The notes beneath the pieces were generated by a model that was given only the letters and a program-made list of their open reading frames with translations, did not search any database and had not been told where the DNA came from. A stretch of 64,000 nucleotides of DNA, taken from Escherichia coli (lineage in GTDB: Bacteria > Pseudomonadota > Gammaproteobacteria > Enterobacterales > Enterobacteriaceae). This document shows positions 1 through 64,000 of the stretch, piece after piece. The stretch is taken from NCBI RefSeq assembly GCF_048403405.1, contig NZ_CP183129.1; one strand, written 5' to 3'. Position 1 is the stretch's first letter. Each line of letters begins with the position of its first letter. Made by a program: the position numbers and the translations under genes.

Positions 1-22153: not shown

Positions 22154-23239
22154 ATGGCTGGAAACACAATTGGACAACTCTTTCGCGTAACCACCTTCGG
22201 CGAATCGCACGGGCTGGCGCTCGGCTGCATCGTCGATGGTGTTCCGCCAGGCATTCCGCTGACGGAAGCGGACCTGCAACATGACCTTGATCGTCGTCGC
22301 CCTGGGACATCGCGCTATACCACCCAGCGCCGCGAGCCGGATCAGGTCAAAATACTCTCCGGTGTTTTTGAAGGTGTTACTACCGGCACCAGCATTGGCT
22401 TGTTGATCGAAAATACCGACCAGCGTTCTCAGGATTACAGCGCCATTAAAGACGTTTTCCGTCCAGGCCATGCCGATTACACCTACGAACAAAAATACGG
22501 CCTGCGCGATTATCGCGGCGGCGGGCGCTCTTCCGCCCGCGAAACCGCCATGCGCGTGGCGGCAGGGGCGATTGCAAAAAAATATCTCGCCGAGAAATTT
22601 GGCATTGAGATTCGCGGCTGCCTGACCCAGATGGGTGACATTCCGCTGGAAATCAAAGACTGGTCGCAGGTCGAGCAAAATCCGTTTTTCTGCCCGGACC
22701 CGGACAAAATCGACGCGTTAGATGCACTGATGCGCGCGCTGAAAAAAGAGGGCGACTCCATCGGCGCGAAAGTCACCGTTGTTGCCAGTGGCGTCCCCGC
22801 CGGACTTGGCGAGCCGGTCTTTGATCGCCTGGATGCCGACATCGCCCATGCGCTGATGAGCATCAACGCGGTGAAAGGCGTAGAAATTGGTGATGGTTTT
22901 GACGTGGTAGCGCTGCGTGGCAGCCAGAACCGCGACGAAATCACCAAAGACGGTTTCCAGAGCAACCATGCGGGCGGCATTCTTGGCGGTATCAGCAGCG
23001 GGCAGCAAATCATTGCCCATATGGCGCTGAAGCCAACCTCCAGCATTACCGTGCCAGGGCGTACCATTAACCGCTTTGGCGAAGAAGTTGAGATGATCAC
23101 CAAAGGCCGTCACGATCCTTGTGTCGGGATCCGTGCGGTGCCGATCGCAGAAGCGATGCTGGCGATCGTTTTAATGGATCACCTGTTACGGCAACGGGCG
23201 CAAAATGCCGATGTGAAGACTGATATTCCACGCTGGTAA
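22154..23239 (+). CDS. aroC: Chorismate synthase AroC
   Basis: 361-aa product [20 protein letters not shown]... Confidence 0.95.
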
Positions 23240-23242
23240 AAA

Positions 23243-24067
23243 ATGAACAAAACCGCGATTGCGCTACTGGCCCTGCTTGCCAGTAGCGCCAGCCTGGCAG
23301 CGACGCCGTGGCAAAAAATAACCCAACCTGTGCCGGGTAGCGCACAATCGATAGGCAGTTTTTCTAATGGCTGTATCGTCGGCGCTGACACGCTGCCGAT
23401 ACAGTCCGAACATTATCAGGTCATGCGTACCGATCAGCGCCGCTATTTCGGACACCCGGATCTGGTGATGTTTATCCAGCGTCTGAGTAGCCAGGTGAGC
23501 AATCTGGGCTTGGGCACGGTGCTGATTGGCGATATGGGGATGCCTGCTGGTGGTCGTTTCAACGGCGGTCACGCCAGCCACCAGACCGGACTGGATGTTG
23601 ATATCTTCCTGCAACTGCCAAAAACACGCTGGACCTCCGCGCAGCTCTTGCGCCCGCAAGCGTTAGATTTAGTTTCCCGCGACGGTAAACACGTTGTCCC
23701 GACGCTGTGGAAGCCGGAAATTTTCAGCTTGATCAAACTCGCCGCCCAGGACAAAGACGTCACGCGCATTTTTGTTAATCCGGCGATTAAACAACAACTT
23801 TGCCTTGATGCGGGCACCGATCGCGACTGGTTGCGCAAAGTGCGACCCTGGTTCCAGCATCGCGCGCATATGCATGTACGATTACGTTGTCCTGCCGATA
23901 GTCTGGAGTGTGAAGATCAACCTTTACCGCCACCGGGCGATGGTTGCGGGGCAGAACTGCAAAGCTGGTTTGAACCTCCAAAACCGGGAACAACAAAGCC
24001 TGAGAAGAAGACACCGCCTCCGTTGCCGCCTTCCTGCCAGGCGCTACTGGATGAGCACGTGATCTAA
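23243..24067 (+). CDS. mepA: Penicillin-insensitive murein DD-endopeptidase MepA
   Basis: 274-aa product with signal peptide; stop overlaps the ATG at 24067. Confidence 0.95.
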
Positions 24068-24131
24068 TGGAAACGTTTAATAGCCTGTTTATGGTTTCCC
24101 CGCTGTTGCTGGGAGTTCTCTTTTTGTCGCC

Positions 24132-24875
24132 ATGCTGGCGGGATTTATCGACTCGATTGCCGGTGGCGGTGGGTTACTCACCATTCCGGCATTGATGGCA
24201 GCGGGGATGTCTCCCGCTAATGCGCTGGCAACCAATAAACTGCAAGCCTGCGGCGGCTCTATTTCCGCCACTATCTACTTTATTCGCCGCAAAGTGGTTA
24301 GTTTAAGCGATCAGAAACTCAATATTGCCATGACCTTTGTCGGCTCAATGAGCGGCGCACTGTTGGTACAGTACGTTCAGGCTGATGTCTTACGGCAGAT
24401 TTTGCCCATTCTGGTGATTTGTATCGGCCTCTATTTCTTGCTGATGCCAAAGCTGGGTGAAGAAGATCGCCAGCGCCGGATGTACGGTTTACCCTTCGCG
24501 TTAATTGCCGGTGGCTGCGTCGGTTTTTATGACGGATTCTTTGGTCCGGCAGCCGGATCGTTTTACGCGCTGGCCTTTGTTACGCTGTGCGGATTCAACC
24601 TCGCCAAAGCCACGGCTCACGCCAAATTACTCAACGCAACGTCAAATATCGGCGGTTTACTGCTGTTTATTCTCGGTGGCAAAGTGATTTGGGCGACAGG
24701 ATTCGTGATGCTGGTGGGGCAGTTCCTCGGCGCGCGCATGGGTTCACGACTGGTGTTGAGCAAAGGACAAAAGCTGATCCGCCCGATGATTGTTATTGTC
24801 TCAGCGGTGATGAGTGCCAAATTACTTTACGATAGCCACGGACAGGAGATCCTCCACTGGTTGGGGATGAACTAA
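24132..24875 (+). CDS. yfcA: TauE/SafE-family membrane protein YfcA, N-terminally disrupted by an apparent frameshift
   Basis: 247-aa ORF from an internal Met. The expected start at 24067 (coupled to the mepA stop) encodes [19 protein letters not shown] in another frame and stops after 37 codons; the frames differ at the T5 run at 24121-24125. Confidence 0.6.
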   Translation: MLAGFIDSIAGGGGLLTIPALMAAGMSPANALATNKLQACGGSISATIYFIRRKVVSLSDQKLNIAMTFVGSMSGALLVQYVQADVLRQILPILVICIGLYFLLMPKLGEEDRQRRMYGLPFALIAGGCVGFYDGFFGPAAGSFYALAFVTLCGFNLAKATAHAKLLNATSNIGGLLLFILGGKVIWATGFVMLVGQFLGARMGSRLVLSKGQKLIRPMIVIVSAVMSAKLLYDSHGQEILHWLGMN

Positions 24876-25423
24876 TGAACAGTACACACCACTATGAGCA
24901 GTTGATTGAAATTTTTAATAGCTGCTTTGCCGATGATTTTAATACCCGTCTGATTAAAGGCGACGACGAACCGATCTATCTTCCTGCTGATGCGGAAGTA
25001 CCGTATAACCGAATCGTCTTTGCTCATGGCTTTTATGCCAGCGCAATTCATGAGATTTCGCACTGGTGTATTGCCGGGAAAGCGCGCCGTGAGCTGGTTG
25101 ATTTCGGCTACTGGTATTGTCCCGACGGACGCGATGCCCAAACGCAAAGCCAGTTTGAAGATGTTGAAGTGAAGCCGCAGGCGCTGGACTGGTTGTTCTG
25201 TGTGGCGGCGGGATATCCGTTTAACGTCAGTTGCGACAATCTGGAAGGCGACTTCGAACCGGATCGTGTGGTGTTTCAACGGCGGGTACATGCACAGGTG
25301 ATGGATTATCTGGAAAACGGCATTCCTGAACGCCCGGCACGCTTCATTAAAGCATTACAAAATTATTATCACACGCCGGAACTTACGGCGGAACAGTTCC
25401 CGTGGCCGGAAGCGCTCAACTAA
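24875..25423 (+). CDS. epmC: Elongation factor P hydroxylase EpmC (YfcM)
   Basis: 182-aa product recognised by sequence. Confidence 0.9.
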   Translation: MNSTHHYEQLIEIFNSCFADDFNTRLIKGDDEPIYLPADAEVPYNRIVFAHGFYASAIHEISHWCIAGKARRELVDFGYWYCPDGRDAQTQSQFEDVEVKPQALDWLFCVAAGYPFNVSCDNLEGDFEPDRVVFQRRVHAQVMDYLENGIPERPARFIKALQNYYHTPELTAEQFPWPEALN

Positions 25424-25456
25424 AGCCAGCGCCACGTTTTACAATGAGGAAAGAAG

Positions 25457-25735
25457 ATGATCGCGGAGTTTGAATCACGCATTCTGGCATTAATCGACGG
25501 TATGGTTGACCATGCCAGTGATGATGAGTTGTTTGCCAGTGGGTATTTGCGTGGCCACCTGACATTAGCCATCGCAGAACTGGAAAGTGGTGATGACCAC
25601 TCCGCCCAGGCGGTACATACAACCGTTAGCCAGAGTCTGGAAAAAGCCATTGGTGCCGGTGAATTGTCGCCGCGTGACCAGGCGCTGGTGACCGATATGT
25701 GGGAAAACCTGTTTCAGCAGGCGTCACAGCAGTAA
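25457..25735 (+). CDS. yfcL: Small conserved protein YfcL
   Basis: 92-aa product [25 protein letters not shown]... Confidence 0.85.
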
Positions 25736-25743
25736 GTAATGTG

Positions 25744-25775
25744 CCGGATGCGGCGTTCACGCCATATCCGGCAAG
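25744..25775. repeat. REP element
   Basis: GCCGGATGCGGCGTTCACGCCATATCCGGCA, the classic REP palindrome. Confidence 0.7.
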
Positions 25776-25790
25776 CAATGCCAGAGCAGA

Positions 25791-27863
<2,073 letters not shown>

Positions 27864-27874
27864 CTATTAATTGG

Positions 27875-27908
27875 CTGATCGGACTTGTTCGGCGTACAAG
27901 TGTACGCT
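27875..27908. promoter_or_regulatory. fabB operator region with FabR-type palindrome
   Basis: GGCGTACAAGTGTACGCT (inverted repeat CGTACA-N2-TGTACG) about 50 nt upstream of fabB, adjacent to CTGATCGGACTTGTTCG; matches the fabB FadR/FabR control region as I recall it. Confidence 0.5.
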
Positions 27909-27955
27909 ATTGTGCATTCGAAACTTACTCTATGTGCGACTTACAGAGGTATTGA

Positions 27956-29176
27956 ATGAAACGTGCAGTGATTACTGGCCTGGGCATTGTTTCCAGCATC
28001 GGTAATAACCAGCAGGAAGTCCTGGCATCTCTGCGTGAAGGACGTTCAGGGATCACTTTCTCTCAGGAGCTGAAGGATTCCGGCATGCGTAGCCACGTCT
28101 GGGGCAACGTAAAACTGGATACCACTGGCCTCATTGACCGCAAAGTTGTGCGCTTTATGAGCGACGCATCCATTTATGCATTCCTTTCTATGGAGCAGGC
28201 AATTGCAGATGCTGGCCTCTCCCCGGAAGCTTACCAGAATAACCCGCGCGTTGGCCTGATTGCAGGTTCTGGCGGCGGTTCCCCGCGTTTCCAGGTCTTC
28301 GGCGCTGACGCAATGCGCGGCCCGCGCGGCCTGAAAGCGGTTGGCCCGTATGTGGTCACCAAAGCGATGGCATCTGGCGTTTCTGCCTGCCTCGCCACGC
28401 CGTTTAAAATTCACGGCGTTAACTACTCCATCAGCTCCGCGTGTGCGACCTCCGCACACTGTATCGGTAACGCAGTAGAGCAGATCCAACTGGGCAAACA
28501 GGACATCGTGTTTGCTGGCGGCGGCGAAGAGCTGTGCTGGGAAATGGCTTGCGAATTCGACGCAATGGGCGCGCTGTCTACCAAATACAACGACACCCCG
28601 GAAAAAGCCTCCCGTACTTATGACGCTCACCGTGACGGTTTCGTTATCGCTGGCGGCGGCGGTATGGTGGTGGTCGAAGAACTGGAACACGCGTTGGCAC
28701 GTGGTGCTCATATCTACGCTGAAATCGTTGGCTACGGCGCAACGTCTGATGGCGCAGACATGGTTGCTCCGTCTGGCGAAGGCGCAGTGCGTTGCATGAA
28801 GATGGCGATGCACGGTGTTGATACCCCAATCGACTACCTGAACTCCCACGGTACTTCGACTCCGGTTGGCGACGTGAAAGAGCTGGCGGCTATCCGTGAA
28901 GTGTTCGGCGATAAGAGCCCGGCGATTTCTGCAACCAAAGCAATGACCGGTCACTCTCTGGGCGCTGCTGGCGTACAGGAAGCTATCTACTCTCTGCTGA
29001 TGCTGGAACACGGCTTTATCGCCCCGAGCATCAACATTGAAGAGCTGGACGAGCAGGCTGCGGGTCTGAACATCGTGACCGAAACGACCGATCGCGAACT
29101 GACCACCGTTATGTCTAACAGCTTCGGCTTCGGCGGCACCAACGCCACGCTGGTAATGCGCAAGCTGAAAGATTAA
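27956..29176 (+). CDS. fabB: 3-oxoacyl-ACP synthase I FabB
   Basis: 406-aa KAS I product recognised by sequence. Confidence 0.95.
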
Positions 29177-29184
29177 TTCGCAGT

Positions 29185-29250
29185 AGGCCGGAGTAGGTCG
29201 GATAAGACGCGCCAGCGTCGCATCCAACATTACGCGCCAATGCGGCATCC
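29185..29250. repeat. REP/BIME-like repeat cluster
   Basis: GCCGGAGTAGGTCGGATAAGACGCGCCAGCGTCGCATCC...GCGGCATCCGACA, REP-type palindromes downstream of fabB. Confidence 0.55.
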
Positions 29251-29265
29251 GACACTAACGCAAAA

Positions 29266-29288
29266 GGGAACCTGATGGTTCCCTTTTT
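29266..29288 (+). terminator. Rho-independent terminator after fabB
   Basis: GGGAACC-tgat-GGTTCCC followed by TTTTTCA. Confidence 0.7.
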
Positions 29289-29448
29289 CACATTATTGAC
29301 AATCGCCGCCTGTTCCAGGCAAACTTCCCGCTTTGTCGATTTCCTTCTGAAAAGACGTACGCGTTAAATCCTGCCAACGCACCGTAACCCTGAAAACCAG
29401 AGAGATGAGACGGGGAAATTCCTCGCCTTGCGCTGCATTCTGGAGTAA

Positions 29449-31622
<2,174 letters not shown>

Positions 31623-31720
31623 TACGTATCCTTATACCTGAAATCTTCGCAAGTATGCCTGGCCGCGAGATTATGGCACACTTGTCCGGTTAACTCTCGT
31701 CTCATACAGGTAACACAAAC

Positions 31721-31765
31721 GTGAAAATCCTTGTTGATGAAAAAAATGATGACTTAATTTATTGA
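31721..31765 (+). pseudogene. pdxB: Probable 5' remnant of pdxB (first ~7 codons, then a stop)
   Basis: GTG AAA ATC CTT GTT GAT GAA reads VKILVDE, resembling the PdxB N-terminus MKILVDENMPYA recalled from K-12, then diverges into AT-rich sequence and stops after 14 codons. Confidence 0.4.
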
Positions 31766-31819
31766 TGTAAAAGGATTTATGTCAGCGCGTGTCCACGCAG
31801 TGACCACATTTTCGAGTTA

Positions 31820-31861
31820 CAGATAACACAAAGCCCGTTTTCACGGGCTTTGTGTTATCTG
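31820..31861. other. Perfect 18-bp-stem hairpin just inside the element junction
   Basis: CAGATAACACAAAGCCCG-tttt ca-CGGGCTTTGTGTTATCTG, exact reverse-complement arms; lies 30 nt downstream of the stop of the 31891-32784 gene. Confidence 0.8.
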
Positions 31862-31890
31862 TGATTGTGGCTAAGCCACATGATTTAATA

Positions 31891-32784
31891 CTATTTCCAG
31901 TTACAAGCAGCTTGAAGCGGTTTTAGCGCGTTTGACAGGCCGTTTAAATTGAAAGTTGCACTTACGGGGCTCTCATTATAAGGCGTTATTTTTGTATACA
32001 TTTTGCTTGAGTTGGCTAGTTTTCGGATGAAATCAATGTCATTACCTTTATAAAAAACAGCCTTTGTATCTGTAGATACTAGCCAGTTTCGCTCAACTGC
32101 TTTCTGTTTATCAAGGCGATAAAGCATGCTGGTTTGTTCAAGGCCTAAATATACATCCCAACTAAGAAATACTTCGGTTTTCTTTTCTCGGCAAGCTATA
32201 AAAAGAGTAGGAGTAACCGCTTCTCCAAATGGAGTTCTGATATAATCATCACTTTCTAACGATAAAATTACATTTTTCGAATCATCAATTGGCGATGTAG
32301 TAATGGATGTGTGCCATTTTCCTACATCTGTGGCTTTCTCTAATTTTGATTCAGCTTGAGCGATTTTATCCTGTGGGAATAGTTTATCGTAGCAGTTTAG
32401 TCTGGCTTCTTTATCATTTTCTGCACGACATTTAGATATCTCAGAAAGATTTGGTTGCTGAGCCTCTGTTGTTACTGGCTTTTCCGTTTTAGATTTTGAG
32501 TTTACAGATGGAGTAAATGTTGGAGAAAAGAAACGATCATAACAAGATAAACGTCTATCATCATCTTTCTCATCAGGGCATTGATCTCTGCTTTCGAATT
32601 TTTCAGCAACTTTCGTTCGAGTCGGTTGTATTGACTTATCGTAACAAGAAAGTCTGTCTTTATTATTTTCTATTGCTCGGCACTGGAGTACTGCATTGAA
32701 GTTCTTATGTTCAGTTGCTGCTTGAACAGGCAGTACACTAATTGATATAAATGATGCACCTATAGAAAAAATTATATTTTTCAT
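31891..32784 (-). CDS. AT-rich secreted protein with three Cys-Tyr-Asp repeat motifs, unknown function
   Basis: 297-aa ORF with signal peptide (MKNIIFSIGASFISISVLPVQA) and three repeats RLSCYDK / RLSCYDR / RLNCYDK; visibly AT-rich. Confidence 0.7.
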   Translation of the reverse strand: MKNIIFSIGASFISISVLPVQAATEHKNFNAVLQCRAIENNKDRLSCYDKSIQPTRTKVAEKFESRDQCPDEKDDDRRLSCYDRFFSPTFTPSVNSKSKTEKPVTTEAQQPNLSEISKCRAENDKEARLNCYDKLFPQDKIAQAESKLEKATDVGKWHTSITTSPIDDSKNVILSLESDDYIRTPFGEAVTPTLFIACREKKTEVFLSWDVYLGLEQTSMLYRLDKQKAVERNWLVSTDTKAVFYKGNDIDFIRKLANSSKMYTKITPYNESPVSATFNLNGLSNALKPLQAACNWK

Positions 32785-32788
32785 TTTA

Positions 32789-33121
32789 TTATCCCTTTGG
32801 TTTAGTAAGAAATACTAAAATTCCGATAATGATATCGCCAATAACCCATAAGCTTCCAATGGTAATTAAACCTAAGCCTGTACCAATAACTGCACCGGCT
32901 TTTTCGGCATCGGATGTGGCATTATTTATTATTTCACTAGTGCCTCCTAGTCCAACTAAAAGCGTATAGATCATAAAAATATTAAATAATATAAAAACCC
33001 ACTTAATGATCCGTCCAAAAAATGAACGCTTAAGTTTTTGCAGTTGTTTACCACAAGCAGGGCAATACAATGCTGAATCGCTCACCTCTTTCTGGCATTC
33101 AGGACATTTGATTAATGCCAT
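32789..33121 (-). CDS. Zinc-ribbon membrane protein, unknown function
   Basis: 110-aa ORF with N-terminal CPEC-x12-CPAC zinc ribbon and two hydrophobic helices; 4 nt upstream of the repeat-protein gene, forming an operon. Confidence 0.65.
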   Translation of the reverse strand: MALIKCPECQKEVSDSALYCPACGKQLQKLKRSFFGRIIKWVFILFNIFMIYTLLVGLGGTSEIINNATSDAEKAGAVIGTGLGLITIGSLWVIGDIIIGILVFLTKPKG

Positions 33122-33383
33122 GTAATCCGCCTCCTTTGGATTAATACGAGTTGATATTTGTTACAAAACATTTTGATTTTATCAGATTTATTTTTATTGA
33201 TAAGTGTCAATTGATTAGCTGGTATAGAGTGAGGCATATAGAAGGGCTGGTCTGTATCAGTATGTGATGCAAAAATCCCACAGTTTCATGGAATTTTTGC
33301 ATTTAGAGCTGTGAGATAGGGTGCCTTATCGACCTTACCCTGGCAACCGATTGACGGGGGATTACTCCCCCGTCGCGGTTTCC

Positions 33384-33524
33384 TTACTGCTTACACTGTA
33401 AGAACGCCGCAAACTCCGCTCCCCAGAAGCTCATCCGTATTTCACACAGCGAACCGTGCAGCATCCAGATGATGAGGATTACCGTCACGCAGAACGTGAT
33501 GGCCGTAAGCGATTTTTGCGACAT
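33384..33524 (-). CDS. Hok/Gef-family type I toxin-like small membrane protein
   Basis: 46-aa ORF MSQKSLTAITFCVTVILIIWMLHGSLCEIRMSFWGAEFAAFLQCKQ with AAGGAG 7 nt upstream; carries the Hok signature SLCEIR-6 residues-E-x-AAF after a TM helix. Confidence 0.6.
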   Translation of the reverse strand: MSQKSLTAITFCVTVILIIWMLHGSLCEIRMSFWGAEFAAFLQCKQ

Positions 33525-33714
33525 AGCGCTTGCTCCTTTTTCGGGGAGGCGCTAACCTATCACTTGCTTAGGGTAGACGGTTAGGGCCTCGGTTAAACAA
33601 AAGTGTTTTCCGGGGCCTTTCCACATCCGGCCATCGGGTATTCCCTCCGACCATCAGCCGAAAGGCACCCGCGCGTAATCTATCGCTTTTTTGTTACTCC
33701 GGCAATTCTGCCTG

Positions 33715-33975
33715 TTAATTCTGAGGTAAAGGCAAACTCATCTGATTGTTTCCCCTGTGTGAAGCTGGCAGCTCATGCCACGGGATACCTTCTGAAGAGT
33801 GAACGCCGGAGGCGTGTTTTGATGTGAATTTATGGAAGGCTTCCAGTGTTGAGAAGCATACGCCGCATTCCAGATTGTTACACTGGTAATACTTTTGCCG
33901 CACGGTGTTTGAATCATTTTCCGGACGACTGGTGCGGATACGGGCAGATGCGCCACAAAGCGGACAACGGAACAT
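33715..33975 (-). CDS. ogr: Ogr/Delta-family zinc-finger late transcription activator
   Basis: N-terminus MFRCPLCGASARIRTSR with a second Cys pair (CNNLECGVC), as in P2 Ogr. Confidence 0.85.
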   Translation of the reverse strand: MFRCPLCGASARIRTSRPENDSNTVRQKYYQCNNLECGVCFSTLEAFHKFTSKHASGVHSSEGIPWHELPASHRGNNQMSLPLPQN

Positions 33976-34017
33976 AGCGACCTCCCTTAACGTGGTGCTG
34001 CCGCTATTCTAAGTTGC

Positions 34018-35127
34018 TCACTCTGTTTCCGCTATCCATTCCGGGATTTTTGCCTCAAGCTCAAGCTGCGTGGTAAAGCCGCTGTTATCAATAGTGTGCT
34101 CGGCTTTTGCAATGATCCAGTCCTGATTATCAATCTCGCTTTTAAATCCTGTTACCGTACCATGCATTTCGGGGTAGAGTTCTGCACGTCCACGCGCCAG
34201 CGTGATGGAGAATGATGCGGCTCCGCGTTGTAGTTGCTGCCACTTTGCCGCCGCTGCGCGTCTTGCTGCCTGTTCGTTCTGATAGGTCTTGCGTAACACA
34301 AACACATTGCCTTCCGCGCCTTCCATATAATCACCTTCACGGCTGCTGCTTTTCTCCTTTTGGGGTTTTGGTGGTTTGCGGCGTTTCACGCTGACTTTTT
34401 TCTTTTCCCCGTAATTAAGATCAAGCCAGTAGGCGCGTACCCCCGTATACGCCTCGCGGTCAGCAATACGGAACTGATGGCGATCGCCGCTGCTGCGTGT
34501 AATGGCGAACGAGGGCAACGGCTGGCCCTGTGCGTTCACGCCACCACCTGGCATGATGAATAACAGATTGCCGCTTTTTACCGTGGTGATTGCGCCCAGC
34601 ATTTCCGCCATGCGCGTAAGGAAGGACATGTCGCTTTCTTCGGTCTGGTCGGCGTGGTCGATTTCGATATCCATCAGCATTTCGCTGATTTGTGGTTTCA
34701 GACCATACCGATGAGCGATGGCGGATACCACACGCTCAACGGTCACATCATGCCAGGACACCTCACGTTTAACGTTAAATTCATCCCGAAAATCTGCGCT
34801 TCTGGCTGAAACAGTCAGCCTGTCCGGCGGTCCTTCGTGAGCGATTTCATCAACAATGTAAGTGCCTTTTTCTGTCAGCGGTTCTCCTTTCCAGCCAATG
34901 AGAACCGTCAGGCGCGCGCCCCGTGGCGGTAGCTGCAACTGACCATCCGCATCATCCAGCGTGATGGTGAGCTGGTCCGCCTCAAATCCCCGGTTGTCGG
35001 TCAGTGACAGGCTCATCAGGCGCTCTGCCACGCCTGACAGCGTTTTACCCTCCGCGAGAATATCAAAATCCGGCATTTTCACGGGGTCTGTGCCCTGACT
35101 GAGCAATTGCATGGTGGTGTCGGTCAT
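34018..35127 (-). CDS. D: Phage tail protein D (late control gene D family)
   Basis: ATG at 35127 preceded by GGGAGGGAA; about 370 aa, gpD-like; the track ORF is extended 44 codons upstream. Confidence 0.8.
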   Translation of the reverse strand: MTDTTMQLLSQGTDPVKMPDFDILAEGKTLSGVAERLMSLSLTDNRGFEADQLTITLDDADGQLQLPPRGARLTVLIGWKGEPLTEKGTYIVDEIAHEGPPDRLTVSARSADFRDEFNVKREVSWHDVTVERVVSAIAHRYGLKPQISEMLMDIEIDHADQTEESDMSFLTRMAEMLGAITTVKSGNLLFIMPGGGVNAQGQPLPSFAITRSSGDRHQFRIADREAYTGVRAYWLDLNYGEKKKVSVKRRKPPKPQKEKSSSREGDYMEGAEGNVFVLRKTYQNEQAARRAAAAKWQQLQRGAASFSITLARGRAELYPEMHGTVTGFKSEIDNQDWIIAKAEHTIDNSGFTTQLELEAKIPEWIAETE

Positions 35128-35284
35128 CTGTTCCCTCCCTGTGCGGCATGGTCGCATGTGCGTGCGGAGGGGGTTACTGCTTTTTGTTGTCGCCGGGTCG
35201 GGAGAACGGCGCAGGGGTGAGATTACGCGCGTGGTGGGTGATGATTGTTGCCGAATCATTTAACGGATACAAGGGGCTGAAGCT

Positions 35285-36469
35285 ATGAGTGAAACTCGTT
35301 TTCATGGTGCCCGTGTTACGGAAAATACCGACCTGGTAACAGCGATTAACGATGTTGATTCCAGCGTTATCGGTATCGTGGCAACGGCGGATGATGCGGA
35401 CGCGAAGCTGTTCCCGCTGAATAAGCCCACACTGCTGACCCGCGTCAATGACGTGCTGGGAAAATGCGGGACAACGGGGACGCTTTATCGTGCGCTTAAG
35501 GCCATCGCAGACCAGGTGAGCACAAAGGTGATCGTCGTTCGCGTGGCTGAACACAAAGAAGAAGACGGAAAGACGCAGGATCAACTGGTTATCGGTGGTT
35601 CTGAGGATGACGGCAGCTATACGGGGATGTATGCGCTGCTTGTTGCAGAGCAGGATGAAAGCATCGGATACCGTCCGCGTATTCTGGCCGCGCCGGAGCT
35701 GGACACGGAGGCTGTAACAAAATCCCTGTGCGTGATTGCAGGTAAACTGCGCGCGTTTGTGTATGCCTCATGTCACGGCTGTAACACGATGGCTGAGGCG
35801 ATTACCTACCGCCAGAAATTCAACGAACGTGAGGTGATGCTCTTATGGCCGGACTTCATCGCCTACAACCCGAAAAGTGGCAAAAACGAAACGTTCCCCG
35901 CGCCTGCCTATGCGTGCGGCCTTCGTGCGTACATTGACCATGAGCAGGGCTGGCACAAATCGCTGTCCAACGTTCCGGTTAAAAATGTGCTGGGAATGTC
36001 CAGGCATGTGTTCTGGTCGTTGCAGGCCGAAGACAGCGATGCCAACAGCCTCAACAACAAAGAAATCACGACCATTATTCGTCGCAACGGGTTCCGCTTC
36101 TGGGGCAACCGCACACCGGAAACGAACGCCTACATCTTTGAGGTGTATACCCGAACCGCACAGGTGCTGGCTGATTCAATTGCGGAAGCGCAGTTTGAAA
36201 CCATCGACAGTCCACTGACACCTGCGAACGTGAAGGATGTTATCAGCGCCATCAGGGCAAAACTGGATTCGCTGGTTACTGCCGGGAAACTGATTGGTGT
36301 GGAGTGCTGGTATGACGTGGTGGATAACGGCACCACGAATTTACGTCAGGGACGTGTGCGTATTCGCTACAAATATACGCCTGTTCCCCCGCTGGAAGAC
36401 ATGGAGCTTTACCAGACGTTTACTGATGAATTCTTTGGTCCCGCATTTGCGGTGCTGGGAGGTGCCTGA
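35285..36469 (+). CDS. FI: Contractile tail sheath protein FI
   Basis: 394-aa product of P2 FI size; followed by tube, E/E', tape measure and U in P2 order. Confidence 0.85.
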   Translation: MSETRFHGARVTENTDLVTAINDVDSSVIGIVATADDADAKLFPLNKPTLLTRVNDVLGKCGTTGTLYRALKAIADQVSTKVIVVRVAEHKEEDGKTQDQLVIGGSEDDGSYTGMYALLVAEQDESIGYRPRILAAPELDTEAVTKSLCVIAGKLRAFVYASCHGCNTMAEAITYRQKFNEREVMLLWPDFIAYNPKSGKNETFPAPAYACGLRAYIDHEQGWHKSLSNVPVKNVLGMSRHVFWSLQAEDSDANSLNNKEITTIIRRNGFRFWGNRTPETNAYIFEVYTRTAQVLADSIAEAQFETIDSPLTPANVKDVISAIRAKLDSLVTAGKLIGVECWYDVVDNGTTNLRQGRVRIRYKYTPVPPLEDMELYQTFTDEFFGPAFAVLGGA

Positions 36470-36981
36470 TGGCTGTACCAAAACATCTTCGCTTTTTTAC
36501 GTTGTTTGTGGATGGTGAAAACGAAGTGGGTAAAGTGACATCCGTCACGCCGCCCAAACTGACGCGCAAAACCGACAGCTATCGTGGTGGTGGCATGATG
36601 GGGGCGGTAAGTATTGATCTCGGTCTGGACGACTCCGCGCTTGATGCGAGTTTTGTCATGGGGGGAGCTGTTCGTGCGCTGTTCCTTAAATATGGCGGCA
36701 CGATTGACGGCACGCTGCTGCGTTTTGCGGGTGAATACTACACCGATGCAGAAAGCGATCTGTATGAAATCGAGATGCGCGGGCGTGTGACGGAAATTGA
36801 TATGGGGGAAGCCAAACAGGGCGAAGCCACATCACACACTTACGCTGTCAAAAACACCTACTACAAGCTGAGCGTTAACGATCGCCCGCTGTGGGAAATC
36901 GACCTGTTGAACCACATCTACCGGAAGGACGGCAAGGACATTGTGCCTGACCGTATCCGTTCCGCGCTTGGGCTTGGCTGA
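36469..36981 (+). CDS. FII: Tail tube protein FII
   Basis: 170-aa product; start overlaps the FI stop (TGATG). Confidence 0.85.
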   Translation: MAVPKHLRFFTLFVDGENEVGKVTSVTPPKLTRKTDSYRGGGMMGAVSIDLGLDDSALDASFVMGGAVRALFLKYGGTIDGTLLRFAGEYYTDAESDLYEIEMRGRVTEIDMGEAKQGEATSHTYAVKNTYYKLSVNDRPLWEIDLLNHIYRKDGKDIVPDRIRSALGLG

Positions 36982-37036
36982 TAAGTAATATGCAGGCGGC
37001 GCAGTGCGTCGCCTCTGACTGAAAAGGAGACAACTG

Positions 37037-37411
37037 ATGAAAGACATCGATACTGAAACCCGGAATAACACCGTGGCGGATGATGTGACGGCAGGTGAGG
37101 ATATGGCTGTCGAACGTGGCGTAAAACTGACCCGACCAATTGAGCGTGGTGGCGAAAAAATCACGTATGTGGAGATCACCGGGGCTATTGAGCAGGCTGG
37201 ATCCCTGCGTGGTCTGTCGCTGTCTGATGTGCTGAATCTGAAAGCGGATACCATGTTTACGCTGTTGCCTCGCGTGACCTCGCCACGACTGGATGAAGTG
37301 ATGATTAAAAAAATGTCGTCACGCGATTTTATTCAGTTGTGCGCTGTGGCTGTAAATTTTATGAGCGAGCCAGACTCTGGCGCGAAGAGCGTGCAGGAGA
37401 CGGCAGCGTAA
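37037..37411 (+). CDS. E: Tail assembly chaperone E
   Basis: 124-aa ORF with AAAGGAG upstream; an overlapping -1 frame ORF follows, the E/E' arrangement of P2-type tail chaperones. Confidence 0.75.
   Translation: MKDIDTETRNNTVADDVTAGEDMAVERGVKLTRPIERGGEKITYVEITGAIEQAGSLRGLSLSDVLNLKADTMFTLLPRVTSPRLDEVMIKKMSSRDFIQLCAVAVNFMSEPDSGAKSVQETAA
37307..37313 (+). promoter_or_regulatory. Candidate -1 programmed frameshift site (A7 run) for E+E'
   Basis: AAA AAA A in the E frame. The -1 frame has a TAA at 37306-37308 and is open from 37309 to 37575, so slippage on Lys codons would fuse E (to ...VMIKK) to the E' extension. Confidence 0.5.
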
Positions 37412-37575
37412 TCACCCTGGTGTGCTTTGAGCACATCGAAGATCTGGTGGCGGATATTGCCGCCATTTTTAACTGGTCGCCCGCCGAAATCTTCATGATG
37501 ACGCCCGGCGAAGTGGTTAGCTGGCGCGAGCGGGCGGCACTTCGCAGCGGGAATGCAGATAATGAAGACTCTTGA
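37309..37575 (+). CDS. E' extension (-1 frame) of the tail chaperone, expressed only by frameshifting
   Basis: Open -1 frame with no own start or RBS context; ends at a TGA overlapping the start of T. Confidence 0.55.
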   Translation, partial: KNVVTRFYSVVRCGCKFYERARLWREERAGDGSVITLVCFEHIEDLVADIAAIFNWSPAEIFMMTPGEVVSWRERAALRSGNADNEDS

Positions 37576-40369
37576 TATCCGGGTCGCTTTCAGCGCCGTT
37601 GACAGGCTGACCCGGCCTGCCGAAAACGCCCGCCGCCTGATGGGGCAGTTTGGTGACTCCATCCAGCGAACGCAGGGGGCGATCAAAAATCTCGAGCGTC
37701 AGGCGCGTTCATTTGAGCGCGCCCGTGACGCTGTCAGTAAAGCGGATGCTGGCATCGTGAAAGCACGACGCCAGCTTAACGCCCTTAATCAGTTACAACG
37801 CACGGGTACAGTGCTCAGCGAAAAACAACAAAAGCTGATGCAGCAGTTAAGCACCCGGCTTGAACGCCTGAATGAATCGCGCACACGGGAAATTCAGAAA
37901 ATGCGGGAGCTTGGCGGAGAGCTGAAACGCCACGGCATTTCCCTGACAGGCAGCGATAACACCATCCAGCAGGCCATCAGACGCACCGAACAGTACAACA
38001 ACCAGCTTGAACGCGAACGGCAGGCGCTTGCGCGTGTAACGCGGGCGCGTGAGCGGTATTCGCGCGCGCAGGAAACAGCGGGAAAACTGAAAACAGGTGG
38101 TGCGCTGGCAATTGGTGCGGCAGCGGCGGGCGGCTATGCTGCCGGGCGTTTTTTGCAGCCTGCGATCGGGTTCGGCAAAGAGATGTCCCGCGTTCAGGCA
38201 CTGACGCGAATCGACCAGAACAGCCCGCAGTTTAAGGCGCTGCGTGAGCAGGCGTTAAAACTTGGCTCTGAAACGCAGTTCACCGCAGGCGATGCCGCCA
38301 GTGGACAGGCATTTCTTGCAATGGCTGGCTTCACTCCGCAGGCCATTCAGGCTGCGCTTCCCGGCGTGCTGAGCATGGCAACGGCTGGCGGTATGGATCT
38401 CGGCGAGACGGCAGATATTGGCTCAAATATCCTGACGCAGTTCGGCCTTTCTGCTGACCAGATGGACCGGGTCGGTGACACACTCACCGCAGCGTTTACC
38501 CGTACCAACACTGACCTTCGCGCACTGGGCGAAACCATGAAATATGCAGGTCCGGTGGCGGGTAAGCTGGGAATATCGCTGGAGCAGGCCGCAGCGATGG
38601 CTGGCGTGCTGGCGAATATGGGCATCAGAGGGAGTGATGCCGGGACGGCAATGCGTGCCAGCCTGGCTCGTCTGGCATCACCGCCAAAGGCGGCGGCAGA
38701 AGCTCTGAAAGAGCTGGGCGTGTCCGTCTCGGATGCCGGGGGCAAAATGCGCCCGATGGAGGATGTGCTGGCCGACCTTTATAAAGCCACCCGTAAATAC
38801 GGGGAAGTTGACCGGGTATCGTTCTTTAAGGACATTGCCGGAGAAGAGGCTTTCACATCGTTTATGGCGCTCGTTGATGCAGCGGGTGACGGTTCCTTAC
38901 CCAAACTGAGAAAAGAACTTGAAGGCGCGCGCGGTGAGGCTGAACGCACAGCAAAGGTTATGGCCAACAACCTTGACGGCGATCTGAAATCACTCGGCAG
39001 TGCATGGGAAGGGTTGCGCATCCGCATTGCAGATCTGATTGACGGTCCGCTGCGTTCTGTCACGCAGTGGCTCACGCGGGTGGTCTCAAAAGTGACGGCA
39101 CTGGCGCAGGCCCATCCGGCACTGACGCGCCAGTTACTGATAGCGGGAGGTGCACTGCTGGCGACAACAGCAACGGTTGGTTCGTTGTCTCTGGTTATTG
39201 GGGTGCTTCACGGGAAGCTGGCTACGTTACGTCTCGGTTTTTCTCTCCTGACCGGATCAATGAATGCTGTCAGGGGCCTGCCAGCACTATGGGGAATGGT
39301 GACGGGTTCCGTTTCTTTACTGGGAGGCGCTATCGGGGCGCTGATCAGTCCGGTTGGTCTTATCGTGGCTGCGCTTGCCGGAGCTGCCGTTCTTATCTGG
39401 AAATACTGGGATCCCATCAGGGCATTTTTTGCCGGGGTGTTCAGCGGGATTATGGAAAGGCTGACCCCGTTGCGCGAAACCTTTGAACGGTTTGGTCCTG
39501 TTTTTGACGCAATCGGAAGCGGGATCAGCCAGGTGTTTAACTGGTTTAAATCGCTGCTGTCACCGATGGAGTCCAGCAAGGAAACGCTGGATAAATGTAC
39601 CAGTGCTGGCGAGATATTCGGTAACGTTCTTGGCGGTGCGTTACAGCTTGTTCTGACACCTGCAAAAATGCTACTGGATACGCTGGCGTGGATACTTGAA
39701 AAACTTGGCGTCCTTCCGGATGAAGCGGAAAAGGCGCGCAAGAAAATCGAAGACGCACAGCGTGCGGCCATTCTTCAGGACAAGGTTGCCTTGCTTCAGG
39801 GGGACCTTGCGAAAATCAATCCGCCGAAGCCTGTGGAAAATGGCAATGGCACCGGAGGTGATAAACCCAAAGACAACAAACCGCTCACAGACAGCAATAC
39901 CGGGACGCTACGCAGACTCAGCAAAATTGCTGATAACACAGGTAAGCTGGTTGATGAGACGAAAAAACGCATTGGCCCTGGCGATATTGTCTTTAAGAAC
40001 CTGCCCCGCGCACTTGCTGTTCGTGGGGAGTGGCAGGAGCGGAAGATTGCGCAGGTCAGTAAGCCTGCCCCCGCAATTAATATCACACCCGTAGTCCCGG
40101 CTCCGCTGCCTCCGGCGCTGGTCCCTGTTGTTGCGGCCAGCTCCCGCCCGGTGGCGGAGGCCATACGATCGCCAGTGGCATCAGTTCCTGCAGCTTCCCG
40201 TAATCGGGAGCCTGCTGTCTCCAGATTTGGCGGTGAAATTCATGTTCATCTGCATAACGTTGTTACGCAGAATCCCCGCGAACTGGCGAAACTGGTCGGT
40301 GAAATGGTCAGGGCAGAGATGGAACGGCGCGCCCGTGCCGGACGTGGCAGTTTTTACGATAAAGATTGA
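37553..40369 (+). CDS. T: Tail tape measure protein T
   Basis: 938-aa product with coiled-coil N-terminal half and Gly/Ala-rich hydrophobic central segments; the start could instead be the ATG at 37562. Confidence 0.85.
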   Translation: MQIMKTLDIRVAFSAVDRLTRPAENARRLMGQFGDSIQRTQGAIKNLERQARSFERARDAVSKADAGIVKARRQLNALNQLQRTGTVLSEKQQKLMQQLSTRLERLNESRTREIQKMRELGGELKRHGISLTGSDNTIQQAIRRTEQYNNQLERERQALARVTRARERYSRAQETAGKLKTGGALAIGAAAAGGYAAGRFLQPAIGFGKEMSRVQALTRIDQNSPQFKALREQALKLGSETQFTAGDAASGQAFLAMAGFTPQAIQAALPGVLSMATAGGMDLGETADIGSNILTQFGLSADQMDRVGDTLTAAFTRTNTDLRALGETMKYAGPVAGKLGISLEQAAAMAGVLANMGIRGSDAGTAMRASLARLASPPKAAAEALKELGVSVSDAGGKMRPMEDVLADLYKATRKYGEVDRVSFFKDIAGEEAFTSFMALVDAAGDGSLPKLRKELEGARGEAERTAKVMANNLDGDLKSLGSAWEGLRIRIADLIDGPLRSVTQWLTRVVSKVTALAQAHPALTRQLLIAGGALLATTATVGSLSLVIGVLHGKLATLRLGFSLLTGSMNAVRGLPALWGMVTGSVSLLGGAIGALISPVGLIVAALAGAAVLIWKYWDPIRAFFAGVFSGIMERLTPLRETFERFGPVFDAIGSGISQVFNWFKSLLSPMESSKETLDKCTSAGEIFGNVLGGALQLVLTPAKMLLDTLAWILEKLGVLPDEAEKARKKIEDAQRAAILQDKVALLQGDLAKINPPKPVENGNGTGGDKPKDNKPLTDSNTGTLRRLSKIADNTGKLVDETKKRIGPGDIVFKNLPRALAVRGEWQERKIAQVSKPAPAINITPVVPAPLPPALVPVVAASSRPVAEAIRSPVASVPAASRNREPAVSRFGGEIHVHLHNVVTQNPRELAKLVGEMVRAEMERRARAGRGSFYDKD

Positions 40370-40375
40370 GGAGTC

Positions 40376-40870
40376 ATGGTCATGATGATGATCTACGGCA
40401 TGTTTGTTTTTGAGCTGCGCACACTGCCGCATCAGCAGTTACAGCAAAACAAAAGCTGGCGGCATGTGAAAAATGAACGCGTTAACCGTTCAGCAAGCTG
40501 GCAGTATATAGGTGCAGGTGATGATCGCATTGTGCTTTCCGGCGTGCTTTATCCTGAAATTACAGGTGGCGAAGTGTCGCTTTCGTTGCTGACCACGCAG
40601 GCATATACAGGACGCCCCTGGCCTCTGATTGATGGTGTCGGGCAGATTTACGGCATGTATGTGCTGACTGAAACGAATACGACCCGTTCCGAGTTTGATC
40701 GCTACGGTAAGGCGAAAAAGATAGAATTTTCACTGACCCTTGAACGCTGTGATGAGGATTTGCGGGAGCGCCTGCAATCCTCATCATTCAGCGATATGCT
40801 GTCCGGCTTCAAAGATAAGGTGACATCATCTCTTAACAGCGCGGCCAGTTCAGTTAAAGGGCTGTTCTGA
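40376..40870 (+). CDS. U: Tail protein U
   Basis: 164-aa product (MVMMMIYGMFVFELRTLPHQQLQ...), gpU-like. Confidence 0.8.
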   Translation: MVMMMIYGMFVFELRTLPHQQLQQNKSWRHVKNERVNRSASWQYIGAGDDRIVLSGVLYPEITGGEVSLSLLTTQAYTGRPWPLIDGVGQIYGMYVLTETNTTRSEFDRYGKAKKIEFSLTLERCDEDLRERLQSSSFSDMLSGFKDKVTSSLNSAASSVKGLF

Positions 40871-40883
40871 TTTAACACAAAAA

Positions 40884-40916
40884 CCGCTAATGGTCAGATT
40901 AGCGGTTATTTTGTTT
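40884..40916. terminator. Terminator hairpin between convergent U and invertase genes
   Basis: CCGCTAAT-ggtcag-ATTAGCGG followed by TTATTTTGTTT on the plus strand, with a T-run also on the minus-strand side; overlaps the invertase stop. Confidence 0.65.
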
Positions 40917-41493
40917 CCTGACTCTTCTCTATTGTTCCGATTGATTCTCCTGCGGGGTGGTAACGATAAATCGTCGATATACCAATGCCGTAAATTATTG
41001 CCAGTTGTTTTCTGTCGTGCCCGTTTTTGATCAGCCTTGCTATTTGCTCATGCTGTTCTTTTGTCAGCTTCGGTCGACGTCCGCCTGTGCGCCCCCGTGC
41101 GCGTGCTGCCGCCAGTCCGGCCAGTGTACGTTCAACAATTAATTCACGTTCCATTTCAGCCAGGGCACCCATCACGTGGAAGAAAAAACGCCCCATTGGA
41201 GAAGATGTATCTATGCTGTCGGTCAGACTGCGAAAATTAATTCCTCGCTCCCGTAGTTCCCCGACGAGAGAAATCAGATGTTTCATGCTTCGCCCGAGGC
41301 GATCCAGTTTCCAGACAACCAGCGTGTCACCTTTTTGAAGGCGCTTTAAAGCGCGTTTTAATCCCGGTCGGTCTGTCTTTGTCCCGCTTAATTTATCTTC
41401 AAATATTTGTTCACATCCTGCACAAACAAGAGCGTTTCGTTGCAGGTCTGTATTCTGGTCATTTGTTGATACCCTTACATAGCCAATCAGCAC
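40906..41493 (-). CDS. pin: Serine DNA invertase (Hin/Gin/Cin/Pin family)
   Basis: GTG at 41493 gives MLIGYVRVSTNDQNTDLQRNAL... with the catalytic Ser in GYVRVST and a C-terminal HTH; the track ORF starts at TTG 41511. Confidence 0.9.
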   Translation of the reverse strand: MLIGYVRVSTNDQNTDLQRNALVCAGCEQIFEDKLSGTKTDRPGLKRALKRLQKGDTLVVWKLDRLGRSMKHLISLVGELRERGINFRSLTDSIDTSSPMGRFFFHVMGALAEMERELIVERTLAGLAAARARGRTGGRRPKLTKEQHEQIARLIKNGHDRKQLAIIYGIGISTIYRYHPAGESIGTIEKSQETK

Positions 41494-41547
41494 GCTGAAT
41501 CTCCCGTCCAAAAGCGCAAATCATGCCATGCAGGCCGGAAACGGCCA

Positions 41548-41575
41548 TTATCTAAAACCTCGGTTTACAGGAAAC
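41548..41575. other. gix/pix-type recombination site (left)
   Basis: TTATCTAAAACCTCGGTTTACAGGAAAC, differing at one base (position 6, T vs C) from the Mu gix sequence TTATCCAAAACCTCGGTTTACAGGAAAC as I recall it. Confidence 0.75.
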
Positions 41576-42581
41576 GGTAAACAAGGCTGGTAACGCCGTC
41601 CAAAAGACAGGCGATATCTTGTCCGGTGGGCTTACTTTTGAAAACGACTCAATCCTTGCCTGGATTCGGAATACTGACTGGGCAAAGATTGGTTTTAAAA
41701 ATGATGCCGACAGCGATACTGATTCATACATGTGGTTTGAAACAGGCGACAACGGCAATGAATATTTCAAATGGAGAAGCAAACAAAGCACCACAACAAA
41801 AGACCTGATGAATCTTAAATGGGATGCTTTGTCTGTTCTTGTTAAAGCCCTTTTCAGCAGTGAAGTAAAAATATCGACAGTCAATGCACTGAGGATATTT
41901 AATTCATCTTTTGGTGCTATTTTTCGCCGTTCTGAAGAATGCCTGCATATCATCCCGACACGAGAGAATGAGGGAGAAAATGGTGATATAGGGCCACTAC
42001 GCCCCTTTACGCTTAATCTCAGAACTGGTCGGATAAGCATGGGGCATGGTCTTGATGTTACAGGGGATATATTTGCAAACCGTTTTGCAATTAACAGTAG
42101 TACCGGCATGTGGATTCATATGCGTGACCAGAATGTTATTTTGGGACGCAATGCGGTATCCACCGATGGTGCACAGGCATTACTTCGTCAGGACCATGCT
42201 GATCGCAAATTTATGATTGGTGGGCTGGGAAATAAGCAATTTGGCATCTACATGATTAATAACTCAAGGACAGCTAATGGCACCGATGGTCAGGCGTACA
42301 TGGATAATAACGGGAACTGGCTTTGCGGTTCGCAAGTTATTCCCGGCAACTATGGCAATTTTGATTCCAGATATGTGAAAGATGTTCGACTTGGTTCACA
42401 GCAATATTATGGAGTGAACAACTGGCAAACATGGAATTTCCAGTGCCCGTCAGGTCATGTATTGTCTGGTATTAATGTTCAGGATACAGGGTCCAACTCT
42501 GCCGATAATATAGCGGGCGTTTATTACAGACCCGTTCAAAAGTATATAAATGGCACCTGGTATAATATAGCGAGCGTTTAA
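41576..42581 (+). CDS. Alternative tail-fiber C-terminal segment (Sv'-like), silent in this orientation
   Basis: Frame continues in phase through the left site ([14 protein letters not shown]...) and has a TAA inside the site, so there is no own start; ends [12 protein letters not shown] like the active fiber end. Confidence 0.7.
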
Positions 42582-42582
42582 T

Positions 42583-43110
42583 ATGATGCACTTAAAGAAC
42601 ATAAAAGCGGGTAATGCTAAAACACTGGAACAGTATGAGTTAACAAAGAAGCACGGAGTCATCTGGCTTTACTCTGAGGACGAAAAAAACTGGTATGAGG
42701 AAGTGAAAAACTTTCAGCCAGACACCATAAAGATTGTTTACGATGCAAATAATATTATTGTCGCCATCACTAAAGATGCCTCCACGCTTAACCCTGAAGG
42801 TTTTAGCGTCGTTGAGGTTCCAGATATTACAGCCAACCGCCGCGCTGATGATTCAGGAAAGTGGATGTTTAAGGATGGAGCTGTAGTTAAACGGATTTAT
42901 ACGGCAGACGAACAGCAACAACAGGCCGAATCACAAAAGGCCGCATTGCTTTCCGAAGCTGAATCAGTCATCCAGCCGCTGGAACGCGCTGTCAGGCTGA
43001 ATATGGCAACAGACGAGGAACGCACACGACTGGAAGCATGGGAACGCTACAGTGTTCTGGTCAGCCGTGTGGATACGGCAAATCCTGAATGGCCACAAAA
43101 GCCTGAATAA
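42583..43110 (+). CDS. Tail fiber assembly protein, alternative copy
   Basis: 175-aa product [23 protein letters not shown]..., paralogous to the 43139-43672 gene. Confidence 0.8.
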
Positions 43111-43115
43111 AAATT

Positions 43116-43135
43116 AAGGCCCGCTATCGGGCCTT
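43116..43135. terminator. Hairpin between the convergent tail fiber assembly genes
   Basis: AAGGCCCG-ctat-CGGGCCTT. Confidence 0.5.
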
Positions 43136-43138
43136 GTC

Positions 43139-43672
43139 TCATTCAGGTTGTTCGGGAAATGTTACTGGCAGGCTGGAGGTGTCTGTAGATTCGACTTTCT
43201 GCGCATAGAGCATCCACTCGGTTAATTTTGGTTTATTCTCGTCGGAAATGATGCCCAGCCGTAGCTGTGAGTCCCATAGCTGGGTTTTATCCCTGACAAG
43301 TTGCAACAGGCTTTGCTTTTCATTTTCCGCCTGCTGCCTCTGCTCTTCCTCGGTATAAGTTCGCTTTACCACTACGCCATCTTTGAACATCCATTTACCC
43401 GAAATGTCAGCACGGCGATTTGCTGTAATATCAGGTAATTCAACGACGCTTGCGCCTTCCGGATTAATTGCTGAAACATCCTTTTCAATACAAATAATAA
43501 CGCCGTTATGGTCATAGACCATTTTTAAAGTGTCTGGCTGGAAATTCTTTTGTTCCTCATACCAGTTTTTTCCATCCTCTGAATAAAGCCATTTGATGTT
43601 AAATTGTTTCGTTAGCTGGTATTGCTCTTTTGTTTTAGGGTTGCCAGCAGTAATGTTTTTTAAGTGCATCAT
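43139..43672 (-). CDS. Tail fiber assembly protein (G-like), active orientation
   Basis: 177-aa product [23 protein letters not shown]..., immediately downstream of the fiber gene. Confidence 0.85.
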
Positions 43673-43674
43673 CG

Positions 43675-45777
43675 TTAAATACTCCCCGCGTTATACCACG
43701 TCCCATTAATGCAATACTGAATTGGCCTTGCCTGAGTTGTATCAATTAATTCATCACGGTTTCCGTTAACTGAACCCGTAACGACATAACCTGACCTGTC
43801 AGACCAGCCGGGACCATTCCATGTCTGAACAGATGACAGACCGCCAAGGCGAATACCTGTAATAAACCTTGAGTTACATTCTGCCTGCGTGTATGCACCA
43901 ACATCTCCCGCTGAGGGTTTGCGGGTCGTGGTGTAAAACTCTGACCAGTCAGCTTCAAAGCCATAACCATCACGCGCTGAACGATAAAAAATGCCGCCGT
44001 TCCTGTAATTCACGCGGAACTGTACAGCAGGGCAACTCCCCGCATTCATATTGAAATGAAGAATTAACGTTGATGCGCCGGTGATTCTGGCGCAATAAAC
44101 TCCGCTGTTCCAGTTCCAGCCAACAGCTTTATCATTTCCGACAGTGCTTCCTGTTTGCCCTAAAGCAAATGCAGGTTGTTGATTTTTCGTGTTGTAGTCT
44201 CGTCGCCAGCCAGGAGCGTAAGCATCACCATGATTGATATAAGTGAATTGAGCGTTAGTAATTCCGCCACCGCTGGACGTGCTCGGCGTGGTAACGCGTA
44301 TGGTCATTGCGCCGCGAGTGCCAATAACTTCCACCACAGCACCTGCAAGACAAATATTTCCGCAACCTGTATCTGTAATGACCTTATTATTTGCATAAGC
44401 CCATGAGCCTTTGCACATCCAGTAAGGATGGTTAAATGCTCCCTGACTCTCCAGCCACGAAATAAATTGCGCGGTTGTCCAGACCTGACTATCGCCACCA
44501 ATATTCAGCCATGCGCTATATGCGCGGCAGGCACCAATATTTTTGGTGAAGGTATCTTTTCCTGGAATATCTGCGCCGTTCTGGTTTTTCTGTAATGCGC
44601 CAGAAGCCTGATTTACCGTTTCCTGTAAACCGAGGTATTCGATAACGGCAGCAACGGTCGATTTCGCAAGAATATCCCGCCCGACTTTTGTCAGGGTTGC
44701 CAGGCTGGCGACATCATTCCCCGTAAAATACGGAAACCTGTCTGCCGCAGTAGCAAGCCCGGCCAGCGCCGTCAGGGTGGCATCTTTCGGTTGCTTACCC
44801 GCAAGCGCTTTAGTCATGGTGGTCGCAAAATTCGGGTCGTTTCCCAGCGCCGCCGCTAACTCGTTCAACGTATTCAGTGCGTCAGGCGACGAGTCTACAA
44901 GTGCGGCAATCGCGGCCATCACATAAGCCGTGCTTGCGATCTGAGTATTATTAGTCCCTTTTGGCGCAGTTGGCGTTGTTGGCGTTCCGGTCAGTGCAGG
45001 ACTATTTAAGGGCGCTTTCTTGTTCGTTTCATCCATTACCGCCTTAACCGCTTTTGGCGTCGCAGCCAGCGTTTCAGATGTGCTGTTGGTGGCGCTACTG
45101 AGCTGAACTATCCCTTTTCGCGCAGTGGTAGCGTCCTGTGCGGTGTATTTGCCATTAGCCAGGTCATATGCCGCCTTAACAGCCTTTGGCGTTGCCGCAA
45201 GCGTTTCAGACGTGCTGTTAGTGGCGCTGCTAAGTTGAACAAAGCCTTTTGCGGTCAGCGAGGCGTCCGGGTGACGTCGTGAGTGTTCATGCTCTTTCAG
45301 TTTGTCATCCACGTAATCCACTGTGGCCATCACCATGGTGTTATCCACGGTAAGCGCCACGGTGGCAGTGCTGGATACGGTCAGAATGGTGCGAAATGTT
45401 TGTGCACGTCCTGACCCTTCGGCAACGGCTGGCTTGTAACTTTCGGCAGTATTGCCTACTGCGATTAAATCGCCGTGCTCATCAAACACACCAATTTCCC
45501 GGATCCAGAATCCGCCCGTTTCTGGAGGAATAACCAGCTCCGCAATAATGCGGTTCTGATGTGTTGCGTCCAGTATGACGCGATTAACAGTGTGTCGCCA
45601 CACCTCATGCACCAGACGGGTCTGCTTACTGTCTGGTGTGGGCAACGTGCCGCCACCGTCGCCCACGGCCATATGAGTCAGGCGGACAGGCTTACCATCT
45701 GGCGCGGCTGCCTGAGCTAATTTTTTTGCACCCGTATCGGTGATAACGGTTTTAAATTTTCGTGTTGTGGTACTCAT
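43675..45777 (-). CDS. H: Tail fiber protein H, with its C-terminal ~320 codons inside the invertible segment
   Basis: 700-aa ORF; reading frame passes through the right recombination site at residues [11 protein letters not shown]. Confidence 0.85.
44618..44645. other. gix/pix-type recombination site (right), inside the tail fiber gene
   Basis: GTTTCCTGTAAACCGAGGTATTCGATAA, the reverse complement of the left site with two mismatches. Confidence 0.75.
45041..45268. repeat. Tandem direct repeat (two copies of ~96 bp, 132-bp period) inside the tail fiber gene
   Basis: Encodes [23 protein letters not shown] twice, 44 aa apart. Confidence 0.8.
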
Positions 45778-45779
45778 GC

Positions 45780-46310
45780 TTAATCGTCCGGATAAATGGT
45801 AATGACTTCACCGTCGTAAGTTGCTGCCGCCGCGAAAATATCTCCCGGGATCTCCTGAATGATATTCAGCCCTGTCATGTGGCGGCTGACCGGGCGGGCA
45901 TCAGCAATCAACCGCTCCATTTCCAGATACATTTCCTCCGTCACGCCACTGTCCAGCGTGCCGACTTCAACGGTAAATGTTCCCGGTTCTCCGCCGAACT
46001 CCCACCACTCAGACACGCGAATGAGGTATCCCAGCGGCTCAATGGCCCGGCGCAGTGCGCTGATGGTCCCTTTGTGTCGGTGTATCAGCCATGCATCACG
46101 AATCACCTGTCGCTTTGTCTCTTCCGGCCAGTTGCGATCCCAGCGGTCAACGGAAAATGCCCAGGCGAGATAAGGCAGCAAATGCACCGGGCAGGTGTCC
46201 GGTGACCACAGCGTGTTGAGGTCTACCGGGATGTCTGTAATGCGCGCTCCGACAGCTTCGGCGCAACGCATGAAACGGCTGGCTGATGGCGGTAACAGTG
46301 AATTACTCAT
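45780..46310 (-). CDS. I: Baseplate/tail protein I
   Basis: Start at 46310 gives 176 aa, P2 gpI size; overlaps the J stop. Confidence 0.75.
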   Translation of the reverse strand: MSNSLLPPSASRFMRCAEAVGARITDIPVDLNTLWSPDTCPVHLLPYLAWAFSVDRWDRNWPEETKRQVIRDAWLIHRHKGTISALRRAIEPLGYLIRVSEWWEFGGEPGTFTVEVGTLDSGVTEEMYLEMERLIADARPVSRHMTGLNIIQEIPGDIFAAAATYDGEVITIYPDD

Positions 46311-47199
46311 TGCGCCCACCTTCGCTGATGGTGAATGACTCACAGCGCGCCGCCTGTATGTCGCTGATGGCCAGATTCTGTGTGGGTTCGATTATCTCCA
46401 CGCGTTGCACACCGTGCACATGCAGTGCGGCAGCAATGGCGGACAACGCCACGTCCTGACCGATAAGCCCCTGCTCAGCCAGCCACTTCCTGAACGACGA
46501 TTCAGCCGCCGCCAGAATAGGTTCGGATTCCGGACCGGGGTAAAAGTACAGTTTTGCATTCAGCCGCCATGTCACGATTCTGGCGCTCTGTACGGTCAGG
46601 CGGTCGGCCACCGGGCGGGTATCCTCTGCATTCAGAACGGCGCGAACGGTATTAAGCAACGCCTCCGTTGCTGTGCCGTCGCCTTCAGTGGACAGGATGG
46701 AAACCGTCACATTTGCCGGAGACGGACTGATAGCCCGCGCATCACGCACCAGACCGCTGGCGCTGCGGGCAAAATACTCGTATGCACCTGACGGGCCAGC
46801 AACACTCAGGCCGTCGTACGCCCGCTGCGCCCGCAGTCTCAGCGAGGTGTCGCTCTCCATCACCGCGTCGGTGGTATCCGTTGCCGGAGTGATAACCAGG
46901 CGCTTTGTGTTCATATTGCCCGCGAGGTTGTCCAGGTCTGTCCCGGCGCTGTGGCTTAACATGCAGGCGCGTGCCCCCTCGTTAACCCGCTGGCGTAACA
47001 GCATTTCACGAAACGACATGGTTTGAGCGATAACGTTCAGGGGTTCCGATTCCAGCTCCAGCGCGGCGGAAACGGCTTCACGCTGTTCGGCGGGATAGGA
47101 CGCAATCATCATGGCTTTTGTGTCAGCCAGAATTGCTTCAAAGTCAGGCTCCGCGATGATGGCGGGTTCCGGTAACTGGGAAAGGTCAACGGCGGGCAT
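46303..47199 (-). CDS. J: Baseplate assembly protein J
   Basis: 298-aa product in P2 J position and size. Confidence 0.8.
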   Translation of the reverse strand: MPAVDLSQLPEPAIIAEPDFEAILADTKAMMIASYPAEQREAVSAALELESEPLNVIAQTMSFREMLLRQRVNEGARACMLSHSAGTDLDNLAGNMNTKRLVITPATDTTDAVMESDTSLRLRAQRAYDGLSVAGPSGAYEYFARSASGLVRDARAISPSPANVTVSILSTEGDGTATEALLNTVRAVLNAEDTRPVADRLTVQSARIVTWRLNAKLYFYPGPESEPILAAAESSFRKWLAEQGLIGQDVALSAIAAALHVHGVQRVEIIEPTQNLAISDIQAARCESFTISEGGRNE

Positions 47200-47202
47200 G
47201 AT

Positions 47203-47553
47203 TTACTCCCTCAGCGTGATGGTTAACTCAATATTCTGCATGGTCTGCATGACAGTGCCCGACAGCGTCACCCCGGCGCGGCCTCCCGCTTTCCAGACAA
47301 CGTCGATGGCATCCAGGGCAATGCGGGGTTCCCATCGTGTCAGCGCAATCACGGCAGCACTCATGCATTGCAGACGCGTGGTGTTATTCATGGGTTCGTC
47401 AATCAAATCAGGCACAAGGCTGCCATATTCCCGTCGCATAACCCGGCTGGCCAGCGGGGTGGTCAGGATGTCCCTGACTGACTGTTTCAGGTGCTCCATA
47501 TCGTTCAGGTTTCCCGTTCCGTCCGGGTTCATTCCTGTGTAGCGGGTTGTCAC
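47203..47553 (-). CDS. W: Baseplate wedge protein W (gp25-like)
   Basis: 116-aa product in P2 W position and size. Confidence 0.8.
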   Translation of the reverse strand: MTTRYTGMNPDGTGNLNDMEHLKQSVRDILTTPLASRVMRREYGSLVPDLIDEPMNNTTRLQCMSAAVIALTRWEPRIALDAIDVVWKAGGRAGVTLSGTVMQTMQNIELTITLRE

Positions 47554-48131
47554 TGCGGGCCTCCTGTCGAATCGCTGCCACCTTTAACGCCACCGTGCTT
47601 ATGCGTATGCACTGTGATGCCGTTTGAGGTGAAGTTGCCGCCGCTGTGCGTGATATTGCCGCTCATCTTTCCCCCTTTTGTGACGTCAAGCGTCGCTGTT
47701 CTCAGAAGGTTTGTGCATTCCACGACGGGCGTATCCAGTGTCACGCTGACGGATGCCTGCAGGGTGGCTGTTTTCATGCCGCTGGCGCTCAGTGCGCCTG
47801 CGTCTGCGTCGTAGCGGAACACCGCGCCATCCGGCGCGCTGACCACGATTTCTTTCAGGCTTTTGCCGGGGGCCGGACTGGCATCACTCCACAGGCTGCC
47901 AATTATCATGGCGGTTTCCGGGTTGCCGCCAATGCAGGCAATTACCACCTGTTCGCCTGGTGATGGCGGCAGCCACACATTGAAGGCTCCCGCGCGCGTG
48001 GTGTTCCAGCGCAACCAGCCTGTTTCCAGTTCGCCGCTGCGAACGCGCACGCGCCAGGACTTCTCATCAACTTCAGAGATGATCCCGGTGCGGATGATAT
48101 TACTCAGCAGTCGCATGAGTTCTGCGCTCAC
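47550..48131 (-). CDS. V: Baseplate spike/assembly protein V
   Basis: 193-aa product in P2 V position. Confidence 0.8.
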   Translation of the reverse strand: MSAELMRLLSNIIRTGIISEVDEKSWRVRVRSGELETGWLRWNTTRAGAFNVWLPPSPGEQVVIACIGGNPETAMIIGSLWSDASPAPGKSLKEIVVSAPDGAVFRYDADAGALSASGMKTATLQASVSVTLDTPVVECTNLLRTATLDVTKGGKMSGNITHSGGNFTSNGITVHTHKHGGVKGGSDSTGGPQ

Positions 48132-48772
48132 CGTACAGCCTCCGCAATCCGGCCCAGCACCGTGTTATAAATCAGGCGCTCATCTGCCTGGCTGATACCC
48201 AGCAGCTCACGTACCGGGTAATCGGTGAAAATGCCCGGCGCAACCTGATCGCGCTCACCGAACTGATGAACGCGGGCAATACGTGCGGCCACGCCGCTGT
48301 AACCCACCGTCACACCGGAAGCATCTGCACGGGCTTTCAGGTAGCGGGCGGTGCGCAGTTTTACGAACATGGGGACGCGCTTTGTGCTGTCCTGGTTGAT
48401 GCGCCGGGTGCGTATTTCCAGAAAACGGTCGATGTCATCCCGGTAAAACGTGCGGATATTGTTTTTATCCTCATCCCACCCGGTAATGGTTCGCCCGTAT
48501 TTCCCCGTGTCGTGATGCCAGTTTTTCAGCGTGCGTGCTTCGTTATTCCAGATAAAGCGAATGCGTTCCTGTATCCGGGTTACGCGGCGTCTGCGTGGTG
48601 TCCACGCGGTCCCGTCCGGCGCTTTCTGTGACCGGATACGCGCCTGCTGGGCGCGGCGTAAATCCTGTGCCAGCTTTCTGGCGATGTTATTGATGGCCTG
48701 CTGATTCAGGCTGTCGCGGATGGCCTCAAAGGTTTCATCCACGCGTGTGAATGCCTTATCCATCGCTTTCAC
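48128..48772 (-). CDS. S: Virion morphogenesis/tail completion protein S
   Basis: 214-aa product in P2 S position. Confidence 0.7.
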   Translation of the reverse strand: MKAMDKAFTRVDETFEAIRDSLNQQAINNIARKLAQDLRRAQQARIRSQKAPDGTAWTPRRRRVTRIQERIRFIWNNEARTLKNWHHDTGKYGRTITGWDEDKNNIRTFYRDDIDRFLEIRTRRINQDSTKRVPMFVKLRTARYLKARADASGVTVGYSGVAARIARVHQFGERDQVAPGIFTDYPVRELLGISQADERLIYNTVLGRIAEAVR

Positions 48773-49223
48773 CCCACGTCACATCCTGGAATACATGCGA
48801 CCAGTCGCCTTCGGAAGATGGCAGGCGGGGTTTTGGCTCCGGCAGGTGTTCTGCCTGCGGTGTGCCCTGACTGCTGCGCGTGATGCGAACGCGTTCCCGC
48901 AGGGGGAGCGTAAACAGGAGATCGGCGCTGTCATCGTCATTGATAACGGCGGAGAATTTGATGTCCTGATTACGCTCCGGATTGAGCAACAACTGTGGCT
49001 GATTTTCGGATAACCACGCCAGCAGCGGCAGCGTGAGGTCGTCCAGCTCCCCGGCGTAATCCATGACAAACATCACCATCTGATAGCGGTAAACAAACGA
49101 GGGCGTTTCTCCGGTCGTTTCAATGTTGCCGCTCTCCACGAAAATGGTGAATTTTTCCGGGTTGGCCTGACACCATCGGCATGAACGGGTCATGGCTTCA
49201 CGCAGGGAATCAGTTTTCAGCAT
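48756..49223 (-). CDS. R: Tail completion protein R
   Basis: 155-aa product, P2 gpR size. Confidence 0.75.
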   Translation of the reverse strand: MLKTDSLREAMTRSCRWCQANPEKFTIFVESGNIETTGETPSFVYRYQMVMFVMDYAGELDDLTLPLLAWLSENQPQLLLNPERNQDIKFSAVINDDDSADLLFTLPLRERVRITRSSQGTPQAEHLPEPKPRLPSSEGDWSHVFQDVTWGESDG

Positions 49224-49500
49224 GGTTGTTGTCCTCGTTGTTCAGTCGTTGCAGCCTGCGCTGTTCCAGTAATTCAATGGCCCGTTTATCCGCGTTACAG
49301 GTTTCCAGTGCATCCAGAAGGCGGTCGCCCCATATACCGAGATTTCCCCATGTGGGAGTATCAGGGAAGGGGGGAGGCGTTACCGGTATGGTCAGCGTCT
49401 GCGGTATAAGCCGGACTGACGGCGCTGGCAGTGGCGCGTTCTGCGTGCCTGCGCAGCCTGTCAGTAAAACGAGCGTCAGGCAAAGCGTGGGCGCATTCAT
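49210..49500 (-). CDS. lysC: Outer-membrane lipoprotein o-spanin (LysC/Rz1-like)
   Basis: 96-aa product with lipobox LTGCAG and Pro-rich body, overlapping the 3' part of the i-spanin gene in another frame. Confidence 0.7.
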   Translation of the reverse strand: MNAPTLCLTLVLLTGCAGTQNAPLPAPSVRLIPQTLTIPVTPPPFPDTPTWGNLGIWGDRLLDALETCNADKRAIELLEQRRLQRLNNEDNNHAEN

Positions 49501-49768
49501 CTTTTGCAATATCGTTGCGTAGCTGTTCACGTCTTGCCTCTCCGTCCTGATTGCGTTGCTGATTTTCCACGCGGAGTTGCGCCAGCACCTGCTGCATATC
49601 CTGTACCCCGGCGCTGATGATATTCAGGGTGTCGGCGGTACGTTTCAGGGTGCTGGCCTGCGCTTCGTTTCTGGCGTTCTCCCGGCCCAGCGACCATGAC
49701 AGACGCATGGATGTTCCCCATGCGGCAATCAGAAGGAAAGCGACACCCAGCGTGGGCCAGAGCTTCAT
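49361..49768 (-). CDS. lysB: Inner-membrane i-spanin (LysB/Rz-like)
   Basis: Start at 49768 gives 135 aa with an N-terminal TM helix (MKLWPTLGVAFLLIAAWG) and coiled-coil body. Confidence 0.7.
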   Translation of the reverse strand: MKLWPTLGVAFLLIAAWGTSMRLSWSLGRENARNEAQASTLKRTADTLNIISAGVQDMQQVLAQLRVENQQRNQDGEARREQLRNDIAKDECAHALPDARFTDRLRRHAERATASAVSPAYTADADHTGNASPLP

Positions 49769-50157
49769 GCGGGATAGGCTCCGTGTGGTAACTGAAAATG
49801 CGGTCCGTCTTTCAGGGTCTTCCAGTCGCCGCCCCATTCCACCGGAATATTCAGCTCCCGGCTGGCCTGTCTGAATGCTGCTGCGATTTTTTCGTACAGC
49901 GGCCATTCCCATGACACCTGGCTGCCGATATAAGCCACAACATCCACGGCATGTCCCGTAAGGTGGCGGCTGTTCATGGTCTGGCTCTTACCTGTGGCCA
50001 CAAGTTGCTTCTGGCGGTAACGGCTGCGCAACCCTTCGGTGATACCAAAATCCACTTCCGAAATTTCCAGTGCCCGTCGGGTCACTTTCACCAGATCAGG
50101 ATTTACACCCTGCAAATTCTTTTCGCTCCGGCTGCTGAATTTAAATGTGTTGCTCAT
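49765..50157 (-). CDS. Endolysin, peptidase-M15-type (L-Ala-D-Glu peptidase-like)
   Basis: 130-aa product with zinc-peptidase motifs SRHLTGHAVDV and DGPHFQL, located between holin and spanins. Confidence 0.7.
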   Translation of the reverse strand: MSNTFKFSSRSEKNLQGVNPDLVKVTRRALEISEVDFGITEGLRSRYRQKQLVATGKSQTMNSRHLTGHAVDVVAYIGSQVSWEWPLYEKIAAAFRQASRELNIPVEWGGDWKTLKDGPHFQLPHGAYPA

Positions 50158-50477
50158 TCGTCCTTCTCCTTCACCCTGCGATTAAAGGCCGCAATAACCT
50201 TGTCGCGTGCTTTCTCTGCGCCCATAAAACCGATTGATGCGCCGATAAACGTCACGGCATCTTCAGGAAACCCGAAGAAGCGCAACGACCCGGCCACGGC
50301 CATGGCAAGAACGCCGCACGCCAGCGATCCCGTTACGGTCTGAACCAGTGTTCGTCCGTCATAAAGACTCATCAGCGCGGAAATGCTGACCGCCGCGCCT
50401 ACTGCATACACCGTTGGCAGGTGGTCAAAGAGCCACGCAATAACCTGCTCTGTGATCCCTGTTTGAATGGTGCTCAC
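50154..50477 (-). CDS. Holin
   Basis: GTG at 50477 after GGGGGAG gives about 107 aa with two hydrophobic helices and a charged C-terminus; the track ORF is longer upstream. Confidence 0.6.
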   Translation of the reverse strand: MSTIQTGITEQVIAWLFDHLPTVYAVGAAVSISALMSLYDGRTLVQTVTGSLACGVLAMAVAGSLRFFGFPEDAVTFIGASIGFMGAEKARDKVIAAFNRRVKEKDE

Positions 50478-50479
50478 TG

Positions 50480-50686
50480 CTACTCCCCCCACAACTGAAT
50501 CATTTCTCGTTTCTTCTTCTCCGGCTCCGGCATCTCCACGTCCTGCCCGGCGTCCAGAAATACCTGCTGACAGAGTCCGGGGTTGGCATCCAGCACCTTT
50601 TCGGTGGCGCCCTGCGTCGTGCCGTAGTACCGGAAACAGAGCGAATCCACGGTGTCGCCTTCCAGTGCCTTCACTTTCATCAGCAC
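50480..50686 (-). CDS. X: Tail protein X
   Basis: 68-aa product in P2 X position and size. Confidence 0.7.
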   Translation of the reverse strand: MLMKVKALEGDTVDSLCFRYYGTTQGATEKVLDANPGLCQQVFLDAGQDVEMPEPEKKKREMIQLWGE

Positions 50687-51183
50687 AGCTCCGCAAAAAT
50701 TCGCGGGCGGCGCAGAATGTCAGAGATGGCCCAGCTCACATCGCGCCACAAATCCGATGTCTGTATATCCAGTGCGTCCGCCCGGCGGTCGCCCTTATCC
50801 GTTGTGTCCGCATCGCGGTAACGCTCCAGAATCAGGGCGCGCGTGGCGGTATAAACCGCATTGCGCCAGTGCCAGAGATTGACGCTTTCTCCGTTAATTA
50901 CGGGTGCCGGAACATCGGCCAGCGTCTGATGGCCAGCCGCCTGCTGTTCCTGCTGCCATGCTTCCAGCTCGCGGGTAACGTGAGCCACCGCCCCGGTGGC
51001 GGTATGCAGCAGGCGGGAGGTGGTCACGCGCCCCGGCAGTCGTACCGCCAGACGCAGCTCACGCAGCACAATATCCGGCCAGAATGCACCCGCTGAAATA
51101 CGGGTATCACCATCATCGGTATCGGTGATGTCGTCCTCTGCGGGGCCGGGGTTGGTTCTGGCAACCATACTCATGGGGTTCAC
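50680..51183 (-). CDS. L: Head completion/stabilisation protein L
   Basis: 167-aa product, P2 gpL size. Confidence 0.75.
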   Translation of the reverse strand: MNPMSMVARTNPGPAEDDITDTDDGDTRISAGAFWPDIVLRELRLAVRLPGRVTTSRLLHTATGAVAHVTRELEAWQQEQQAAGHQTLADVPAPVINGESVNLWHWRNAVYTATRALILERYRDADTTDKGDRRADALDIQTSDLWRDVSWAISDILRRPRIFAELC

Positions 51184-51275
51184 TCCTGAAAAAATCGGGC
51201 GGTGGGTGCGCGGTGTAAACGGTCACGGAGTCAAACCGGAACACCGCGCACGCCGCCCGCTGACGGGGTCAGTCG

Positions 51276-52076
51276 TTAACCGCGCTTCGCCTTCTGCGTC
51301 GCGGTGGTTTTTCGTGTTGCAGGCTTCCGCGTTGTCTTTTTACTTTTGCTGCTTTCGTCCTGCGCCTGCGGTGCGCTGGCGTCTTCTGGTTCGGCTGCGG
51401 AATCGGCTTTTTTCAGGGCGCGGGAAAGGGTTGCAATCTCGCGTTTCACACCTGCGTTCGGGTTCAGGTGCATCGCTTCGCGCAGCAGCTTCAGTGATAA
51501 GGCCATGTTGTCTGCATCGGTCAGACCACGACGGGCAAAGGCGCACGCCTTGCATAATTTGGCGCGCACTTCGTCCGGCATATCCTGGTTGGCGACAATT
51601 TCCCAAAGTGTGTCCAGTGGTTCGATAAAGGCGGACAAATCCGCGTCGGCATCCGTCCCGGCCTGCGTCAGTACCGGGTTGCAGATTTCTTCGGTCAGTA
51701 CCGTGGCAGCAGTACGGCCAAAGTTATCCGGCATGATGAGGTTGTGACGGACCACATACGCACCAATACGCAGCGCAAGCGGAAGATCGCCGCAGTCAAT
51801 TGCCCACACCATCAGCGTGGCAATCACTTCATCCTGCTGCCCGCCGTCAGCCTCCAGCGTTCCCTCAATCCAGCCGGAAAAATCCGGCAACAACTCTTTT
51901 TTGATGGCGGCTTTCGCGCTTCTGGCCTGTACGCCCTTAAGCCGGGCCTGTGCCAGACGCAGACGATACAGCACCTCTTCATGCGCGGTACGCGCGGCGT
52001 GGTCCACGCCTTCATTCGCCCGGCCTGCGCGCTGTGCCATCACGTTCTGCCAGTGTTGCTGTGCAGGAGTAATCAT
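51276..52076 (-). CDS. M: Terminase endonuclease (small) subunit M
   Basis: 266-aa product with a Lys/Thr-rich C-terminus, in P2 M position. Confidence 0.75.
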   Translation of the reverse strand: MITPAQQHWQNVMAQRAGRANEGVDHAARTAHEEVLYRLRLAQARLKGVQARSAKAAIKKELLPDFSGWIEGTLEADGGQQDEVIATLMVWAIDCGDLPLALRIGAYVVRHNLIMPDNFGRTAATVLTEEICNPVLTQAGTDADADLSAFIEPLDTLWEIVANQDMPDEVRAKLCKACAFARRGLTDADNMALSLKLLREAMHLNPNAGVKREIATLSRALKKADSAAEPEDASAPQAQDESSKSKKTTRKPATRKTTATQKAKRG

Positions 52077-52121
52077 TTGTTCTCTCCGTTACTGGCGGGC
52101 ATGATGCCCGCCGTGAGTTGA

Positions 52122-53174
52122 TTAGCTGTCGGCGAACTTCAGGCCAGTGACCATCGCGCACTTGCCATAGTCTTCAACGACATAAGCGTCATTGATGGAC
52201 TGGTAGGTGGCGATGCGGTTGTATTCCGGCTCGTCTTTCATCAGACGACGCATTGAACCTTTCTGCCAGTAAATCGACAGGTTGTTGAACGAGGTGATCA
52301 GCATCGTTGCATCCGGGAAGAACGGCGCAAGGAACACACCCAGCCCGCCAATGGTGCGCGATGACAGGATGAGCTGCCCGGCGAGTAATTCCGCATTGGG
52401 ATTCTGGCCGCTGATGCTGTTCAGCACGGGCAGACGCAGCGAGTTAAACAGGTTGCGCCCCATAATCACCACGAGGTCGTCAGCTTCCTTGTGCCATTCA
52501 TCCAGCAGGGATGAGCGTGCGTCCTGAACCAGTGCATCAGCATTCGCATACTTACCCGCGTGCGCCACGGTGTTGTCCATGTTGCGGGAGGTCAGCGTCA
52601 CGTCATTCATTACGCGCGCGCTGGCATTGGTTCTGATGTGCTTCAGCCACCCCACGTTAACGTCCTGAAGCAGCTTGTTGGTGCTGAAGTTGGACTCATC
52701 CGCGTGAGACGTGCCGTTGAAACCGATCATGATGCGGTCAAGCGCCACCTGCCGGGCAATCTGTGTGCTGACGCGTGACTGAAAATCAGGGTGTGCCGCC
52801 CAGGCATCAAGCTGCGGATACGAAATAAACGTGTCGTAGTTCACCTGTTCGCACTGATATTTGCGGTTTTTCAGATCAACCACGTTATTCGGGTTACGGC
52901 GTTTTGTGCCGTCATAACTGGTATTCGTGCGCGCAATCGGCCCGGTGGTGTCCAGGAGGATTTTTTCGCCTTTCTGGTCGGTCACACCGAACACGTTAAT
53001 TTTTTTTGTAAATTCAGTGCTCTCCTTTACTGCGTTTTCAAAACGCTGCTGCACCGAGGGTTCCACGGTAAATCGCGATACCAGTGCAGATACCGGGATG
53101 TTGTTAAGCGACGCCTGCTGCGCCATATAGCAACCCAGCTTGTTGCGGGTAATATCTGACATCACCAGATTCAT
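52122..53174 (-). CDS. N: Major capsid protein N
   Basis: 350-aa product with AAGGAG 10 nt upstream of the ATG at 53174. Confidence 0.85.
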   Translation of the reverse strand: MNLVMSDITRNKLGCYMAQQASLNNIPVSALVSRFTVEPSVQQRFENAVKESTEFTKKINVFGVTDQKGEKILLDTTGPIARTNTSYDGTKRRNPNNVVDLKNRKYQCEQVNYDTFISYPQLDAWAAHPDFQSRVSTQIARQVALDRIMIGFNGTSHADESNFSTNKLLQDVNVGWLKHIRTNASARVMNDVTLTSRNMDNTVAHAGKYANADALVQDARSSLLDEWHKEADDLVVIMGRNLFNSLRLPVLNSISGQNPNAELLAGQLILSSRTIGGLGVFLAPFFPDATMLITSFNNLSIYWQKGSMRRLMKDEPEYNRIATYQSINDAYVVEDYGKCAMVTGLKFADS

Positions 53175-53197
53175 AAAAAATTTGCTCCTTTGTCTTA

Positions 53198-54034
53198 TCA
53201 GAAGTCAGCCAGTTGATCGGAGGCTGCGCCTGTTGCGGTGAACCGGTTCTGCGGATCGCCGTCCTGCGTGCGCAGTTTTTCCTTCAGTGCTGTCAGCTCT
53301 GTGGTCAGTAAAGTGATTTTCTGGCTGTCCTGCTGATGGCGGGTTTCCAGCGCATTAAAACGGTCGATAATGTCGGCCTGTGACGTTGCGACACCTTCCA
53401 CCGCTTCCTGAATACGGGAGAAACTGGCGTCATCCGCTTTGCGGCCACGGCCAATAATCCCCATAACGCGGTTAAACCACTGGGTGCCTTCTTCCTGACG
53501 TTGTTCGGTGAGTTCGATAAGTTCTGACTCCATAGCGGCGGTAAACATCGCCACGTCTCCCTGCTGACAGTTGAATGTCATCAGTTGCATACGTTGTTGT
53601 GCCGCAAAGGCCAGACGTTCCGTGCCCAGGCTGGCGGGGGTGTCGGTCATTGCCAGCCCGCGCAGGTAAGGGCCTCCCGTGATGGTTGACTGTGGTTCCA
53701 GCTCAATACTGGAGTAAATTTTTTTACCATCGTTAAGCAGGGACATCATGCGAGCGGTCGGCTCAATTTCGGCATACAGTGCCGTGCGACCTGCCAGCGG
53801 GCCATCGGTTATGTCTTCGGTGCTCAACCCCACAACATCGCCCATAGCGGAAAACTCGCTACCGGGGAGTGGTGACAGGATGTGCTCAATATTCACACGT
53901 GCACCATAAACGGACGGGTTATAACTGGTGGCGGCAGCTTTCAGCATGTCGCCGTTGATTTCGCGCCCGTCTGCCGTTACACCGGAGACAGCCACGCGAA
54001 ACTTTTTGCGGGATGTCTTTTTTTCATTAGCCAT
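53198..54034 (-). CDS. O: Capsid scaffolding protein O
   Basis: ATG at 54034 (MANEKKTS...) preceded by AGAGGGG; the track start at 54067 has no RBS. Confidence 0.8.
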   Translation of the reverse strand: MANEKKTSRKKFRVAVSGVTADGREINGDMLKAAATSYNPSVYGARVNIEHILSPLPGSEFSAMGDVVGLSTEDITDGPLAGRTALYAEIEPTARMMSLLNDGKKIYSSIELEPQSTITGGPYLRGLAMTDTPASLGTERLAFAAQQRMQLMTFNCQQGDVAMFTAAMESELIELTEQRQEEGTQWFNRVMGIIGRGRKADDASFSRIQEAVEGVATSQADIIDRFNALETRHQQDSQKITLLTTELTALKEKLRTQDGDPQNRFTATGAASDQLADF

Positions 54035-54188
54035 AGTTTTTGCCCCTCTGACTGGTTCTTCAGTCATGATGGCAAAGCGTAACAGGCTGATACAAAGGGC
54101 TTTTGTTGTAAGAAAACAGTCAGAACAGGGGGTTAAGGAGAACGGTTTCGCGCGCGGGTAATCTTCCTGTAATTACTCAGGGGGAGCA

Positions 54189-55940
54189 ATGATTCAGGAC
54201 GCTTTTGTGCGCCAGCGTGCGCGACAACTTTACTGGCAGGGTTATCCGCCCGCAGAAATATCACGTCTGATGGGAATAAACCCGAACACGATTTATGCGT
54301 GGAAAAAACGCGACCAGTGGGATGAAACGCCACCCGTGCAGCGTGTCACGCAGTCCATCGATGCGCGCCTCATCCAGCTTACTGAAAAACAGAATAAAAC
54401 AGGCGGTGACTTTAAGGAAATAGACCTGCTGACCCGGCAACTTAAAAAGCTGCATGATGGCCAGCCGGATGTGATGGCCGCAGGAAAGAAAGGCCGGGCG
54501 AAAAAACTCAAAAATCATTTCACGCCGGAACAGATTGCCGCACTGCGGGAAAAAATCATCAGCAGGCTGGAGTGGCATCAGCGGGGCTGGTTTGACTCCC
54601 TGACCCTTTGCAGGGAAGCCGGGATACGTAACAGGATGATCCTGAAATCCCGACAGATTGGGGCGACCTGGTATTTTGCACAGGAAGCACTGCTGATGGC
54701 GCTGCGTGACGATGTGGTGCAACCTTATCAGCGTAACCAGATTTTTTTGTCTGCGTCGCGTCGTCAGGCGTTCCAGTTTAAAAGCATTATTCAGAAGGCC
54801 GCGGCTGAAGTTGATGTGGAGCTGAAAGGGGGCGATAAAATCATCCTCTCCAACGGCGCAGAGCTGCATTTTCTCGGCACTTCTGCTGCGTCGGCACAGT
54901 CCTATACGGGCAATTTTTATTTTGATGAATTCTTCTGGGTCAGTCGCTTTGCTGAACTGCGCAAGGTGGCTGGCGCTATGGCAACCCTCAGCGGACTGCG
55001 GCGCACCTACTTCTCCACGCCATCCACCGAAACGCACGAGGCATACGCCTACTGGAACGGCGACCGCTGGAACGAGAAAAAGGCCACGCATAAACGCCAG
55101 CGTTTTTCTGTGGACTGGAAAACGCTGCATAACGGGCTTATCTGCCCTGACCGGACGTGGCGGCAAATTGTCACGCTGGAAGATGTGGTTAATCACGGCT
55201 GGAAACACACCGATATTGATGAAATTCGTGATGAAAACACCGAAGACGAGTTCCTCAATCTCTATATGTGTGAGTTTGTCCGCGAAGGGGAATCGGCATT
55301 TAACCTGAATATCCTGATTGGCTGCGGTGTTGACGGATACGACGACTGGAAAGACTGGAAACCTTTTGCTCCCCGCCCGATGGGGAATCGCCCGGTATGG
55401 ATTGGGTATGACGCAAACGGCAGCAGTGGCAACGGCGACAGCGGCGCTGTGTCCGTGGTGGTTCCTCCGGCTGTTCCTGGTGGCCGTTTTCGAACGGTGG
55501 AGACGCGACGCGTTCAGGGGCTGGAGTTTGAAGAACAGGCCAGAGTCATTGAAGAGTTCACGTGTCGCTACAACGTGGAACACATCGGCATTGATGTGAC
55601 GGGCGGGAACGGGGAGGCTGTTTATCAGATAGTGAAACGGTTTTTCCCTGCCGCTATTCCGTACACCTTCACGCTGTCATCAAAACGGTCGCTGGTACTG
55701 AAAATGCTGCAAATAATGCGTGCCGGGCGGTGGGAATACGATCGCGCCGAACGCGAGCTGGTCGCGGCCTTTAACGCCGTGCGTAAGGTGAAAACACCGG
55801 GCGGCTTTATCACTTACGAAACGGACCGCGCGAGGGGGATCAGCCACGGCGACCTTGCGTGGGCAACCATGCTTGCTGTCATTAACGAACCAATTGGCGG
55901 CGAAGGAGAAAACGAGCGTTTCACGGTTATGGAGTTCTGA
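54189..55940 (+). CDS. P: Terminase large (ATPase) subunit P
   Basis: 583-aa product, divergent from O as in P2. Confidence 0.85.
   Translation: MIQDAFVRQRARQLYWQGYPPAEISRLMGINPNTIYAWKKRDQWDETPPVQRVTQSIDARLIQLTEKQNKTGGDFKEIDLLTRQLKKLHDGQPDVMAAGKKGRAKKLKNHFTPEQIAALREKIISRLEWHQRGWFDSLTLCREAGIRNRMILKSRQIGATWYFAQEALLMALRDDVVQPYQRNQIFLSASRRQAFQFKSIIQKAAAEVDVELKGGDKIILSNGAELHFLGTSAASAQSYTGNFYFDEFFWVSRFAELRKVAGAMATLSGLRRTYFSTPSTETHEAYAYWNGDRWNEKKATHKRQRFSVDWKTLHNGLICPDRTWRQIVTLEDVVNHGWKHTDIDEIRDENTEDEFLNLYMCEFVREGESAFNLNILIGCGVDGYDDWKDWKPFAPRPMGNRPVWIGYDANGSSGNGDSGAVSVVVPPAVPGGRFRTVETRRVQGLEFEEQARVIEEFTCRYNVEHIGIDVTGGNGEAVYQIVKRFFPAAIPYTFTLSSKRSLVLKMLQIMRAGRWEYDRAERELVAAFNAVRKVKTPGGFITYETDRARGISHGDLAWATMLAVINEPIGGEGENERFTVMEF

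Positions 55941-64000: not shown

Follow-up and report, generated by a model that had tools for sequence, protein, structure and literature searches.

Within a 64,000-nucleotide stretch of Escherichia coli chromosome, referred to here as the window, the gene yfcA is divided between two reading frames, which raises the question of whether the strain has lost the gene or its published sequence has lost a base. Along the window lie a tRNA-Arg gene (argW), yfdC, fadL, fadIJ, a yfc fimbrial operon and the series prmB-aroC-mepA-yfcA-epmC-yfcL, followed by mnmC, fabB, yfcJ, flk and a P2-like prophage. The gene order mepA-yfcA-epmC is present with overlapping stop and start codons. Upstream, mepA (penicillin-insensitive murein endopeptidase; 23243..24067, + strand) is intact according to the list of open reading frames, the annotation of relatives and the junction sequence GATCTAATGGAA, and its TAA stop runs one base into the yfcA ATG at 24067, the shared A of TAATG. 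Downstream, epmC (EF-P hydroxylase; 24875..25423, + strand) is also intact, and its ATG overlaps the yfcA stop (CTAATGAAC). The whole yfcA locus (24067..24875, + strand) measures 809 bp in the window versus 810 bp in relatives.

A preliminary description of the window had placed a frameshift in yfcA at a T5 run (24121..24125, + strand), and direct reading and translation bear this out. From the ATG coupled to the mepA stop, where a plausible YfcA N-terminus had been noted, 19 native residues are read before the frame is lost at the T5 run; 23 out-of-frame codons follow, ending at a TGA (24193-24195), and this 5' fragment (24067..24195, + strand) therefore comprises 42 codons in total instead of the 37 first counted. 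The rest of the protein continues, as had been stated, in another frame, which is open over 24084-24875 and reads ...FVAMLAGFIDSIAGGGG...; the first ATG of this frame opens a 247-aa product (24132..24875, + strand). The window as given thus holds 42-codon and 247-codon frames and no single uninterrupted frame of approximately 269 codons. It had been anticipated that one additional T would restore a single 269-aa frame, and inserting one T in silico does exactly this, giving a protein identical to K-12 YfcA (b2327) at 269/269 positions. In its T6 form the context of the run is GGGAGTTCTC-TTTTTT-GTCGCC. Missing from the 247-aa remnant are residues 1-22, and with them most of the first hydrophobic helix (residues 3-35 by hydropathy); upstream of its ATG at 24132, the closest GGGAG is 16 nt away, too distant for a normal ribosome-binding site.

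Full-length YfcA might conceivably still be made from the T5 allele through programmed -1 ribosomal frameshifting or transcriptional slippage, and the frame change needed is indeed -1 and falls within a T-rich stretch. We regard such recoding as scarcely credible, since CTC TTT TTG is not an X XXY YYZ slippery heptamer, since transcriptional slippage needs a run of roughly 8-9 bases and T5 is far below this, and since the two-frame arrangement is not a conserved state. Approximately 99% of E. coli genomes, the closest relatives included, carry T6 and encode YfcA in a single frame, and alignment to relatives leaves a gap at the T5 run; neither a slippery heptamer nor a long homopolymer accompanies a two-frame arrangement conserved in relatives.

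Judged from its sequence, the repaired gene is predicted to be the YfcA orthologue, a putative inner-membrane transporter of the TauE/SafE (TSUP) family. Repaired YfcA matches Pfam PF01925 (TauE/SafE) at 166.5 bits over residues 18-253 (gathering cut-off, 32.6 bits), and it matches the NCBIfam equivalog NF007909 (PRK10621) at 529.1 bits over profile positions 1-266 of 266 (cut-off, 383 bits). The 247-aa remnant still scores 163.2 bits against PF01925 and retains profile positions 6-237. Repaired yfcA differs from the K-12 gene at 24 of 810 sites, all of them synonymous and none nonsynonymous, and because the protein is identical to that of K-12 despite these differences, yfcA is judged to be under strong purifying selection. 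The repaired DNA is identical to that of strain MS 69-1 at 810/810 positions; the missing T is accordingly the only lesion in yfcA relative to that strain, and the gene carries no other decay. Our literature search found no experimental paper on E. coli YfcA, and nothing relevant to E. coli turned up on yfcA in connection with frameshifts, nanopore sequencing or TSUP.

The preliminary description had proposed comparison with yfcA of related strains as a check, and the six closest complete genomes all carry T6. The collection searched, 5,426 complete E. coli genomes from RefSeq, did not include the window's own genome; across the 5,291-bp block that spans smrB to yfcL, one extra base is all that separates the six from the window. 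The exact T6 92-mer occurs in 3,947 genomes of the collection and the exact T5 91-mer in 43. Since 5,291 of 5,292 bases match the six closest genomes and 3,947 genomes carry the T6 92-mer, the yfcA frameshift is not a chance pattern of open reading frames and is a 1-bp deletion relative to these genomes. Three of the six relatives (MS 69-1, TUM14771 and 4621) were compared base by base with the window over 28.7 kb. Their identity to the window is 99.96-99.99%, and all three have T6 and intact yfcA (WP_000447361.1).

Only three positions over these 28.7 kb are private to the window: the contraction from T6 to T5 in yfcA, a contraction from G7 to G6 near 6948 in an intergenic region, and a C-to-T change at 19323 that replaces Pro with Ser in a fimbrial subunit. 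The G-run (6948-6953) lies just 3' of fadL and is G6 in the window versus G7 in the six closest relatives. We considered it as a second assembly error and withdrew this, since the run is naturally polymorphic: among genomes that share the flanking 91-mer, five have G6, including PCN033 and SCU-102 with their older accessions, and eight have G7. The fimbrial subunit altered at 19323 is a 174-aa protein of the yfc-type operon, and the exact protein is absent from a large protein collection. A comparison of the window with strain GF75 over 31 kb of prophage revealed zero indels, and this result together with the three private differences over 28.7 kb led us to reject the idea that the window comes from a generally error-ridden assembly.

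Further observations concern other parts of the window. The tRNA-Arg(CCU) gene (3033-3107) adjoins a tyrosine-recombinase integrase gene (1714-2907) and a gene for a beta-helix protein (73-1569); the closest relatives have a UpaE autotransporter island at this tRNA gene instead, with content that differs from that of the window. The spacer between fabB and yfcJ (29179-29197) contains a 9-10 bp repeat (TCGGAGTAG-like) whose copy number varies between lineages, and here the window is the same as its close relatives. The P2-like prophage (approximately 31750-64000) adjoins flk; the closest relatives lack it, and in them pdxB directly follows flk. Its first few kilobases carry TagO-like, zinc-ribbon, hok/gef and ogr genes, and a recombinase gene (40906-41511) is flanked by oppositely oriented genes for tail fibre and tail-fibre assembly; parM-type partition genes are also present. 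A gpD-like open reading frame (34018-35259, minus strand) comprises 413 codons as a maximal frame, while the Pfam Phage_GPD match covers only residues 135-393; in GF75 and UID2404240038 the corresponding sequence is annotated as an 801-bp CDS and a partial fragment.

The preliminary description had left two options for yfcA: that the indel is real and inactivates the gene, or that the homopolymer was misread in sequencing. The comparative evidence favours the second, and we regard the first, a very recent 1-bp slippage deletion in the T6 run that inactivates yfcA, as unlikely. The deletion is present in the window sequence, which is otherwise clean over approximately 60 kb, natural indels arise most often by homopolymer slippage, and yfcA is not known to be essential. 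Against a genuine loss, six of the six closest relatives have T6, yfcA shows no further decay, and the ratio of 0 nonsynonymous to 24 synonymous differences from K-12 points to strong purifying selection. None of the signs of a genuine pseudogene that we looked for (a lesion common to relatives, further lesions or relaxed constraint) was found, and yfcA is intact in all six closest relatives.

We then considered the T5 allele in public genomes, where the yfcA T-run is a site-specific hotspot, since control runs of six bases are contracted in only 0 and 1 genomes. In flk, a T6 run whose flank is well conserved is contracted in 0 genomes versus 3,099 with the native length. The opposite strand of an A6 run in aroC gives CTC-T6, which comes near to the yfcA context, and this run is contracted in 1 genome (APEC37) of 5,426; a first form of this control had no power, as only 14 genomes have the window's 91-mer there. 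With these counts (flk 0/3,099; aroC 1 genome), generic homopolymer noise was rejected as the source of the 43 T5 records. The CTC-T6 context by itself was also rejected as the maker of the hotspot, since aroC has this context on the other strand and is no hotspot. Direct reading found no Dam (GATC) or Dcm (CCWGG) site within approximately 30 nt of the T-run, so methylation does not explain the hotspot. The aroC run (22742-22747; CTCTTTTTTC on the other strand) is A5 in the nanopore-only APEC37 and in two GenBank-only assemblies (L009 and L015), which breaks aroC in all three; aroC is intact in the window.

The T5 records group by date and submission and not by ancestry. All 43 have accessions from 2023 or later, and they fall into approximately 14 submitter batches. 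In the strains that we compared, T5 genomes of one batch belong to different lineages, with 41-149 SNPs per 5.3 kb and different alleles of neighbouring genes. T5 is found in all of Ch1, C51, APEC20/16 and APEC37 (the Perm batch) and in all of EC26, EC43 and EC77 (the Cremona batch). The Perm genomes were sequenced with nanopore R10.4.1 only, basecalled with Guppy hac and assembled with Flye and medaka without short reads (PMC10652846). Two of them are also frameshifted in mepA or aroC. We also asked whether T5 marks a clade of K-12-like or ST10-type strains and rejected this, as the K-12-like T5 loci span at least four sublineages; one locus with the SNP set of the T5 genome 41EC2 has T6. Searches by strain name and accession for papers on the T5 batches found only those on the Perm batch and on 41EC2.

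Two assemblies of one strain give the most direct comparison. The 2025 assembly of C600 (CM181231) has T5 and the 2018 assembly (CP031214) has T6, with no other difference over 20,092 bp; MG1655 has T6, and the batch of the 2025 record contains two other T5 strains. For C600, independent assemblies of one strain therefore give different run lengths. A further T5 locus, on a haplotype different from that of the window, occurs in strain UID2404240038 (NZ_CM142695.1), which also has the window's prophage at the same site. Relative to the window and GF75, this assembly has additional contractions, from G6 to G5 at window position 49369 and from A7 to A6 at 57404, and from these it appears to be error-prone.

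Such recurrence on many backgrounds might suggest a real hypermutable, phase-variable T-run by which yfcA is switched on and off in many lineages. T5 does occur on at least five haplotype backgrounds, and it exceeds contraction at the two control runs by a factor of more than 40. We nevertheless hold a switch to be very improbable. It would be expected in all eras and technologies, and 0 of the 43 T5 records predate 2023; T5 is nearly absent from contigs of the size that short reads yield, it clusters by batch across unrelated strains, and the two C600 assemblies disagree. Six bases are, in addition, short for a contingency tract. The variation in tract length that we found depends on both technology and date.

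The dependence on contig class was assessed in a far larger assembly collection, in which blocks with the truncated 247-aa product or the intact 269-aa product were counted by longest contig; block counts are not independent samples. Where the longest contig is 50-200 kb, as is typical of short-read isolate assemblies, 8 blocks have the truncated and 29,945 the intact product (0.03%). Where it exceeds 1 Mb, as in long-read assemblies, the counts are 58 and 5,905 (1.0%), and in fragmentary assemblies with a longest contig under 5 kb they are 468 and 5,936 (7.9%). At 0.2-1 Mb, 9 blocks have the truncated product. The ratio of truncated to intact products is thus approximately 36 times lower in short-read-sized contigs than in chromosome-sized ones. 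Among the matches listed, aroC, fabB, mnmC or pdxB is split nearby in 5 of 10 long GenBank contigs with the truncated product.

These data weigh further against a genuine deletion in the window, since T5 in public sequences follows batch, date and contig class and not phylogeny, and since the true frequency of the deletion, estimated from short-read-sized contigs, is approximately 0.03% versus approximately 1% in chromosome-scale contigs. A dependence on date, batch and contig class is not expected of a real recurrent mutation or of a phase-variable switch and points to technology. With T5 at approximately 1% in chromosome-scale sequence versus approximately 0.03-0.1% in short-read-type assemblies, well over 90% of the T5 runs seen in chromosome-scale sequence would be artefacts, if these frequencies hold.

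Our data therefore favour the reading that the missing T of yfcA is a context-specific long-read consensus error and not a mutation of the strain, with a probability of about 0.8. The T6 run of yfcA would be a site at which recent long-read assemblies repeatedly under-call one T, and the assemblies affected would be those of the nanopore R10.4.1 era made with certain versions of basecaller and polisher. The window's own assembly presumably belongs to this error-prone class, with the basecaller or polisher as the probable cause of its T5. In the living strain, yfcA would then be intact, encode 269 aa and be translationally coupled to mepA upstream and to epmC downstream.

We put the figure no higher than about 0.8 because the rest of the window is clean and a hybrid assembly provides a counter-example. 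For the T5 genome 41EC2, MiSeq and R10.4.1 reads were combined by Unicycler (PMC11504851), and its T5 is the only indel relative to MG1655 in 20 kb. This T5 may be genuine or may derive from a long-read bridge. T5 in this one hybrid Illumina and nanopore assembly, together with the truncated product in a few short-read-sized blocks (the 8 at 50-200 kb and the 9 at 0.2-1 Mb), counts in favour of a genuine deletion. Three strains sequenced with R10.4.1 only are absent from the T5 list (PMC11963381); since some R10.4.1-only assemblies are not T5, the supposed error would have to vary with the version of the software.

If the deletion were real, YfcA would end after 19 native residues, with 42 codons translated, and a poorly initiated, N-terminally clipped remnant of 247 codons would be left; epmC would lose its coupling to translation upstream, and its expression might fall. 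We consider it improbable that T5 is real in this full sense, namely a fresh loss of YfcA that is polar on epmC, at a T-run that is a true hotspot recurrently knocking out yfcA across lineages. For the biology of the strain the locus carries little weight, as the gene is probably intact and its loss would otherwise be an ordinary single-gene loss. For annotation, a consensus error would matter more widely. Through the one-base deficit, NCBI's annotation pipeline PGAP reports yfcA as a 'frameshifted' pseudogene in no fewer than 43 complete E. coli genomes of RefSeq, and hundreds of contigs have brought the truncated 247-aa 'protein' into the databases. Counts of pseudogenes, or scoring of yfcA as present or absent, could take an artefact of technology for recurrent gene loss, and a yfcA labelled as frameshifted in a recent complete genome of E. 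coli should be read with the warning that this label probably reflects, in large part, a sequencing artefact.

Compared with known systems, the mepA-yfcA-epmC cluster of the window has the synteny and the overlapping stop/start junctions of the K-12 cluster. It differs in that K-12 yfcA is one unbroken frame, while the window, without one T of the T6 run, has frames of 42 and 247 codons. The 'frameshifted' yfcA genes called by PGAP (e.g., in Ch1, C51, APEC37, EC26 and the C600 record CM181231) are the same as that of the window in the T5 91-mer, in length and in predicted products, and PGAP applies this label to an 809-bp yfcA gene in the T5 records that we inspected. The lineage sets the window apart from them: the MS 69-1-like lineage to which it belongs has no other T5 member among the 5,426 genomes, and the known T5 records lie on other haplotype backgrounds. 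The homopolymer deletions known from long-read-only bacterial assemblies arise when one base of a short homopolymer is under-called and create a false pseudogene, as is probably the case here. Relative to the usual residual deletions of this kind, the probable error in yfcA is unusually site-specific.

Follow-up and report, generated by a model that had tools for sequence, protein, structure and literature searches.

A PhiSM/P88-type P2-family prophage at the published pdxB site of Escherichia coli, with a probable bidirectional intrinsic terminator beside its attachment arm

The flk-pdxB junction and the inserted prophage

The stretch of Escherichia coli DNA considered here, 64,000 nucleotides in full and hereafter called the window, carries the host gene flk and, divergent from it, the beginning of pdxB, which after a few codons gives way to a prophage that continues past the window end (Table 1). 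The two genes are annotated as divergent neighbors in K-12 MG1655. When aligned to the corresponding region of that genome (NC_000913.3, 2436000-2440000), the window is identical through position 31743 (...GATGAAAA), 23 bases into pdxB, and unrelated from 31744, the third base of codon 8, which places the break in codon 8 of the gene. The remnant open reading frame (ORF) comprises the GTG with the first 7 codons of the host gene and 7 codons of phage DNA, followed by TGA. A first-pass annotation, made from the sequence alone, had taken this short ORF for the start of PdxB, divergent from flk, had let the element begin a few codons into the gene near 31742, and had remarked on AT-rich DNA followed by a stop after about 7 codons. 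The K-12 alignment agrees with this description: pdxB adjoins flk, the short ORF is the genuine pdxB start, the true divergence lies at most 2 bases from the proposed position, and the GC content is 0.37 in the 75-base arm after the junction and 0.36 in the following 1.3 kb of cargo, as against 0.52 in flk. The native upstream signals of pdxB, which to judge from the gene arrangement should include a promoter, are orphaned from their gene in this lysogen.

Table 1. Features of the flk-pdxB junction and the adjoining end of the prophage (window coordinates)
Feature	Position	Strand	Basis
flk, host gene divergent from pdxB	30627..31622	-	331-aa ORF; annotated flk in identical genomes and K-12
flk-pdxB intergenic region, native pdxB upstream signals	31623..31720	+	identical to K-12
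Remnant pdxB start and phage DNA, VKILVDEKNDDLIY, then stop	31721..31765	+	GTG at 31721; alignment and translation
att core copy, AAAATCCTTGTTGATGAAAA, 20 bp including the published 17-bp ATCCTTGTTGATGAAAA	31724..31743		K-12 attB, lysogen far junctions, attP
P2-family prophage body, continues past window end	31744..64000		colinear with L001 and L003
IHF-like site CATCAATAAATTA	31755..31767	-	12/13 positions of WATCAANNNNTTR; weak, inferred
Two P2-type Int arm-binding repeats (P arm), GTGGACAC and GTGGTCAC, 11 bp apart	31789..31807	-	consensus match
Perfect 20-bp stem with 4-nt loop, probable bidirectional rho-independent terminator at arm/cargo boundary	31819..31862		repeat finder, folding, covariation, P2 position
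Cargo gene 1, 297-aa VasI/TagO-like protein	31891..32784	-	GC 0.36; TIGR03360 75.9 bits, below cutoff 124.2
Cargo gene 2, 110-aa zinc-ribbon membrane protein	32789..33121	-	110-aa ORF
Hok/Gef-family toxin ORF	33384..33524	-	phrog_251 at 2.5e-23
ogr-type late-gene activator	33715..33975	-	phrog_603; ogr/Delta-like in identical genomes
P2 gpD-type tail gene	34018..35259	-	phrog_52 at 1e-166, aligned from residue 43

With its right-hand end inside the window, the inserted element belongs to the PhiSM/P88 type of P2-family prophages (Peduoviridae). A minus-strand block of cargo, hok, ogr, and gpD-type genes is followed by the tail sheath gene on the plus strand (PHROG hits to ogr, gpD, and tail sheath), and the true start of the gpD-type gene is probably some 40 codons inside its ORF. 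A sok-like RNA match at 33511-33670 falls short of the Rfam threshold, and a PADLOC search with the two cargo proteins gave no match. A P2-type late gene set is present, according to PHROG matches in the window and the full P2-type gene lists of colinear lysogens. Whole-element annotation was read in two genomes with which the window is colinear, L001 (CP027219) and L003 (CP053723). Both contain a complete P2-type prophage of ~36-38 kb in the order cargo, hok, ogr, D, tail, lysis, head, terminase, portal, replication gene A, cox, C repressor, and integrase, with pdxB, usg, and truA directly after the integrase; the integrase, an HTH regulator, and a Cox-family protein adjoin pdxB in both, and int lies beyond the window. 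The slot between the attachment arm and hok holds exchangeable cargo modules, each opening at the arm with a hairpin of its own.

The window aligns with L001 and L003 at 94-98% identity except in mosaic stretches around the tail-fiber region and near the portal end, and among the lysogens from which the far junction was read, prophage identity to the window is 94-100%. Compared with L003, the sole large unaligned stretch of the window is 40876-45041, which lies past tail gene U and overlaps the tail-fiber genes. Seven genomes are 100% identical to the window at both 31400-32100 and 58000-64000, with a difference of 1214 bp in between. Beyond E. coli lysogens, the arm and cargo are 98.7% identical to Citrobacter phage Shae_phiSM, and identity to the lysogen integrase is 92-99.5% for the enzymes of Chuche, P88_4B11, PhiR44_2, and Shae_phiSM.

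The attachment core is shared by the window junction, the empty attB of K-12, the far junctions of lysogens L001, L003, and L060, and the attP of phage Chuche, all of which carry the same 20 bp; the attP of P88_4B11 is the same as that of Chuche except for a one-base variant in the core. In the attP of both free phages the two arms are joined across the core, and K-12 is continuous across it, representing the precise empty site. For PhiSM, Magaziner et al. 2019 reported an attP/attB in E. coli K-12 consisting of the 17-bp ATCCTTGTTGATGAAAA, situated 6 bp inside pdxB, with the integration site in MG1655 mapped by random-primed PCR (PMC6456863). Here the window junction is called attR, following P2 usage (the ogr and cargo end), whereas the published figure legend assigns attR to the view showing the TTG-pdxB fusion (PMC6456863). 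The pdxB side is matched from exactly the first core base in 5425 of 5426 complete E. coli genomes, and in 302 of the 5426 (~5.6%, ~1 in 18) the phage arm is joined to pdxB. A 701-base junction query was 99.9-100% identical to the best 30 E. coli genomes listed, and the same junction with the same cargo was found in 224 genomes (at least 80% of the 701-base query covered).

The attachment arm and the adjoining hairpin

From the core inward, the arm in the window consists of an IHF-like site and two tgTGGaCa-type Int arm repeats, which are followed at once by a strong stem-loop. The sequence tgTGGaCa is the Int arm-site consensus of P2-type phages (PMC3448106), and in the lysogens a matching repeat pair, GTGTCCACGCAGTGTCCAC, lies on the int-side arm, within the 3' end of int. 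The IHF-like site is reported as weak because a search for the exact IHF consensus gave no match at the window junction, the agreement being 12/13 only; in most other variants the site reads TATCAATAAATTA, a 13/13 match to WATCAANNNNTTR. Its position between the core and the arm repeats is that of the IHF site in the P2 record (NC_001895). In that record, a feature described as "rho-independent terminator for ogr transcript and F operon" follows ogr and lies 4 bp from the Int P arm, after which come the Int P arm itself, IHF, the attP core, the Cox sites, and the P' arm overlapping the end of int. The window arm is homologous to the P2 sequence annotated as Int P arm (e.g., TAAAAGGATTTAT...GTCCAC.CA.TGACCACAT), and the hairpin starts 9 bases after ...TGACCACAT in P2 and 11 bases after it in the window. 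As the two arms are homologous and a hairpin stands at the same spot in both, the window hairpin is the positional equivalent of the P2 terminator.

The two arms of the hairpin (31819-31838 and 31843-31862, 20 nt each) are 100% complementary and lie 4 nt apart, forming a perfect inverted repeat longer than any other in the 64-kb window, where it is single-copy; it begins 75 bp in from the junction and core and 11 nt past the last Int arm repeat. RNA folding yielded -38.7 kcal/mol for the plus strand and -35.4 kcal/mol for the minus strand (z -11.2 and -9.8, respectively, versus dinucleotide shuffles), and the top of the stem is GC-rich (GCCCG/CGGGC). The 18-bp stem with a 6-nt loop that had been noted initially is real, but it represents the core (31820-31837/31844-31861) of this longer 20-bp stem. 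An Rfam scan of 31400-34100 at a permissive threshold returned for the palindrome only generic hairpin matches of 22-26 bits, against thresholds of 47-98. A REP-like repeated mobile element was considered and ruled out, because the hairpin occurs once in the window and accompanies a single type of cargo.

The neighborhood of the arm was surveyed in IMG/VR, where 53 stretches carry the conserved arm end TGACCACATTTTCGAG, ~43 of them representing this phage arm. What follows the arm end is of at least four unrelated kinds, and in each a distinct GC-rich stem with a T run comes first: the window type (CAGATAACACAAAGCCCG...), the Chuche type (AAGCCCGCAACATTGCGGGCTT TGTCTT), which stands beside Com/methyltransferase cargo, the L027 type (AAAGCCCGTAAAATATGCGGGCTTT), in which the adjacent gene points away from att, and the L053 type (AAAAAGCCCGCAG...CTGCGGGCTTT). 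The window-type hairpin is present in every lysogen with this cargo, and its six distinct sequences contain no broken pair (100% of 108 cells paired). In the P88_4B11 variant three pairs have changed on both sides and all are restored (A-U to G-C, C-G to A-U, and A-U to C-G), and two further variants carry a change on one side that leads to G-U. None of 500 shuffles reached the observed percentage paired, the number of pairs changed on both sides, or the covariation score, and none of six slid registers had a pair changed on both sides. The three compensatory changes, however, trace to a single lineage and so may reflect few independent events.

These observations bear on whether the hairpin could be a part of the recombination apparatus, that is, a cruciform needed for integration or excision or a site bound by Int, IHF, or Cox, and not a signal for transcription. 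Such a role would be in keeping with its location, only 11 nt past the last Int repeat and 75 nt from the core, and with its constant association with this cargo in lysogens. However, the same core and arm repeats, together with integrases 92-99% identical, are found beside the unrelated hairpins of the Chuche, L027, and L053 types, and a recombination module that works with different hairpins argues against such a role. Furthermore, the protein-binding features in the P2 record end before the terminator, and within the window type the sequence varies while pairing is kept, which is the signature of a folded strand and not of a sequence-specific protein site. A recombination function thus appears very improbable. 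Where the first-pass annotation had suggested that the palindrome could be either att-associated or a terminator, the latter is favored; the hairpin adjoins att by position, yet the conserved att module does not include it.

The most likely function, as far as the sequence allows termination to be predicted, is that of a bidirectional intrinsic terminator. The VasI/TagO-like gene, read on the minus strand, stops 28 nt short of the hairpin. In Chuche and P88_4B11, convergent cargo and int genes flank the hairpin position at attP, and a transcript leaving int would meet it before any other terminator-like structure. A consensus terminator scan of the window did not call the hairpin at 31819-31862. 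A T run, TTTGTGTT, directly follows the GC-rich stem top on both strands, but it is interrupted and paired within the extended stem, and after the full 20-bp stem a T run is found on neither strand. Pairing of A-rich with U-rich flanks is expected for terminators that work both ways. The same scan calls the Chuche and P2 hairpins terminator-like, and their tails are similarly interrupted. Because the scan misses the window hairpin, the assignment relies on positional homology to P2, on the called terminators that stand in its place in sister phages, and on covariation.

The L027 type provides a further indication of direction. Since its cargo gene points away from att, the hairpin there cannot be that gene's own terminator, and its retention nonetheless suggests that a role on the plus strand matters. 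This case fits a bidirectional or int-side role and not one purely at the end of a cargo operon.

The far junction and the fate of pdxB

The integrase gene, the second junction, and the remade pdxB are all outside the window and were read from near-identical lysogens. The core AAAATCCTTGTTGATGAAAA occurs once in the 64-kb window and a second copy is absent from it, because the second junction, at which int meets pdxB, is expected from lysogen colinearity to lie ~4.6 kb beyond base 64000. The initial suggestion that the other junction lies beyond the window is borne out by this single occurrence and by the far copy in related lysogens, where the search for a direct repeat and an intact gene recovered both the 20-bp core and an in-frame pdxB.

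In L001, L003, and L060 the far junction has the order int, arm, AAGGAG-N7-TTG, core, and pdxB (in L001, ...TAATAAAGGAGCCTTAGATTGTCAGAGACTGAAAAAGGGTTAAAAATCCTTGTTGATGAAAATATGCCTTATGCC...), the TTG standing 7 nt after AAGGAG. Translation from this phage TTG gives MSETEK(G/W)L-KILVDENMPYA... and continues through pdxB with no stop, to yield a PdxB of 385 residues versus 378 in K-12; the phage leader is polymorphic, with Gly or Trp at residue 7. IMG/VR scans for the int-side junction returned only two contigs, one of which, L060, was read and provides the third lysogen junction. As most IMG/VR prophage predictions are trimmed at int, conservation of the leader is judged on these three lysogens and two phage records, in whose attP the leader is likewise in frame. 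Additionally, in each of the five lysogens for which annotation at the junction was inspected, pdxB retains an intact ORF. In the inspected lysogens, the NCBI PGAP pipeline calls a pdxB product of 370 aa that begins not at the TTG but at an internal ATG (native codon 8, Met8). The KILVDE segment, which the Met8 product lacks, aligns from the first residues of the PdxB structures 3OET, 5DT9, and 2O4C.

For PhiSM, the published account describes an in-frame TTG leading into pdxB with an AAGGAG Shine-Dalgarno sequence at -7, proposes a promoter just upstream of the TTG in lysogens, and reports that MG1655(PhiSM) lysogens grow on minimal medium, pdxB mutants being described as auxotrophs (PMC6456863). 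It could nevertheless be supposed that pdxB is lost or crippled in lysogens, the TTG being fortuitous and survival depending on the internal-ATG product, on bypass pathways, or on external vitamin B6; the PGAP call from Met8, the variable residue 7 of the leader, and the weakness of TTG as a start codon would be compatible with this. Against it stand the growth of PhiSM lysogens under conditions in which pdxB mutants would be auxotrophic, the intact ORF in all five lysogens inspected, the occupation of the site in 302 of 5426 genomes, and the in-frame AAGGAG-N7-TTG leader of three lysogens and two phage attP records; moreover, a start at Met8 would delete the conserved KILVDE that is present at the beginning of solved PdxB structures. 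Loss of pdxB function is therefore considered very unlikely, and we infer that the TTG is the start actually used. The first-pass annotation had allowed for pdxB being interrupted or reconstituted at the far junction. The in-frame fusion, taken with the published growth of PhiSM lysogens, which in effect already answers the question of pyridoxine auxotrophy (PMC6456863), favors reconstitution over mere interruption.

In the lysogen, a terminator scan of the interval from the int stop to pdxB found no terminator-like site, so that read-through from C-int could contribute to pdxB expression. This observation also bears on the possibility that the hairpin serves mainly as a retroregulator of int, similar to the lambda sib/tI element; it would end C-int transcripts and expose them to decay by RNase III or exonuclease until integration separates the two. 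Integration would then free the int mRNA and let transcripts from Pc continue into the fused pdxB. In the attP of Chuche and P88_4B11, the hairpin indeed lies downstream of int across the core as the first terminator-like structure there, comparison with the lysogen junctions shows that integration parts it from int, and cargo whose gene is oriented away from att nevertheless comes with a hairpin. The stem is also unusually long and perfect (20 bp, versus the 9-10 pairs counted by the scan in Chuche and P2). A perfect 20-bp duplex is compatible with RNase III-dependent decay of int mRNA, but it proves nothing in this regard. Other cargo types manage with ordinary short terminators, and a long duplex is accordingly not required by the int/att module. 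The published account has a dedicated promoter just upstream of the TTG instead (PMC6456863), and a search of the literature library for P2 and retroregulation found nothing. Retroregulation as the main function of the hairpin is thus judged unlikely.

Proposed scheme and relation to known systems

Overall, we are confident that the window contains a PhiSM/P88-type P2-family prophage at the published pdxB site and that the hairpin beside its arm is a probable bidirectional intrinsic terminator. In the scheme that we propose, the tyrosine integrase recombined attP with the 17-20-bp attB (AAAATCCTTGTTGATGAAAA), which starts at pdxB codon 2. The native pdxB start and its upstream signals are left at the end seen in the window, where they open only a 14-codon dead-end ORF. 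At the far end, ~36 kb away, the int-side arm supplies AAGGAG, a 7-nt spacer, and a TTG with seven further codons, and these eight phage codons read in frame into pdxB codon 2, so that the enzyme would have a short foreign N-terminus. The hairpin, acting as a bidirectional terminator, would on the minus strand end the cargo transcript of the VasI/TagO-like and zinc-ribbon genes. On the plus strand, it would in the lysogen keep transcripts from the orphaned pdxB promoter out of the prophage, which they would otherwise enter in antisense, and in the free phage it would halt C-int transcription once attP has been crossed.

A more far-reaching version of this scheme, which we offer as speculation and consider rather unlikely, is that integration rewires transcription at both prophage ends by means of this one hairpin. 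Before integration, C-int transcripts crossing attP would terminate at the hairpin, which might also be a target of RNase III like lambda sib. Integration would carry it ~36 kb away to the flk side, where it would shield the prophage from the host pdxB promoter stranded there, and at the other end the immunity-operon transcript from Pc would run into TTG-pdxB. If this were true, pdxB, an essential gene of vitamin B6 synthesis, would join the lysogeny operon. The significance of the locus is mainly one of correct annotation, as the automated annotation in the inspected lysogens misses the likely phage-supplied start of pdxB.

Integration at this place, the kind of phage involved, and pdxB rescue have all been published, and the finding is accordingly an ordinary one. 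PhiSM (Magaziner et al. 2019, J Bacteriol 201:e00638-18; PMC6456863) has the same att, ATCCTTGTTGATGAAAA, at the same place 6 bp into pdxB, and its AAGGAG and TTG are read into pdxB as in the lysogens described here. The published att and growth data for PhiSM, together with the 98.7% identity to Shae_phiSM, indicate that the main inference of the first-pass annotation was right. There are nonetheless several distinctions between the two. The PhiSM study concerns a laboratory K-12 lysogen, whereas the window derives from a natural E. coli lysogen whose prophage, a mosaic relative, shares 94-98% identity with other lysogens and has a different tail-fiber region. The shared core counted here in E. 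coli comprises 20 bases versus the 17 published for PhiSM, and neither the hairpin nor the arm repeats nor the cargo slot is mentioned in the PhiSM paper (PMC6456863).

P2 (NC_001895) shares with the window prophage the order of ogr side, terminator, Int P-arm repeats, IHF, core, and, as read in lysogens and phage records, an arm with the second pair of Int repeats inside the 3' end of int. However, its core, and hence its chromosomal target, is different, its terminator stem has 10 pairs instead of 20, and it lacks the cargo genes that the window prophage carries between ogr and the terminator. Unlike in P2, the FI-U tail gene block in the window lineage is inverted relative to D-ogr. The likeness to lambda sib/tI, a hairpin downstream of int on the far side of attP that is separated from it by integration, is positional only; the phage family and the integrase arm type differ from those of the window prophage. 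PhiNP and other P2-like phages at ssrA, as well as phage 186 at a tRNA gene, likewise integrate inside a gene and bring along the segment that is replaced, so that the function of the gene is kept. At pdxB, unlike at these sites, it is the 5' end of a protein-coding gene that is replaced, and what replaces it does not reproduce the host sequence but consists of a foreign ribosome-binding site, a TTG, and seven new codons, with the native promoter left behind at the other junction.

Attachment core and the start of pdxB in lysogens

The core reads GAGG rather than GATG in P88_4B11-type phages (attP: comparison stretch L004), and the phage G is present at the flk-side junction of P88_4B11-type lysogens (stretches L029, L033, and L051). 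On the evidence of these base differences, strand exchange must lie inside AAAATCCTTGTTGA, to the left of the base that corresponds to window base 31738. The core is separated from the IHF-like site by 10-12 bases (window 31744-31756; equivalents in stretches L008-L059) that are hypervariable in otherwise conserved arms, with the variants AAATGATGAC, AGATGTTGAT, AAACAAAGAT, TAATAGTGGT, and ATGAAAATTA. In most of these variants the short ORF at the junction stays open to the same TGA, and in one it meets an early stop.

In RefSeq, the lysogen pdxB product (WP_001543634.1) has 370 aa and starts at an internal ATG, native codon 8. In the E. coli lysogens L001 and L003, a phage TTG lies 45 nt upstream of this ATG, in frame with pdxB and with AAGGAG at -7. 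Initiation at this TTG would, as read from the sequence, yield a 385-aa PdxB in which the conserved N-terminal segment is retained.

The same phage arm is joined to a different flank in one IMG/VR contig (L012, 60-160: ...GGTTAAATCATTGTTGATGAAAA...). This flank differs both from the flk-pdxB sequence of E. coli and from the int arm of the phage; it may be a secondary attB, or the host may be a different species. In C. rodentium, the published site is located within a traF-like gene.

Cargo, probable toxin-antitoxin module, and inverted repeat

Among phages with the same integrase, at least four low-GC cargo modules occur as alternatives in the slot that separates the att arm from hok (see table below). 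The 169-aa ORF of stretch L053 looks like an IS200/IS605-type transposase, and a PADLOC search of the window's two cargo proteins returned no defence match. Beyond the slot, the Hok-family ORF is overlapped by the sok-like RNA, which scores 43 bits, below the Rfam gathering score of 59; together they probably constitute a prophage-borne hok/sok-type toxin-antitoxin module.

Coordinates and content of cargo, probable toxin-antitoxin, and pdxB features
Feature	Location	Content or evidence
Cargo slot	window 31863-33200	compared with L005, L027, L053
Cargo module	window	VasI/TagO-like + zinc-ribbon
Cargo module	Chuche (free phage)	Com + DNA methyltransferase
Cargo module	L027	246-aa zinc-ribbon membrane protein, oriented away from att
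Cargo module	L053	169-aa ORF
Hok-family ORF + sok-like RNA	window 33384-33670	phrog_251 2.5e-23; Rfam
RefSeq-annotated pdxB	L001 41534-42646; L003 39749-40861	outside window

A second long inverted repeat, imperfect and with 20-nt arms that are 85% complementary, occurs at window 1653-1698. It carries a ACACAAAGC...GCTTTGTGTTAT motif similar to that of the hairpin at 31819-31862 and sits between two ORFs that converge on it (plus-strand 73..1569 and minus-strand 1714..2907). It is probably another bidirectional terminator.

Mosaicism and orientation of the tail genes

Window 40876-45041 does not align to the otherwise 98%-identical L003 prophage, which has other tail-fibre genes and, after U, a gene for serine acetyltransferase. 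This mosaic region, of tail-fibre or cargo type, explains why the window differs by 1214 bp in length from genomes that are 100% identical at both ends of the prophage part.

D-ogr and the block of sheath, tube, E, tape-measure, and U genes are transcribed divergently (window 34018-41000; stretch L063, 1-8300), and some 25-155 bp separate the start of D from that of the block. Because the free phage Chuche has the same divergent arrangement, the layout is a feature of the lineage and not an assembly artefact. On the P2 map, the sheath, tube, E, tape-measure, and U genes share one operon with D.

Follow-up and report, generated by a model that had tools for sequence, protein, structure and literature searches.

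A predicted zinc-ribbon membrane protein and a putative exported VasI/TagO relative encoded by an accessory cargo operon of a P88-like Escherichia coli prophage

Killing of amoebae by V. cholerae requires the TagO/VasI protein VCA0118, which also has a part in killing bacteria and is dispensable for Hcp/VgrG secretion (PMC3166118); it is the one family member with published data on T6SS-dependent killing. In the T6SS-2 cluster of E. coli Sakai the genuine tagO gene lies between clpV and tssA. ORF1 of the Citrobacter rodentium phage phiSM has been named 'T6SS VasI family protein' and described as putative virulence cargo (PMC6456863). Among IalB-domain proteins, RgsG of Sinorhizobium is periplasmic and IalB of Bartonella (PDB 3DTD) has been reported at the inner membrane. 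In phage T4, Imm is a two-helix inner-membrane protein and Sp a periplasmic protein with a signal peptide, and both act between adsorption and DNA entry. The att-adjacent cargo of P2-like phages can consist of virulence genes, such as ctx in phiCTX.

DrpB (YedR), an accessory divisome protein of E. coli of about 90 residues, has two transmembrane (TM) helices in N-in/C-in orientation and a periplasmic loop of about 20 residues, and tBLASTn recognised DrpB homologues only in E. coli and a few close relatives (PMC7648144). Multicopy DrpB activates Rcs via the periplasmic domain of RcsC (bioRxiv 10.1101/2024.08.29.610257); location at the septal ring and multicopy suppression of ftsEX have also been described for it. 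Here, a two-gene locus in a 64,000-nt stretch of E. coli contig NZ_CP183129.1 (the window) is compared to these systems.

The gene pair and its place in the prophage

An earlier note, made from the sequence of the window, had described two co-oriented AT-rich genes separated by 4 nt, and both ORFs were found with this spacing (TAA-taaa-ATG, read from the sequence). The G+C content of 31891-33121 is 0.363 compared to 0.531 for the remaining prophage and 0.507 for the entire window, and the GC3 of the pair is 0.26-0.28. The features of the locus are:

31724..31743, no strand: attR core, 20 bp common to both prophage junctions, within the first codons of pdxB
31819..31862, minus strand: perfect 20-bp hairpin, 29 nt past the stop of gene 2 (-35.4 kcal/mol, z -9.6; strand folding)
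31891..32784, minus strand: gene 2, downstream gene, 297 aa (ORF list)
32789..33121, minus strand: gene 1, upstream gene, 110 aa (ORF list)
33130..33136, minus strand: Shine-Dalgarno sequence AAGGAGG, 8 nt ahead of the ATG of gene 1 (read from the sequence)
33176..33203, minus strand: candidate promoter TTATCA-16-TGnTAAAAT, upstream of gene 1 (consensus scan)

The hairpin, which is without a U tract, probably ends or stabilises the transcript. The promoter upstream of gene 1 is a candidate only, because the sigma-70 scan gave no more sites in the region than expected from shuffled sequence. The P2 late-promoter element, taken as TGT-N12-ACA, was found neither upstream of gene 1 nor at the late-operon starts of the prophage itself, which makes its absence uninformative, and an Rfam search of 31000-35000 at the gathering threshold gave no match.

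Compared to phage P884B11, dN/dS was 0.14 for the 297-aa gene 2 and 0.39 for the 110-aa gene 1, so both genes are under purifying selection. Homologues with 40-98% identity in several genera showed a conserved gene order. Thus, in view of the low dN/dS values and the homologues keeping their order across genera, the two genes are not chance ORFs.

To map the prophage ends, the flk-pdxB segment of K-12 was compared by BLAST with both the window and the int-side junction in strain CRE1540. The pair is located inside a Xuanwuvirus (P88-like, Peduoviridae) prophage of E. coli, between ogr/hok and the attR in pdxB. The earlier note had placed it between an element junction and the prophage, and this has to be corrected, as the att mapping puts the pair on the phage side of attR; with the same mapping, a remnant lying beyond the prophage was ruled out as well. 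Next to the pair, on the same strand, are the late regulator gene ogr and tail gene D, with hok and two hairpins located between ogr and the pair. Besides the att-delimited prophage, the pair was found in free phage genomes, namely those of the isolated phages phiSM, PhiR44_2, 500465-2, P884B11, and Klebsiella 3LV2017.

The suggestion that the genes are a moron at the terminus of a P2-like prophage agreed with their distribution. The pair occupies the same position in several genera and was present in 236 complete E. coli genomes, compared to 848 with the adjoining gpD-ogr segment, i.e., in about one quarter of the related E. coli prophages; phage P88 itself is without it. Sibling prophages contained at the same spot no cargo, a 93-aa ORF, or com together with a DNA methyltransferase gene. 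The pair was never seen as core-genome housekeeping genes, and only the zinc-ribbon gene was found alone in some chromosomes. By this variable presence among close phages and its foreign base composition, the pair is shown to be an accessory two-gene cargo operon (moron) of the P88-like prophage.

Sequence families of the two proteins

For gene 1, a zinc ribbon and two TM helices had been proposed, and both were found, except that the spacer between the CxxC pairs is 10 residues and not 12:

33053..33106, minus strand: zinc-ribbon codons, residues 6-23, CPEC-x10-CPAC (Pfam PF13240)
32948..33010, minus strand: predicted TM helix 1, about residues 38-58 (Kyte-Doolittle), with a conserved FILFN motif
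32807..32884, minus strand: predicted TM helix 2, about residues 80-105 (hydropathy), aligning with the DrpB TMH2/TRPR motif

The two CxxC pairs, with CPEC at residue 6 and CPAC at residue 20, and the profile match (E 1.6e-7) assign the ribbon to PF13240. In an alignment of 26 gene 1 homologues, C6, C20, and C23 were invariant and C9 nearly so. A positively charged KLKRSFFGR segment precedes helix 1, a conserved T(K/R)PK tail follows helix 2, and the predicted periplasmic loop between the helices is about 20 residues long; hydropathy and positive flanks thus fit a DrpB-type topology with both termini in the cytoplasm. Gene 1 was thereby shown to encode a predicted inner-membrane protein with an N-terminal zinc ribbon facing the cytoplasm. 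It matched PHROG 6586 (E 1.7e-41); PHROGs 1848 and 6586 are both labelled 'unknown function'.

The likeness of gene 1 to DrpB extends to the family profiles. The hhalign comparison of the gene 1 family alignment with a DrpB alignment gave a probability of 93.8% (E 1.7e-7, 78 columns), a score that TM composition can inflate, and the NCBIfam DrpB model NF038392 matched gene 1 over positions 2-84 of 86 with 20.8 bits (E 3.6e-4), below the curated cut-off of 50 bits. Precomputed weak matches to PF28000 were present on gene 1 homologues. Pairwise BLASTP of gene 1 with the E. coli DrpB sequence gave no significant match (E 1.1), and the link is one of profile-profile comparison, by which the membrane domain of gene 1 is probably homologous to DrpB.

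From this homology it could be argued that the pair modulates envelope physiology: gene 1 would mimic or perturb the host DrpB, with the exported protein as a co-factor, and either divisome behaviour would be changed or the Rcs envelope-stress/capsule pathway switched on, so that any phage resistance would be indirect, e.g., via capsule. We regard this as unlikely, though worth weighing. Besides the hhalign result and the match over the full length of the NCBIfam model, the flanking motifs RSxxGK..W.F and TRP(K/R) are common to both proteins, and the PF28000 matches, the activation of Rcs by multicopy DrpB, and the essential role played by the periplasmic IalB-domain protein RgsG at the growth zones of Sinorhizobium point the same way. 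However, the score is below the cut-off, BLASTP was not significant, membrane helices inflate profile scores, and DrpB is without a zinc ribbon. The zinc-ribbon gene family moreover reaches Alpha- and Betaproteobacteria and metagenome-assembled genomes labelled Bacteroidota; Rcs is not known outside Enterobacterales, and the DrpB homologues recognised by tBLASTn were limited as described above.

For gene 2, the signal peptide, the three CYD repeats, and the C-terminal domain named in the earlier note were all present:

32719..32784, minus strand: signal-peptide codons, residues 1-22, MKNIIFSIGASFISISVLPVQA followed by A (n-h-c layout read from the sequence)
32635..32682, minus strand: CYD repeat 1, CRAIENNKDRLSCYDK, residues 35-50
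32533..32580, minus strand: CYD repeat 2, CPDEKDDDRRLSCYDR, residues 69-84
32383..32430, minus strand: CYD repeat 3, CRAENDKEARLNCYDK, residues 119-134, kept in all family members
31894..32331, minus strand: C-terminal beta-rich domain, residues ~152-297, with conserved C198 and C294

The only hydrophobic window of gene 2 is N-terminal, ending VQA/A. The three repeats share the consensus C-x10-RLxCYD, and in the family alignment C119, R128, L129, C131, and D133 of repeat 3 were invariant. The best-scoring Pfam and NCBIfam models were both VasI, and the match to Pfam PF11319 (E 3e-16) covered residues 118-296 and positions 1-184 of the 184-position model, the N-terminal motif of which also matched residues 34-59 and 68-103. 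By these profile matches gene 2 belongs to the broad PF11319 family, as a divergent relative of VasI/TagO. The IalB model PF06776 matched weakly and only over residues 223-289 (E 9.8e-4), and the C-terminal domain is a candidate for an IalB-like fold. Gene 2 was thus shown to encode a putative Sec-exported periplasmic protein with three predicted helical hairpins of disulfide type followed by a beta-rich VasI/TagO-IalB domain. All Foldseek hits in AFDB50 belonged to the family of gene 2, under the names TagO/VasI, 'putative prophage exported protein', or, by mis-annotation, 'DNA primase', and they gave no functional lead.

The RefSeq name of gene 2 is TagO, and this name together with the PF11319 match would suit a T6SS accessory or virulence factor that supplements or tunes the host T6SS and makes the lysogen more competitive or virulent. 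Gene 2 and genuine TagO have in common the CYD motif and the C-terminal C-x-W, the phiSM counterpart is listed as virulence cargo (PMC6456863), and VCA0118 has the killing phenotypes described above (PMC3166118). Nevertheless, on the VasI/TagO equivalog TIGR03360 gene 2 reached 75.9 bits compared to a curated cut-off of 124.2 bits and 257.4 bits for the genuine E. coli T6SS-2 TagO, ECs_0222, to which it is 26% identical. All close homologues examined were located in prophages and none in a T6SS cluster, and no T6SS gene was found in any homologue context read (prophages and viral contigs; the most distant, in Photobacterium, was an unrelated chromosomal site). The constant zinc-ribbon membrane partner of gene 2 has no counterpart annotated beside tagO in one T6SS-2 cluster (Sakai), and VasI-like genes adjoin repressor or int genes in other temperate phages. 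We conclude that gene 2 probably does not operate within a type VI secretion system, and a tuning role for it is quite improbable.

The pair had been put forward as unrecognised. After the remote-homology search this holds for the pairing, which is undescribed, and no longer for its parts, as gene 2 was assigned to PF11319 VasI/TagO and the membrane part of gene 1 is DrpB-like. With known component families, the novelty is moderate.

Coupling of the genes and their position in other phages

The order ogr-zinc-ribbon gene-VasI-like gene-att was conserved, at 42-70% identity, in Klebsiella, Pectobacterium, Enterobacter, and Dickeya, where the two genes overlap or are 4 nt apart. Among the best 80 VasI-like loci in IMG/VR, 58 had an adjoining zinc-ribbon gene, and the 22 loci without it contained divergent VasI-like genes. 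A natural fusion of the zinc ribbon, one TM helix, and the VasI-like domain was found at the same locus, and another E. coli P88-like prophage contained a VasI-like gene beside an unrelated protein consisting of a zinc ribbon and TM2. Across 49 genome loci holding the zinc-ribbon gene, the CYD motif occurred in 5 of 3691 ORFs, all five adjoining that gene; one of them was a Mesorhizobium protein whose C-terminal region was without a Pfam match. Exported or membrane-anchored ORFs were enriched beside the zinc-ribbon gene (17/41 compared to a background of 16%, p 2e-4), and Pfam searches with three partner proteins of its homologues detected only zinc ribbons or the CYD motif. The zinc-ribbon gene was alone in 45 of the 49 species loci and occupied apparently non-phage sites in Pantoea and Haemophilus, which, together with the 22 VasI-like loci devoid of it, indicates that the two proteins are not strictly interdependent.

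These figures bear on the view that the genes are two unrelated morons merely placed side by side, or a pair without a current function. Each gene is often found without the other and the locus is a variable cargo spot, as this view would have it. Yet the 4-nt gap or stop/start overlap is kept across genera, both genes are under purifying selection, a natural fusion is known, a second prophage type has an analogous zinc-ribbon-TM partner beside its VasI-like gene, and at the 49 loci the CYD motif was confined to neighbours of the two-helix gene. A chance neighbourhood or a functionless pair is therefore very unlikely.

In other temperate phages, homologues of both genes were found on the repressor or int side. 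VasI-like genes were located directly after CI-type repressors in Brucella phage BiPBO1, Klebsiella ST11-VIM1phi8.1, and three IMG/VR loci, and between a P2 C-type repressor gene and int in three further IMG/VR loci. Zinc-ribbon gene homologues were located directly after CI-type repressors at four loci, and after ogr with other secreted partners at two. This placement implies expression in lysogens, and we infer that the operon is transcribed from the prophage in lysogens.

A role in the lytic cycle, as a helper of lysis, entry, or assembly, would be suggested by the adjoining ogr and tail gene D on the same strand and by a VasI-like gene among the tail genes of Pasteurella phage Pmp14. Such a role is highly improbable, as the pair is absent from P88 and about three quarters of the related E. 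coli prophages, has a base composition foreign to the prophage, and is set apart from ogr by hok and two hairpins; moreover, virions are not expected to contain exported proteins, and the homologues of other phages lie in the repressor or int operon.

Proposed function and comparison with known systems

As accessory phage cargo, the pair probably alters or guards the host envelope. The hosts in whose prophages the two halves were found differ widely in lifestyle, and this spread is counted for a generic function. The more specific reading that we put forward tentatively, at somewhat less than an even chance, is that of an envelope module expressed in the lysogen and acting like superinfection exclusion. 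The operon would be expressed from the prophage in the lysogen, and both products would act jointly where the inner membrane faces the periplasm, and there the membrane protein would probably hold or position the exported protein, with the Cys-hairpin motif as a candidate contact. The module would alter what crosses the envelope and, at a periplasmic or inner-membrane step, shield the lysogen against phages or other injection devices arriving from outside. Neither protein matched the PADLOC models of known defence systems, and the sole homology link to 'superinfection exclusion' was a weak PHROG match (E 1e-4) on a partner of a zinc-ribbon gene homologue, not on this pair.

The partners seen beside the zinc-ribbon/DrpB-like gene include VasI/IalB-fold proteins, other Cys-rich secreted proteins, and zinc-ribbon-anchored periplasmic domains. 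A broader reading, doubtful when taken as a whole, is that two-part envelope cassettes of an undescribed class are widespread in temperate phages and that the pair is one of them. In such cassettes the zinc-ribbon/DrpB-like inner-membrane protein may dock interchangeable exported partners, of which the VasI-like ones may dock via the Cys-hairpin 'CYD' motif; entry of phage DNA or of injection devices may be blocked, and T6SS TagO/VasI and the divisome protein DrpB may be chromosomal relatives of phage modules.

The close relatives of gene 2 detected here, and all but a few of its best 80 viral-contig relatives by their neighbourhoods, are prophage cargo at positions where genes expressed in lysogens are located. 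For this clade, the widely propagated name 'type VI secretion system-associated protein TagO' misleads. If the pair is an exclusion or defence module, an envelope-level, non-abortive mechanism would be added to the cargo of P2-like phages, whose known hotspots lie elsewhere, and a first functional handle would be obtained on the orphan families VasI/TagO, IalB, and DrpB-like. If it tunes the divisome or Rcs instead, it would represent a phage copy of a host accessory protein of cell division. The question is directly testable, as the carrier phages phiSM, PhiR44_2, and 500465-2 are in culture.

Compared to known systems, TagO/VasI proteins (TIGR03360, PF11319; VCA0118, ECs_0222; ~200-250 aa) resemble gene 2 in being exported, in the C-x10-RLxCYD motif, and in a homologous beta-rich C-terminal domain ending C-x-W. 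They contain one N-terminal copy of the motif compared to three in gene 2, which is prophage-encoded, coupled to a zinc-ribbon membrane protein, and only 26% identical. ORF1 of phiSM, a functional P88-like phage, is the same gene as gene 2 (99% identity, same position beside attP); that report (PMC6456863) makes no mention of the upstream zinc-ribbon gene, of the coupling, or of the lysogeny-operon pattern. IalB and RgsG are envelope-located proteins, the family model of which (PF06776) gene 2 matched weakly; a phage context was not seen for them in the literature read, and the match covers only part of gene 2. DrpB resembles gene 1 in its two helices, the loop, and the motifs before TMH1 and after TMH2; gene 1 differs by its zinc ribbon, its sub-cut-off score, and a family that is far more widespread and largely prophage-borne. 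Neither PHROG nor PADLOC detected sequence or profile similarity of the pair to T4 Imm/Sp or other superinfection-exclusion proteins, and Imm and Sp, unlike the pair, do not form an operon. They are phage-encoded and show a like layout of an inner-membrane and an exported protein, which makes them a functional analogy for the pair.

Position of the gene pair in the prophage

In the window, a P2-like prophage comes after E. coli chromosomal genes (fadJ ... fabB, yfcJ, flk). The flk-pdxB segment of K-12 was compared both with this sequence and with strain CRE1540, at the int-side junction of the same insertion; homology to K-12 was shown to end at position 31743, and both prophage junctions shared a 20-bp core. 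Thus, all sequence rightwards from 31744 is prophage and includes both genes of the pair, which the earlier note had placed between an element junction and the prophage. The integrase end lies outside the window, beside pdxB.

Features at the pdxB end of the prophage
31724–31743: 20 bp common to both prophage junctions, inside the first codons of pdxB (flk-pdxB comparison)
31891–32784, minus strand: gene 2, ORF of 297 aa
32789–33121, minus strand: gene 1, ORF of 110 aa
33384–33524, minus strand: hok/gef-family toxin gene, inside the prophage
33715–33975, minus strand: ogr, inside the prophage, with gpD

The insertion lies inside the first pdxB codons, and the N-terminus is replaced by one from the phage; the annotated length of pdxB is 1158 nt in a lysogen (L003, 16670–17827) compared to 1137 nt in K-12.

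As described previously from the sequence, the two genes are co-oriented, 4 nt apart and AT-rich (G+C 0.363 vs. 0.531 in the remaining prophage). Gene 1 is preceded by a good Shine-Dalgarno sequence, and 29 nt past gene 2 lies a perfect hairpin of 20 bp (-35.4 kcal/mol, z -9.6); a promoter-like site ahead of the pair was not above chance expectation. Relative to the copy in phage P884B11, which is 92% identical, gene 1 gave a dN/dS of 0.39 and gene 2 one of 0.14. Both genes are real and under selection.

The hok/gef gene (MokW-like, PHROG 251, E 2.5e-23), located between ogr and gene 1, is followed by a G+C-rich hairpin (33352–33375) and is retained in sibling prophages without the pair. The stretch from the hok terminator to the promoter-like site of gene 1 contains an inverted repeat, ATGCAAAAATTCC ... 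GGGATTTTTGCAT (approximately 33265–33300, minus strand), which might act as an operator or as another terminator.

Elsewhere in the prophage, the tail genes FI-FII-E-T-U (35285–40870, plus strand) are divergent from gpD and ogr (minus strand; region 34018–40870), the opposite of the canonical P2 order. The same arrangement was found in P88 and related Klebsiella, Pectobacterium, Enterobacter, and Dickeya prophages and seems to be characteristic of the Xuanwuvirus-type lineage. A serine recombinase of DNA-invertase type (NF009949, 2e-17; 40906–41511, minus strand) adjoins two opposed ORFs, 41619–43110 (plus strand, without NCBIfam match) and 43139–45777 (minus strand), whose counterparts by position in the CRE1540 prophage are tail-fibre-assembly and tail-fibre genes, which suggests that 40906–45777 is an invertible tail-fibre (host-range) segment. 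P2-like phages have a known defence hotspot flanked by portal gene Q and replication gene A; here this region (57089–60376) contains an ORF of 165 aa, whose annotation in CRE1540 is DUF4760 protein, an ORF of 280 aa that matched PADLOC Csx27 weakly (1.6e-5) and, next to these, ParM- and ParR-like partition genes (59098–60376, minus strand). The gpA ORF is unusually long (955 aa).

Families of the two proteins

The gene 1 product contains a zinc ribbon (PF13240) and two hydrophobic helices separated by a loop of about 20 residues, as reported in the earlier note, except that the spacer is x10 (CPEC-x10-CPAC) and not x12. Its family is strongly conserved (mean column identity 72%, n = 26 sequences). 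The model of the divisome protein DrpB gave a weak full-length match (20.8 bits, cut-off 50), and a profile-profile comparison with a DrpB homologue alignment covered the entire two-helix domain (probability 93.8%, E 1.7e-7), with common motifs ahead of TMH1 and after TMH2 (TRPK/TRPR). Multicopy DrpB activates the Rcs phosphorelay via the periplasmic domain of RcsC (bioRxiv 10.1101/2024.08.29.610257). That the pair might act through a DrpB mimic perturbing the divisome or the Rcs pathway is considered unlikely.

In the gene 2 product, the single N-terminal signal-type segment, the three C-x10-RLxCYD (CYD) repeats and the conserved C-terminal domain noticed previously were all found. Pfam VasI (PF11319) matched over its full model length (3e-16), and its first ~26–36 positions also matched the two extra repeats. 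An AlphaFold model (32 homologues) gave a helical hairpin for every repeat and pLDDT 80–96 in the C-terminal domain. The anatomy shown for the pair is thus, for gene 1, an inner-membrane protein that has its zinc ribbon in the cytoplasm and a short loop in the periplasm and, for gene 2, a periplasmic protein whose three repeats probably form disulfide hairpins, together with a putative IalB-fold domain.

RefSeq labels the pair 'TagO' and 'zinc ribbon domain-containing protein', and ORF1 of Citrobacter phage phiSM was named 'T6SS VasI family protein', putative virulence cargo, without experiments (PMC6456863). The T6SS label is not supported for the gene 2 clade: the gene 2 product scored 75.9 bits with TIGR03360 (VasI; curated cut-off 124.2), whereas the genuine TagO ECs_0222 of E. 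coli O157 T6SS-2, located between clpV and tssA and 26% identical to the gene 2 product, scored 257 bits. The VasI-like family comprises 6211 clusters at 50% identity (E <= 1e-3), and both halves of the pair were found in prophages of enterics, Pasteurellaceae, Photorhabdus, Rhodobacterales, Brucella, and Mesorhizobium. This host breadth disfavours a niche-specific virulence role and points instead to an envelope function related to phages. That the pair has a true accessory role in T6SS, or one in virulence, is regarded as quite improbable. The most distant VasI-like homologue examined (Photobacterium phosphoreum) is chromosomal, outside phage and T6SS cluster, with an LprI gene (lysozyme-inhibitor family, PF07007) ~500 bp downstream.

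Carriage as prophage cargo

The pair was present at 97–99% identity in phiSM, Escherichia phages PhiR44_2 and 500465-2, and Xuanwuvirus P884B11, and at 64–72% in Klebsiella phages. It occurred in 236 of 5426 complete E. coli genomes, the neighbouring gpD-ogr segment in 848, and phage P88 contains hok and lacks the pair, in agreement with the proposal of a moron at a P2-like prophage terminus. The pair is prophage cargo of known families. It had been considered unrecognised as a described system; the families are known and gene 2 had been listed before. What appears to be undescribed is that it is paired with a DrpB-like protein, as well as the lysogeny-operon pattern. PHROGs 1848 and 6586 carry no assigned function, and PADLOC models matched neither protein.

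The hok-to-att interval was compared among sibling E. coli prophages at different integration sites (L079–L082, L012).

Cargo between hok and att by integration site
serS: none
tRNA-Leu: 93-aa ORF
raiA: com and DNA methyltransferase
ytfP: zinc-ribbon/TM2 protein and 250-aa VasI-like protein, convergent
pdxB: gene 1 and gene 2

As the order in the phage genome is ogr-hok-(cargo)-attP-int, the cargo travels with the att/int module, and its change with integration site suggests that cargo, attP and int are swapped as a single module.

Coupling, expression context and possible function

The earlier note had asked whether the pair travels with P2-like prophages. The order ogr-Zn-VasI-att is kept in Klebsiella, Pectobacterium, Enterobacter, and Dickeya prophages at 42–70% identity, with 4-nt gaps or stop/start codon overlap between the Zn gene (gene 1 homologue) and the VasI-like gene, which encodes one, two or three CYD repeats. 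The Zn gene lay alongside in 58 of the best 80 VasI-like loci in IMG/VR and was absent beside the 22 most divergent. In one prophage, the same locus contains a natural fusion in which a zinc ribbon and one TM helix are joined to a VasI-like domain, and in the ytfP-site prophage the partner is a different zinc-ribbon two-helix protein. A scan for C-x(6-14)-R[LIVM]xC[YF]D in 3691 ORFs of 49 species-level loci retrieved with the Zn protein detected five carriers, all adjoining the two-helix gene; among these is a Mesorhizobium protein with no Pfam match in the rest of its sequence. The conserved order, the fusion, the alternative partner and the motif distribution speak for the two genes forming a unit. 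Only 4 of the 49 loci had a VasI-like neighbour, and the Zn gene is solitary in Haemophilus and also in Pantoea, where it forms cueR-Zn-copA next to a P2-type att site. Solitary Zn genes and Zn-less VasI-like genes are evidence against strict mutual dependence. That the two are simply uncoupled morons is judged very unlikely. What recurs is a Zn/DrpB-like membrane protein beside some exported or membrane-anchored protein (17 of 41 neighbours vs. 16% background, p 2e-4, crude hydropathy test), including zinc-ribbon-anchored periplasmic domains and Cys-rich secreted proteins.

Around Zn/DrpB-like genes of other prophages, cassettes with small signal-peptide proteins were seen (loci L222, L241, L072, L032, L033, L036); by eye only, partners may resemble a staphylococcal-type nuclease (L241) or carry a putative Excalibur-type Ca-binding motif (L222, L072). 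A putative periplasmic nuclease beside a Zn-type membrane protein would fit an anti-DNA-entry role. The Pantoea Zn gene (L015–L017; also L027) is 70% identical and points to att, the geometry expected if aberrant excision once brought such a gene into the ogr-att position.

Sites after a repressor gene or between C and int are classical positions for prophage-expressed genes, and in P2 both C and int are transcribed from the lysogenic promoter Pc. The VasI-like gene was found directly after a CI-type repressor in Brucella phage BiPBO1, Klebsiella phage ST11-VIM1phi8.1 and the IMG/VR loci L164, L157, and L143, and between a P2 C-type repressor and integrase, all co-oriented, in L152, L146, and L153, whose repressor and integrase are 47 and 45% identical to C and Int of the window prophage. 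Zn-gene homologues follow CI-type repressors in L036, L062, L222, and L241, and follow ogr with other secreted partners in L238 and L240. Judged from gene order, these contexts are consistent with expression of the pair in lysogens; a lytic-cycle role is the least probable of the alternatives.

Both products would be made in lysogens and may cooperate on the periplasmic side of the inner membrane, with a benefit that would be general to Gram-negative hosts of temperate phages. The earlier observation was confirmed and its interpretation, an envelope-modifying, exclusion or immunity function, was supported in part. The preferred reading, at somewhat less than even confidence, is that the pair would be a superinfection-exclusion-like module acting between adsorption and DNA entry, comparable by analogy only to T4 Imm plus Sp.

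Follow-up and report, generated by a model that had tools for sequence, protein, structure and literature searches.

A predicted mok-less hok/sok type I module beside ogr in a P2-like prophage of Escherichia coli

The hok/mok/sok (parB) locus of plasmid R1 provides the textbook model for type I modules of the Hok family. Its toxin is a plasmid-encoded membrane protein of 52 residues with an L-C-E motif. The mRNA is folded and locked by pairing of the tac and fbi boxes; tac refolds after 3' processing, and the truncated mRNA ends in a last stem-loop that bounds the processed form (PMC9841398). Control is exerted by Sok, an unstable antisense RNA encoded in cis against the leader. The overlapping out-of-frame gene mok is translated up to the hok Shine-Dalgarno (SD) sequence and Sok blocks the mok ribosome-binding site (RBS) (PMC9841398). 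The hokW-mokW-sokW cassette of the lambdoid phages 933W/Sp5 (AF125520), whose toxin-antitoxin function was tested experimentally (PMC8621323), codes for a 51-residue HokW. Here mokW is an in-frame 19-codon extension of hokW, as mokC is of hokC in E. coli K-12; mokB, like R1 mok, is out of frame with hok. K-12 hokA is disrupted by IS150 and mokA is a pseudogene. A 2026 preprint by Escalera-Maurer et al. catalogued 32,532 hok loci, with 61 Hok clusters, and reports enrichment of hok in prophages; the coding sequence alone was analysed, Mok and Sok being stated to lie outside the analysis (10.1101/2025.08.07.668861).

The locus described here lies in a P2-like prophage within the window, a 64,000-nucleotide (64-kb) stretch of E. 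coli contig NZ_CP183129.1. It shares with R1 a membrane toxin with the L-C-E motif, a folded mRNA with the tac-fbi lock, a 3' stem-loop at which the processed form would end, and a predicted unstable antisense RNA encoded in cis against the leader. It differs in its 46-residue toxin, its prophage location and the lack of mok. Like hokW it is prophage-borne and its mRNA aligns with that of hokW from tac to fbi, but the host phage is P2-like instead of lambdoid and the mokW-type extension is missing. We consider it very probable that the locus is an intact, mok-less hok/sok type I module borne by a P2-like (P88-like) prophage, with ogr on one side of it and the cargo/attachment end on the other.

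The prophage adjoins the host genes flk and yfcJ. Its remaining genes were read off a near-identical annotated E. coli genome, which lists capsid, terminase, baseplate and lysis genes and the replication gene A. Across window 34018-41500, the minus strand carries gpD and ogr. The tail genes FI, FII, E, T and U lie on the plus strand from about 35285; next come a recombinase gene and a tail-fibre segment that looks invertible. This gene order is unlike that of P2 and recurs in 288 complete E. coli genomes. Two cargo genes occupy 31891-33121 (minus strand) between hok and flk. The first codes for a 110-residue zinc-ribbon membrane protein (32789-33121, minus strand), with a promoter-like site at 33203-33176 (minus strand). 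The second codes for a 297-residue protein (31891-32784, minus strand) with three R-L-[SN]-C-Y-D repeats, named 'type VI secretion system-associated protein TagO' in RefSeq. Some related phage records (500465-2, PhiR44_2) have both genes, P88 neither. A tRNA-Arg gene (anticodon CCT; 3033-3107, minus strand) is the sole gathering-level Rfam/ARAGORN match in the window; tRNA genes are common integration sites.

The hok coding sequence occupies 33524-33384 on the minus strand (46 codons plus TAA) and encodes the peptide MSQKSLTAITFCVTVILIIWMLHGSLCEIRMSFWGAEFAAFLQCKQ. Its ATG is preceded at 8 nt by the SD sequence AAGGAG (33533-33538, minus strand) and is separated from the ogr stop codon (33717-33715) by a 190-nt interval. 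The strong SD, the leader of about 190 nt and the Hok-family assignment put forward by the first-pass annotation for this 46-codon ORF are all borne out. Residues 7-44 of the peptide align to positions 5-42 of the 42-position Pfam model HOK_GEF (PF01848) with an E value of 4.3e-7 and 29.9 bits, and the same PF01848 match is precomputed for close relatives of the peptide. The best NCBIfam model is HokA (E 6e-9). The scores stay below the cut-offs of the HokA equivalog NF007290 (35.8 versus 89 bits) and of the Hok subfamily NF007279 (23.6 versus 73 bits). Since the first of these lies so far under the equivalog cut-off, the peptide is not a HokA orthologue, and it falls outside the curated NCBIfam Hok subfamily.

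HokA of K-12 is the closest canonical protein (41% identity in an alignment with HokA, HokB, HokC and HokW), and both share the ...AAFL.CK carboxyl terminus with its C-terminal cysteine. Identity to HokW is 34% over 35 residues. L26, E28, E37 and A39 are invariant in the HokA/B/C/W alignment, and C27 is common to all aligned Hoks except HokB. The peptide has the layout of the family: about 50 residues, an N-terminal hydrophobic helix, the L-C-E motif and then E-x-A. Its motif agrees with the conserved L30, C31, E32 and E41 of a 1264-peptide Hok logo given in the preprint (10.1101/2025.08.07.668861). Sequence evidence supports identification of this ORF, located where the P2-like prophage ends in ogr, as a type I toxin gene of the Hok/Gef family. 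A chance resemblance of an ORF and a few motifs within the ogr 3' untranslated region could draw on the small size of the ORF and nothing else; given significant profile matches, homology that covers the mRNA from end to end, and homologous loci numbering in the thousands, we attach practically no credence to it.

The gene itself is already on record. An identical protein is annotated in RefSeq as "Hok/Gef family protein" (WP_000078920.1) beside an 'ogr/Delta-like zinc finger' gene, is found as YP_009949292.1, and is labelled 'MokW-like host killing' in records of P88-like Peduoviridae phages. A 511-bp region of the locus is 99.6-99.8% identical to many E. coli chromosomes, and among 5,426 complete E. 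coli genomes about 1,184 carry at least 80% of it, ogr junction included. The exact peptide is #1628 of the preprint alignment and belongs to Hok cluster 72 (10.1101/2025.08.07.668861); at the protein level, cluster 72 and WP_000078920.1 do not differ from the window peptide. Two constructs of cluster 72 appear in Table S2 of the same source: 72_1621, with the single-residue change V15A, and 72_1589, the Stx2a-phage variant of the peptide. There, 45 Hok sequences were tested and the text names just three as non-toxic, neither construct being among them; according to that text both were toxic, the one-residue variant 72_1621 when overexpressed (10.1101/2025.08.07.668861). The toxicity test proposed by the first-pass annotation has thus in effect been reported for a one-residue variant. 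The element is a complete, already known hok/sok cassette with an annotated and catalogued gene. It carries little weight as a discovery, the gene being annotated in hundreds of genomes, the enrichment of hok in prophages known and a one-residue variant reported toxic. A literature search for hok beside ogr in P2-like phages returned nothing specific. Part of the modest value of the present analysis is the full anatomy, with promoters, Sok, tac and fbi boxes and processing hairpin, of a locus whose records annotate the coding sequence alone.

This anatomy was deduced by comparison with ten further loci of the 46-residue lineage from Stx2a phages, E. albertii, Citrobacter, Klebsiella oxytoca and Salmonella, giving 11 sequences with the window. 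An alignment-based scan of genome contigs gave seven loci and the diversity was extended via contigs encoding the protein. The dN/dS ratio of the hok frame is 0.11-0.39 against seven diverged relatives of the same length; an eighth same-length locus, a copy in a Citrobacter MAG, has an identical coding sequence and is outside this set. The 46-residue length and the GAEFAAFLQCK carboxyl terminus are kept across four genera. The hok coding frame is under purifying selection. Several database copies have frameshifts or lost stop codons, and the window copy is intact.

Similarity among the lineage loci starts at the conserved -10 box of the hok promoter (33682-33677) and stops just past GGCACCC (33324-33318). 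The segment in common with Stx2a lambdoid phages is 33691-33319 (373 bp, 82% identity) and homology to phage P88 stops at 33309. A profile of the relatives run with nhmmer matches 33672-33316 and nowhere else in the 64-kb window, which has no second hok copy. Homology with annotated hokW (933W), hokC and hokB covers the full mRNA, from the 5' GCGGGTGC box to the 3' GGCACC box. In a Salmonella P2-like prophage the cassette is again found directly after gpU-gpD-ogr. By these alignments the cassette is a sharply bounded unit of about 375-390 bp found in unrelated phage types. Its sharp limits and the occurrence of one 373-bp unit in P2-like and lambdoid phages fit a small mobile 'moron'. An imperfect inverted repeat, ATGCAAAAATCC ... 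GGAATTTTTGCAT, lies at 33268-33303, 15 nt beyond fbi and outside the conserved cassette, at the point where P88 and Stx2a phage homology ends.

Some copies of the gene deserve separate mention. In two Salmonella loci (L017 and L018, about 1800-2230), a lambdoid prophage carries hok at its tail-fibre end. Unrelated sequence replaces the 5' tac box and the hok promoter of this copy, which retains the Sok region, ORF and fbi box and may be truncated and devoid of a promoter. Two others (L015 and L016, 1850-2710) bear two complete 46-residue hok cassettes in tandem, about 490 bp apart. The tandem cassettes have differing Sok 5' tails, which would fit avoided cross-talk between paralogues. Loci of hok that match the E. 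coli and Stx2a versions exactly or nearly so, on contigs assigned to a Planococcaceae MAG, a Collinsella MAG and Xanthomonas pisi (L008, L010 and L012), most likely reflect contamination or mis-binning of enterobacterial DNA.

The full-length hok mRNA, with ends placed by homology, would span 33316-33672 on the minus strand, and this stretch is conserved en bloc in E. coli, E. albertii, Salmonella, Citrobacter and Klebsiella. The -10 box of its promoter, TAGATT (33677-33682, minus strand), is in place as TAGAAT, TAGATT or TAGAGT in 10 of the 11 subfamily loci and in hokW. A candidate -35 hexamer, TTGCCG (33700-33705, minus strand), lies 17 nt upstream of it and 9 nt after the ogr stop; this hexamer is not conserved among relatives. 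The 357-nt RNA (33672-33316) folds with a minimum free energy of -157 kcal/mol (z = -6.4), and its 5' GGGUGCCUUUCGGCU pairs with the 3' end. The pairing partners are the tac box GGGUGCC at the mRNA 5' end (33664-33670, minus strand), invariant in all 11 loci, and its exact complement, the fbi box GGCACCC (33318-33324, minus strand), with pairing extending to about 33333. Folding gives a tac-fbi pairing probability of 0.98-1.00 in each of the 11 sequences. The 12-pair helix (alignment columns 3-14 with 361-373) is 98.5% paired and has three pairs changed on both sides, so the 5'/3' pairing anticipated by the first-pass annotation is found and covaries. The RNAalifold consensus of the 11 sequences has 75 pairs, 15 of them with compensatory changes. 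It keeps the tac-fbi helix, a stem around the Sok target, the 3' hairpin and a long helix in which the start codon and first codons pair with the AEFAAF codons. In this structure 96.5% of cells are paired versus about 40% with the partners slid, and the covariation score is 0.225 versus 0.05-0.08 in the slid controls. An Rfam CsrC match at 33343-33464 (13 bits, E 0.48) was rejected as chance.

A GC-rich stem-loop, GACGGGGGA-GUAA-UCCCCCGUC (33374-33353, minus strand), begins 9 nt past the TAA (33386-33384). Five of its nine stem pairs are changed on both sides among the relatives. This hairpin had been correctly noted beforehand; it does not mark the end of the element, as the conserved module runs on to the fbi box. 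No U tract follows the hairpin on the hok strand, where a terminator scan makes no call, its only call being on the plus strand. Intrinsic termination of hok at this site was rejected on that ground, and the same strand has no terminator after fbi. Because there is no U tract, we infer that the hairpin is probably a block to 3' exonucleases and the 3' boundary of the processed, active mRNA, analogous in role to the last stem-loop of truncated R1 hok mRNA (PMC9841398). For an RNA that ends at the hairpin, folding predicts that tac takes an internal GGCCCC as its new partner in about half of the sequences, as tac refolds in the R1 model.

On the opposite strand, a Sok-like antisense RNA gene is predicted at about 33566-33622 (plus strand); its RNA would begin with a 5' tail of about 18 nt, to be followed by a long hairpin and then a short U tract. 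In alignments annotated sokW, sokC and sokB all start at 33566 and finish at 33620-33626 (plus strand). The putative promoter (33530-33558, plus strand) has a -35 box TTGCTC (33530-33535), a 17-nt spacer and a -10 box TAACCT (33553-33558). Promoter and RNA, both placed by homology, fall where an antisense RNA had been suggested, in the surroundings of 33540-33640 on the plus strand. This promoter agrees poorly with the sigma-70 consensus (about 6 of 12), and a generic scan missed it. Its geometry is the same in all 11 lineage loci and in annotated sokW, sokC and sokB, with boxes that vary between TTGCTC, TTGCCT and TTTACT and between TAACCT and TATCCT; sokW of 933W/Sp5 has the same -10 TAACCT and the same spacing as the window. 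The Rfam sok model RF01794 aligns over its full length (1-157) at 33670-33511 with 43 bits (E 7.7e-8). Because this falls short of the gathering score of 59, the locus is a divergent relative of the Rfam sok seed sequences.

The Sok hairpin folds at -23 kcal/mol. Its G-U pairs correspond to C-A mismatches on the hok strand, and across loci the stem has compensatory changes and G-C to A-U exchanges. These pairs and exchanges point to a function on the plus strand. Sok is probably expressed. The predicted 5' tail (about 18 nt, unpaired) is the most variable part of the cassette. By homology, Sok would be encoded in cis, fully complementary to the hok leader, with its own promoter inside the hok ribosome-binding region.

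The absence of a mok-like ORF reading into hok, first remarked upon in the initial reading, is upheld by the comparison. The position of the mokW/mokC ATG (window 33574) reads ACC. Relative to hokW/hokC, the mok frame is broken by an 8-nt deletion and by a TAG at 33554-33552 that is complementary to the Sok -10 box. Upstream of hok, each of the three frames closes within 27-43 nt without offering a start codon. In the window and most relatives no start codon, near-cognates included, is found in a frame open into the hok RBS. A 24-residue ORF at 33626-33552, in frame with hok and ending at the TAG 27 nt before the ATG, was rejected as mok for lack of an SD and of conservation. A 28-residue ORF at 33654-33568 was likewise rejected: it has no SD, and its frame, start and stop are unconserved among relatives. 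Frame, start and stop of the upstream ORFs all differ in the 11 relatives. A hidden mok using a near-cognate start was also discarded, no such start opening into the hok RBS in the window or most relatives. On sequence grounds the locus is a hok/sok system and not a canonical three-gene hok/mok/sok. Since mok is missing throughout this Hok subfamily, its absence is a lineage trait and not decay. This lineage-wide absence is the sole non-textbook feature of the locus.

The earlier suggestion of a partly decayed locus does not stand. In its full form it would make the element a hok relic whose toxin was silenced by the loss of mok, kept as neutral prophage baggage. The canonical mok start is indeed gone and the frames are closed 27-43 nt upstream of hok; several database copies are frameshifted or have no stop, one Salmonella copy has no 5' part, and thermodynamic prediction leaves the hok SD AAGGAG paired in every modelled state of the RNA (full-length, truncated and Sok-bound). 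However, mok is absent in all 11 diverged members while dN/dS remains at 0.11-0.39, the 46-residue length is kept across four genera, and compensatory changes maintain the pairing of tac-fbi, of the 3' hairpin and of the Sok hairpin. A silenced toxin would also have no need of a conserved Sok promoter, and cluster-72 peptides nearly identical to this one are reported toxic in the preprint text (10.1101/2025.08.07.668861). We hold the relic to be very improbable and privilege an intact module whose RNA elements are all in place.

With no mok, Sok must act in this module without mok-coupled translation. On its upstream side, the duplex that Sok forms would stop 28 nt short of the hok SD, which makes direct occlusion of the SD unlikely. 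Sok could instead trigger decay of the mRNA by RNase III, block an upstream standby site or cause refolding. The retained GAGG at 33590-33587 is a candidate ribosome standby site that Sok would block. Darfeuille et al. reportedly described in 2007 such a case for tisB/istR-1, where the RBS is structured, no leader peptide is present and the antisense RNA binds an upstream standby site. tisB/istR-1 is a working analogy alone for Sok, with no sequence or structural homology, and we know of no hok locus for which the standby mechanism has been tried. In the refolding alternative, the same GAGG would compete with the hok SD for the anti-SD CUCC (33547-33544), and Sok binding would re-close the SD. 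Ensemble folding of the window sequence fits this, giving a CUC:GAG pairing probability of 0.93 for the full-length, 0.01 for the truncated and 0.94 for the Sok-bound RNA. Measured in this fixed register, the value is about 0 in 8 of the 10 other sequences, whose upstream box reads CUCUCC so that the register may not apply. The Salmonella P2-like locus gives 0.85-0.94 in all three states and that of S. diarizonae at most 0.15.

Following the R1 and hokW paradigms (PMC9841398 and PMC8621323), the module would operate as follows. The full-length hok mRNA would be stable and closed both to ribosomes and to Sok. Slow 3' trimming to the GC-rich hairpin would remove fbi and allow the 5' end to refold. 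The processed mRNA would be bound by short-lived Sok and destroyed, with RNase III as the presumed nuclease, or be translated once Sok is exhausted, as might occur on loss of the prophage DNA or collapse of host transcription. Hok would then enter the inner membrane and depolarise or kill the cell. Such a module could serve for addiction, assist lysis in the manner of hokW-sokW, or exclude other phages; for the last of these, PMC8621323 cites the precedent of R1 hok/sok acting against T4.

A main role as lysis helper on induction, instead of addiction or defence, would leave the identity of the module unchanged. The homologous prophage cassette hokW-sokW of Sp5 doubles phage release after mitomycin C and SokW vanishes on induction (PMC8621323). 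The present cassette lies directly downstream of the late-gene activator ogr, and since no terminator separates ogr from the hok promoter, read-through from ogr late in induction is possible. Against this, the P2-like prophage carries its own holin and endolysin genes, the hokW effect is just about 2-fold (PMC8621323), and sequence does not separate a lysis role from addiction or phage exclusion. We regard lysis as the main role as rather unlikely, and retain the intact module with its several possible roles. Beside the replication gene A, at 59098-60376 (minus strand), the prophage also has a ParM-like actin-type segregation ORF of 319 residues with a small partner ORF. RefSeq names the pair 'plasmid segregation protein ParM' and 'plasmid partitioning/stability family protein'. 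Such a pair is unexpected in an integrated P2-like phage and bears on whether hok/sok serves maintenance.

The cluster-72 lineage of 46-residue Hok proteins is frequent among E. coli and Salmonella prophages of the P2-like and Stx2a types. The preprint that defines the cluster states that Mok was not analysed (10.1101/2025.08.07.668861). As a tentative proposal, to which we give somewhat less than even credence, this lineage as a whole is a naturally mok-less hok/sok family in which Sok control operates without translational coupling. A literature search for mok-less hok loci found no paper describing them, and mok-less control in this lineage may not have been described before. If the proposal is true, a widespread natural variant would dispense with the mok step that the textbook R1 model includes. 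Having no mok, the lineage provides a natural test of whether control by Sok needs leader-peptide coupling.

Follow-up and report, generated by a model that had tools for sequence, protein, structure and literature searches.

Gene content and strand organization

The window analyzed here, a 64,000-nucleotide stretch of DNA, is Escherichia coli chromosome carrying a P88-like (Xuanwuvirus) prophage of the P2 family. When its 13-kb portion from 33500 to 46500 was used as a query, phages P88, P884B11, and phiSM showed 95 to 97% DNA identity over about 77% of the query, and 18 of the 22 prophage proteins compared by tblastn, all from the part of the prophage that lies in the window, are 97 to 100% identical to those of P88. 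An ICTV genus usually corresponds to about 70% identity across the genome. Over the in-window part of the prophage, both the nucleotide identity to P88 and its relatives and the gene order of the type phage place it in Xuanwuvirus, the order and strands ogr(−) D(−) FI(+) FII(+) E(+) T(+) U(+) invertase(−) switch H(−) I(−) J(−) W(−) V(−) being identical in P88 and phiSM. The P2-type contractile tail module is complete, with FI, FII, the frameshift chaperone pair E/E', T, U, and D all matched (PHROGs; tblastn to P2), and every ortholog was recovered in both P2 and Fels-2.

At the left of the region, on the minus strand, lies ogr (33715-33975), encoding an 86-aa late activator of the ogr/Delta zinc-finger type and positioned downstream of D as in P2. 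Its product is 36% identical to P2 Ogr and 99% identical to that of P88 (tblastn); the match to NCBIfam NF007241 (1.6e-11) falls under the family cut-off, and in the identical locus of CRE1540 the gene is annotated as "ogr/Delta-like zinc finger family protein." D (34018-35127, minus strand; phrog_52, 1e-166) encodes a 369-aa baseplate hub/VgrG-like tail protein that is 50% identical to D of P2, 54% to that of Fels-2, and 99% to that of P88 (tblastn). A 413-aa open reading frame at 34018-35259 was considered for D and rejected as too long, the start that matches relatives being the ATG at 35127. With D starting there, the 157-bp gap that separates D from the divergent FI (35128-35284) and forms the left junction of the block begins at 35128, the left boundary given in the initial annotation.

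On the plus strand follow FI, the tail sheath gene (35285-36469; phrog_23, 3.6e-125; 45% identity to P2 FI and 98% to P88), FII, the tail tube gene (36469-36981; phrog_55, 1.1e-58; 42% identity to P2 FII), and E (37037-37411; phrog_103, 1e-36), at whose position a "GpE family" open reading frame is annotated in the CRE1540 locus. E' ends at 37575 in the −1 frame relative to E, so that E/E' spans 37037-37575, and A_AAT_TTT at 37354-37360 is a candidate slippery heptamer for the pair. The tail tape measure gene T (37553-40369; phrog_28, 3e-215; 98% identity to P88) and the tail protein gene U (40376-40870; phrog_76, 9e-75; 46% identity to P2 U) complete the block. GC skew is positive over FI-U, which reflects coding-strand bias only and is uninformative on the age of any inversion. 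An Rfam scan of 31000-47000 returned no family at threshold.

At the right junction, U converges on a Gin/Cin/Pin-type serine DNA invertase gene (40906-41511, minus strand; phrog_125, 1.3e-96; 74% identity to the Fels-2 invertase), with 35 bp between the two stop codons. The true start of the invertase is probably at 41493, giving 195 aa; the gene is annotated with 588 nt in P88. A hairpin at 40882-40907 (inverted repeat I20), with T-runs on both strands, scored as a terminator on both strands in a terminator scan, and the right boundary initially given for the block, 40905, falls within it. Beyond the invertase gene lies a 3.1-kb tail-fibre switch (41548-44645), a real invertible segment containing silent Sv'/U' (41619-43110, plus strand) and expressed U/Sv (43139-44617, minus strand). 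The tail fibre gene H (43675-45777, minus strand; 56% identity to P2 H) comprises a constant part and the variable part currently joined to it.

The strands and gene identities of the initial annotation are correct throughout: ogr, D, the invertase gene, and H are on the minus strand and FI-FII-E/E'-T-U (35285-40870) on the plus strand, so that FI points away from D at one end of the block and U points towards the invertase gene at the other.

The inverted order is the ordinary layout of a phage lineage

P2 has the order H-G-fun(Z)-FI-FII-E-T-U-D-ogr on one strand, and the block is indeed inverted relative to it, as the initial annotation had it. Being an observation of gene order, the inversion is not a matter of chance. 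The canonical P2 F operon (FI-FII-E-E'-T-U-D on one strand downstream of pF, with D after U) is absent from the window, where D lies upstream of FI on the other strand. Fels-2 has ogr-D-U-T-E-FII-FI-invertase-switch-H on one strand, and the comparison with it supports an inversion in place between D and the invertase/fibre region still more exactly than that with P2. That part of the initial annotation stands; the causes that it suggested, a promiscuous invertase or a misassembly, do not.

A misassembly would consist of a contig placed in the wrong orientation between two repeats, and the one thing that speaks for it is the unusual order relative to P2. However, both junctions are unique sequence without flanking repeats. 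The D-FI junction is contiguous in 1,108 of 5,426 complete E. coli genomes (about 20%) at 95 to 100% identity, including an identical copy in CRE1540, and the junction between U and the invertase gene is contiguous in 620, with an identical copy in SWHEFF_68. The same order is also seen in several phage genomes obtained from particles or inductions, among the independently sequenced phages P88, P884B11, phiSM, and SEN5. The chance that the order is an artefact is therefore negligible.

The initial annotation had named a normal layout of this kind, common to all related phages, as an observation that would refute its explanations, and the relatives surveyed do have that layout. Annotation confirms the inverted layout in the viable phages P88, P884B11, and Citrobacter phiSM, and in phages 520873, 503458, phiSM, P884B11, and P88 the layout is the same, falling in one BLAST place on one strand. 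A synthetic query for the colinear U-D junction found it in none of the 1,414 E. coli genomes that hold both halves. Among IMG/VR loci, FI is on the strand opposite to D in all 80 whose D is 64 to 99% identical to that of the window and in all 80 of the SEN5 branch, where D is 60 to 65% identical; 147 of these 160 loci show the whole block, and the other 13 are short contigs that show only its FI end. Synteny with P2-type phages and with these relatives thus identifies the inverted order as normal for the P88-like clade. The FI-U flip is real, and we conclude, with a probability of about 0.9, that it is an inherited, fixed gene order of a group of P2-related phages and the ordinary layout for this lineage.

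The layout is already known from public annotated genomes rather than from a description that could be cited: no explicit mention of the inversion or of the gene order was found in the searchable literature on P88, phiSM, SEN4/5, P2 hotspots, and the diversity of P2-like phages.

The adjacent invertase acts on the fibre segment

The initial annotation raised the possibility that the adjacent Gin-type invertase had flipped the 5.8-kb block at secondary (pseudo-gix) sites, which would make the inversion a recent event in this strain or its recent ancestors. The position of the invertase gene, abutting the right end of the block, favors such an event, as does Fels-2, in which the block has the same neighbors and the other orientation. 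Nevertheless, the same layout is present in relatives that have no invertase, namely Salmonella phage SEN5 (Senquatrovirus), Klebsiella Kp4871-3, and E. coli Ecol_224 and CRE1540, as well as in Klebsiella Reginaelenavirus. In Ecol_224 and CRE1540 a glycosyltransferase or acetyltransferase gene occupies the slot of the invertase gene.

The distribution of crossover sites also argues against the involvement of the invertase. A gix-like 28-mer with at most 3 mismatches has only two matches in the window (0 expected), at 41548-41575 and 44618-44645, and both flank the fibre segment, whose ends form inverted repeat I3. At the junctions of the block, where the initial annotation had suggested looking for gix-like half-sites, a relaxed scan found nothing above background: the best resemblance is 15 of 26 bases near the D-FI junction, located inside the D coding sequence, and 14 of 26 near the junction of U with the invertase gene. 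A recombination event between the gix site at 41548 and a pseudo-gix site would, moreover, have flipped the invertase gene too, which is not observed. No inverted repeat joins the two ends of the block; the pairs listed are short, with 70 to 80% matches, and look like chance. The 5.8-kb FI-U block thus does not qualify as an invertible segment, having no bounding crossover sites of about 26 bp and only one orientation among the genomes and loci surveyed (0 of 1,414 colinear and 160 of 160 inverted). Given the invertase-less relatives, the junctions without gix sites, and the lack of polymorphism, a recent invertase-mediated flip is extremely improbable.

The segment at 41548-44645, in contrast, has the features of Gin/Hin/Cin/Pin invertible segments, with an adjoining serine invertase gene, inverted crossover sites, and alternative fibre ends and chaperones. 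It is 90 to 93% identical at the DNA level to the Mu G, P1 C, and P7 C segments and carries two fibre-assembly genes in opposite orientation (phrog_136) together with Sv and Sv'. We therefore suggest that the invertase flips only this neighboring 3.1-kb segment and was almost certainly not involved in the inversion of FI-U.

Origin of the inversion

P2, Fels-2, Cartapus, phiCTX, and PHL101 all have the colinear order. In neighbor-joining trees of D, which lies outside the block, and of FI, which lies inside it, the phages with the inverted order cluster together, separate from the colinear phages; the tree of J is mosaic and incongruent with both. That colinear is ancestral and inverted derived is a polarity based on these five colinear taxa and on simple neighbor-joining trees. 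The opposite polarity, with divergent D and FI ancestral for P2-like phages and the colinear order of P2 derived, is very unlikely, as colinearity extends to distant genera on other hosts (phiCTX of Pseudomonas and PHL101 of Mannheimia) in addition to P2, Fels-2, and Cartapus, the trees of D and FI each place the inverted taxa together as one inner group, and a derived colinear state would require several independent re-inversions.

Alternatively, FI-U might be a cassette acquired from a different phage lineage and inserted in the opposite orientation. Phage genomes are mosaic, the J tree is incongruent with the D and FI trees, and T is the most diverged protein, with 25 to 33% identity to Fels-2 and P2. 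However, the trees of FI and D recover the same grouping of the inverted phages, and the proteins encoded in the block are about as close to those of P2 and Fels-2 (25 to 48% identity) as are those encoded outside it (26 to 62% for D, I, J, W, V, S, R, M, N, O, P, and Q); values for FI (45 to 48%), FII (42 to 45%), and U (46%) match those in the flanks for D and J (50 to 54% each), N (42%), and P (44 to 45%). In addition, the ends of the block coincide exactly with the unit of P2 that runs from the pF promoter to U. We consider such a replacement unlikely, and even if it had occurred, the event would still be ancient and clade-wide.

Therefore, we favor an inherited inversion: most probably, the pF promoter and FI through U were inverted together, once, in the common ancestor of a clade of Peduoviridae that includes at least Xuanwuvirus, Reginaelenavirus, and Senquatrovirus, and the new order has been fixed ever since.

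A candidate shared activator site in the D-FI gap

The D-FI gap contains a candidate late-activator box of the P2 type, TTGTTGT-N12-AGAAC, at 35184-35207, with the TGT at 35188 and the center at 35196.5. Its core at 35188-35205, TGT-N12-AGA, is one base off the classical TGT-N12-ACA, the dyad that is centered near −55 in the Ogr/Delta-dependent late promoters of the P2 family; relatives have either ACA or AGA. The box was revealed by allowing A(C/G)A and by the alignment of the gap across the clade, which shows conserved blocks; perfect TGT-N12-ACA has 9 matches in the window, below chance expectation, and none of them is in a late-gene gap. As TTGTTGT-N12-A(C/G)AAC, the box is present in 66 of 68 distinct D-FI gaps; its half-sites are invariant, while its spacer varies. 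Its center is 68 to 70 nt from the ATG of D in 59 of the 68, and up to about 79 nt in the rest, and 82 to 89 nt from the ATG of FI in 65. The same type of box occurs in the O/P gap of the window (54107-54124), and similar activator sites are annotated in P2, whose record has a single such site for the divergent promoters pP and pO, with transcription starts 55 to 56 nt on either side.

A scan of 33400-41700 for sigma-70 promoters gave no candidates in the D-FI gap, as would be expected if the promoters there are activator dependent. Three points count against promoters of the P2 type here: the one-base departure of the box from the classical sequence, the leader of only about 14 nt that a start 55 nt from the center of the box would leave before the ATG of D, and the poor −10-like element predicted for D, GCGACC.

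From the conservation and position of the box we infer that two divergent promoters, pF and pD, lie within the 157-bp gap and would share the box as their Ogr-binding site. The P2 F operon would thus have been split. Rightward transcription of FI-U would start at the late promoter carried along with it and probably end at the two-way terminator shared with the invertase gene, and D, presumably no longer translationally coupled to U, would be read leftwards from the same gap. A conserved dyad box at a fixed distance from both starts points to one Ogr-bound site driving two back-to-back late promoters as the most likely arrangement, as at the P/O gap of P2. That the inversion itself made pF a bidirectional late promoter, with one Ogr-type dyad box activating both FI-U and D, is a reading drawn from that analogy to which we would give even odds. 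To our knowledge, no bidirectional pF late promoter has been described in this clade.

Implications

The result is mainly a negative one: neither annotators nor scanning pipelines should take this order for a rearrangement, a misassembly, or a sign of promiscuous invertase activity, as a very common type of E. coli prophage, found in about 20% of complete genomes, has it as its standard map. The layout also provides a clean structural marker for the clade comprising Xuanwuvirus, Reginaelenavirus, and Senquatrovirus. Further, the point where U and the fibre genes converge would be the variable cargo slot, lying here between U and a fibre-assembly gene rather than between G and FI as in P2, which matters for surveys of cargo and defence hotspots that are anchored on P2 gene order. 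PADLOC applied to the cargo open reading frames gave only a weak Csx27-like match.

The conserved D-FI box offers a small, testable case of an operon that was split by inversion and yet may have stayed co-regulated. If the two promoters do share one site, D, of which a virion contains only a few copies, would no longer be tied to the strongly expressed operon of sheath and tube, and the symmetry of the activator site would explain how a one-step inversion that severed D from its operon could be viable.

Comparison with known systems

The closest counterparts are P88, P884B11, and phiSM, in which the order and strands of the genes between ogr and V, with the invertase and the fibre switch among them, are those of the window. 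Differences from P88 are concentrated in the variable parts of the tail fibre (H, 79% identity over 504 aa), E (75%), O (81%), A (88%), and the cargo genes, the TagO-like and zinc-ribbon cargo of the window being found likewise in phiSM and CRE1540. SEN4/SEN5 (Senquatrovirus) and the Klebsiella Reginaelenavirus phages show the same flip of FI-U, again placed between D and the fibre genes, but they infect other hosts, lack both the invertase and the fibre switch, and have a D that is 63 to 70% identical.

The segment at 41548-44645 is of the same kind as the Mu G, P1 C, P7 C, and e14 P segments served by Gin, Cin, and Pin, with two inverted crossover sites beside an invertase gene. The FI-U block, unlike these, has no crossover sites, no alternative gene sets, and no polymorphism.

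The structural genes of the window are orthologous to those under the Ogr-dependent late promoters of P2 (pP/pO, pV, and pF). As in P2, a dyad box of the TGT...ACA type, here a candidate activator site, lies about 81 to 89 nt upstream of FI, with AGA in the window in place of the ACA of P2, and the P/O pair of P2 provides the precedent of a single annotated site that serves a divergent pair of promoters. Whereas the F operon of P2 ends with D, the window has this gene on the opposite strand, preceded by a ribosome-binding site of its own and, putatively, by its own promoter. Fels-2 (Felsduovirus) has the same gene set and neighbors (ogr, D, U-T-E-FII-FI, a Gin-type invertase, an invertible fibre segment, H, I, and J), although the proteins, except for the invertase, are just 25 to 55% identical to those of the window. 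There FI-U is on the strand of D and H, and U overlaps D, so that the region is effectively an un-inverted version of the one described here.

Gene order and phage relatives

ORF mapping and family searches reveal a P2-family prophage that begins at about 31.9 kb and extends past the right end of the window. Its ogr (33715-33975) and D (34018-35127) genes lie on the minus strand and are followed on the plus strand by FI (35285-36469), FII (36469-36981), E/E' (37037-37575), T (37553-40369) and U (40376-40870). A Gin-type invertase gene (40906-41511), a fibre-assembly (chaperone) gene (43139-43672) and H (43675-45777) are again on the minus strand, as are I, J, W, V, S, R and further genes beyond H. 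The annotated P2 order is H-G-fun(Z)-FI-FII-E-E'-T-U-D-ogr, all on one strand. The initial annotation was therefore right that the FI-to-U block is inverted relative to P2, and the prophage lacks a canonical F operon because D lies on the opposite strand.

A 413-amino-acid ORF was rejected as D because it is too long; the true start is the ATG at 35127, preceded by a GGGAGGG ribosome-binding site, so that the D-FI gap at the left junction of the block is 157 bp (35128-35284). In some RefSeq genomes the intact 1,110-nt D ORF is broken into an 801-nt "VgrG/Pvc8 family" CDS and a small opposite-strand pseudogene fragment (positions 13519-14372 of the CRE1540 locus and 2829-3682 of the Ecol_224 locus, both E. 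coli), and near-identical sequences elsewhere are annotated as a full "phage late control D family protein." At the other end, U and the invertase gene converge on a hairpin (40882-40907) that scores as a terminator on both strands. The tail module is of complete P2 type, the -1 frame E' included. Its candidate slip heptamer, A_AAT_TTT (37354-37360), lies about 50 nt ahead of the E stop, whereas the P2 slip site, TTTTTTG, lies about 20 nt ahead; E is 124 amino acids long compared with 91 in P2, and it is only 75% identical to E of P88.

A 13-kb query over the region matched phages 520873, 503458, phiSM, P884B11 and P88, all within or beside the genus Xuanwuvirus (Peduoviridae), at 95 to 97% identity, each match falling in a single place on one strand. 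Proteins of P88 were 97 to 100% identical to those of the window in 18 of 22 genes compared, and by the membership tests that were run, all of which it passes, the prophage would belong to Xuanwuvirus. The E. coli chromosomes CRE1540 and SWHEFF_68 are 100% identical to the window at the junction regions; the host genes at the CRE1540 locus are aroC, mepA, mnmC, fabB, yfcJ and flk, followed by the prophage. In the Citrobacter phage Shae_phiSM record (OR565851.1, 2294-4745), product names seem to be off by one gene: judged against tblastn results, the name "ogr/Delta-like zinc finger family protein" has been given to D and "late control gene D protein" to the sheath gene.

The inverted layout is standard for the lineage

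Annotation of P88 and phiSM gives an order and strands identical to those in the window, and active phage has been reported from both, spontaneously from phiSM and on induction from P88 (PMC6456863). The D-FI junction (34500-35900) is contiguous in 1,108 of 5,426 complete E. coli genomes, almost without exception at 95 to 100% identity, which argues against the earlier suggestion of an assembly artefact. A synthetic colinear query, in which the 600 nt that end with the U stop were joined on one strand to the initial 600 nt of D, found U and D adjacent on one strand in none of the 1,414 genomes of the same set that contained one or both halves. Among IMG/VR loci, FI opposed D in 80 of 80 with D 64 to 99% identical to that of the window and in another 80 of 80 from a scan seeded with D of Salmonella phage SEN5 (60 to 65% identical to the window's); the whole block was visible in 147 of the 160 and the FI end only in 13 short contigs.

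Inversion by the invertase at a secondary site had also been raised as a possibility, and the gene does abut the block. However, SEN5 (Senquatrovirus) and Klebsiella phage Kp4871-3 (Reginaelenavirus) carry the same inversion without an invertase, and in the same prophage type in Ecol_224 and CRE1540 other genes replace the invertase and its switch. Only two gix-like sites were found in the window (41548-41575 and 44618-44645); they are in inverted orientation and bound a 3.1-kb segment (41548-44645) that is 90 to 93% identical to the Mu G and P1/P7 C segments and is the substrate of the invertase. A relaxed scan for gix sites gave background-level best scores of 15/26 near the D-FI junction, within the D coding sequence, and 14/26 near the U-invertase junction, and no inverted repeats pairing the two block ends were found. 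On both testable counts, the FI-to-U block does not qualify as a Gin-type invertible segment. In the current orientation of the switch, H extends across the right site into one variable end and the chaperone gene at 43139-43672; the alternative fibre end (41619-42581) and its chaperone gene (42583-43110) are silent on the other strand.

Polarity and age of the inversion

The colinear order is found in P2, Fels-2, Cartapus (Elveevirus), phiCTX (Pseudomonas) and PHL101 (Mannheimia), and Fels-2 is the exact un-inverted counterpart of the window, with ogr-D-U-T-E-FII-FI-invertase-switch-H on one strand. In a phage collection banded by D identity to the window, every genus checked among 48 records at 60% or above was inverted, and all those checked among 476 records below 60% were colinear. 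A single group of inverted phages, apart from the colinear ones, was recovered by neighbour joining both for D, which lies outside the block, and for FI, which lies inside it; the tree of J was mosaic, as is expected in the baseplate and fibre region. Genes within and outside the block show similar identity to P2 and Fels-2. The simplest reading of this limited taxon sample and of unrooted-style trees is that pF together with FI through U was inverted once, in place, in an ancestor of the inverted clade. We conclude that the inversion is real relative to P2 but ancient and fixed, and neither invertase mediated nor artefactual.

Variable cargo slots

In about half of the genomes matching at the U-invertase junction, the match ends exactly at the end of U, marking the U/fibre convergence point as a variable cargo slot. 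Between U and the fibre-assembly gene, this slot holds the invertase and switch in the window (40871-41600), a family-9 glycosyltransferase in Ecol_224 (locus positions 9672-11040) and a serine acetyltransferase in CRE1540 (20372-21143). It corresponds to the fun(Z) slot of P2 but adjoins U instead of FI.

Low-GC cargo (about 0.41) also occupies the ogr end of the prophage, beside host flk (31891-33500). It includes a TagO/VasI-like type VI secretion-associated protein (31891-32784; TIGR03360, 3.6e-21, below cut-off), a 110-amino-acid zinc-ribbon protein (32789-33121), both also present in phiSM, and a hok/gef-family gene annotated in P88 and CRE1540. A stretch of very low GC (0.376; 57000-59600) runs from the portal gene Q to a ParM-like gene (59417-60376) that, with a 955-amino-acid replication gene, borders it. 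This stretch corresponds to the old/tin cargo position of P2, and family searches of its ORFs gave no matches except a weak Csx27-like one (58172-59014; 1.6e-05).

A putative shared activator box

Alignment of D-FI gaps across the clade revealed three conserved elements in otherwise diverged sequence. The central box, TTGTTGT-N12-A(C/G)AAC, occurs in 66 of 68 distinct gaps and is one base off in the remaining two; its TGT and A-A positions are invariant over 42 distinct contexts, in contrast to the freely varying 12-nt spacer. The distance from the box centre to the ATG is 82 to 89 nt for FI in 65 of 68 gaps and 68 to 70 nt for D in 59 (up to about 79 nt in the rest). About 45 nt from the box toward FI is GA(T/A)(T/G)AT, and the mirror position on the D side is occupied by G(A/C)(A/G)A(C/T)C within a GC-rich block.

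The arrangement resembles that of late promoters in P2, whose record marks activator sites with half-sites of the TGTTGT type upstream of both pF and pV, and a single site lying between the divergent pP and pO, whose transcription starts are 55 to 56 nt away on either side. The O/P gap of the window has a box of the same type, TGT-N12-AGA (54107-54124), which fits only if translation of the scaffold gene O begins at an internal ATG (54034), the start given for the 837-nt gene in P88; that ATG is probably the true start rather than 54067, since otherwise leftward transcription from the box would begin inside coding sequence. Box conservation and the likeness to P2 suggest that the pF box may have moved together with FI and now also serves a leftward promoter of D, with predicted transcription starts near 35251 and 35141. 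We put the chances of this arrangement at about even; its weak points are a poor D-side -10 and a leader ahead of the D ATG that would be short.

Insertions are present in some relatives at the 5' end of D, beside the gap. Two IMG/VR loci (L049 and L050) have an FI-to-D interval that is longer by about 1.2 kb, with a D match from residue 89 only, and in E. coli O157:H7 (records H51 to H53) an IS30-family element is annotated there; such insertions would separate D from its putative promoter. IS100 occurs elsewhere in the region in phages 520873 and 503458.

A literature search covering papers on P88, phiSM, SEN4/5, P2 hotspots and P2-like diversity found no published comment on the inverted layout. 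Because the annotated public genomes of several named genera display that layout, we regard it as already known, and the only mildly new element is the putative late-activator box shared by FI and D.

Follow-up and report, generated by a model that had tools for sequence, protein, structure and literature searches.

The closest described system is that of bacteriophage P2, in which the E' frame is reportedly a −1 extension of E, reached at a shift frequency of about 10%, with E' being essential, as Christie and colleagues are said to have found in 2002. Poly-A slippery sites provide a second point of reference, and these include dnaX and IS911 (A AAA AAG in both cases) and IS600 (A AAA AAA), to which transcriptional slippage on A runs can be added. 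A third is the lambda G/GT frameshift, for which the sources are Levin et al. 1993 and Xu, Hendrix & Duda 2004. In the general scheme for tail assembly chaperones, the first ORF has an X XXY YYZ heptamer close to its end, on which an infrequent −1 shift sets a fixed ratio between a short and an extended version of the chaperone (PMC5009743). P2 E' is indeed described as being expressed as a −1 frameshift extension of E (PMC3091744), and the P2 RefSeq record NC_001895 annotates T TTT TTG as the −1 site for E/E'.

The locus considered here lies in a stretch of 64,000 nucleotides of Escherichia coli DNA, which we call the window, where the list of ORFs and their Pfam matches reveal a prophage tail operon in the order FI, FII, E, E', T, U. 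Judged from its sequence, the operon is of the P2 contractile-tail type and belongs to a P88-like prophage (Xuanwuvirus). Xuanwuvirus P88_4B11 and Citrobacter phage phiSM share 99.7% identity with the region and phage P88 itself 88-90%, while E. coli chromosomal prophages match it at 100%, and the prophage family is found in 1444 of 5426 complete E. coli genomes. The features that matter for what follows are these:

34018-35259, divergent, upstream of FI: the D gene
35285..36469, plus strand: FI, tail sheath, 394 aa (Pfam Phage_sheath_1, Gp18_domIII_N and Phage_sheath_1C)
36469..36981, plus strand: FII, tail tube, 170 aa (Pfam Phage_tube, E = 2.1e-45)
37037..37411, plus strand: E, tail assembly chaperone, 124 aa, zero frame (ORF, alignment to P2 gpE, phrog_103 and Phage_TAC_7)
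37306..37308, plus strand: TAA of the −1 frame, after which the −1 ORF begins at 37309 (from the sequence; absent in ATC-bearing relatives)
37307..37313, plus strand: A7 run, comprising Lys91-Lys92 and the A of Met93; the slip site first suggested
37354..37360, plus strand: proposed heptamer A AAT TTT, with AAT (Asn107) in the P site and TTT (Phe108) in the A site
37357..37363, plus strand: position of the P2-type heptamer, degenerate, T TTT ATG and not T TTT TTG (from alignments)
37360..37575, plus strand: E' part of the predicted fusion, −1 frame, 71 codons and TGA, the first codon being TAT (Tyr109)
37562..40369, plus strand: T, tape measure (Pfam PhageMin_Tail, E = 3.6e-58; start codon as called by PGAP in an identical E. 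coli locus)
40376..40870, plus strand: U, tail gene (Pfam Phage_P2_GpU, E = 5.5e-39)

Between the tube and tape measure genes there are thus two overlapping ORFs, the second of them in the −1 frame. Gene E has an AAGGAG ribosome-binding site 7 nt upstream and matches phrog_103, a 'tail protein' family, at E = 1e-36; its residues 29-109 also match Pfam Phage_TAC_7 (PF10109) at E = 4.7e-4, with a score of 20.6 bits that is under the cutoff of 25. The −1 ORF matches Pfam Phage_P2_GpE (PF06528) at E = 2.9e-12, with 46.3 bits against a cutoff of 23, and the start of T (ATG 37562) overlaps the end of E' by 14 nt. A P2-type FI-FII-E-E'-T-U operon leads one to expect an E+E' −1 fusion, and as a kind of feature the fusion put forward in the first-pass annotation stands, supported as it is by the operon, the Phage_P2_GpE domain and the homology to P2; what finds no support is the location that was given for the slip, namely the A7 run.

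The likeness to P2 extends to most of what can be compared. In both phages E/E' is flanked by FII (tube) and T (tape measure), E has a TAC_7-like domain and E' a Phage_P2_GpE domain, E' overlaps the start of T, and the two E+E' fusions are 35% identical; the −1 shift, which for the window is predicted from sequence, would take place at the same invariant Phe codon that ends the chaperone domain. P2 slips on T TTT TTG with this Phe codon in the P site, whereas the window would use A AAT TTT with Phe in the A site, so that the window slip would come one codon earlier, and the position of the P2 heptamer has been mutated to T TTT ATG in the window. The unconserved tail of E after the site has 16 residues in the window versus 6 in P2, a linker some 20 residues longer joins the E and E' domains in the window, and the window is without the SD-like AAGGTGGT that precedes T6G in most P2-type loci. 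Gene order also differs, as the window D gene is divergent and upstream of FI whereas P2 D lies downstream of U, and the window D and ogr both diverge from FI, in contrast to the P2 order F-E-T-U-D-ogr. Lambda G/GT resembles the locus in having two overlapping ORFs just upstream of the tape measure gene, but window E/E' has no detectable sequence homology to lambda G/T, the lambda heptamer is G GGA AAG, and the window phage is contractile-tailed.

Where, then, would the ribosome slip? We think that the P2-type E/E' −1 shift most likely occurs at A AAT TTT (37354-37360), 47 bases downstream of the A7 run, and on the comparative evidence we put the probability of this at roughly 0.8. A AAT TTT is the sole in-phase X XXY YYZ heptamer in the E/E' overlap of the window. 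It is also found at the homologous position, with the annotated and experimentally mapped T TTT TTG of P2 aligning with AAT TTT ATG of the window (37355-37363) and V-G-F-L of P2 facing V-N-F-M; the G-F-L of P2 is spelled GGT TTT TTG, the N-F-M of the window AAT TTT ATG, and the codon for Phe108 is invariant in an alignment of 26 homologous fusions. When the E/E' overlaps of 80 loci of different species were scanned mechanically for heptamers, nearly every overlap had a single in-phase X XXY YYZ heptamer, which was mostly T TTT TTG, occasionally T TTT TTA/C and, in a Klebsiella/Enterobacter clade, C CCT TTC; all of these, as well as A AAT TTT, fall at the same Phe codon. The Pfam TAC_7 match ends at the slip site in both proteins (residues 29-109 of window E and 7-85 of P2 gpE). 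In an AlphaFold model of the fusion made at the heptamer (mean pLDDT 88.8, pTM 0.75), helix 95-111 runs unbroken across the junction, and a Foldseek search of this model against the PDB returned no match at E ≤ 0.001.

The usual heptamer of the family, T TTT TTG, is missing from the window, which has TTTTATG in its place, as do 78 of 85 related contigs, the other 7 having TTTTTTG. Because other canonical heptamers, such as C CCT TTC, can occupy the site, we take T TTT ATG to be a variant and not an exclusion. The P88 clade has A AAT TTT TTG, a sequence in which the two heptamers overlap and which so provides a path from one to the other without loss of function, and we consider it probable that the heptamer was replaced in situ, via an ancestor in which A AAT TTT TTG offered the two overlapping heptamers. 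This would amount to turnover of slippery sites at a fixed codon, with T TTT TTG, A AAT TTT and C CCT TTC all found at one invariant Phe. The Klebsiella and Enterobacter relatives of Reipivirus type (loci L003, L008, L009 and L095-L097) have neither the A7 run nor T TTT TTG and carry C CCT TTC at the Phe codon, which looks like an independent heptamer replacement; in them the open stretch of the −1 frame before the E stop measures 253 nt.

How shifty these heptamers can be is apparent from the E. coli reporters of Sharma et al. 2014 (PMC4066793), in which the percentage of shifting was determined without a stimulator, with IS911 stimulators and with the IS3 pseudoknot. The values, in that order, were 0.07, 0.36 and 11.4% for A_AAU_UUU, 0.12, 0.25 and 0.77% for the P2-type U_UUU_UUG, and 0.19, 1.39 and 23.2% for C_CCU_UUC, and R_RR.U_UU.Y motifs were marked out as frameshift-prone in the same study (PMC4066793). 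The replacements can be called much shiftier than the ancestral motif in reporters, with the proviso that A_AAU_UUU without a stimulator stands at 0.07 against 0.12, and differences between heptamers could matter for setting the ratio of E to E+E'. The loss of T TTT TTG in the window's clade might mean that E+E' expression is reduced or altered. Citrobacter phage phiSM differs from the window at 2 of 539 nt, neither of them near the A7 run or the heptamer, and it is a viable, plaque-forming phage (PMC6456863). As a phage that forms plaques has the same slip region, the variant heptamer probably supports tail assembly, provided that E' is as essential here as it is in P2.

Upstream of the heptamer purifying selection acts on the E frame, downstream of it on the −1 frame. 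Between the A7 run and the heptamer, the differences between the window and P88 comprise 7 synonymous and 2 non-synonymous changes when read in the E frame; read in the −1 frame, there are 10 non-synonymous changes, a TGA among them, and none that is synonymous. From the heptamer to the E stop (counting from 37361) the E frame has 1 synonymous and 8 non-synonymous changes and the −1 frame 6 and 4, respectively (Fisher p = 0.015 and 0.011 for this comparison with P88). The contrast within the window's own clade goes in the same direction as that with P88: 78 contigs of the TTTTATG clade vary at ten sites in 37314-37354, of which 9 count as synonymous and 1 as non-synonymous when read in the E frame, versus 1 synonymous, 8 non-synonymous and 1 nonsense in the −1 frame (Fisher p = 0.001).

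In the mechanism that we propose, most ribosomes would read E to its stop and produce the 124-aa chaperone, and a minority would slip back by one base on A AAT TTT (37354-37360), with the P-site tRNA-Asn moving from AAU to re-pair with AAA and the A-site tRNA-Phe moving from UUU to re-pair with UUU. The slipped ribosomes would then translate the −1 frame from TAT (37360) to TGA (37573-37575), and their product would be a 179-aa, 19.9-kDa E+E' fusion with the junction ...AVAVNF/YERARLWREER.... Lambda G/GT and P2 E/E+E' suggest, by analogy, that the E part may bind the tape measure T and that the E' domain may recruit tube and sheath for assembly. That slippage occurs here, how efficient it is and what the chaperone does are all things that we infer from the sequence. 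Were a single tRNA to slip on T TTT A (37357-37361), the protein made would be the same, and such a slip is inseparable from the tandem slip. The predicted tryptic peptides are DFIQLCAVAVNFYER for the junction at the heptamer, NVVTR, FYSVVR and CGCK for a junction at the A7 run, and DFIQLCAVAVNFMSEPDSGAK for plain E.

Much of what had been said about the A7 run proved accurate. The run does lie inside gene E (37307-37313, where the E frame reads ATT AAA AAA ATG), the −1 frame does open there, since TAA at 37306-37308 closes it just before, and the 89 codons that had been counted consist of 88 sense codons (37309-37572) and TGA 37573-37575, overlapping the start of T. The idea that the slippery element is this poly-A tract is, however, made improbable by −1 stops in relatives, by the phase of the run, by the pattern of substitutions and by the loss of TAC_7 that it would entail. 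The run and its adjacent stop are no more than chance or coding would give. Counting both strands, the window has 28 A7 runs versus the 23.7 ± 6.0 expected from shuffles; this one is Lys-Lys-Met spelled with AAA, the preferred Lys codon of E. coli, and a −1 stop adjoins it because Ile90 uses the synonymous codon ATT, the P88 clade and locus L013 having ATC instead and hence no adjoining −1 stop. The phase is AAA AAA A, which is not the X XXZ ZZN arrangement that allows both tRNAs to re-pair; being out of phase, the run would force the P-site tRNA to re-pair with UAA, and it reduces to the tetramer A_AA.A. In composition it is similar to the known poly-A sites, and the same shifty tRNA-Lys would act on it, but unlike those sites it is out of phase and has no recognised stimulator, nor is it conserved with an open −1 frame, and the −1 frame that follows it is not under selection. 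On these comparisons the A7 run is probably an incidental coding feature of Lys-Lys-Met, with the functional slip site elsewhere.

Might both sites be used, the heptamer for the conserved fusion and the A7 run for a minor isoform or a dead-end product that has no selected role? After each of them the −1 frame of the window is open, and slippage at a low level is a general property of A-rich runs in E. coli (PMC4066793). As the −1 frame of the window is open from the A7 run onwards, unlike that of P88, a minor product of this kind is physically possible, but there is no selection on the A7-specific residues and nothing supports a function for the A7 product, so that we regard such dual use as improbable. 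A version in which slip-site turnover is combined with dual use, E+E' being made from both A AAT TTT and the A7 run through slippage by the ribosome or by RNA polymerase, strikes us as more doubtful still; if it were true, there would be two isoforms that differ in 16 residues of the chaperone's last helix.

We also think it very unlikely that the functional E+E' is made by a −1 shift on the A7 run in place of the heptamer, be it a ribosomal shift or an extra A added by RNA polymerase, which would yield a 179-aa fusion reading ...EVMIKK/NVVTRFYSVVRCGCKFYER.... The −1 frame of the window is open from 37309 to 37575, and tRNA-Lys is notoriously shifty on A runs, A_AA.A being among the six tetramers that shift above background in E. 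coli (Sharma 2014, PMC4066793). Nevertheless, A_AA.A is the weakest of those six active tetramers (PMC4066793), and it is the only tetramer type that applies to A7. The under-representation of A7 in genes, possibly via transcriptional slippage (Sharma 2014, PMC4066793), points in the same direction as the shifty tRNA, and the window's clade, which has neither T TTT TTG nor the −1 TGA of the P88 clade, could be read as having handed the shift over to A7. The P88 clade (P88, Chuche, 500465-2 and PhiR44_2), however, keeps ATC AAA AAA ATG and has its −1 TGA four codons later, so that a shift there would terminate at once, and of 539 E. coli genomes that carry the window's haplotype, 11 likewise have a −1 TGA after A7, O26:H11 str. 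11368 among them. In those 11 genomes the TGA is due to 37324 C>T, a change that is silent in the E frame and is found in contigs of the window's haplotype too. Klebsiella relatives of Reipivirus type read ATC AAC GAA ATG and have no A run, and among the 80 species-level loci (of which the first 30 were inspected individually) A7 was seen at this place in E only in a P88-type locus. Furthermore, a fusion at A7 would remove the conserved last helix of the chaperone domain, with loss of the Pfam TAC_7 match, and the −1 codons of 37314-37354 evolve without constraint. A further candidate between the two sites, the U_UU.U tetramer at 37327-37330 (GAT TTT), was rejected, with P88 having the non-slippery GAC TTT and the −1 frame being unconstrained there.

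That E' is instead made alone, with no fusion, from an internal start in the −1 frame (GTG 37420, giving 51 aa, or GTG 37339, giving 78 aa) seems to us very unlikely. In its favour, PGAP and the RefSeq phage records list a 'GpE family phage tail protein' as a CDS of its own that starts at the counterpart of GTG 37420, phrog_1756 is a model of a gene call of this kind, and the −1-frame codon at 37339 is a start codon in both the window (GTG) and P88 (ATG). Against it, the −1 frame of P2 is expressed as an extension of E (RefSeq annotation NC_001895; PMC3091744) and opens only 3 codons before its heptamer, neither GTG 37339 nor GTG 37420 has a Shine-Dalgarno sequence 5-10 nt upstream, and the starts are not conserved in Klebsiella, which has GTT and GGC at the two codons. 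Conservation of the −1 frame, visible as synonymous changes, sets in at the heptamer, some 57 nt before GTG 37420 is reached, and does not cover 37339-37354, where all four variant sites are non-synonymous in the −1 frame.

The weakest point in the case for the heptamer is that no convincing stimulator was found. A downstream stimulatory structure, which the first-pass annotation had wanted looked for, did not emerge as a significant or conserved element from folds, alignment consensus or Rfam. In a single-sequence fold, the best hairpin in the 60 nt after the heptamer reaches −19 kcal/mol, at a z-score of −0.46; among such folds for the window, P88, Klebsiella and P2, z ranged from −2.0 to 0, and the value of −2.0 belongs to a distal hairpin some 65 nt off. 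The consensus fold of five relatives (RNAalifold) came to −6.7 kcal/mol with negligible covariation, and an Rfam scan of 37000-37700 at E ≤ 1 returned chance snoRNA matches only. The P2 frameshift is likewise reported to lack a stimulatory element (PMC3091744). In most P2-type loci the SD-like AAGGTGGT stands just before T6G, where the window has only a weak GTGG. In most of loci L109-L171, which come from many species, a conserved SD-like (A/C)AGGTG(G/A)T is found about 4-11 nt upstream of T TTT TTG, immediately before it, and most of these P2-type loci also have a small GCCGA..TCGGY hairpin starting at +2 downstream of T TTT TTG; both the motif and the hairpin are absent from the window's clade. 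They could reflect coding constraints (G-K-V-V-G-F and A-E-F-G), or they could be unrecognised stimulators of the weak U_UUU_UUG.

The E/E' −1 frameshift is a known mechanism, and our knowledge of tail assembly or of frameshifting is unchanged by this finding; the point that is added is the variant heptamer in this clade. There is also a gain for annotation, in that what should most likely be annotated is a 179-aa E+E' fusion with its joint at 37360. In seven related public records (L001, L002, L004-L007 and L172) E' is annotated as an independent CDS of 51 aa, and ribosomal slippage is marked in none of them. RefSeq phage records also give the FII tail tube protein the name 'head closure'. 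Three IMG/VR contigs (L012-L014) were considered as natural in-frame fusions and rejected: in them single-base indels inside E or E' fuse or break the frames, neither candidate slip site is close to these indels, and the indels are probably homopolymer assembly errors. One of the three, L013, is mosaic, resembling P88 in its 5' half and the window in its 3' half.

Several minor observations concern the rest of the prophage. At its left end, with names taken from the PGAP annotation of an identical prophage, there is an ORF for a 46-aa toxin of the Hok/Gef family (33384-33524, minus strand), and a zinc-finger late activator of the ogr/Delta type (33715-33975, minus strand). In the interval 30000-34100 of the window the prophage adjoins flk, tagO and yfcJ together with a zinc-ribbon membrane protein, and its junction contains no tRNA. 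Strain 99-3165 has a prophage whose E-E' region is identical (100% over 564 nt) but which lies beside glyW-cysT-leuZ. A leuZ integration site, as in that strain, was considered for the window prophage and discarded, given the flk/yfcJ flank and a junction free of tRNA, and the different flanks imply that prophages sharing this tail region use at least two integration sites.

Beyond gene U, a serine invertase gene (Pfam Resolvase and HTH_7; 40906-41511, minus strand) adjoins inverted repeats of 62 nt at 41544-41605 and 44588-44649, which are 79% complementary and bracket about 3.1 kb. In an identical prophage the equivalent stretch of about 3.1 kb holds a promoterless cassette for the 3' part of a tail fibre gene and two opposed tail-fibre-assembly genes, and the invertase with its repeats looks like an invertible host-range switch of the Gin/Cin/Pin type.

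Follow-up and report, generated by a model that had tools for sequence, protein, structure and literature searches.

A very probable Gin/gix-type tail-fiber inversion switch in a P88-like prophage of Escherichia coli

Genes and sites of the module

The window analyzed here is a stretch of 64,000 nucleotides (64 kb) of E. coli DNA that carries a P2-like prophage. In window coordinates, the features of the module are:

40882–40907: hairpin with T-runs on both strands, between a convergent tail gene (40376–40870, plus strand) and the invertase 3′ end; a consensus match only, predicted and probably a bidirectional terminator
40906–41493, minus strand: serine DNA invertase gene, Gin-like, 195 aa, GTG start; transcribed, as in Mu, in the direction leading away from the segment
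41404–41475: presumed Fis-binding enhancer (sis), inside the invertase gene (gene nt 19–90), the equivalent of the annotated P1 cin recombinational enhancer
41548–41573, plus strand: invertase-proximal gix-like site, TTATCTAAAACC-TC-GGTTTACAGGAA, central TC at 41560–41561
41556–42581, plus strand: silent, startless alternative fiber C-terminus of Sv type, 339 aa past the crossover point, matching tail-fiber PHROGs
41561–44632: invertible segment, 3,072 bp between crossover points
42583–43110, plus strand: silent tail-fiber assembly gene of U type, 175 aa, 91–94% identity with the U proteins of Mu, P1 and SfMu; PHROG 136
43116–43135, minus strand: GC-rich hairpin followed by a T-run, directly 3′ of the current assembly gene and between the convergent assembly genes; a consensus match only, the probable (predicted) fiber operon terminator
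43139–43672, minus strand: current tail-fiber assembly gene of U′ type, 177 aa, 97% identical to Mu U′; Pfam Caudo_TAP
43675–44633, minus strand: current variable fiber C-terminus of Sv′ type, 318 aa
44620–44645, minus strand: fiber-proximal gix-like site, TTATCGAATACC-TC-GGTTTACAGGAA, central TC at 44633–44632
44634–45777, minus strand: constant N-terminal part of the tail fiber, about 382 aa, P2 H / P88 type, outside the segment

The segment measures 3,098 bp from outer site end to outer site end, and its GC content is 45%, against 54–56% in the flanking prophage. A preliminary description of this DNA had placed a serine invertase gene beside a 3.1-kb segment bounded by sites close to Mu gix, and both points hold. 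The sites match the Mu gix 26-mer with one mismatch at 41548–41573 (25/26) and two at 44620–44645 (24/26), where the chance expectation is 0.00 (100 shuffles). Like the sites of Fis/enhancer-dependent DNA invertase systems, they are an inverted pair with identical central dinucleotides, here TC; the outer half-sites of the two disagree at two positions. The exact inverted match between them is 25 bp (ACCTCGGTTTACAGGAAACGGTAAA); the 28-bp length given in the preliminary description is reached only with one mismatch allowed. Two mismatches extend the repeat to 34 bp, the length of the classical "34-bp IR", and a repeat finder stretches it to 62 nt at 79%. The site at 41548–41573 matches the gin-proximal SfMu site exactly, and the sites of P88 and of the strains GF8 and GF161 are identical to those of the window. 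No further gix-like site occurs in the 64 kb at ≤3 mismatches. This points to a two-state switch, and a multi-state shufflon is rejected on the same ground.

The invertase combines a resolvase catalytic domain that carries a serine nucleophile with a C-terminal helix-turn-helix (Pfam Resolvase, E 2e-50; HTH_7, E 6e-13). Its open reading frame extends at most over 40906–41511 (minus strand). The GTG at 41493 is likely the true start, preferred because it gives 195 aa, the length of the RefSeq model in near-identical prophages. The nucleophilic Ser9 sits in MLIGYVRVSTNDQ, the same sequence as in Gin; 4m6f and 3uj3, both structures of Gin, are the top PDB matches (E about 1e-100), and the PHROG match is PHROG 125, "DNA invertase". 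Identity to Mu Gin is 86% overall and about 98% across the catalytic domain; the P88 invertase is 98.5% identical, and P1 Cin 73%. In the DNA-binding domain, identity to Gin drops to about 52%, and for this reason its affinity for the gix-like sites is one that we infer. Informative family assignments for the module came from PHROGs, Pfam and PDB; NCBIfam gave just sub-threshold matches of the invertase to other serine recombinases and no specific family for the fiber, tips or chaperones.

In Hin, Q151, R154 and L155 and the basic residues 47, 48 and 51 contact Fis/enhancer and are invertase-specific (PMC3798978); the Q/R/L residues of the DNA-binding domain and the basic residues of helix B mark Fis-dependent invertases (PMC3798978; PMC3575834). 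Here, alignment to the Hin DNA-binding domain places the equivalents of the first three in E-Q-I-A-R-L, while K46, R47 and K50, corresponding to Hin 47, 48 and 51, are present within LKRALKRL. The P1 record places the recombinational enhancer at cin nt 19–90. Placed by homology, with the description of Hin and the annotation in the P1 record as guides, the presumed enhancer of the window's invertase gene would occupy the same positions, within a stretch (nt 1–110) that is 100% identical to Mu gin. The fis gene is absent from the 64-kb window; the chromosome flanking the prophage is that of E. coli, which encodes Fis.

The fiber-proximal site is read in frame inside the tail-fiber gene, as had been described (codons V-I-E-Y-L-G-L-Q-E), and the 11-residue peptide that spans it is aa 378–388 of a 700-aa open reading frame (43675–45777, minus strand) comprising the constant part and the current tip. 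The constant part consists of a tail-collar N-terminal domain and two 44-aa fiber repeats (Pfam Phage_tail_fib and two Phage_fiber_2). It is 87% identical to the fibers of P88 and 520873, each of which has one more repeat. Inside the segment lie two convergent tip and chaperone pairs, one per strand, again in agreement with the preliminary description. The expressed pair is homologous to Mu S′/U′ and the silent pair to Mu S/U. For the current tip, identity is highest to the variable part of Mu S′ (98%), followed by SfMu gp49 (95%) and P1 Sv′ (86%). The silent tip shares 95% identity with SfMu gp52, 83% with the P88 fiber C-terminus, and 69% and 67% with Mu S and P1 S, respectively; its partner is 91% identical to Mu U. 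The frame of the silent tip is open from the invertase-proximal site, in the same frame as the fiber reading. It has no start of its own because an in-frame TAA stands at 41553–41555, in the outer half-site.

Evidence for inversion and alternative explanations

When the segment is flipped in silico, the constant part is joined in frame to the other tip, as the preliminary description had anticipated, giving a 721-aa fiber of which 715/721 residues are identical to the annotated fiber of GF161. Both states occur in nature. Among complete E. coli genomes, the window's orientation occurs in 211 and the flipped orientation in 195; in the latter the flipped 7-kb sequence is collinear, the best match being 99.6% in one piece. 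Over 15 kb, the only differences between the sister strains GF8 and GF161 are one SNP and an exact inversion between the site centers. Their breakpoints lie in the 25-bp identical gix core, a flip at the central dinucleotides yields the GF161 sequence without any other mismatch in the segment, and the distinct outer half-sites remain with their flanks. In EPEC, segments of P2-like prophages flip within clonal cultures, as published read-level evidence shows (PMC4272514). A separate observation is that two prophages of this kind, one in the state opposite to the other, are present in some E. coli.

If the module were a frozen relic, a descendant of a G-type system that no longer inverts in this prophage lineage, its orientation would be fixed and its invertase inactive or unexpressed, or its sites degenerate. 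The outer half-site differences between the two sites would fit such a history, as would the outcome of a simple sigma-70 scan, crude and uninformative, that detected nothing promoter-like ahead of the invertase gene; the near-identical SfMu module may likewise give no visible switch. This history is nevertheless very unlikely. The invertase gene is intact and its catalytic domain nearly that of Gin, GF8 and GF161 have the same two site sequences yet differ by exactly this inversion, and near-equal orientations in about 400 genomes fit ongoing flipping rather than a fixed state. Less credible still is general RecA-dependent recombination between inverted repeats, for example the U/U′ genes (70–79% similar) or the 34-bp repeats, in place of the invertase. 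Longer imperfect inverted repeats do lie inside the segment (I1, I2 and I4; 65–168 nt at 70–79%), but the GF8/GF161 breakpoints fall in the gix core and not in the U/U′ repeats, and RecA-mediated inversion via the latter is rejected on these positions. A dedicated invertase adjoins the segment, and RecA works poorly on a repeat of 25 bp.

The apparent switch might also be an artifact of assembly or annotation, the locus holding merely two convergent fiber and chaperone pairs and the silent fragment being an independent gene. RefSeq does annotate this fragment on its own, as "hypothetical protein" or "phage tail fiber protein", with a start at an internal TTG. However, the fragment has no tail-attachment N-terminal domain, its frame is open back to the site and closed there by the in-frame stop, and the same sequence forms the 3′ part of the 721-aa fiber gene in flipped genomes. 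The probability left to this explanation is close to nil, the lowest of those weighed here.

Proposed operation and implications

With this anatomy, these reading frames, homologs for every part and both natural states with breakpoints inside the sites, the locus is very probably a Gin/gix-type inversion switch of the Mu G / P1 C kind, carried in E. coli by a P2-like prophage (Xuanwuvirus, P88-like). The sequence itself holds nothing contrary to a Gin-type switch. Dependence on Fis and the enhancer, and inversion activity in this particular strain, are inferred.

If the switch operates as in Mu, the minus-strand late tail operon would read the constant fiber part (45777 to 44634) and continue into the segment, so that the variable part and cognate chaperone facing the operon are those made. 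The opposite pair, with neither promoter nor start codon, would stay silent. In the sequenced state, the product would be a fiber with the Mu S′-type tip, together with the U′-type chaperone. Inversion likely involves: binding of invertase dimers to both inverted 26-bp sites; assistance by host Fis on the enhancer within the 5′ end of the invertase gene; and cleavage at the central TC, rotation and religation, which would invert the 3,072 bp. The constant part would then be joined in frame to the other tip, giving the 721-aa fiber and the U-type chaperone. A lysogen culture should accordingly release two kinds of particle that differ in receptor specificity.

By homology to Mu, SfMu and P88, the two orientations would confer different host ranges. 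The orientations of the Mu segment do so (PMC4406740), and host-range residues have been mapped by mutagenesis in the P88 tip homologous to the silent tip here (PMC5285337). For host-range prediction of the prophage, or for the use of P88-like phages, both tips are worth considering. The orientation found in an assembly is a snapshot of the majority state only, and genome annotations routinely list the silent tip as a separate "hypothetical" or "tail fiber" gene.

Roles beyond host range are conceivable. Gix-like segments elsewhere in the genome could be further targets of the invertase, acting in trans. One alternative fiber product, made in the lysogen, could by analogy block the adsorption of other phages and protect the host; a recent proposal attributes such protection to PinR/StfE2 of the rac and e14 prophages (bioRxiv 10.1101/2025.03.28.646004). 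Finally, the silent tip, at only 69% identity to Mu S, may recognize a receptor not yet described. Taken jointly, a switch that reaches beyond host range in these ways and a silent tip with such a receptor are improbable.

Comparison with known systems

The system is already known: the module is annotated in P88, 520873, SfMu, Mu, P1 and P7 and in hundreds of E. coli genomes, and its mechanism has served as a paradigm from about 1980 onward. The copy described here is an ordinary, close one of the Mu/P1 system and carries little weight for discovery. Its DNA is 91–93% identical to the segments of Mu, P1, P7, D108 and SfMu.

The Mu G segment shares the layout, with a constant fiber part, [Sv U / U′ Sv′] and an invertase transcribed away from the segment, and the segment DNA is about 91% identical. 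Mu, however, is a transposable Muvirus, whereas the host element here is a P2-like prophage; Mu Sc is about 170 aa long, against the 382 aa of the P2 H / P88-type constant part; and the silent tip has diverged to the 69% given above. Unlike Gin, the invertase has a Hin-like recognition helix (GISTIYRY) in its divergent DNA-binding domain, and no com/mom genes lie downstream.

The closest elements by prophage type are the Xuanwuviruses P88, 520873 and 503458 (P2-like, Peduoviridae), in whose records a "DNA invertase" is annotated. The P88-type gene order is the same: tape measure, tail protein, invertase, segment, fiber, gpI and gpJ. P88 was deposited in the opposite state, its fiber bearing the tip that is silent here (83% identical), and 520873 differs in having more divergent sites and silent tip. 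The P88 paper makes no mention of inversion (PMC5285337).

The longest continuous DNA match is to the SfMu G segment, covering the 5′ part of the invertase gene and the whole segment at 93.2% in one piece. SfMu differs in being a Muvirus of Shigella, and its other site has a C-to-G change beside the center, suspected by its authors of impairing inversion and absent here. For SfMu, induced and infection-grown lysates showed no host-range difference, and the authors suspected a defective site (PMC4406740); owning the module thus does not guarantee a visible switch.

The P1/P7 C segment has a homologous Sv/U/U′/Sv′ set, with 90–93% DNA identity over the shared part, and is likewise a Fis/enhancer-dependent invertase system. 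The P1 segment is longer (4.2 kb) and has inverted repeats of about 0.6 kb, cin has its 3′ end towards the segment, and cix differs more from gix (5 mismatches, central TT).

The loci of e14 (P/Pin), Salmonella (H/Hin) and EPEC E2348/69 have invertases of the same small serine family and 26-bp sites. Hin flips a promoter rather than a coding segment, and at one EPEC locus there are three sites with four states, in contrast to the two sites here. In the P2-like EPEC prophages, sequencing and PCR found both states coexisting in clonal cultures (PMC4272514).

Layout of the invertible segment

Five coding elements lie in window 40.9-45.8 kb:

Coding elements of the invertible locus (window coordinates)
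40906-41511 (-), invertase-like ORF; a probable GTG start at 41493 gives 195 aa, the length of the RefSeq models in near-identical prophages
41619-42581 (+), ORF call corresponding to the silent tip
42583-43110 (+), assembly gene of U type, ~176 aa, convergent with 43139-43672
43139-43672 (-), assembly gene of U' type, ~176 aa, convergent with 42583-43110
43675-45777 (-), fibre ORF call, 700 aa

An inverted-repeat search returned arms at 41544-41605 and 44588-44649. The left site (41548-41573, +) is TTATCTAAAACC-TC-GGTTTACAGGAA and the right site (44620-44645, -) is TTATCGAATACC-TC-GGTTTACAGGAA; the phage Mu record carries TTATCCAAAACC-TC-GGTTTACAGGAA at each end of the G segment. Comparison of the window sites with this Mu 26-mer gives 25/26 and 24/26 identical positions, bearing out the proposed close match to gix. 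With up to three mismatches allowed, the Mu 26-mer occurs at only two places in the 64 kb, the two window sites, and no match was found in 100 dinucleotide-preserving shuffles. The preliminary description had specified 28-bp inverted sites: such sites are present, but their length is not strictly 28 bp, as the exact match spans 25 bp and extends to 34 bp with two mismatches. Repeat length is the only correction which that description needs.

As originally proposed, the right site lies in frame within the fibre gene, its encoded peptide forming aa 378-388, and translation of the left site follows the same register. The silent plus-strand frame is open from the left site onward and is closed upstream by a TAA in the outer half-site, indicating a startless C-terminal part. 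The pipeline annotates it as a separate gene because an ORF was called from an internal TTG, an artefact. In-silico inversion of 41560-44633 joins the constant 382 aa of the fibre to the silent tip, creating a 721-aa fibre; inversion at the sites thus exchanges tip and chaperone in frame, in agreement with the predicted swap. The fibre operon enters the segment from the constant part, and translation is possible only for the tip/chaperone set that faces it.

The two sets also have the identities expected from the initial reading, which placed the current C-terminus and its assembly gene on one strand and an alternative pair on the other. The expressed variable part shares 98% identity with that of Mu S', and its chaperone 97% with Mu U'. 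On the opposite strand, the TAA-closed frame and its neighbour are homologues of S and U: the silent tip shares 95% identity with SfMu gp52, 83% with the P88 fibre C-terminus and 69% with Mu S, and its chaperone 91-94% with U of Mu, P1 and SfMu. The constant part is of P2/P88 type, with a tail-collar N-terminal domain and two Phage_fiber_2 repeats. These are tandem 44-aa repeats at aa 173-257 (gene part 44634-45777, -), with cores at aa 181 and 225. In alignment, the constant parts of the P88 and 520873 phage fibres are 44 aa longer, equal to one extra repeat; the fibre shaft varies in repeat number.

Inversion among related genomes

Complete E. coli genomes were searched with a 7-kb stretch (39500-46500), either as is or with the segment flipped in silico, and a match was called collinear when at least 80% lay in one place. 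The window orientation is collinear in 211 genomes and the flipped orientation in 195; in each search the top matches align in one piece at 99.6% identity. Both states also occur among deposited phages, one in P88 and the other in 520873.

The most informative comparison is between GF8 and GF161, two Swiss chicken-meat isolates whose prophages occupy an identical chromosomal position and share their protein accessions. Across 15,001 bp they differ by the inversion and one SNP, located in the tape-measure gene. When GF8 is flipped between the central dinucleotides, its sequence becomes that of GF161 with no further mismatch, and the two distinguishable outer half-sites remain with their own flanks. 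The crossover therefore lies inside the 25-bp core that both sites share, which is where cleavage at the central TC would put it. These breakpoints contradict an origin of the inversions in RecA-mediated general recombination between repeats, as they fall outside the longer 70-79% U/U' repeats that such recombination could use. A frozen relic, in which the module no longer inverts, is likewise unlikely: the invertase gene is intact, GF8 and GF161 have exactly the window's site sequences, and the two orientations divide the genomes roughly 50:50. The comparative evidence for site-specific inversion of the segment, drawn from assembled sequences, is strong. In EPEC E2348/69, invertible loci of P2-like prophages and of a Mu prophage coexist in both states at the read level in clonal cultures (PMC4272514).

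E. coli MSI001 (NZ_CP076645.1) contains two copies of the prophage region (1261202-1268205 and 1571764-1578764), each 98.5% identical to the window, one in the window orientation and one flipped. In this genome, two invertases and four gix sites naturally occur together.

The invertase, its likely mechanism and host range

The invertase shares 86% identity with Mu Gin (only two residues differ over the first 120 aa), 98.5% with the invertase of P88 and 73% with P1 Cin. It contains the Pfam domains Resolvase and HTH_7, and among solved structures it best matches those of Gin, 4m6f and 3uj3. The nucleophile Ser9, whose role in Gin has been described (PMC3575834), is present. By manual count from the alignment, the DNA-binding domain has diverged to ~52% identity with Gin and ~57% with Hin. 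The helix 1 Q/R/L and helix B basic residues, uniquely conserved in Fis/enhancer-dependent invertases (PMC3798978), are kept. Nucleotides 1-110 of the gene match Mu gin exactly. They take in nt 19-90 (window 41475 to 41404), which corresponds in position to the enhancer of Cin-mediated inversion annotated in the P1 record.

By analogy with these systems, invertase dimers at both sites would synapse on a Fis-bound enhancer in the 5' end of the invertase gene, presumed to lie ~70 to 145 bp from the proximal site. Cleavage at the central dinucleotide would then proceed via a phosphoserine link, followed by 180-degree rotation and religation.

In Mu, particles of the G(+) state (S/U) infect E. coli K-12 and those of the G(-) state (S'/U') have other hosts (summarized in PMC4406740). 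Mutagenesis showed that P88 fibre residues 716-746 set host range (PMC5285337); these residues fall in the tip homologous to the silent tip of the window. The SfMu tip is >95% identical to Mu S' but uses a different receptor, the O-antigen (PMC4406740), so exact receptors are not readable from identity.

Prophage setting and known counterparts

The window is E. coli chromosome from the fadL-fadIJ-yfc fimbrial region (~98.7% identity), and the closest genome carries a P2-like prophage between flk and pdxB. A gpD-like late tail gene (34018-35259, -; 413 aa, weak VgrG-related match) is intact in the window; in the closest genome (L008 6192-7045) it is truncated or interrupted, with an 801-nt VgrG/Pvc8 family CDS and a pseudogene fragment annotated, so the window prophage looks more complete than its nearest relative. 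Just beyond the left end of the prophage, region 31891-33300 includes a T6SS-associated TagO/VasI-like gene (31891-32784, -); the same region in the closest genome holds a zinc-ribbon gene, a Hok/Gef toxin and an Ogr/Delta-like gene. As Ogr is a P2-like prophage gene, the left boundary of the prophage lies near 33 kb.

Between the portal gene (55940-56986) and a ParM-like gene, 57635-59014 (+) contains ORFs of 165 aa and 280 aa, whose RefSeq counterparts are named 'DUF4760' and 'hypothetical'. An NCBIfam search gave no family match for either, and the sole PADLOC match is weak (Csx27, E 1.6e-5). In P2-like phages this position is a recognised hotspot of anti-phage cargo, so the ORFs may form an uncharacterised defence pair. 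The adjacent plasmid-type partition genes (59417-60376, -, and about 59100-59414), annotated in the closest genome as ParM and 'plasmid partitioning/stability family protein', are unusual cargo for an integrated prophage. Elsewhere, window 1-8000 has low GC (40-48%), a tRNA-Arg(CCT) (3033-3107, -) and a tyrosine-integrase-domain ORF (1714-2907, -). The E. coli genomes that match best lack its first 1.6 kb, and the stretch probably forms the border of a tRNA-linked genomic island.

The whole neighbourhood of the segment matches the Xuanwuvirus (P88-like, Peduoviridae) phages 520873 and 503458. The segment DNA itself is 91-93% identical to the G segment of Mu/D108, the C segment of P1/P7, and SfMu. 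Its GC of 45%, against 54-56% for flanking prophage genes, fits a horizontally exchanged module. It is very improbable that the invertase acts in trans on other segments, that the locus has a lysogen-level role like the adsorption block of the rac/e14 prophage system PinR/StfE2, or that the silent tip has an undescribed receptor, even taking the three jointly. The locus belongs to a site-specific inversion system that is among the oldest known. In this prophage family the invertase is annotated in deposited genomes, and experiments have shown that such segments flip in P2-like prophages (PMC4272514). The Mu reference is deposited as G(+), whereas the window represents the equivalent of G(-).

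Follow-up and report, generated by a model that had tools for sequence, protein, structure and literature searches.

A predicted M15-type zinc peptidase as the endolysin of a P88-like Escherichia coli prophage, encoded in a mosaic lysis slot

INTRODUCTION

What kind of enzyme attacks the murein for a P2-like prophage in which the lysis enzyme of P2 has no counterpart, and how did its gene come to occupy its place? The locus examined here lies in a 64,000-nucleotide stretch of Escherichia coli DNA (the window) and encodes a 130-aa protein between a holin gene and two spanin genes. The original prediction, made from the sequence, held this protein to be an M15-type zinc peptidase serving as endolysin, described the corresponding gene K of P2 as lysozyme-type, and took the difference as a sign of modular exchange of the lysis cassette. 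These claims were followed up with profile and structure database searches, a comparison with P2, and a scan of viral contigs. The reading that we prefer, with a probability of roughly 9 in 10, is that the gene encodes the endolysin of a P88-like prophage, an M15 peptidase released by the holin, that the spanins complete lysis, and that the slot holding these genes is mosaic.

RESULTS

A lysis cassette in a P88-like prophage

Host chromosome (fadJ ... mepA ... fabB, flk) fills the window to ~31.7 kb, and a prophage extends from there past the window end. Positions 40000 to 64000 are 95 to 96% identical, across 74 to 84% of the length, to Escherichia phages 500465-2, Chuche, P884B11, and P88 (Xuanwuvirus, Peduoviridae), and the lysis cassette DNA is 98 to 99.5% identical to that of the same phages. 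We conclude that the gene belongs to an apparently intact P88-like (Xuanwuvirus, Peduoviridae) E. coli prophage, the right end of which lies beyond the window.

The endolysin gene, predicted to encode an L-Ala-D-Glu endopeptidase, occupies positions 49765 to 50157 of the minus strand. It is an intact open reading frame (ORF) with an ATG start and a 130-aa translation (MSNTFKFSSRSEKNLQGVNPDLVKVTRRALEISEVDFGITEGLRSRYRQKQLVATGKSQTMNSRHLTGHAVDVVAYIGSQVSWEWPLYEKIAAAFRQASRELNIPVEWGGDWKTLKDGPHFQLPHGAYPA), and at the nucleotide level it is fully identical (100%) to a gene annotated in RefSeq (WP_000072327.1). An antisense ORF (49951 to 50343, plus strand) was judged to be an artefact. Both the ORF list and the profiles of the neighboring genes agree with the original description of a 130-aa gene, placed between holin and spanins, that carries the motifs SRHLTGHAVDV and DGPHFQL.

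The neighbors form a conventional set on the same strand, in the order gpX, holin, endolysin, i-spanin, o-spanin, and gpR. The holin (50154 to 50477, minus strand) is a 107-aa protein of the lambda-S family (PF05106, Phage_holin_3_1, E = 1e-19; PHROG 126, E = 2e-35) with a GTG start that follows a GGGGGGAG Shine-Dalgarno sequence. Its hydrophobic segments span approximately aa 12 to 38 and 43 to 71, and its C-terminal tail is charged; a lambda-type dual start is absent from the window holin, which has a single start. The i-spanin (49361 to 49768, minus strand) is a 135-aa, Rz/LysB-like protein with an N-terminal transmembrane domain, recognized by PHROG 214 (E = 1e-40), a weak DUF2570 match, and its hydrophobic N terminus; the same 408-nt gene is annotated in P88 and in RefSeq. 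A 183-aa version of the i-spanin, extended upstream to a start at 49912, was rejected as an artefact, since homologs and ATGA coupling favor the start at 49768. The o-spanin (49210 to 49530, minus strand), a LysC/Rz1-like lipoprotein with the lipobox LLTGC (PF23793, LysC, E = 1e-12; PHROGs 3001 and 456), overlaps the 3' end of the i-spanin gene, and its start is uncertain among a GTG at 49530, an ATG at 49500, and 49479, the RefSeq choice. The lysis slot is bounded by two conserved flanks, the gpX tail protein on the left (50480 to 50686, minus strand; PF05489, E = 9e-20; 47% identical to P2 gpX) and the gpR tail completion protein on the right (48756 to 49223, minus strand; PF06891, E = 5e-40; 38% identical to P2 gpR).

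The holin stop and the endolysin ATG overlap in an ATGA sequence, as do the endolysin stop and the i-spanin ATG. These overlaps suggest that translation of the endolysin gene is coupled with that of the holin and i-spanin genes.

Family, active-site residues, and predicted specificity

The endolysin matched Pfam PF13539 (Peptidase_M15_4) with 46 bits (E = 8e-12; profile positions 3 to 70 of 70), above the gathering cut-off of 25 bits, and matched PHROG 465 ("endolysin") at E = 5e-77. In a PDB sequence search, 23ri (labeled "Peptidase M15C domain"), ChiX (5OPZ), and LysECD7 (8Q2G) were found at E values of about 1e-46 to 1e-48 and 62 to 63% identity, and the alignments to these three crystal structures are gapless over residues 5 to 129/130. 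More distant matches included the T5 endolysin (2MXZ, E = 9e-23), Ply500, and LysB4; all PDB matches at E < 1e-5 bore either an L-alanyl-D-glutamate peptidase annotation or the M15C label. The PHROG and PDB E values, along with the complete identity to the RefSeq gene, place the predicted endolysin assignment far beyond chance. Gapless identity to three crystal structures further argues that the protein adopts the LAS fold. No assignment to a lysozyme or glycosidase family was seen in the profile searches of the endolysin.

Alignment to ChiX identified the residues of a putative active site. The SRHLTGHAVDV motif (aa 63 to 73; positions 49939 to 49971, minus strand) supplies H65 and D72, and the DGPHFQL motif (aa 117 to 123; positions 49789 to 49809, minus strand) supplies H120; these three predicted Zn ligands form the triad H-x6-D...H and correspond to ChiX H68, D75, and H123. 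The predicted catalytic residue D117, three positions before the last His, corresponds to ChiX D120, and R44 corresponds to ChiX R47. All five residues (H65, D72, H120, D117, and R44) are invariant across 64 distinct homologs, a set comprising 61 sequences from viral contigs, ChiX, 8Q2G, and the window protein. In ChiX, crystallography revealed a LAS-type Zn site made of H68, D75, and H123; D120 is essential, with the D120A variant inactive, and R47 was implicated by analogy to VanX (PMC5778951). Muropeptide analysis of sacculi treated with ChiX showed GlcNAc-MurNAc-L-Ala, the product of an L-Ala-D-Glu endopeptidase (PMC5778951).

These results support placing the endolysin among the MEROPS M15/LAS-type Zn metallopeptidases, with a Zn2+ dependence expected from ChiX, LysECD7, and the T5 enzyme. 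The Pfam score, the gapless identity to ChiX, LysECD7, and 23ri, and the conserved residues thus sustain the M15-type zinc peptidase of the original prediction, including the Pfam assignment proposed as a check. By analogy with the ChiX muropeptides, the bond cut is predicted to be L-Ala-D-isoGlu. The Pfam label "D-Ala-D-Ala carboxypeptidase" is likely the name of the family and not the specificity of the endolysin, because ChiX yields GlcNAc-MurNAc-L-Ala and the endolysin keeps the ChiX active-site residues.

The endolysin is a basic protein (14.7 kDa, pI 9.5). Neither a signal peptide nor a SAR segment was found in it; the maximal Kyte-Doolittle mean over 19 aa was 0.54, and there was no hydrophobic segment. 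Since it has no such segment, the endolysin would depend on the holin, as we infer also from ChiX, LysECD7, and T5, and it fits the canonical holin-dependent soluble endolysin of Gram-negative phage. A virion-associated lysin was rejected, the protein being too small, wrongly positioned, and without a structural domain.

Comparison with the lysis genes of P2

The proteins of P2 (33 in all) were compared with the window by tblastn. Every morphogenetic protein was matched at 26 to 62% identity, with gpG at 89%, and the search with P2 Y, K, LysA, LysB, and LysC returned nothing from the window. P2 gpK (AAD03276.1) itself had no Pfam match at E ≤ 0.01. It is a lambda-R homolog, as indicated by a match to lambda lysozyme (1AM7/3D3D) at E of about 4e-44 in the PDB sequence search and by membership in PHROG 90. 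Although lambda R has a lysozyme-like fold, it acts as a lytic transglycosylase rather than as a hydrolytic lysozyme, so that the term "lysozyme-type" applied earlier to P2 K is loosely right: the relationship to lambda lysozyme stands, and the name fits the reaction less well. The gpK protein and the window endolysin are unrelated (BLASTP E = 0.5) and belong to different PHROGs (90 versus 465), in line with the difference that had been supposed.

The holins likewise come from different families, PF05106/PHROG 126 in the window versus PF04550/PHROG 175 in P2, and the window has no lysA counterpart. The o-spanins are distant homologs (28% identity between the window protein and P2 LysC, E = 2e-4; both PF23793 and PHROG 456), and the i-spanins are linked only by reciprocal weak cross-matches between PHROGs 214 and 89. 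Relative to P2, the unit replaced is therefore the holin and the endolysin, with or without lysA, between conserved gpX and gpR.

Exchange of the endolysin gene within and beyond the genus

Citrobacter phage Shae_phiSM, also a Xuanwuvirus, has in the M15 slot a gene for a 181-aa GH108 plus PG_binding_3 endolysin (WOZ57135.1), and a prophage of E. coli KFu014 has a GH108 gene in that slot as well. A three-way DNA alignment delimited the segment replaced in both by the GH108 plus PG_binding_3 gene as positions 49745 to 50180 (minus strand). Sliding identity between the window and Shae_phiSM was 96.3% in the holin flank and 96.4% in the spanin flank, versus 33% in the middle, which equals the random level. 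The junctions map to ~50180, no more than ~8 codons before the holin gene ends, and to ~49745, within ~8 codons of the i-spanin start. The M15/GH108 exchange may have run in either direction.

A scan of viral contigs with the M15 alignment returned 80 loci. Xuanwuvirus-type loci made up 23 of the 80, and those retaining flanks all have the same neighbors at ≥91% identity. In approximately 12 loci from other P2-like lineages, gpX and gpR enclose an M15 gene (57 to 76% identity); a related holin (PHROG 126, 58 to 60% identity) accompanies it in three of them, with different spanins, and the others have unrelated holins. The remaining loci are without any P2-type flanks. The nearest relatives outside the genus, 75 to 79% identical, are a Mu-like locus (L029), where the M15 gene follows a Mor-type late activator, and two lambdoid loci (L034 and L038), where it follows a Q-type antiterminator and precedes terS/terL; the holins paired with these relatives belong to PHROG 198, 24402, or 126. 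In a neighbor-joining tree of the M15 proteins, built without support values, P2-like backgrounds occupy three or more distinct positions, with Mu-like and lambdoid ones between them. A phage database added homologs of 63 to 64% identity in Yersinia phage PY100 and Escherichia phage FL38 (164-kb genome).

Because of the GH108 swap, and because relatives occur in varied phage backgrounds and tree places, the M15 gene is an endolysin module that moves horizontally and is widely distributed, in P2-like, Mu-like, and lambdoid phages as well as in other, unrelated ones. Judged from the same comparisons, the gpX-gpR lysis slot appears to be a mosaic hotspot. Modular exchange had been proposed from the difference to P2; that difference holds for holin and endolysin, and the swap of M15 and GH108 genes between 96%-identical flanks extends it into the genus.

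Prior annotation and distribution

Of 5426 complete E. coli genomes, 1068 contain the M15 gene, with the RefSeq label "M15 family metallopeptidase," and the entire holin-M15-spanin block is present in at least 1008 genomes. P88 gp31 (YP_009113074.1) was already annotated as "endolysin, Peptidase M15." A literature search on P88, P2-like prophage, and endolysin gave no match; in the P88 paper, "lysin" is only a tree marker, and its family is not discussed. The endolysin is thus already known, an ordinary one with existing annotations in the public records of phages and in RefSeq. P88, with a cassette 98% identical to that of the window, forms plaques (PMC5285337), and by this analogy the endolysin would act in lysis in vivo.

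DISCUSSION

A model for lysis can be proposed from these assignments. The endolysin gene would be transcribed late, within the capsid/tail operon, and translated in coupling with the upstream holin and downstream i-spanin genes. Having no export signal, the endolysin would build up, folded, in the cytoplasm until the lambda-S-family holin opens the inner membrane at a programmed time and gives it access to the murein. There, Zn2+ held by H65, D72, and H120 would activate a water molecule. D117 would serve as the general base and R44 would position the substrate for cleavage of the L-Ala-D-isoGlu bond in the stem peptide. Such cleavage would strip peptides and cross-links off the glycan, after which the i-spanin/o-spanin complex would disrupt the outer membrane.

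Two other functions could be considered for the gene. The PF13539 description reads "D-alanyl-D-alanine carboxypeptidase," a label that a BLAST-based annotation of LysECD7 also bore (PMC6466606), and a VanY-like carboxypeptidase that trims stem peptides would not be a true lytic endolysin. We regard this as very unlikely: ChiX, the closest characterized homolog (62%, gapless), releases GlcNAc-MurNAc-L-Ala from sacculi (PMC5778951), the T5, Ply500, and LysECD7 structures were named L-alanyl-D-glutamate peptidases by their depositors, as was LysB4 in a 2026 preprint (bioRxiv 10.64898/2026.04.21.719881), and the position of the gene between holin and spanins also counts against a trimming enzyme. 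Alternatively, the cassette might release proteins without lysis, as Serratia chiWXYZ does, with which it shares its set of components: a holin-3-family holin, an M15 protein (that of the window being 62% identical to ChiX), and two spanins; the single start of the window holin was noted for ChiW too (PMC4259817). To this idea we give almost no credence. A system of the chiWXYZ type would be expected to form a stand-alone, chromosomal, cargo-linked operon, whereas the window cassette lies between gpX and gpR, inside the late morphogenetic operon of a P2-like prophage with homologs of all P2 capsid, packaging, and tail genes. There is no cargo gene near the cassette, and P88, which forms plaques, has one that is 98% identical.

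The history of the slot also admits a simpler account, in which the difference from P2 arose solely because two phage genera diverged vertically long ago, with no modular exchange. The M15 cassette is common to all P88-like genomes, the structural genes themselves are only 26 to 62% identical to those of P2, and the spanins are plausibly divergent homologs of the P2 spanins, all of which such an account would accommodate. M15 and lambda-R-type enzymes have different folds. They belong to different families, between which sequence similarity is undetectable, and so are not relatable by divergence. Replacement of M15 by GH108 within the genus, between 96%-identical flanks, contradicts a vertical-only history, and the closest M15 relatives outside the genus (77 to 79%) are in Mu-like and lambdoid contigs, with P2-like backgrounds at three or more places of the tree. 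Divergence without exchange is therefore highly improbable, and we retain the reading of a P88-like prophage endolysin in a mosaic slot.

The significance of the locus is limited. This common E. coli prophage family has a peptide-cutting M15 lysis enzyme and not the glycan-cutting type of P2 and lambda, and the M15-to-GH108 replacement is a textbook-clean swap of a single-gene module inside one phage genus, with its junctions mapped. What is added here is the exact difference from P2, the mapped swap junctions, and the circulation of the M15 module across phage types. Close homologs, LysECD7 among them, are under development as antibacterials, and the variant described here, found in ~20% of the E. 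coli genomes sequenced, offers a readily available natural sequence. Beyond correct annotation the importance is small, and no new question is opened. Broader readings are speculative, and we hold it unlikely that M15 and GH108 represent a maintained polymorphism, swapped by recombination across conserved holin 3' and spanin 5' junctions and selected by host differences, or, in a related reading, that a P88-type cassette gave rise to the domesticated Serratia chiWXYZ. Under such a polymorphism, M15 may be the form carried by about a thousand E. coli genomes and GH108 that of a minority, and selection may come from modified peptidoglycan or from lysozyme inhibitors in the periplasm, to which a peptidase would not be susceptible.

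Among known systems, EndoT5 (2MXZ/8P3A), the L-alanyl-D-glutamate peptidase of T5, is of the same family and fold as the window endolysin (E = 9e-23), with good alignment over the N-terminal two-thirds. It is more distant, the window endolysin being colinear with the short ChiX/LysECD7 type. Extended loops of EndoT5 bind a regulatory Ca2+, as cited in a preprint (bioRxiv 10.64898/2026.04.21.719881); the window endolysin probably lacks this Ca2+ loop, although its C-terminal alignment to T5 is ambiguous. LysECD7 (8Q2G) and 23ri are closer (62 to 63%, gapless), and LysECD7, like the window endolysin, is a single-domain globular M15 endolysin of ~130 aa. LysECD7 is the endolysin of a Myoviridae coliphage, and its recombinant form is bactericidal (PMC11267749, PMC6466606), but its phage background is different from, and unrelated to, the window prophage.

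ChiX is 62% identical to the window endolysin over its full length without gaps, and the two share the Zn triad, the catalytic Asp, and the Arg. Both proteins lack a signal peptide, and each has a holin-3-family holin and two spanins as partners (PMC4259817). The ChiX cleft is lined by three Trp residues, one of which is missing in LysECD7 (PMC6466606), while in the gapless ChiX alignment the window endolysin keeps all three (W83, W85, and W112). The two differ in setting: ChiX is encoded on the chromosome outside a prophage and serves non-lytic chitinase release, whereas the window endolysin is encoded in a phage late operon. P2 gpK offers the converse comparison, as a small soluble enzyme with the same role in the same slot, after gpX and holin and before spanins and gpR. 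Its sequence is unrelated, it cleaves the glycan where an M15 enzyme cleaves the peptide stem, and P2 has a different holin family and the extra gene lysA.

Within the genus, the GH108 gene of Shae_phiSM and KFu014 occupies exactly the M15 slot of the window, with holin and spanin genes 96% identical; the Shae_phiSM product is an unrelated two-domain muramidase, and its gene is separated from the holin gene by a 54-nt gap, in contrast to the ATGA overlap of the window M15 gene. In Xuanwuvirus prophages, cargo genes and integration site vary between strains. The M15 proteins of phage 503458 and E. coli 2022S01-140 are 100% identical to that of the window. P88 gp31, recorded with WP_000072327.1, is the same gene, with a few nucleotide differences of no substance; over the cassette, the DNA shares 98.1% identity with P88 and 99.5% with phage 500465-2, and the P88-type neighbors are those of the window, in the order gpX-holin-M15-spanins-gpR.

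Lysis cassette holin and relatives of the M15 locus

The holin ORF of the prophage lysis cassette (50154-50477) has one plausible start, a GTG preceded by GGGGGGAG, and holds no lambda-type charged dual-start motif. A homolog of P2 lysA is absent from the cassette, and no antiholin is evident. The missing dual start has been cited as a trait that sets apart the non-lytic Serratia holin ChiW (PMC4259817); yet the holin here has a single start too, and its cassette shares 98% identity with the one in the plaque-forming phage P88.

In some relatives within Xuanwuvirus, a 625-aa moron is inserted between lysC and gpR (comparison locus L017, 4936-6813; also L021 and L026), with DUF1737, SASA sialate-O-acetylesterase and DUF6645 domains and assignment to PHROG 143. 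The window lacks it. In L006, a degraded relative, the N terminus of the gpO scaffold is fused in frame to the complete M15 ORF (3476-4393), apparently because a deletion took out the gpO end together with gpN, M, L, X and the holin gene.

The host mepA gene (penicillin-insensitive murein endopeptidase) was placed at window positions ~23300-24150 by colinearity with comparison locus L086. It is an unrelated chromosomal gene, ~26 kb away from the phage M15 enzyme. Its product and M15 are presumably both members of the LAS superfamily.

Partition module, variable cargo and integration site

Next to replication endonuclease gene A (60453-63320) lie two minus-strand genes. One (59417-60376; StbA_N and ParM_N) encodes an actin-like segregation ATPase, ParM, and the other (59098-59547) a Plasmid_stab_B protein; together they constitute a plasmid-type partition module within an integrated P2-like phage. 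Between the par genes and the portal gene, a variable cargo island (57438-59358) encodes a DUF4760 protein at 57635-58132; its ORF at 58172-59014 (280 aa) has no match in Pfam.

Directly past host flk (30627-31622), the left end of the prophage carries cargo (31891-33975): 31891-32784 encodes a VasI/TagO-like T6SS-associated protein, 32789-33121 a zinc-ribbon protein and 33384-33524 a Hok/Gef toxin, and the gene for the ogr late activator (33715-33975) comes next. E. coli 2022S01-140 contains an otherwise near-identical prophage at another integration site (raiA / pheL), with Com, a DNA methyltransferase and a TM2 protein in place of this left-end cargo and a DUF3800 gene at the position of the 57438-59358 island.

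Gene order and probable tail-fiber switch

In P2, the genes from FI to D and ogr all lie on the same strand. Here (33817-40762), they form two divergent groups, with gpD-ogr on the minus strand and FI-FII-E-T-U on the plus strand.

The region at 40906-45777 is probably an invertible tail-fiber (host-range) switch. A minus-strand serine invertase gene (40906-41511; Resolvase and HTH_7) adjoins a pair of 62-nt inverted repeats (41544-41605 and 44588-44649; 79% complementary). Between the repeats are an alternative fiber C terminus (41619-42581, plus strand), two Caudo_TAP assembly genes in opposite orientations (42583-43110, plus; 43139-43672, minus) and the 3' part of gpH (43675-45777, minus). 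This arrangement resembles the G segment of Mu and the C segment of P1.
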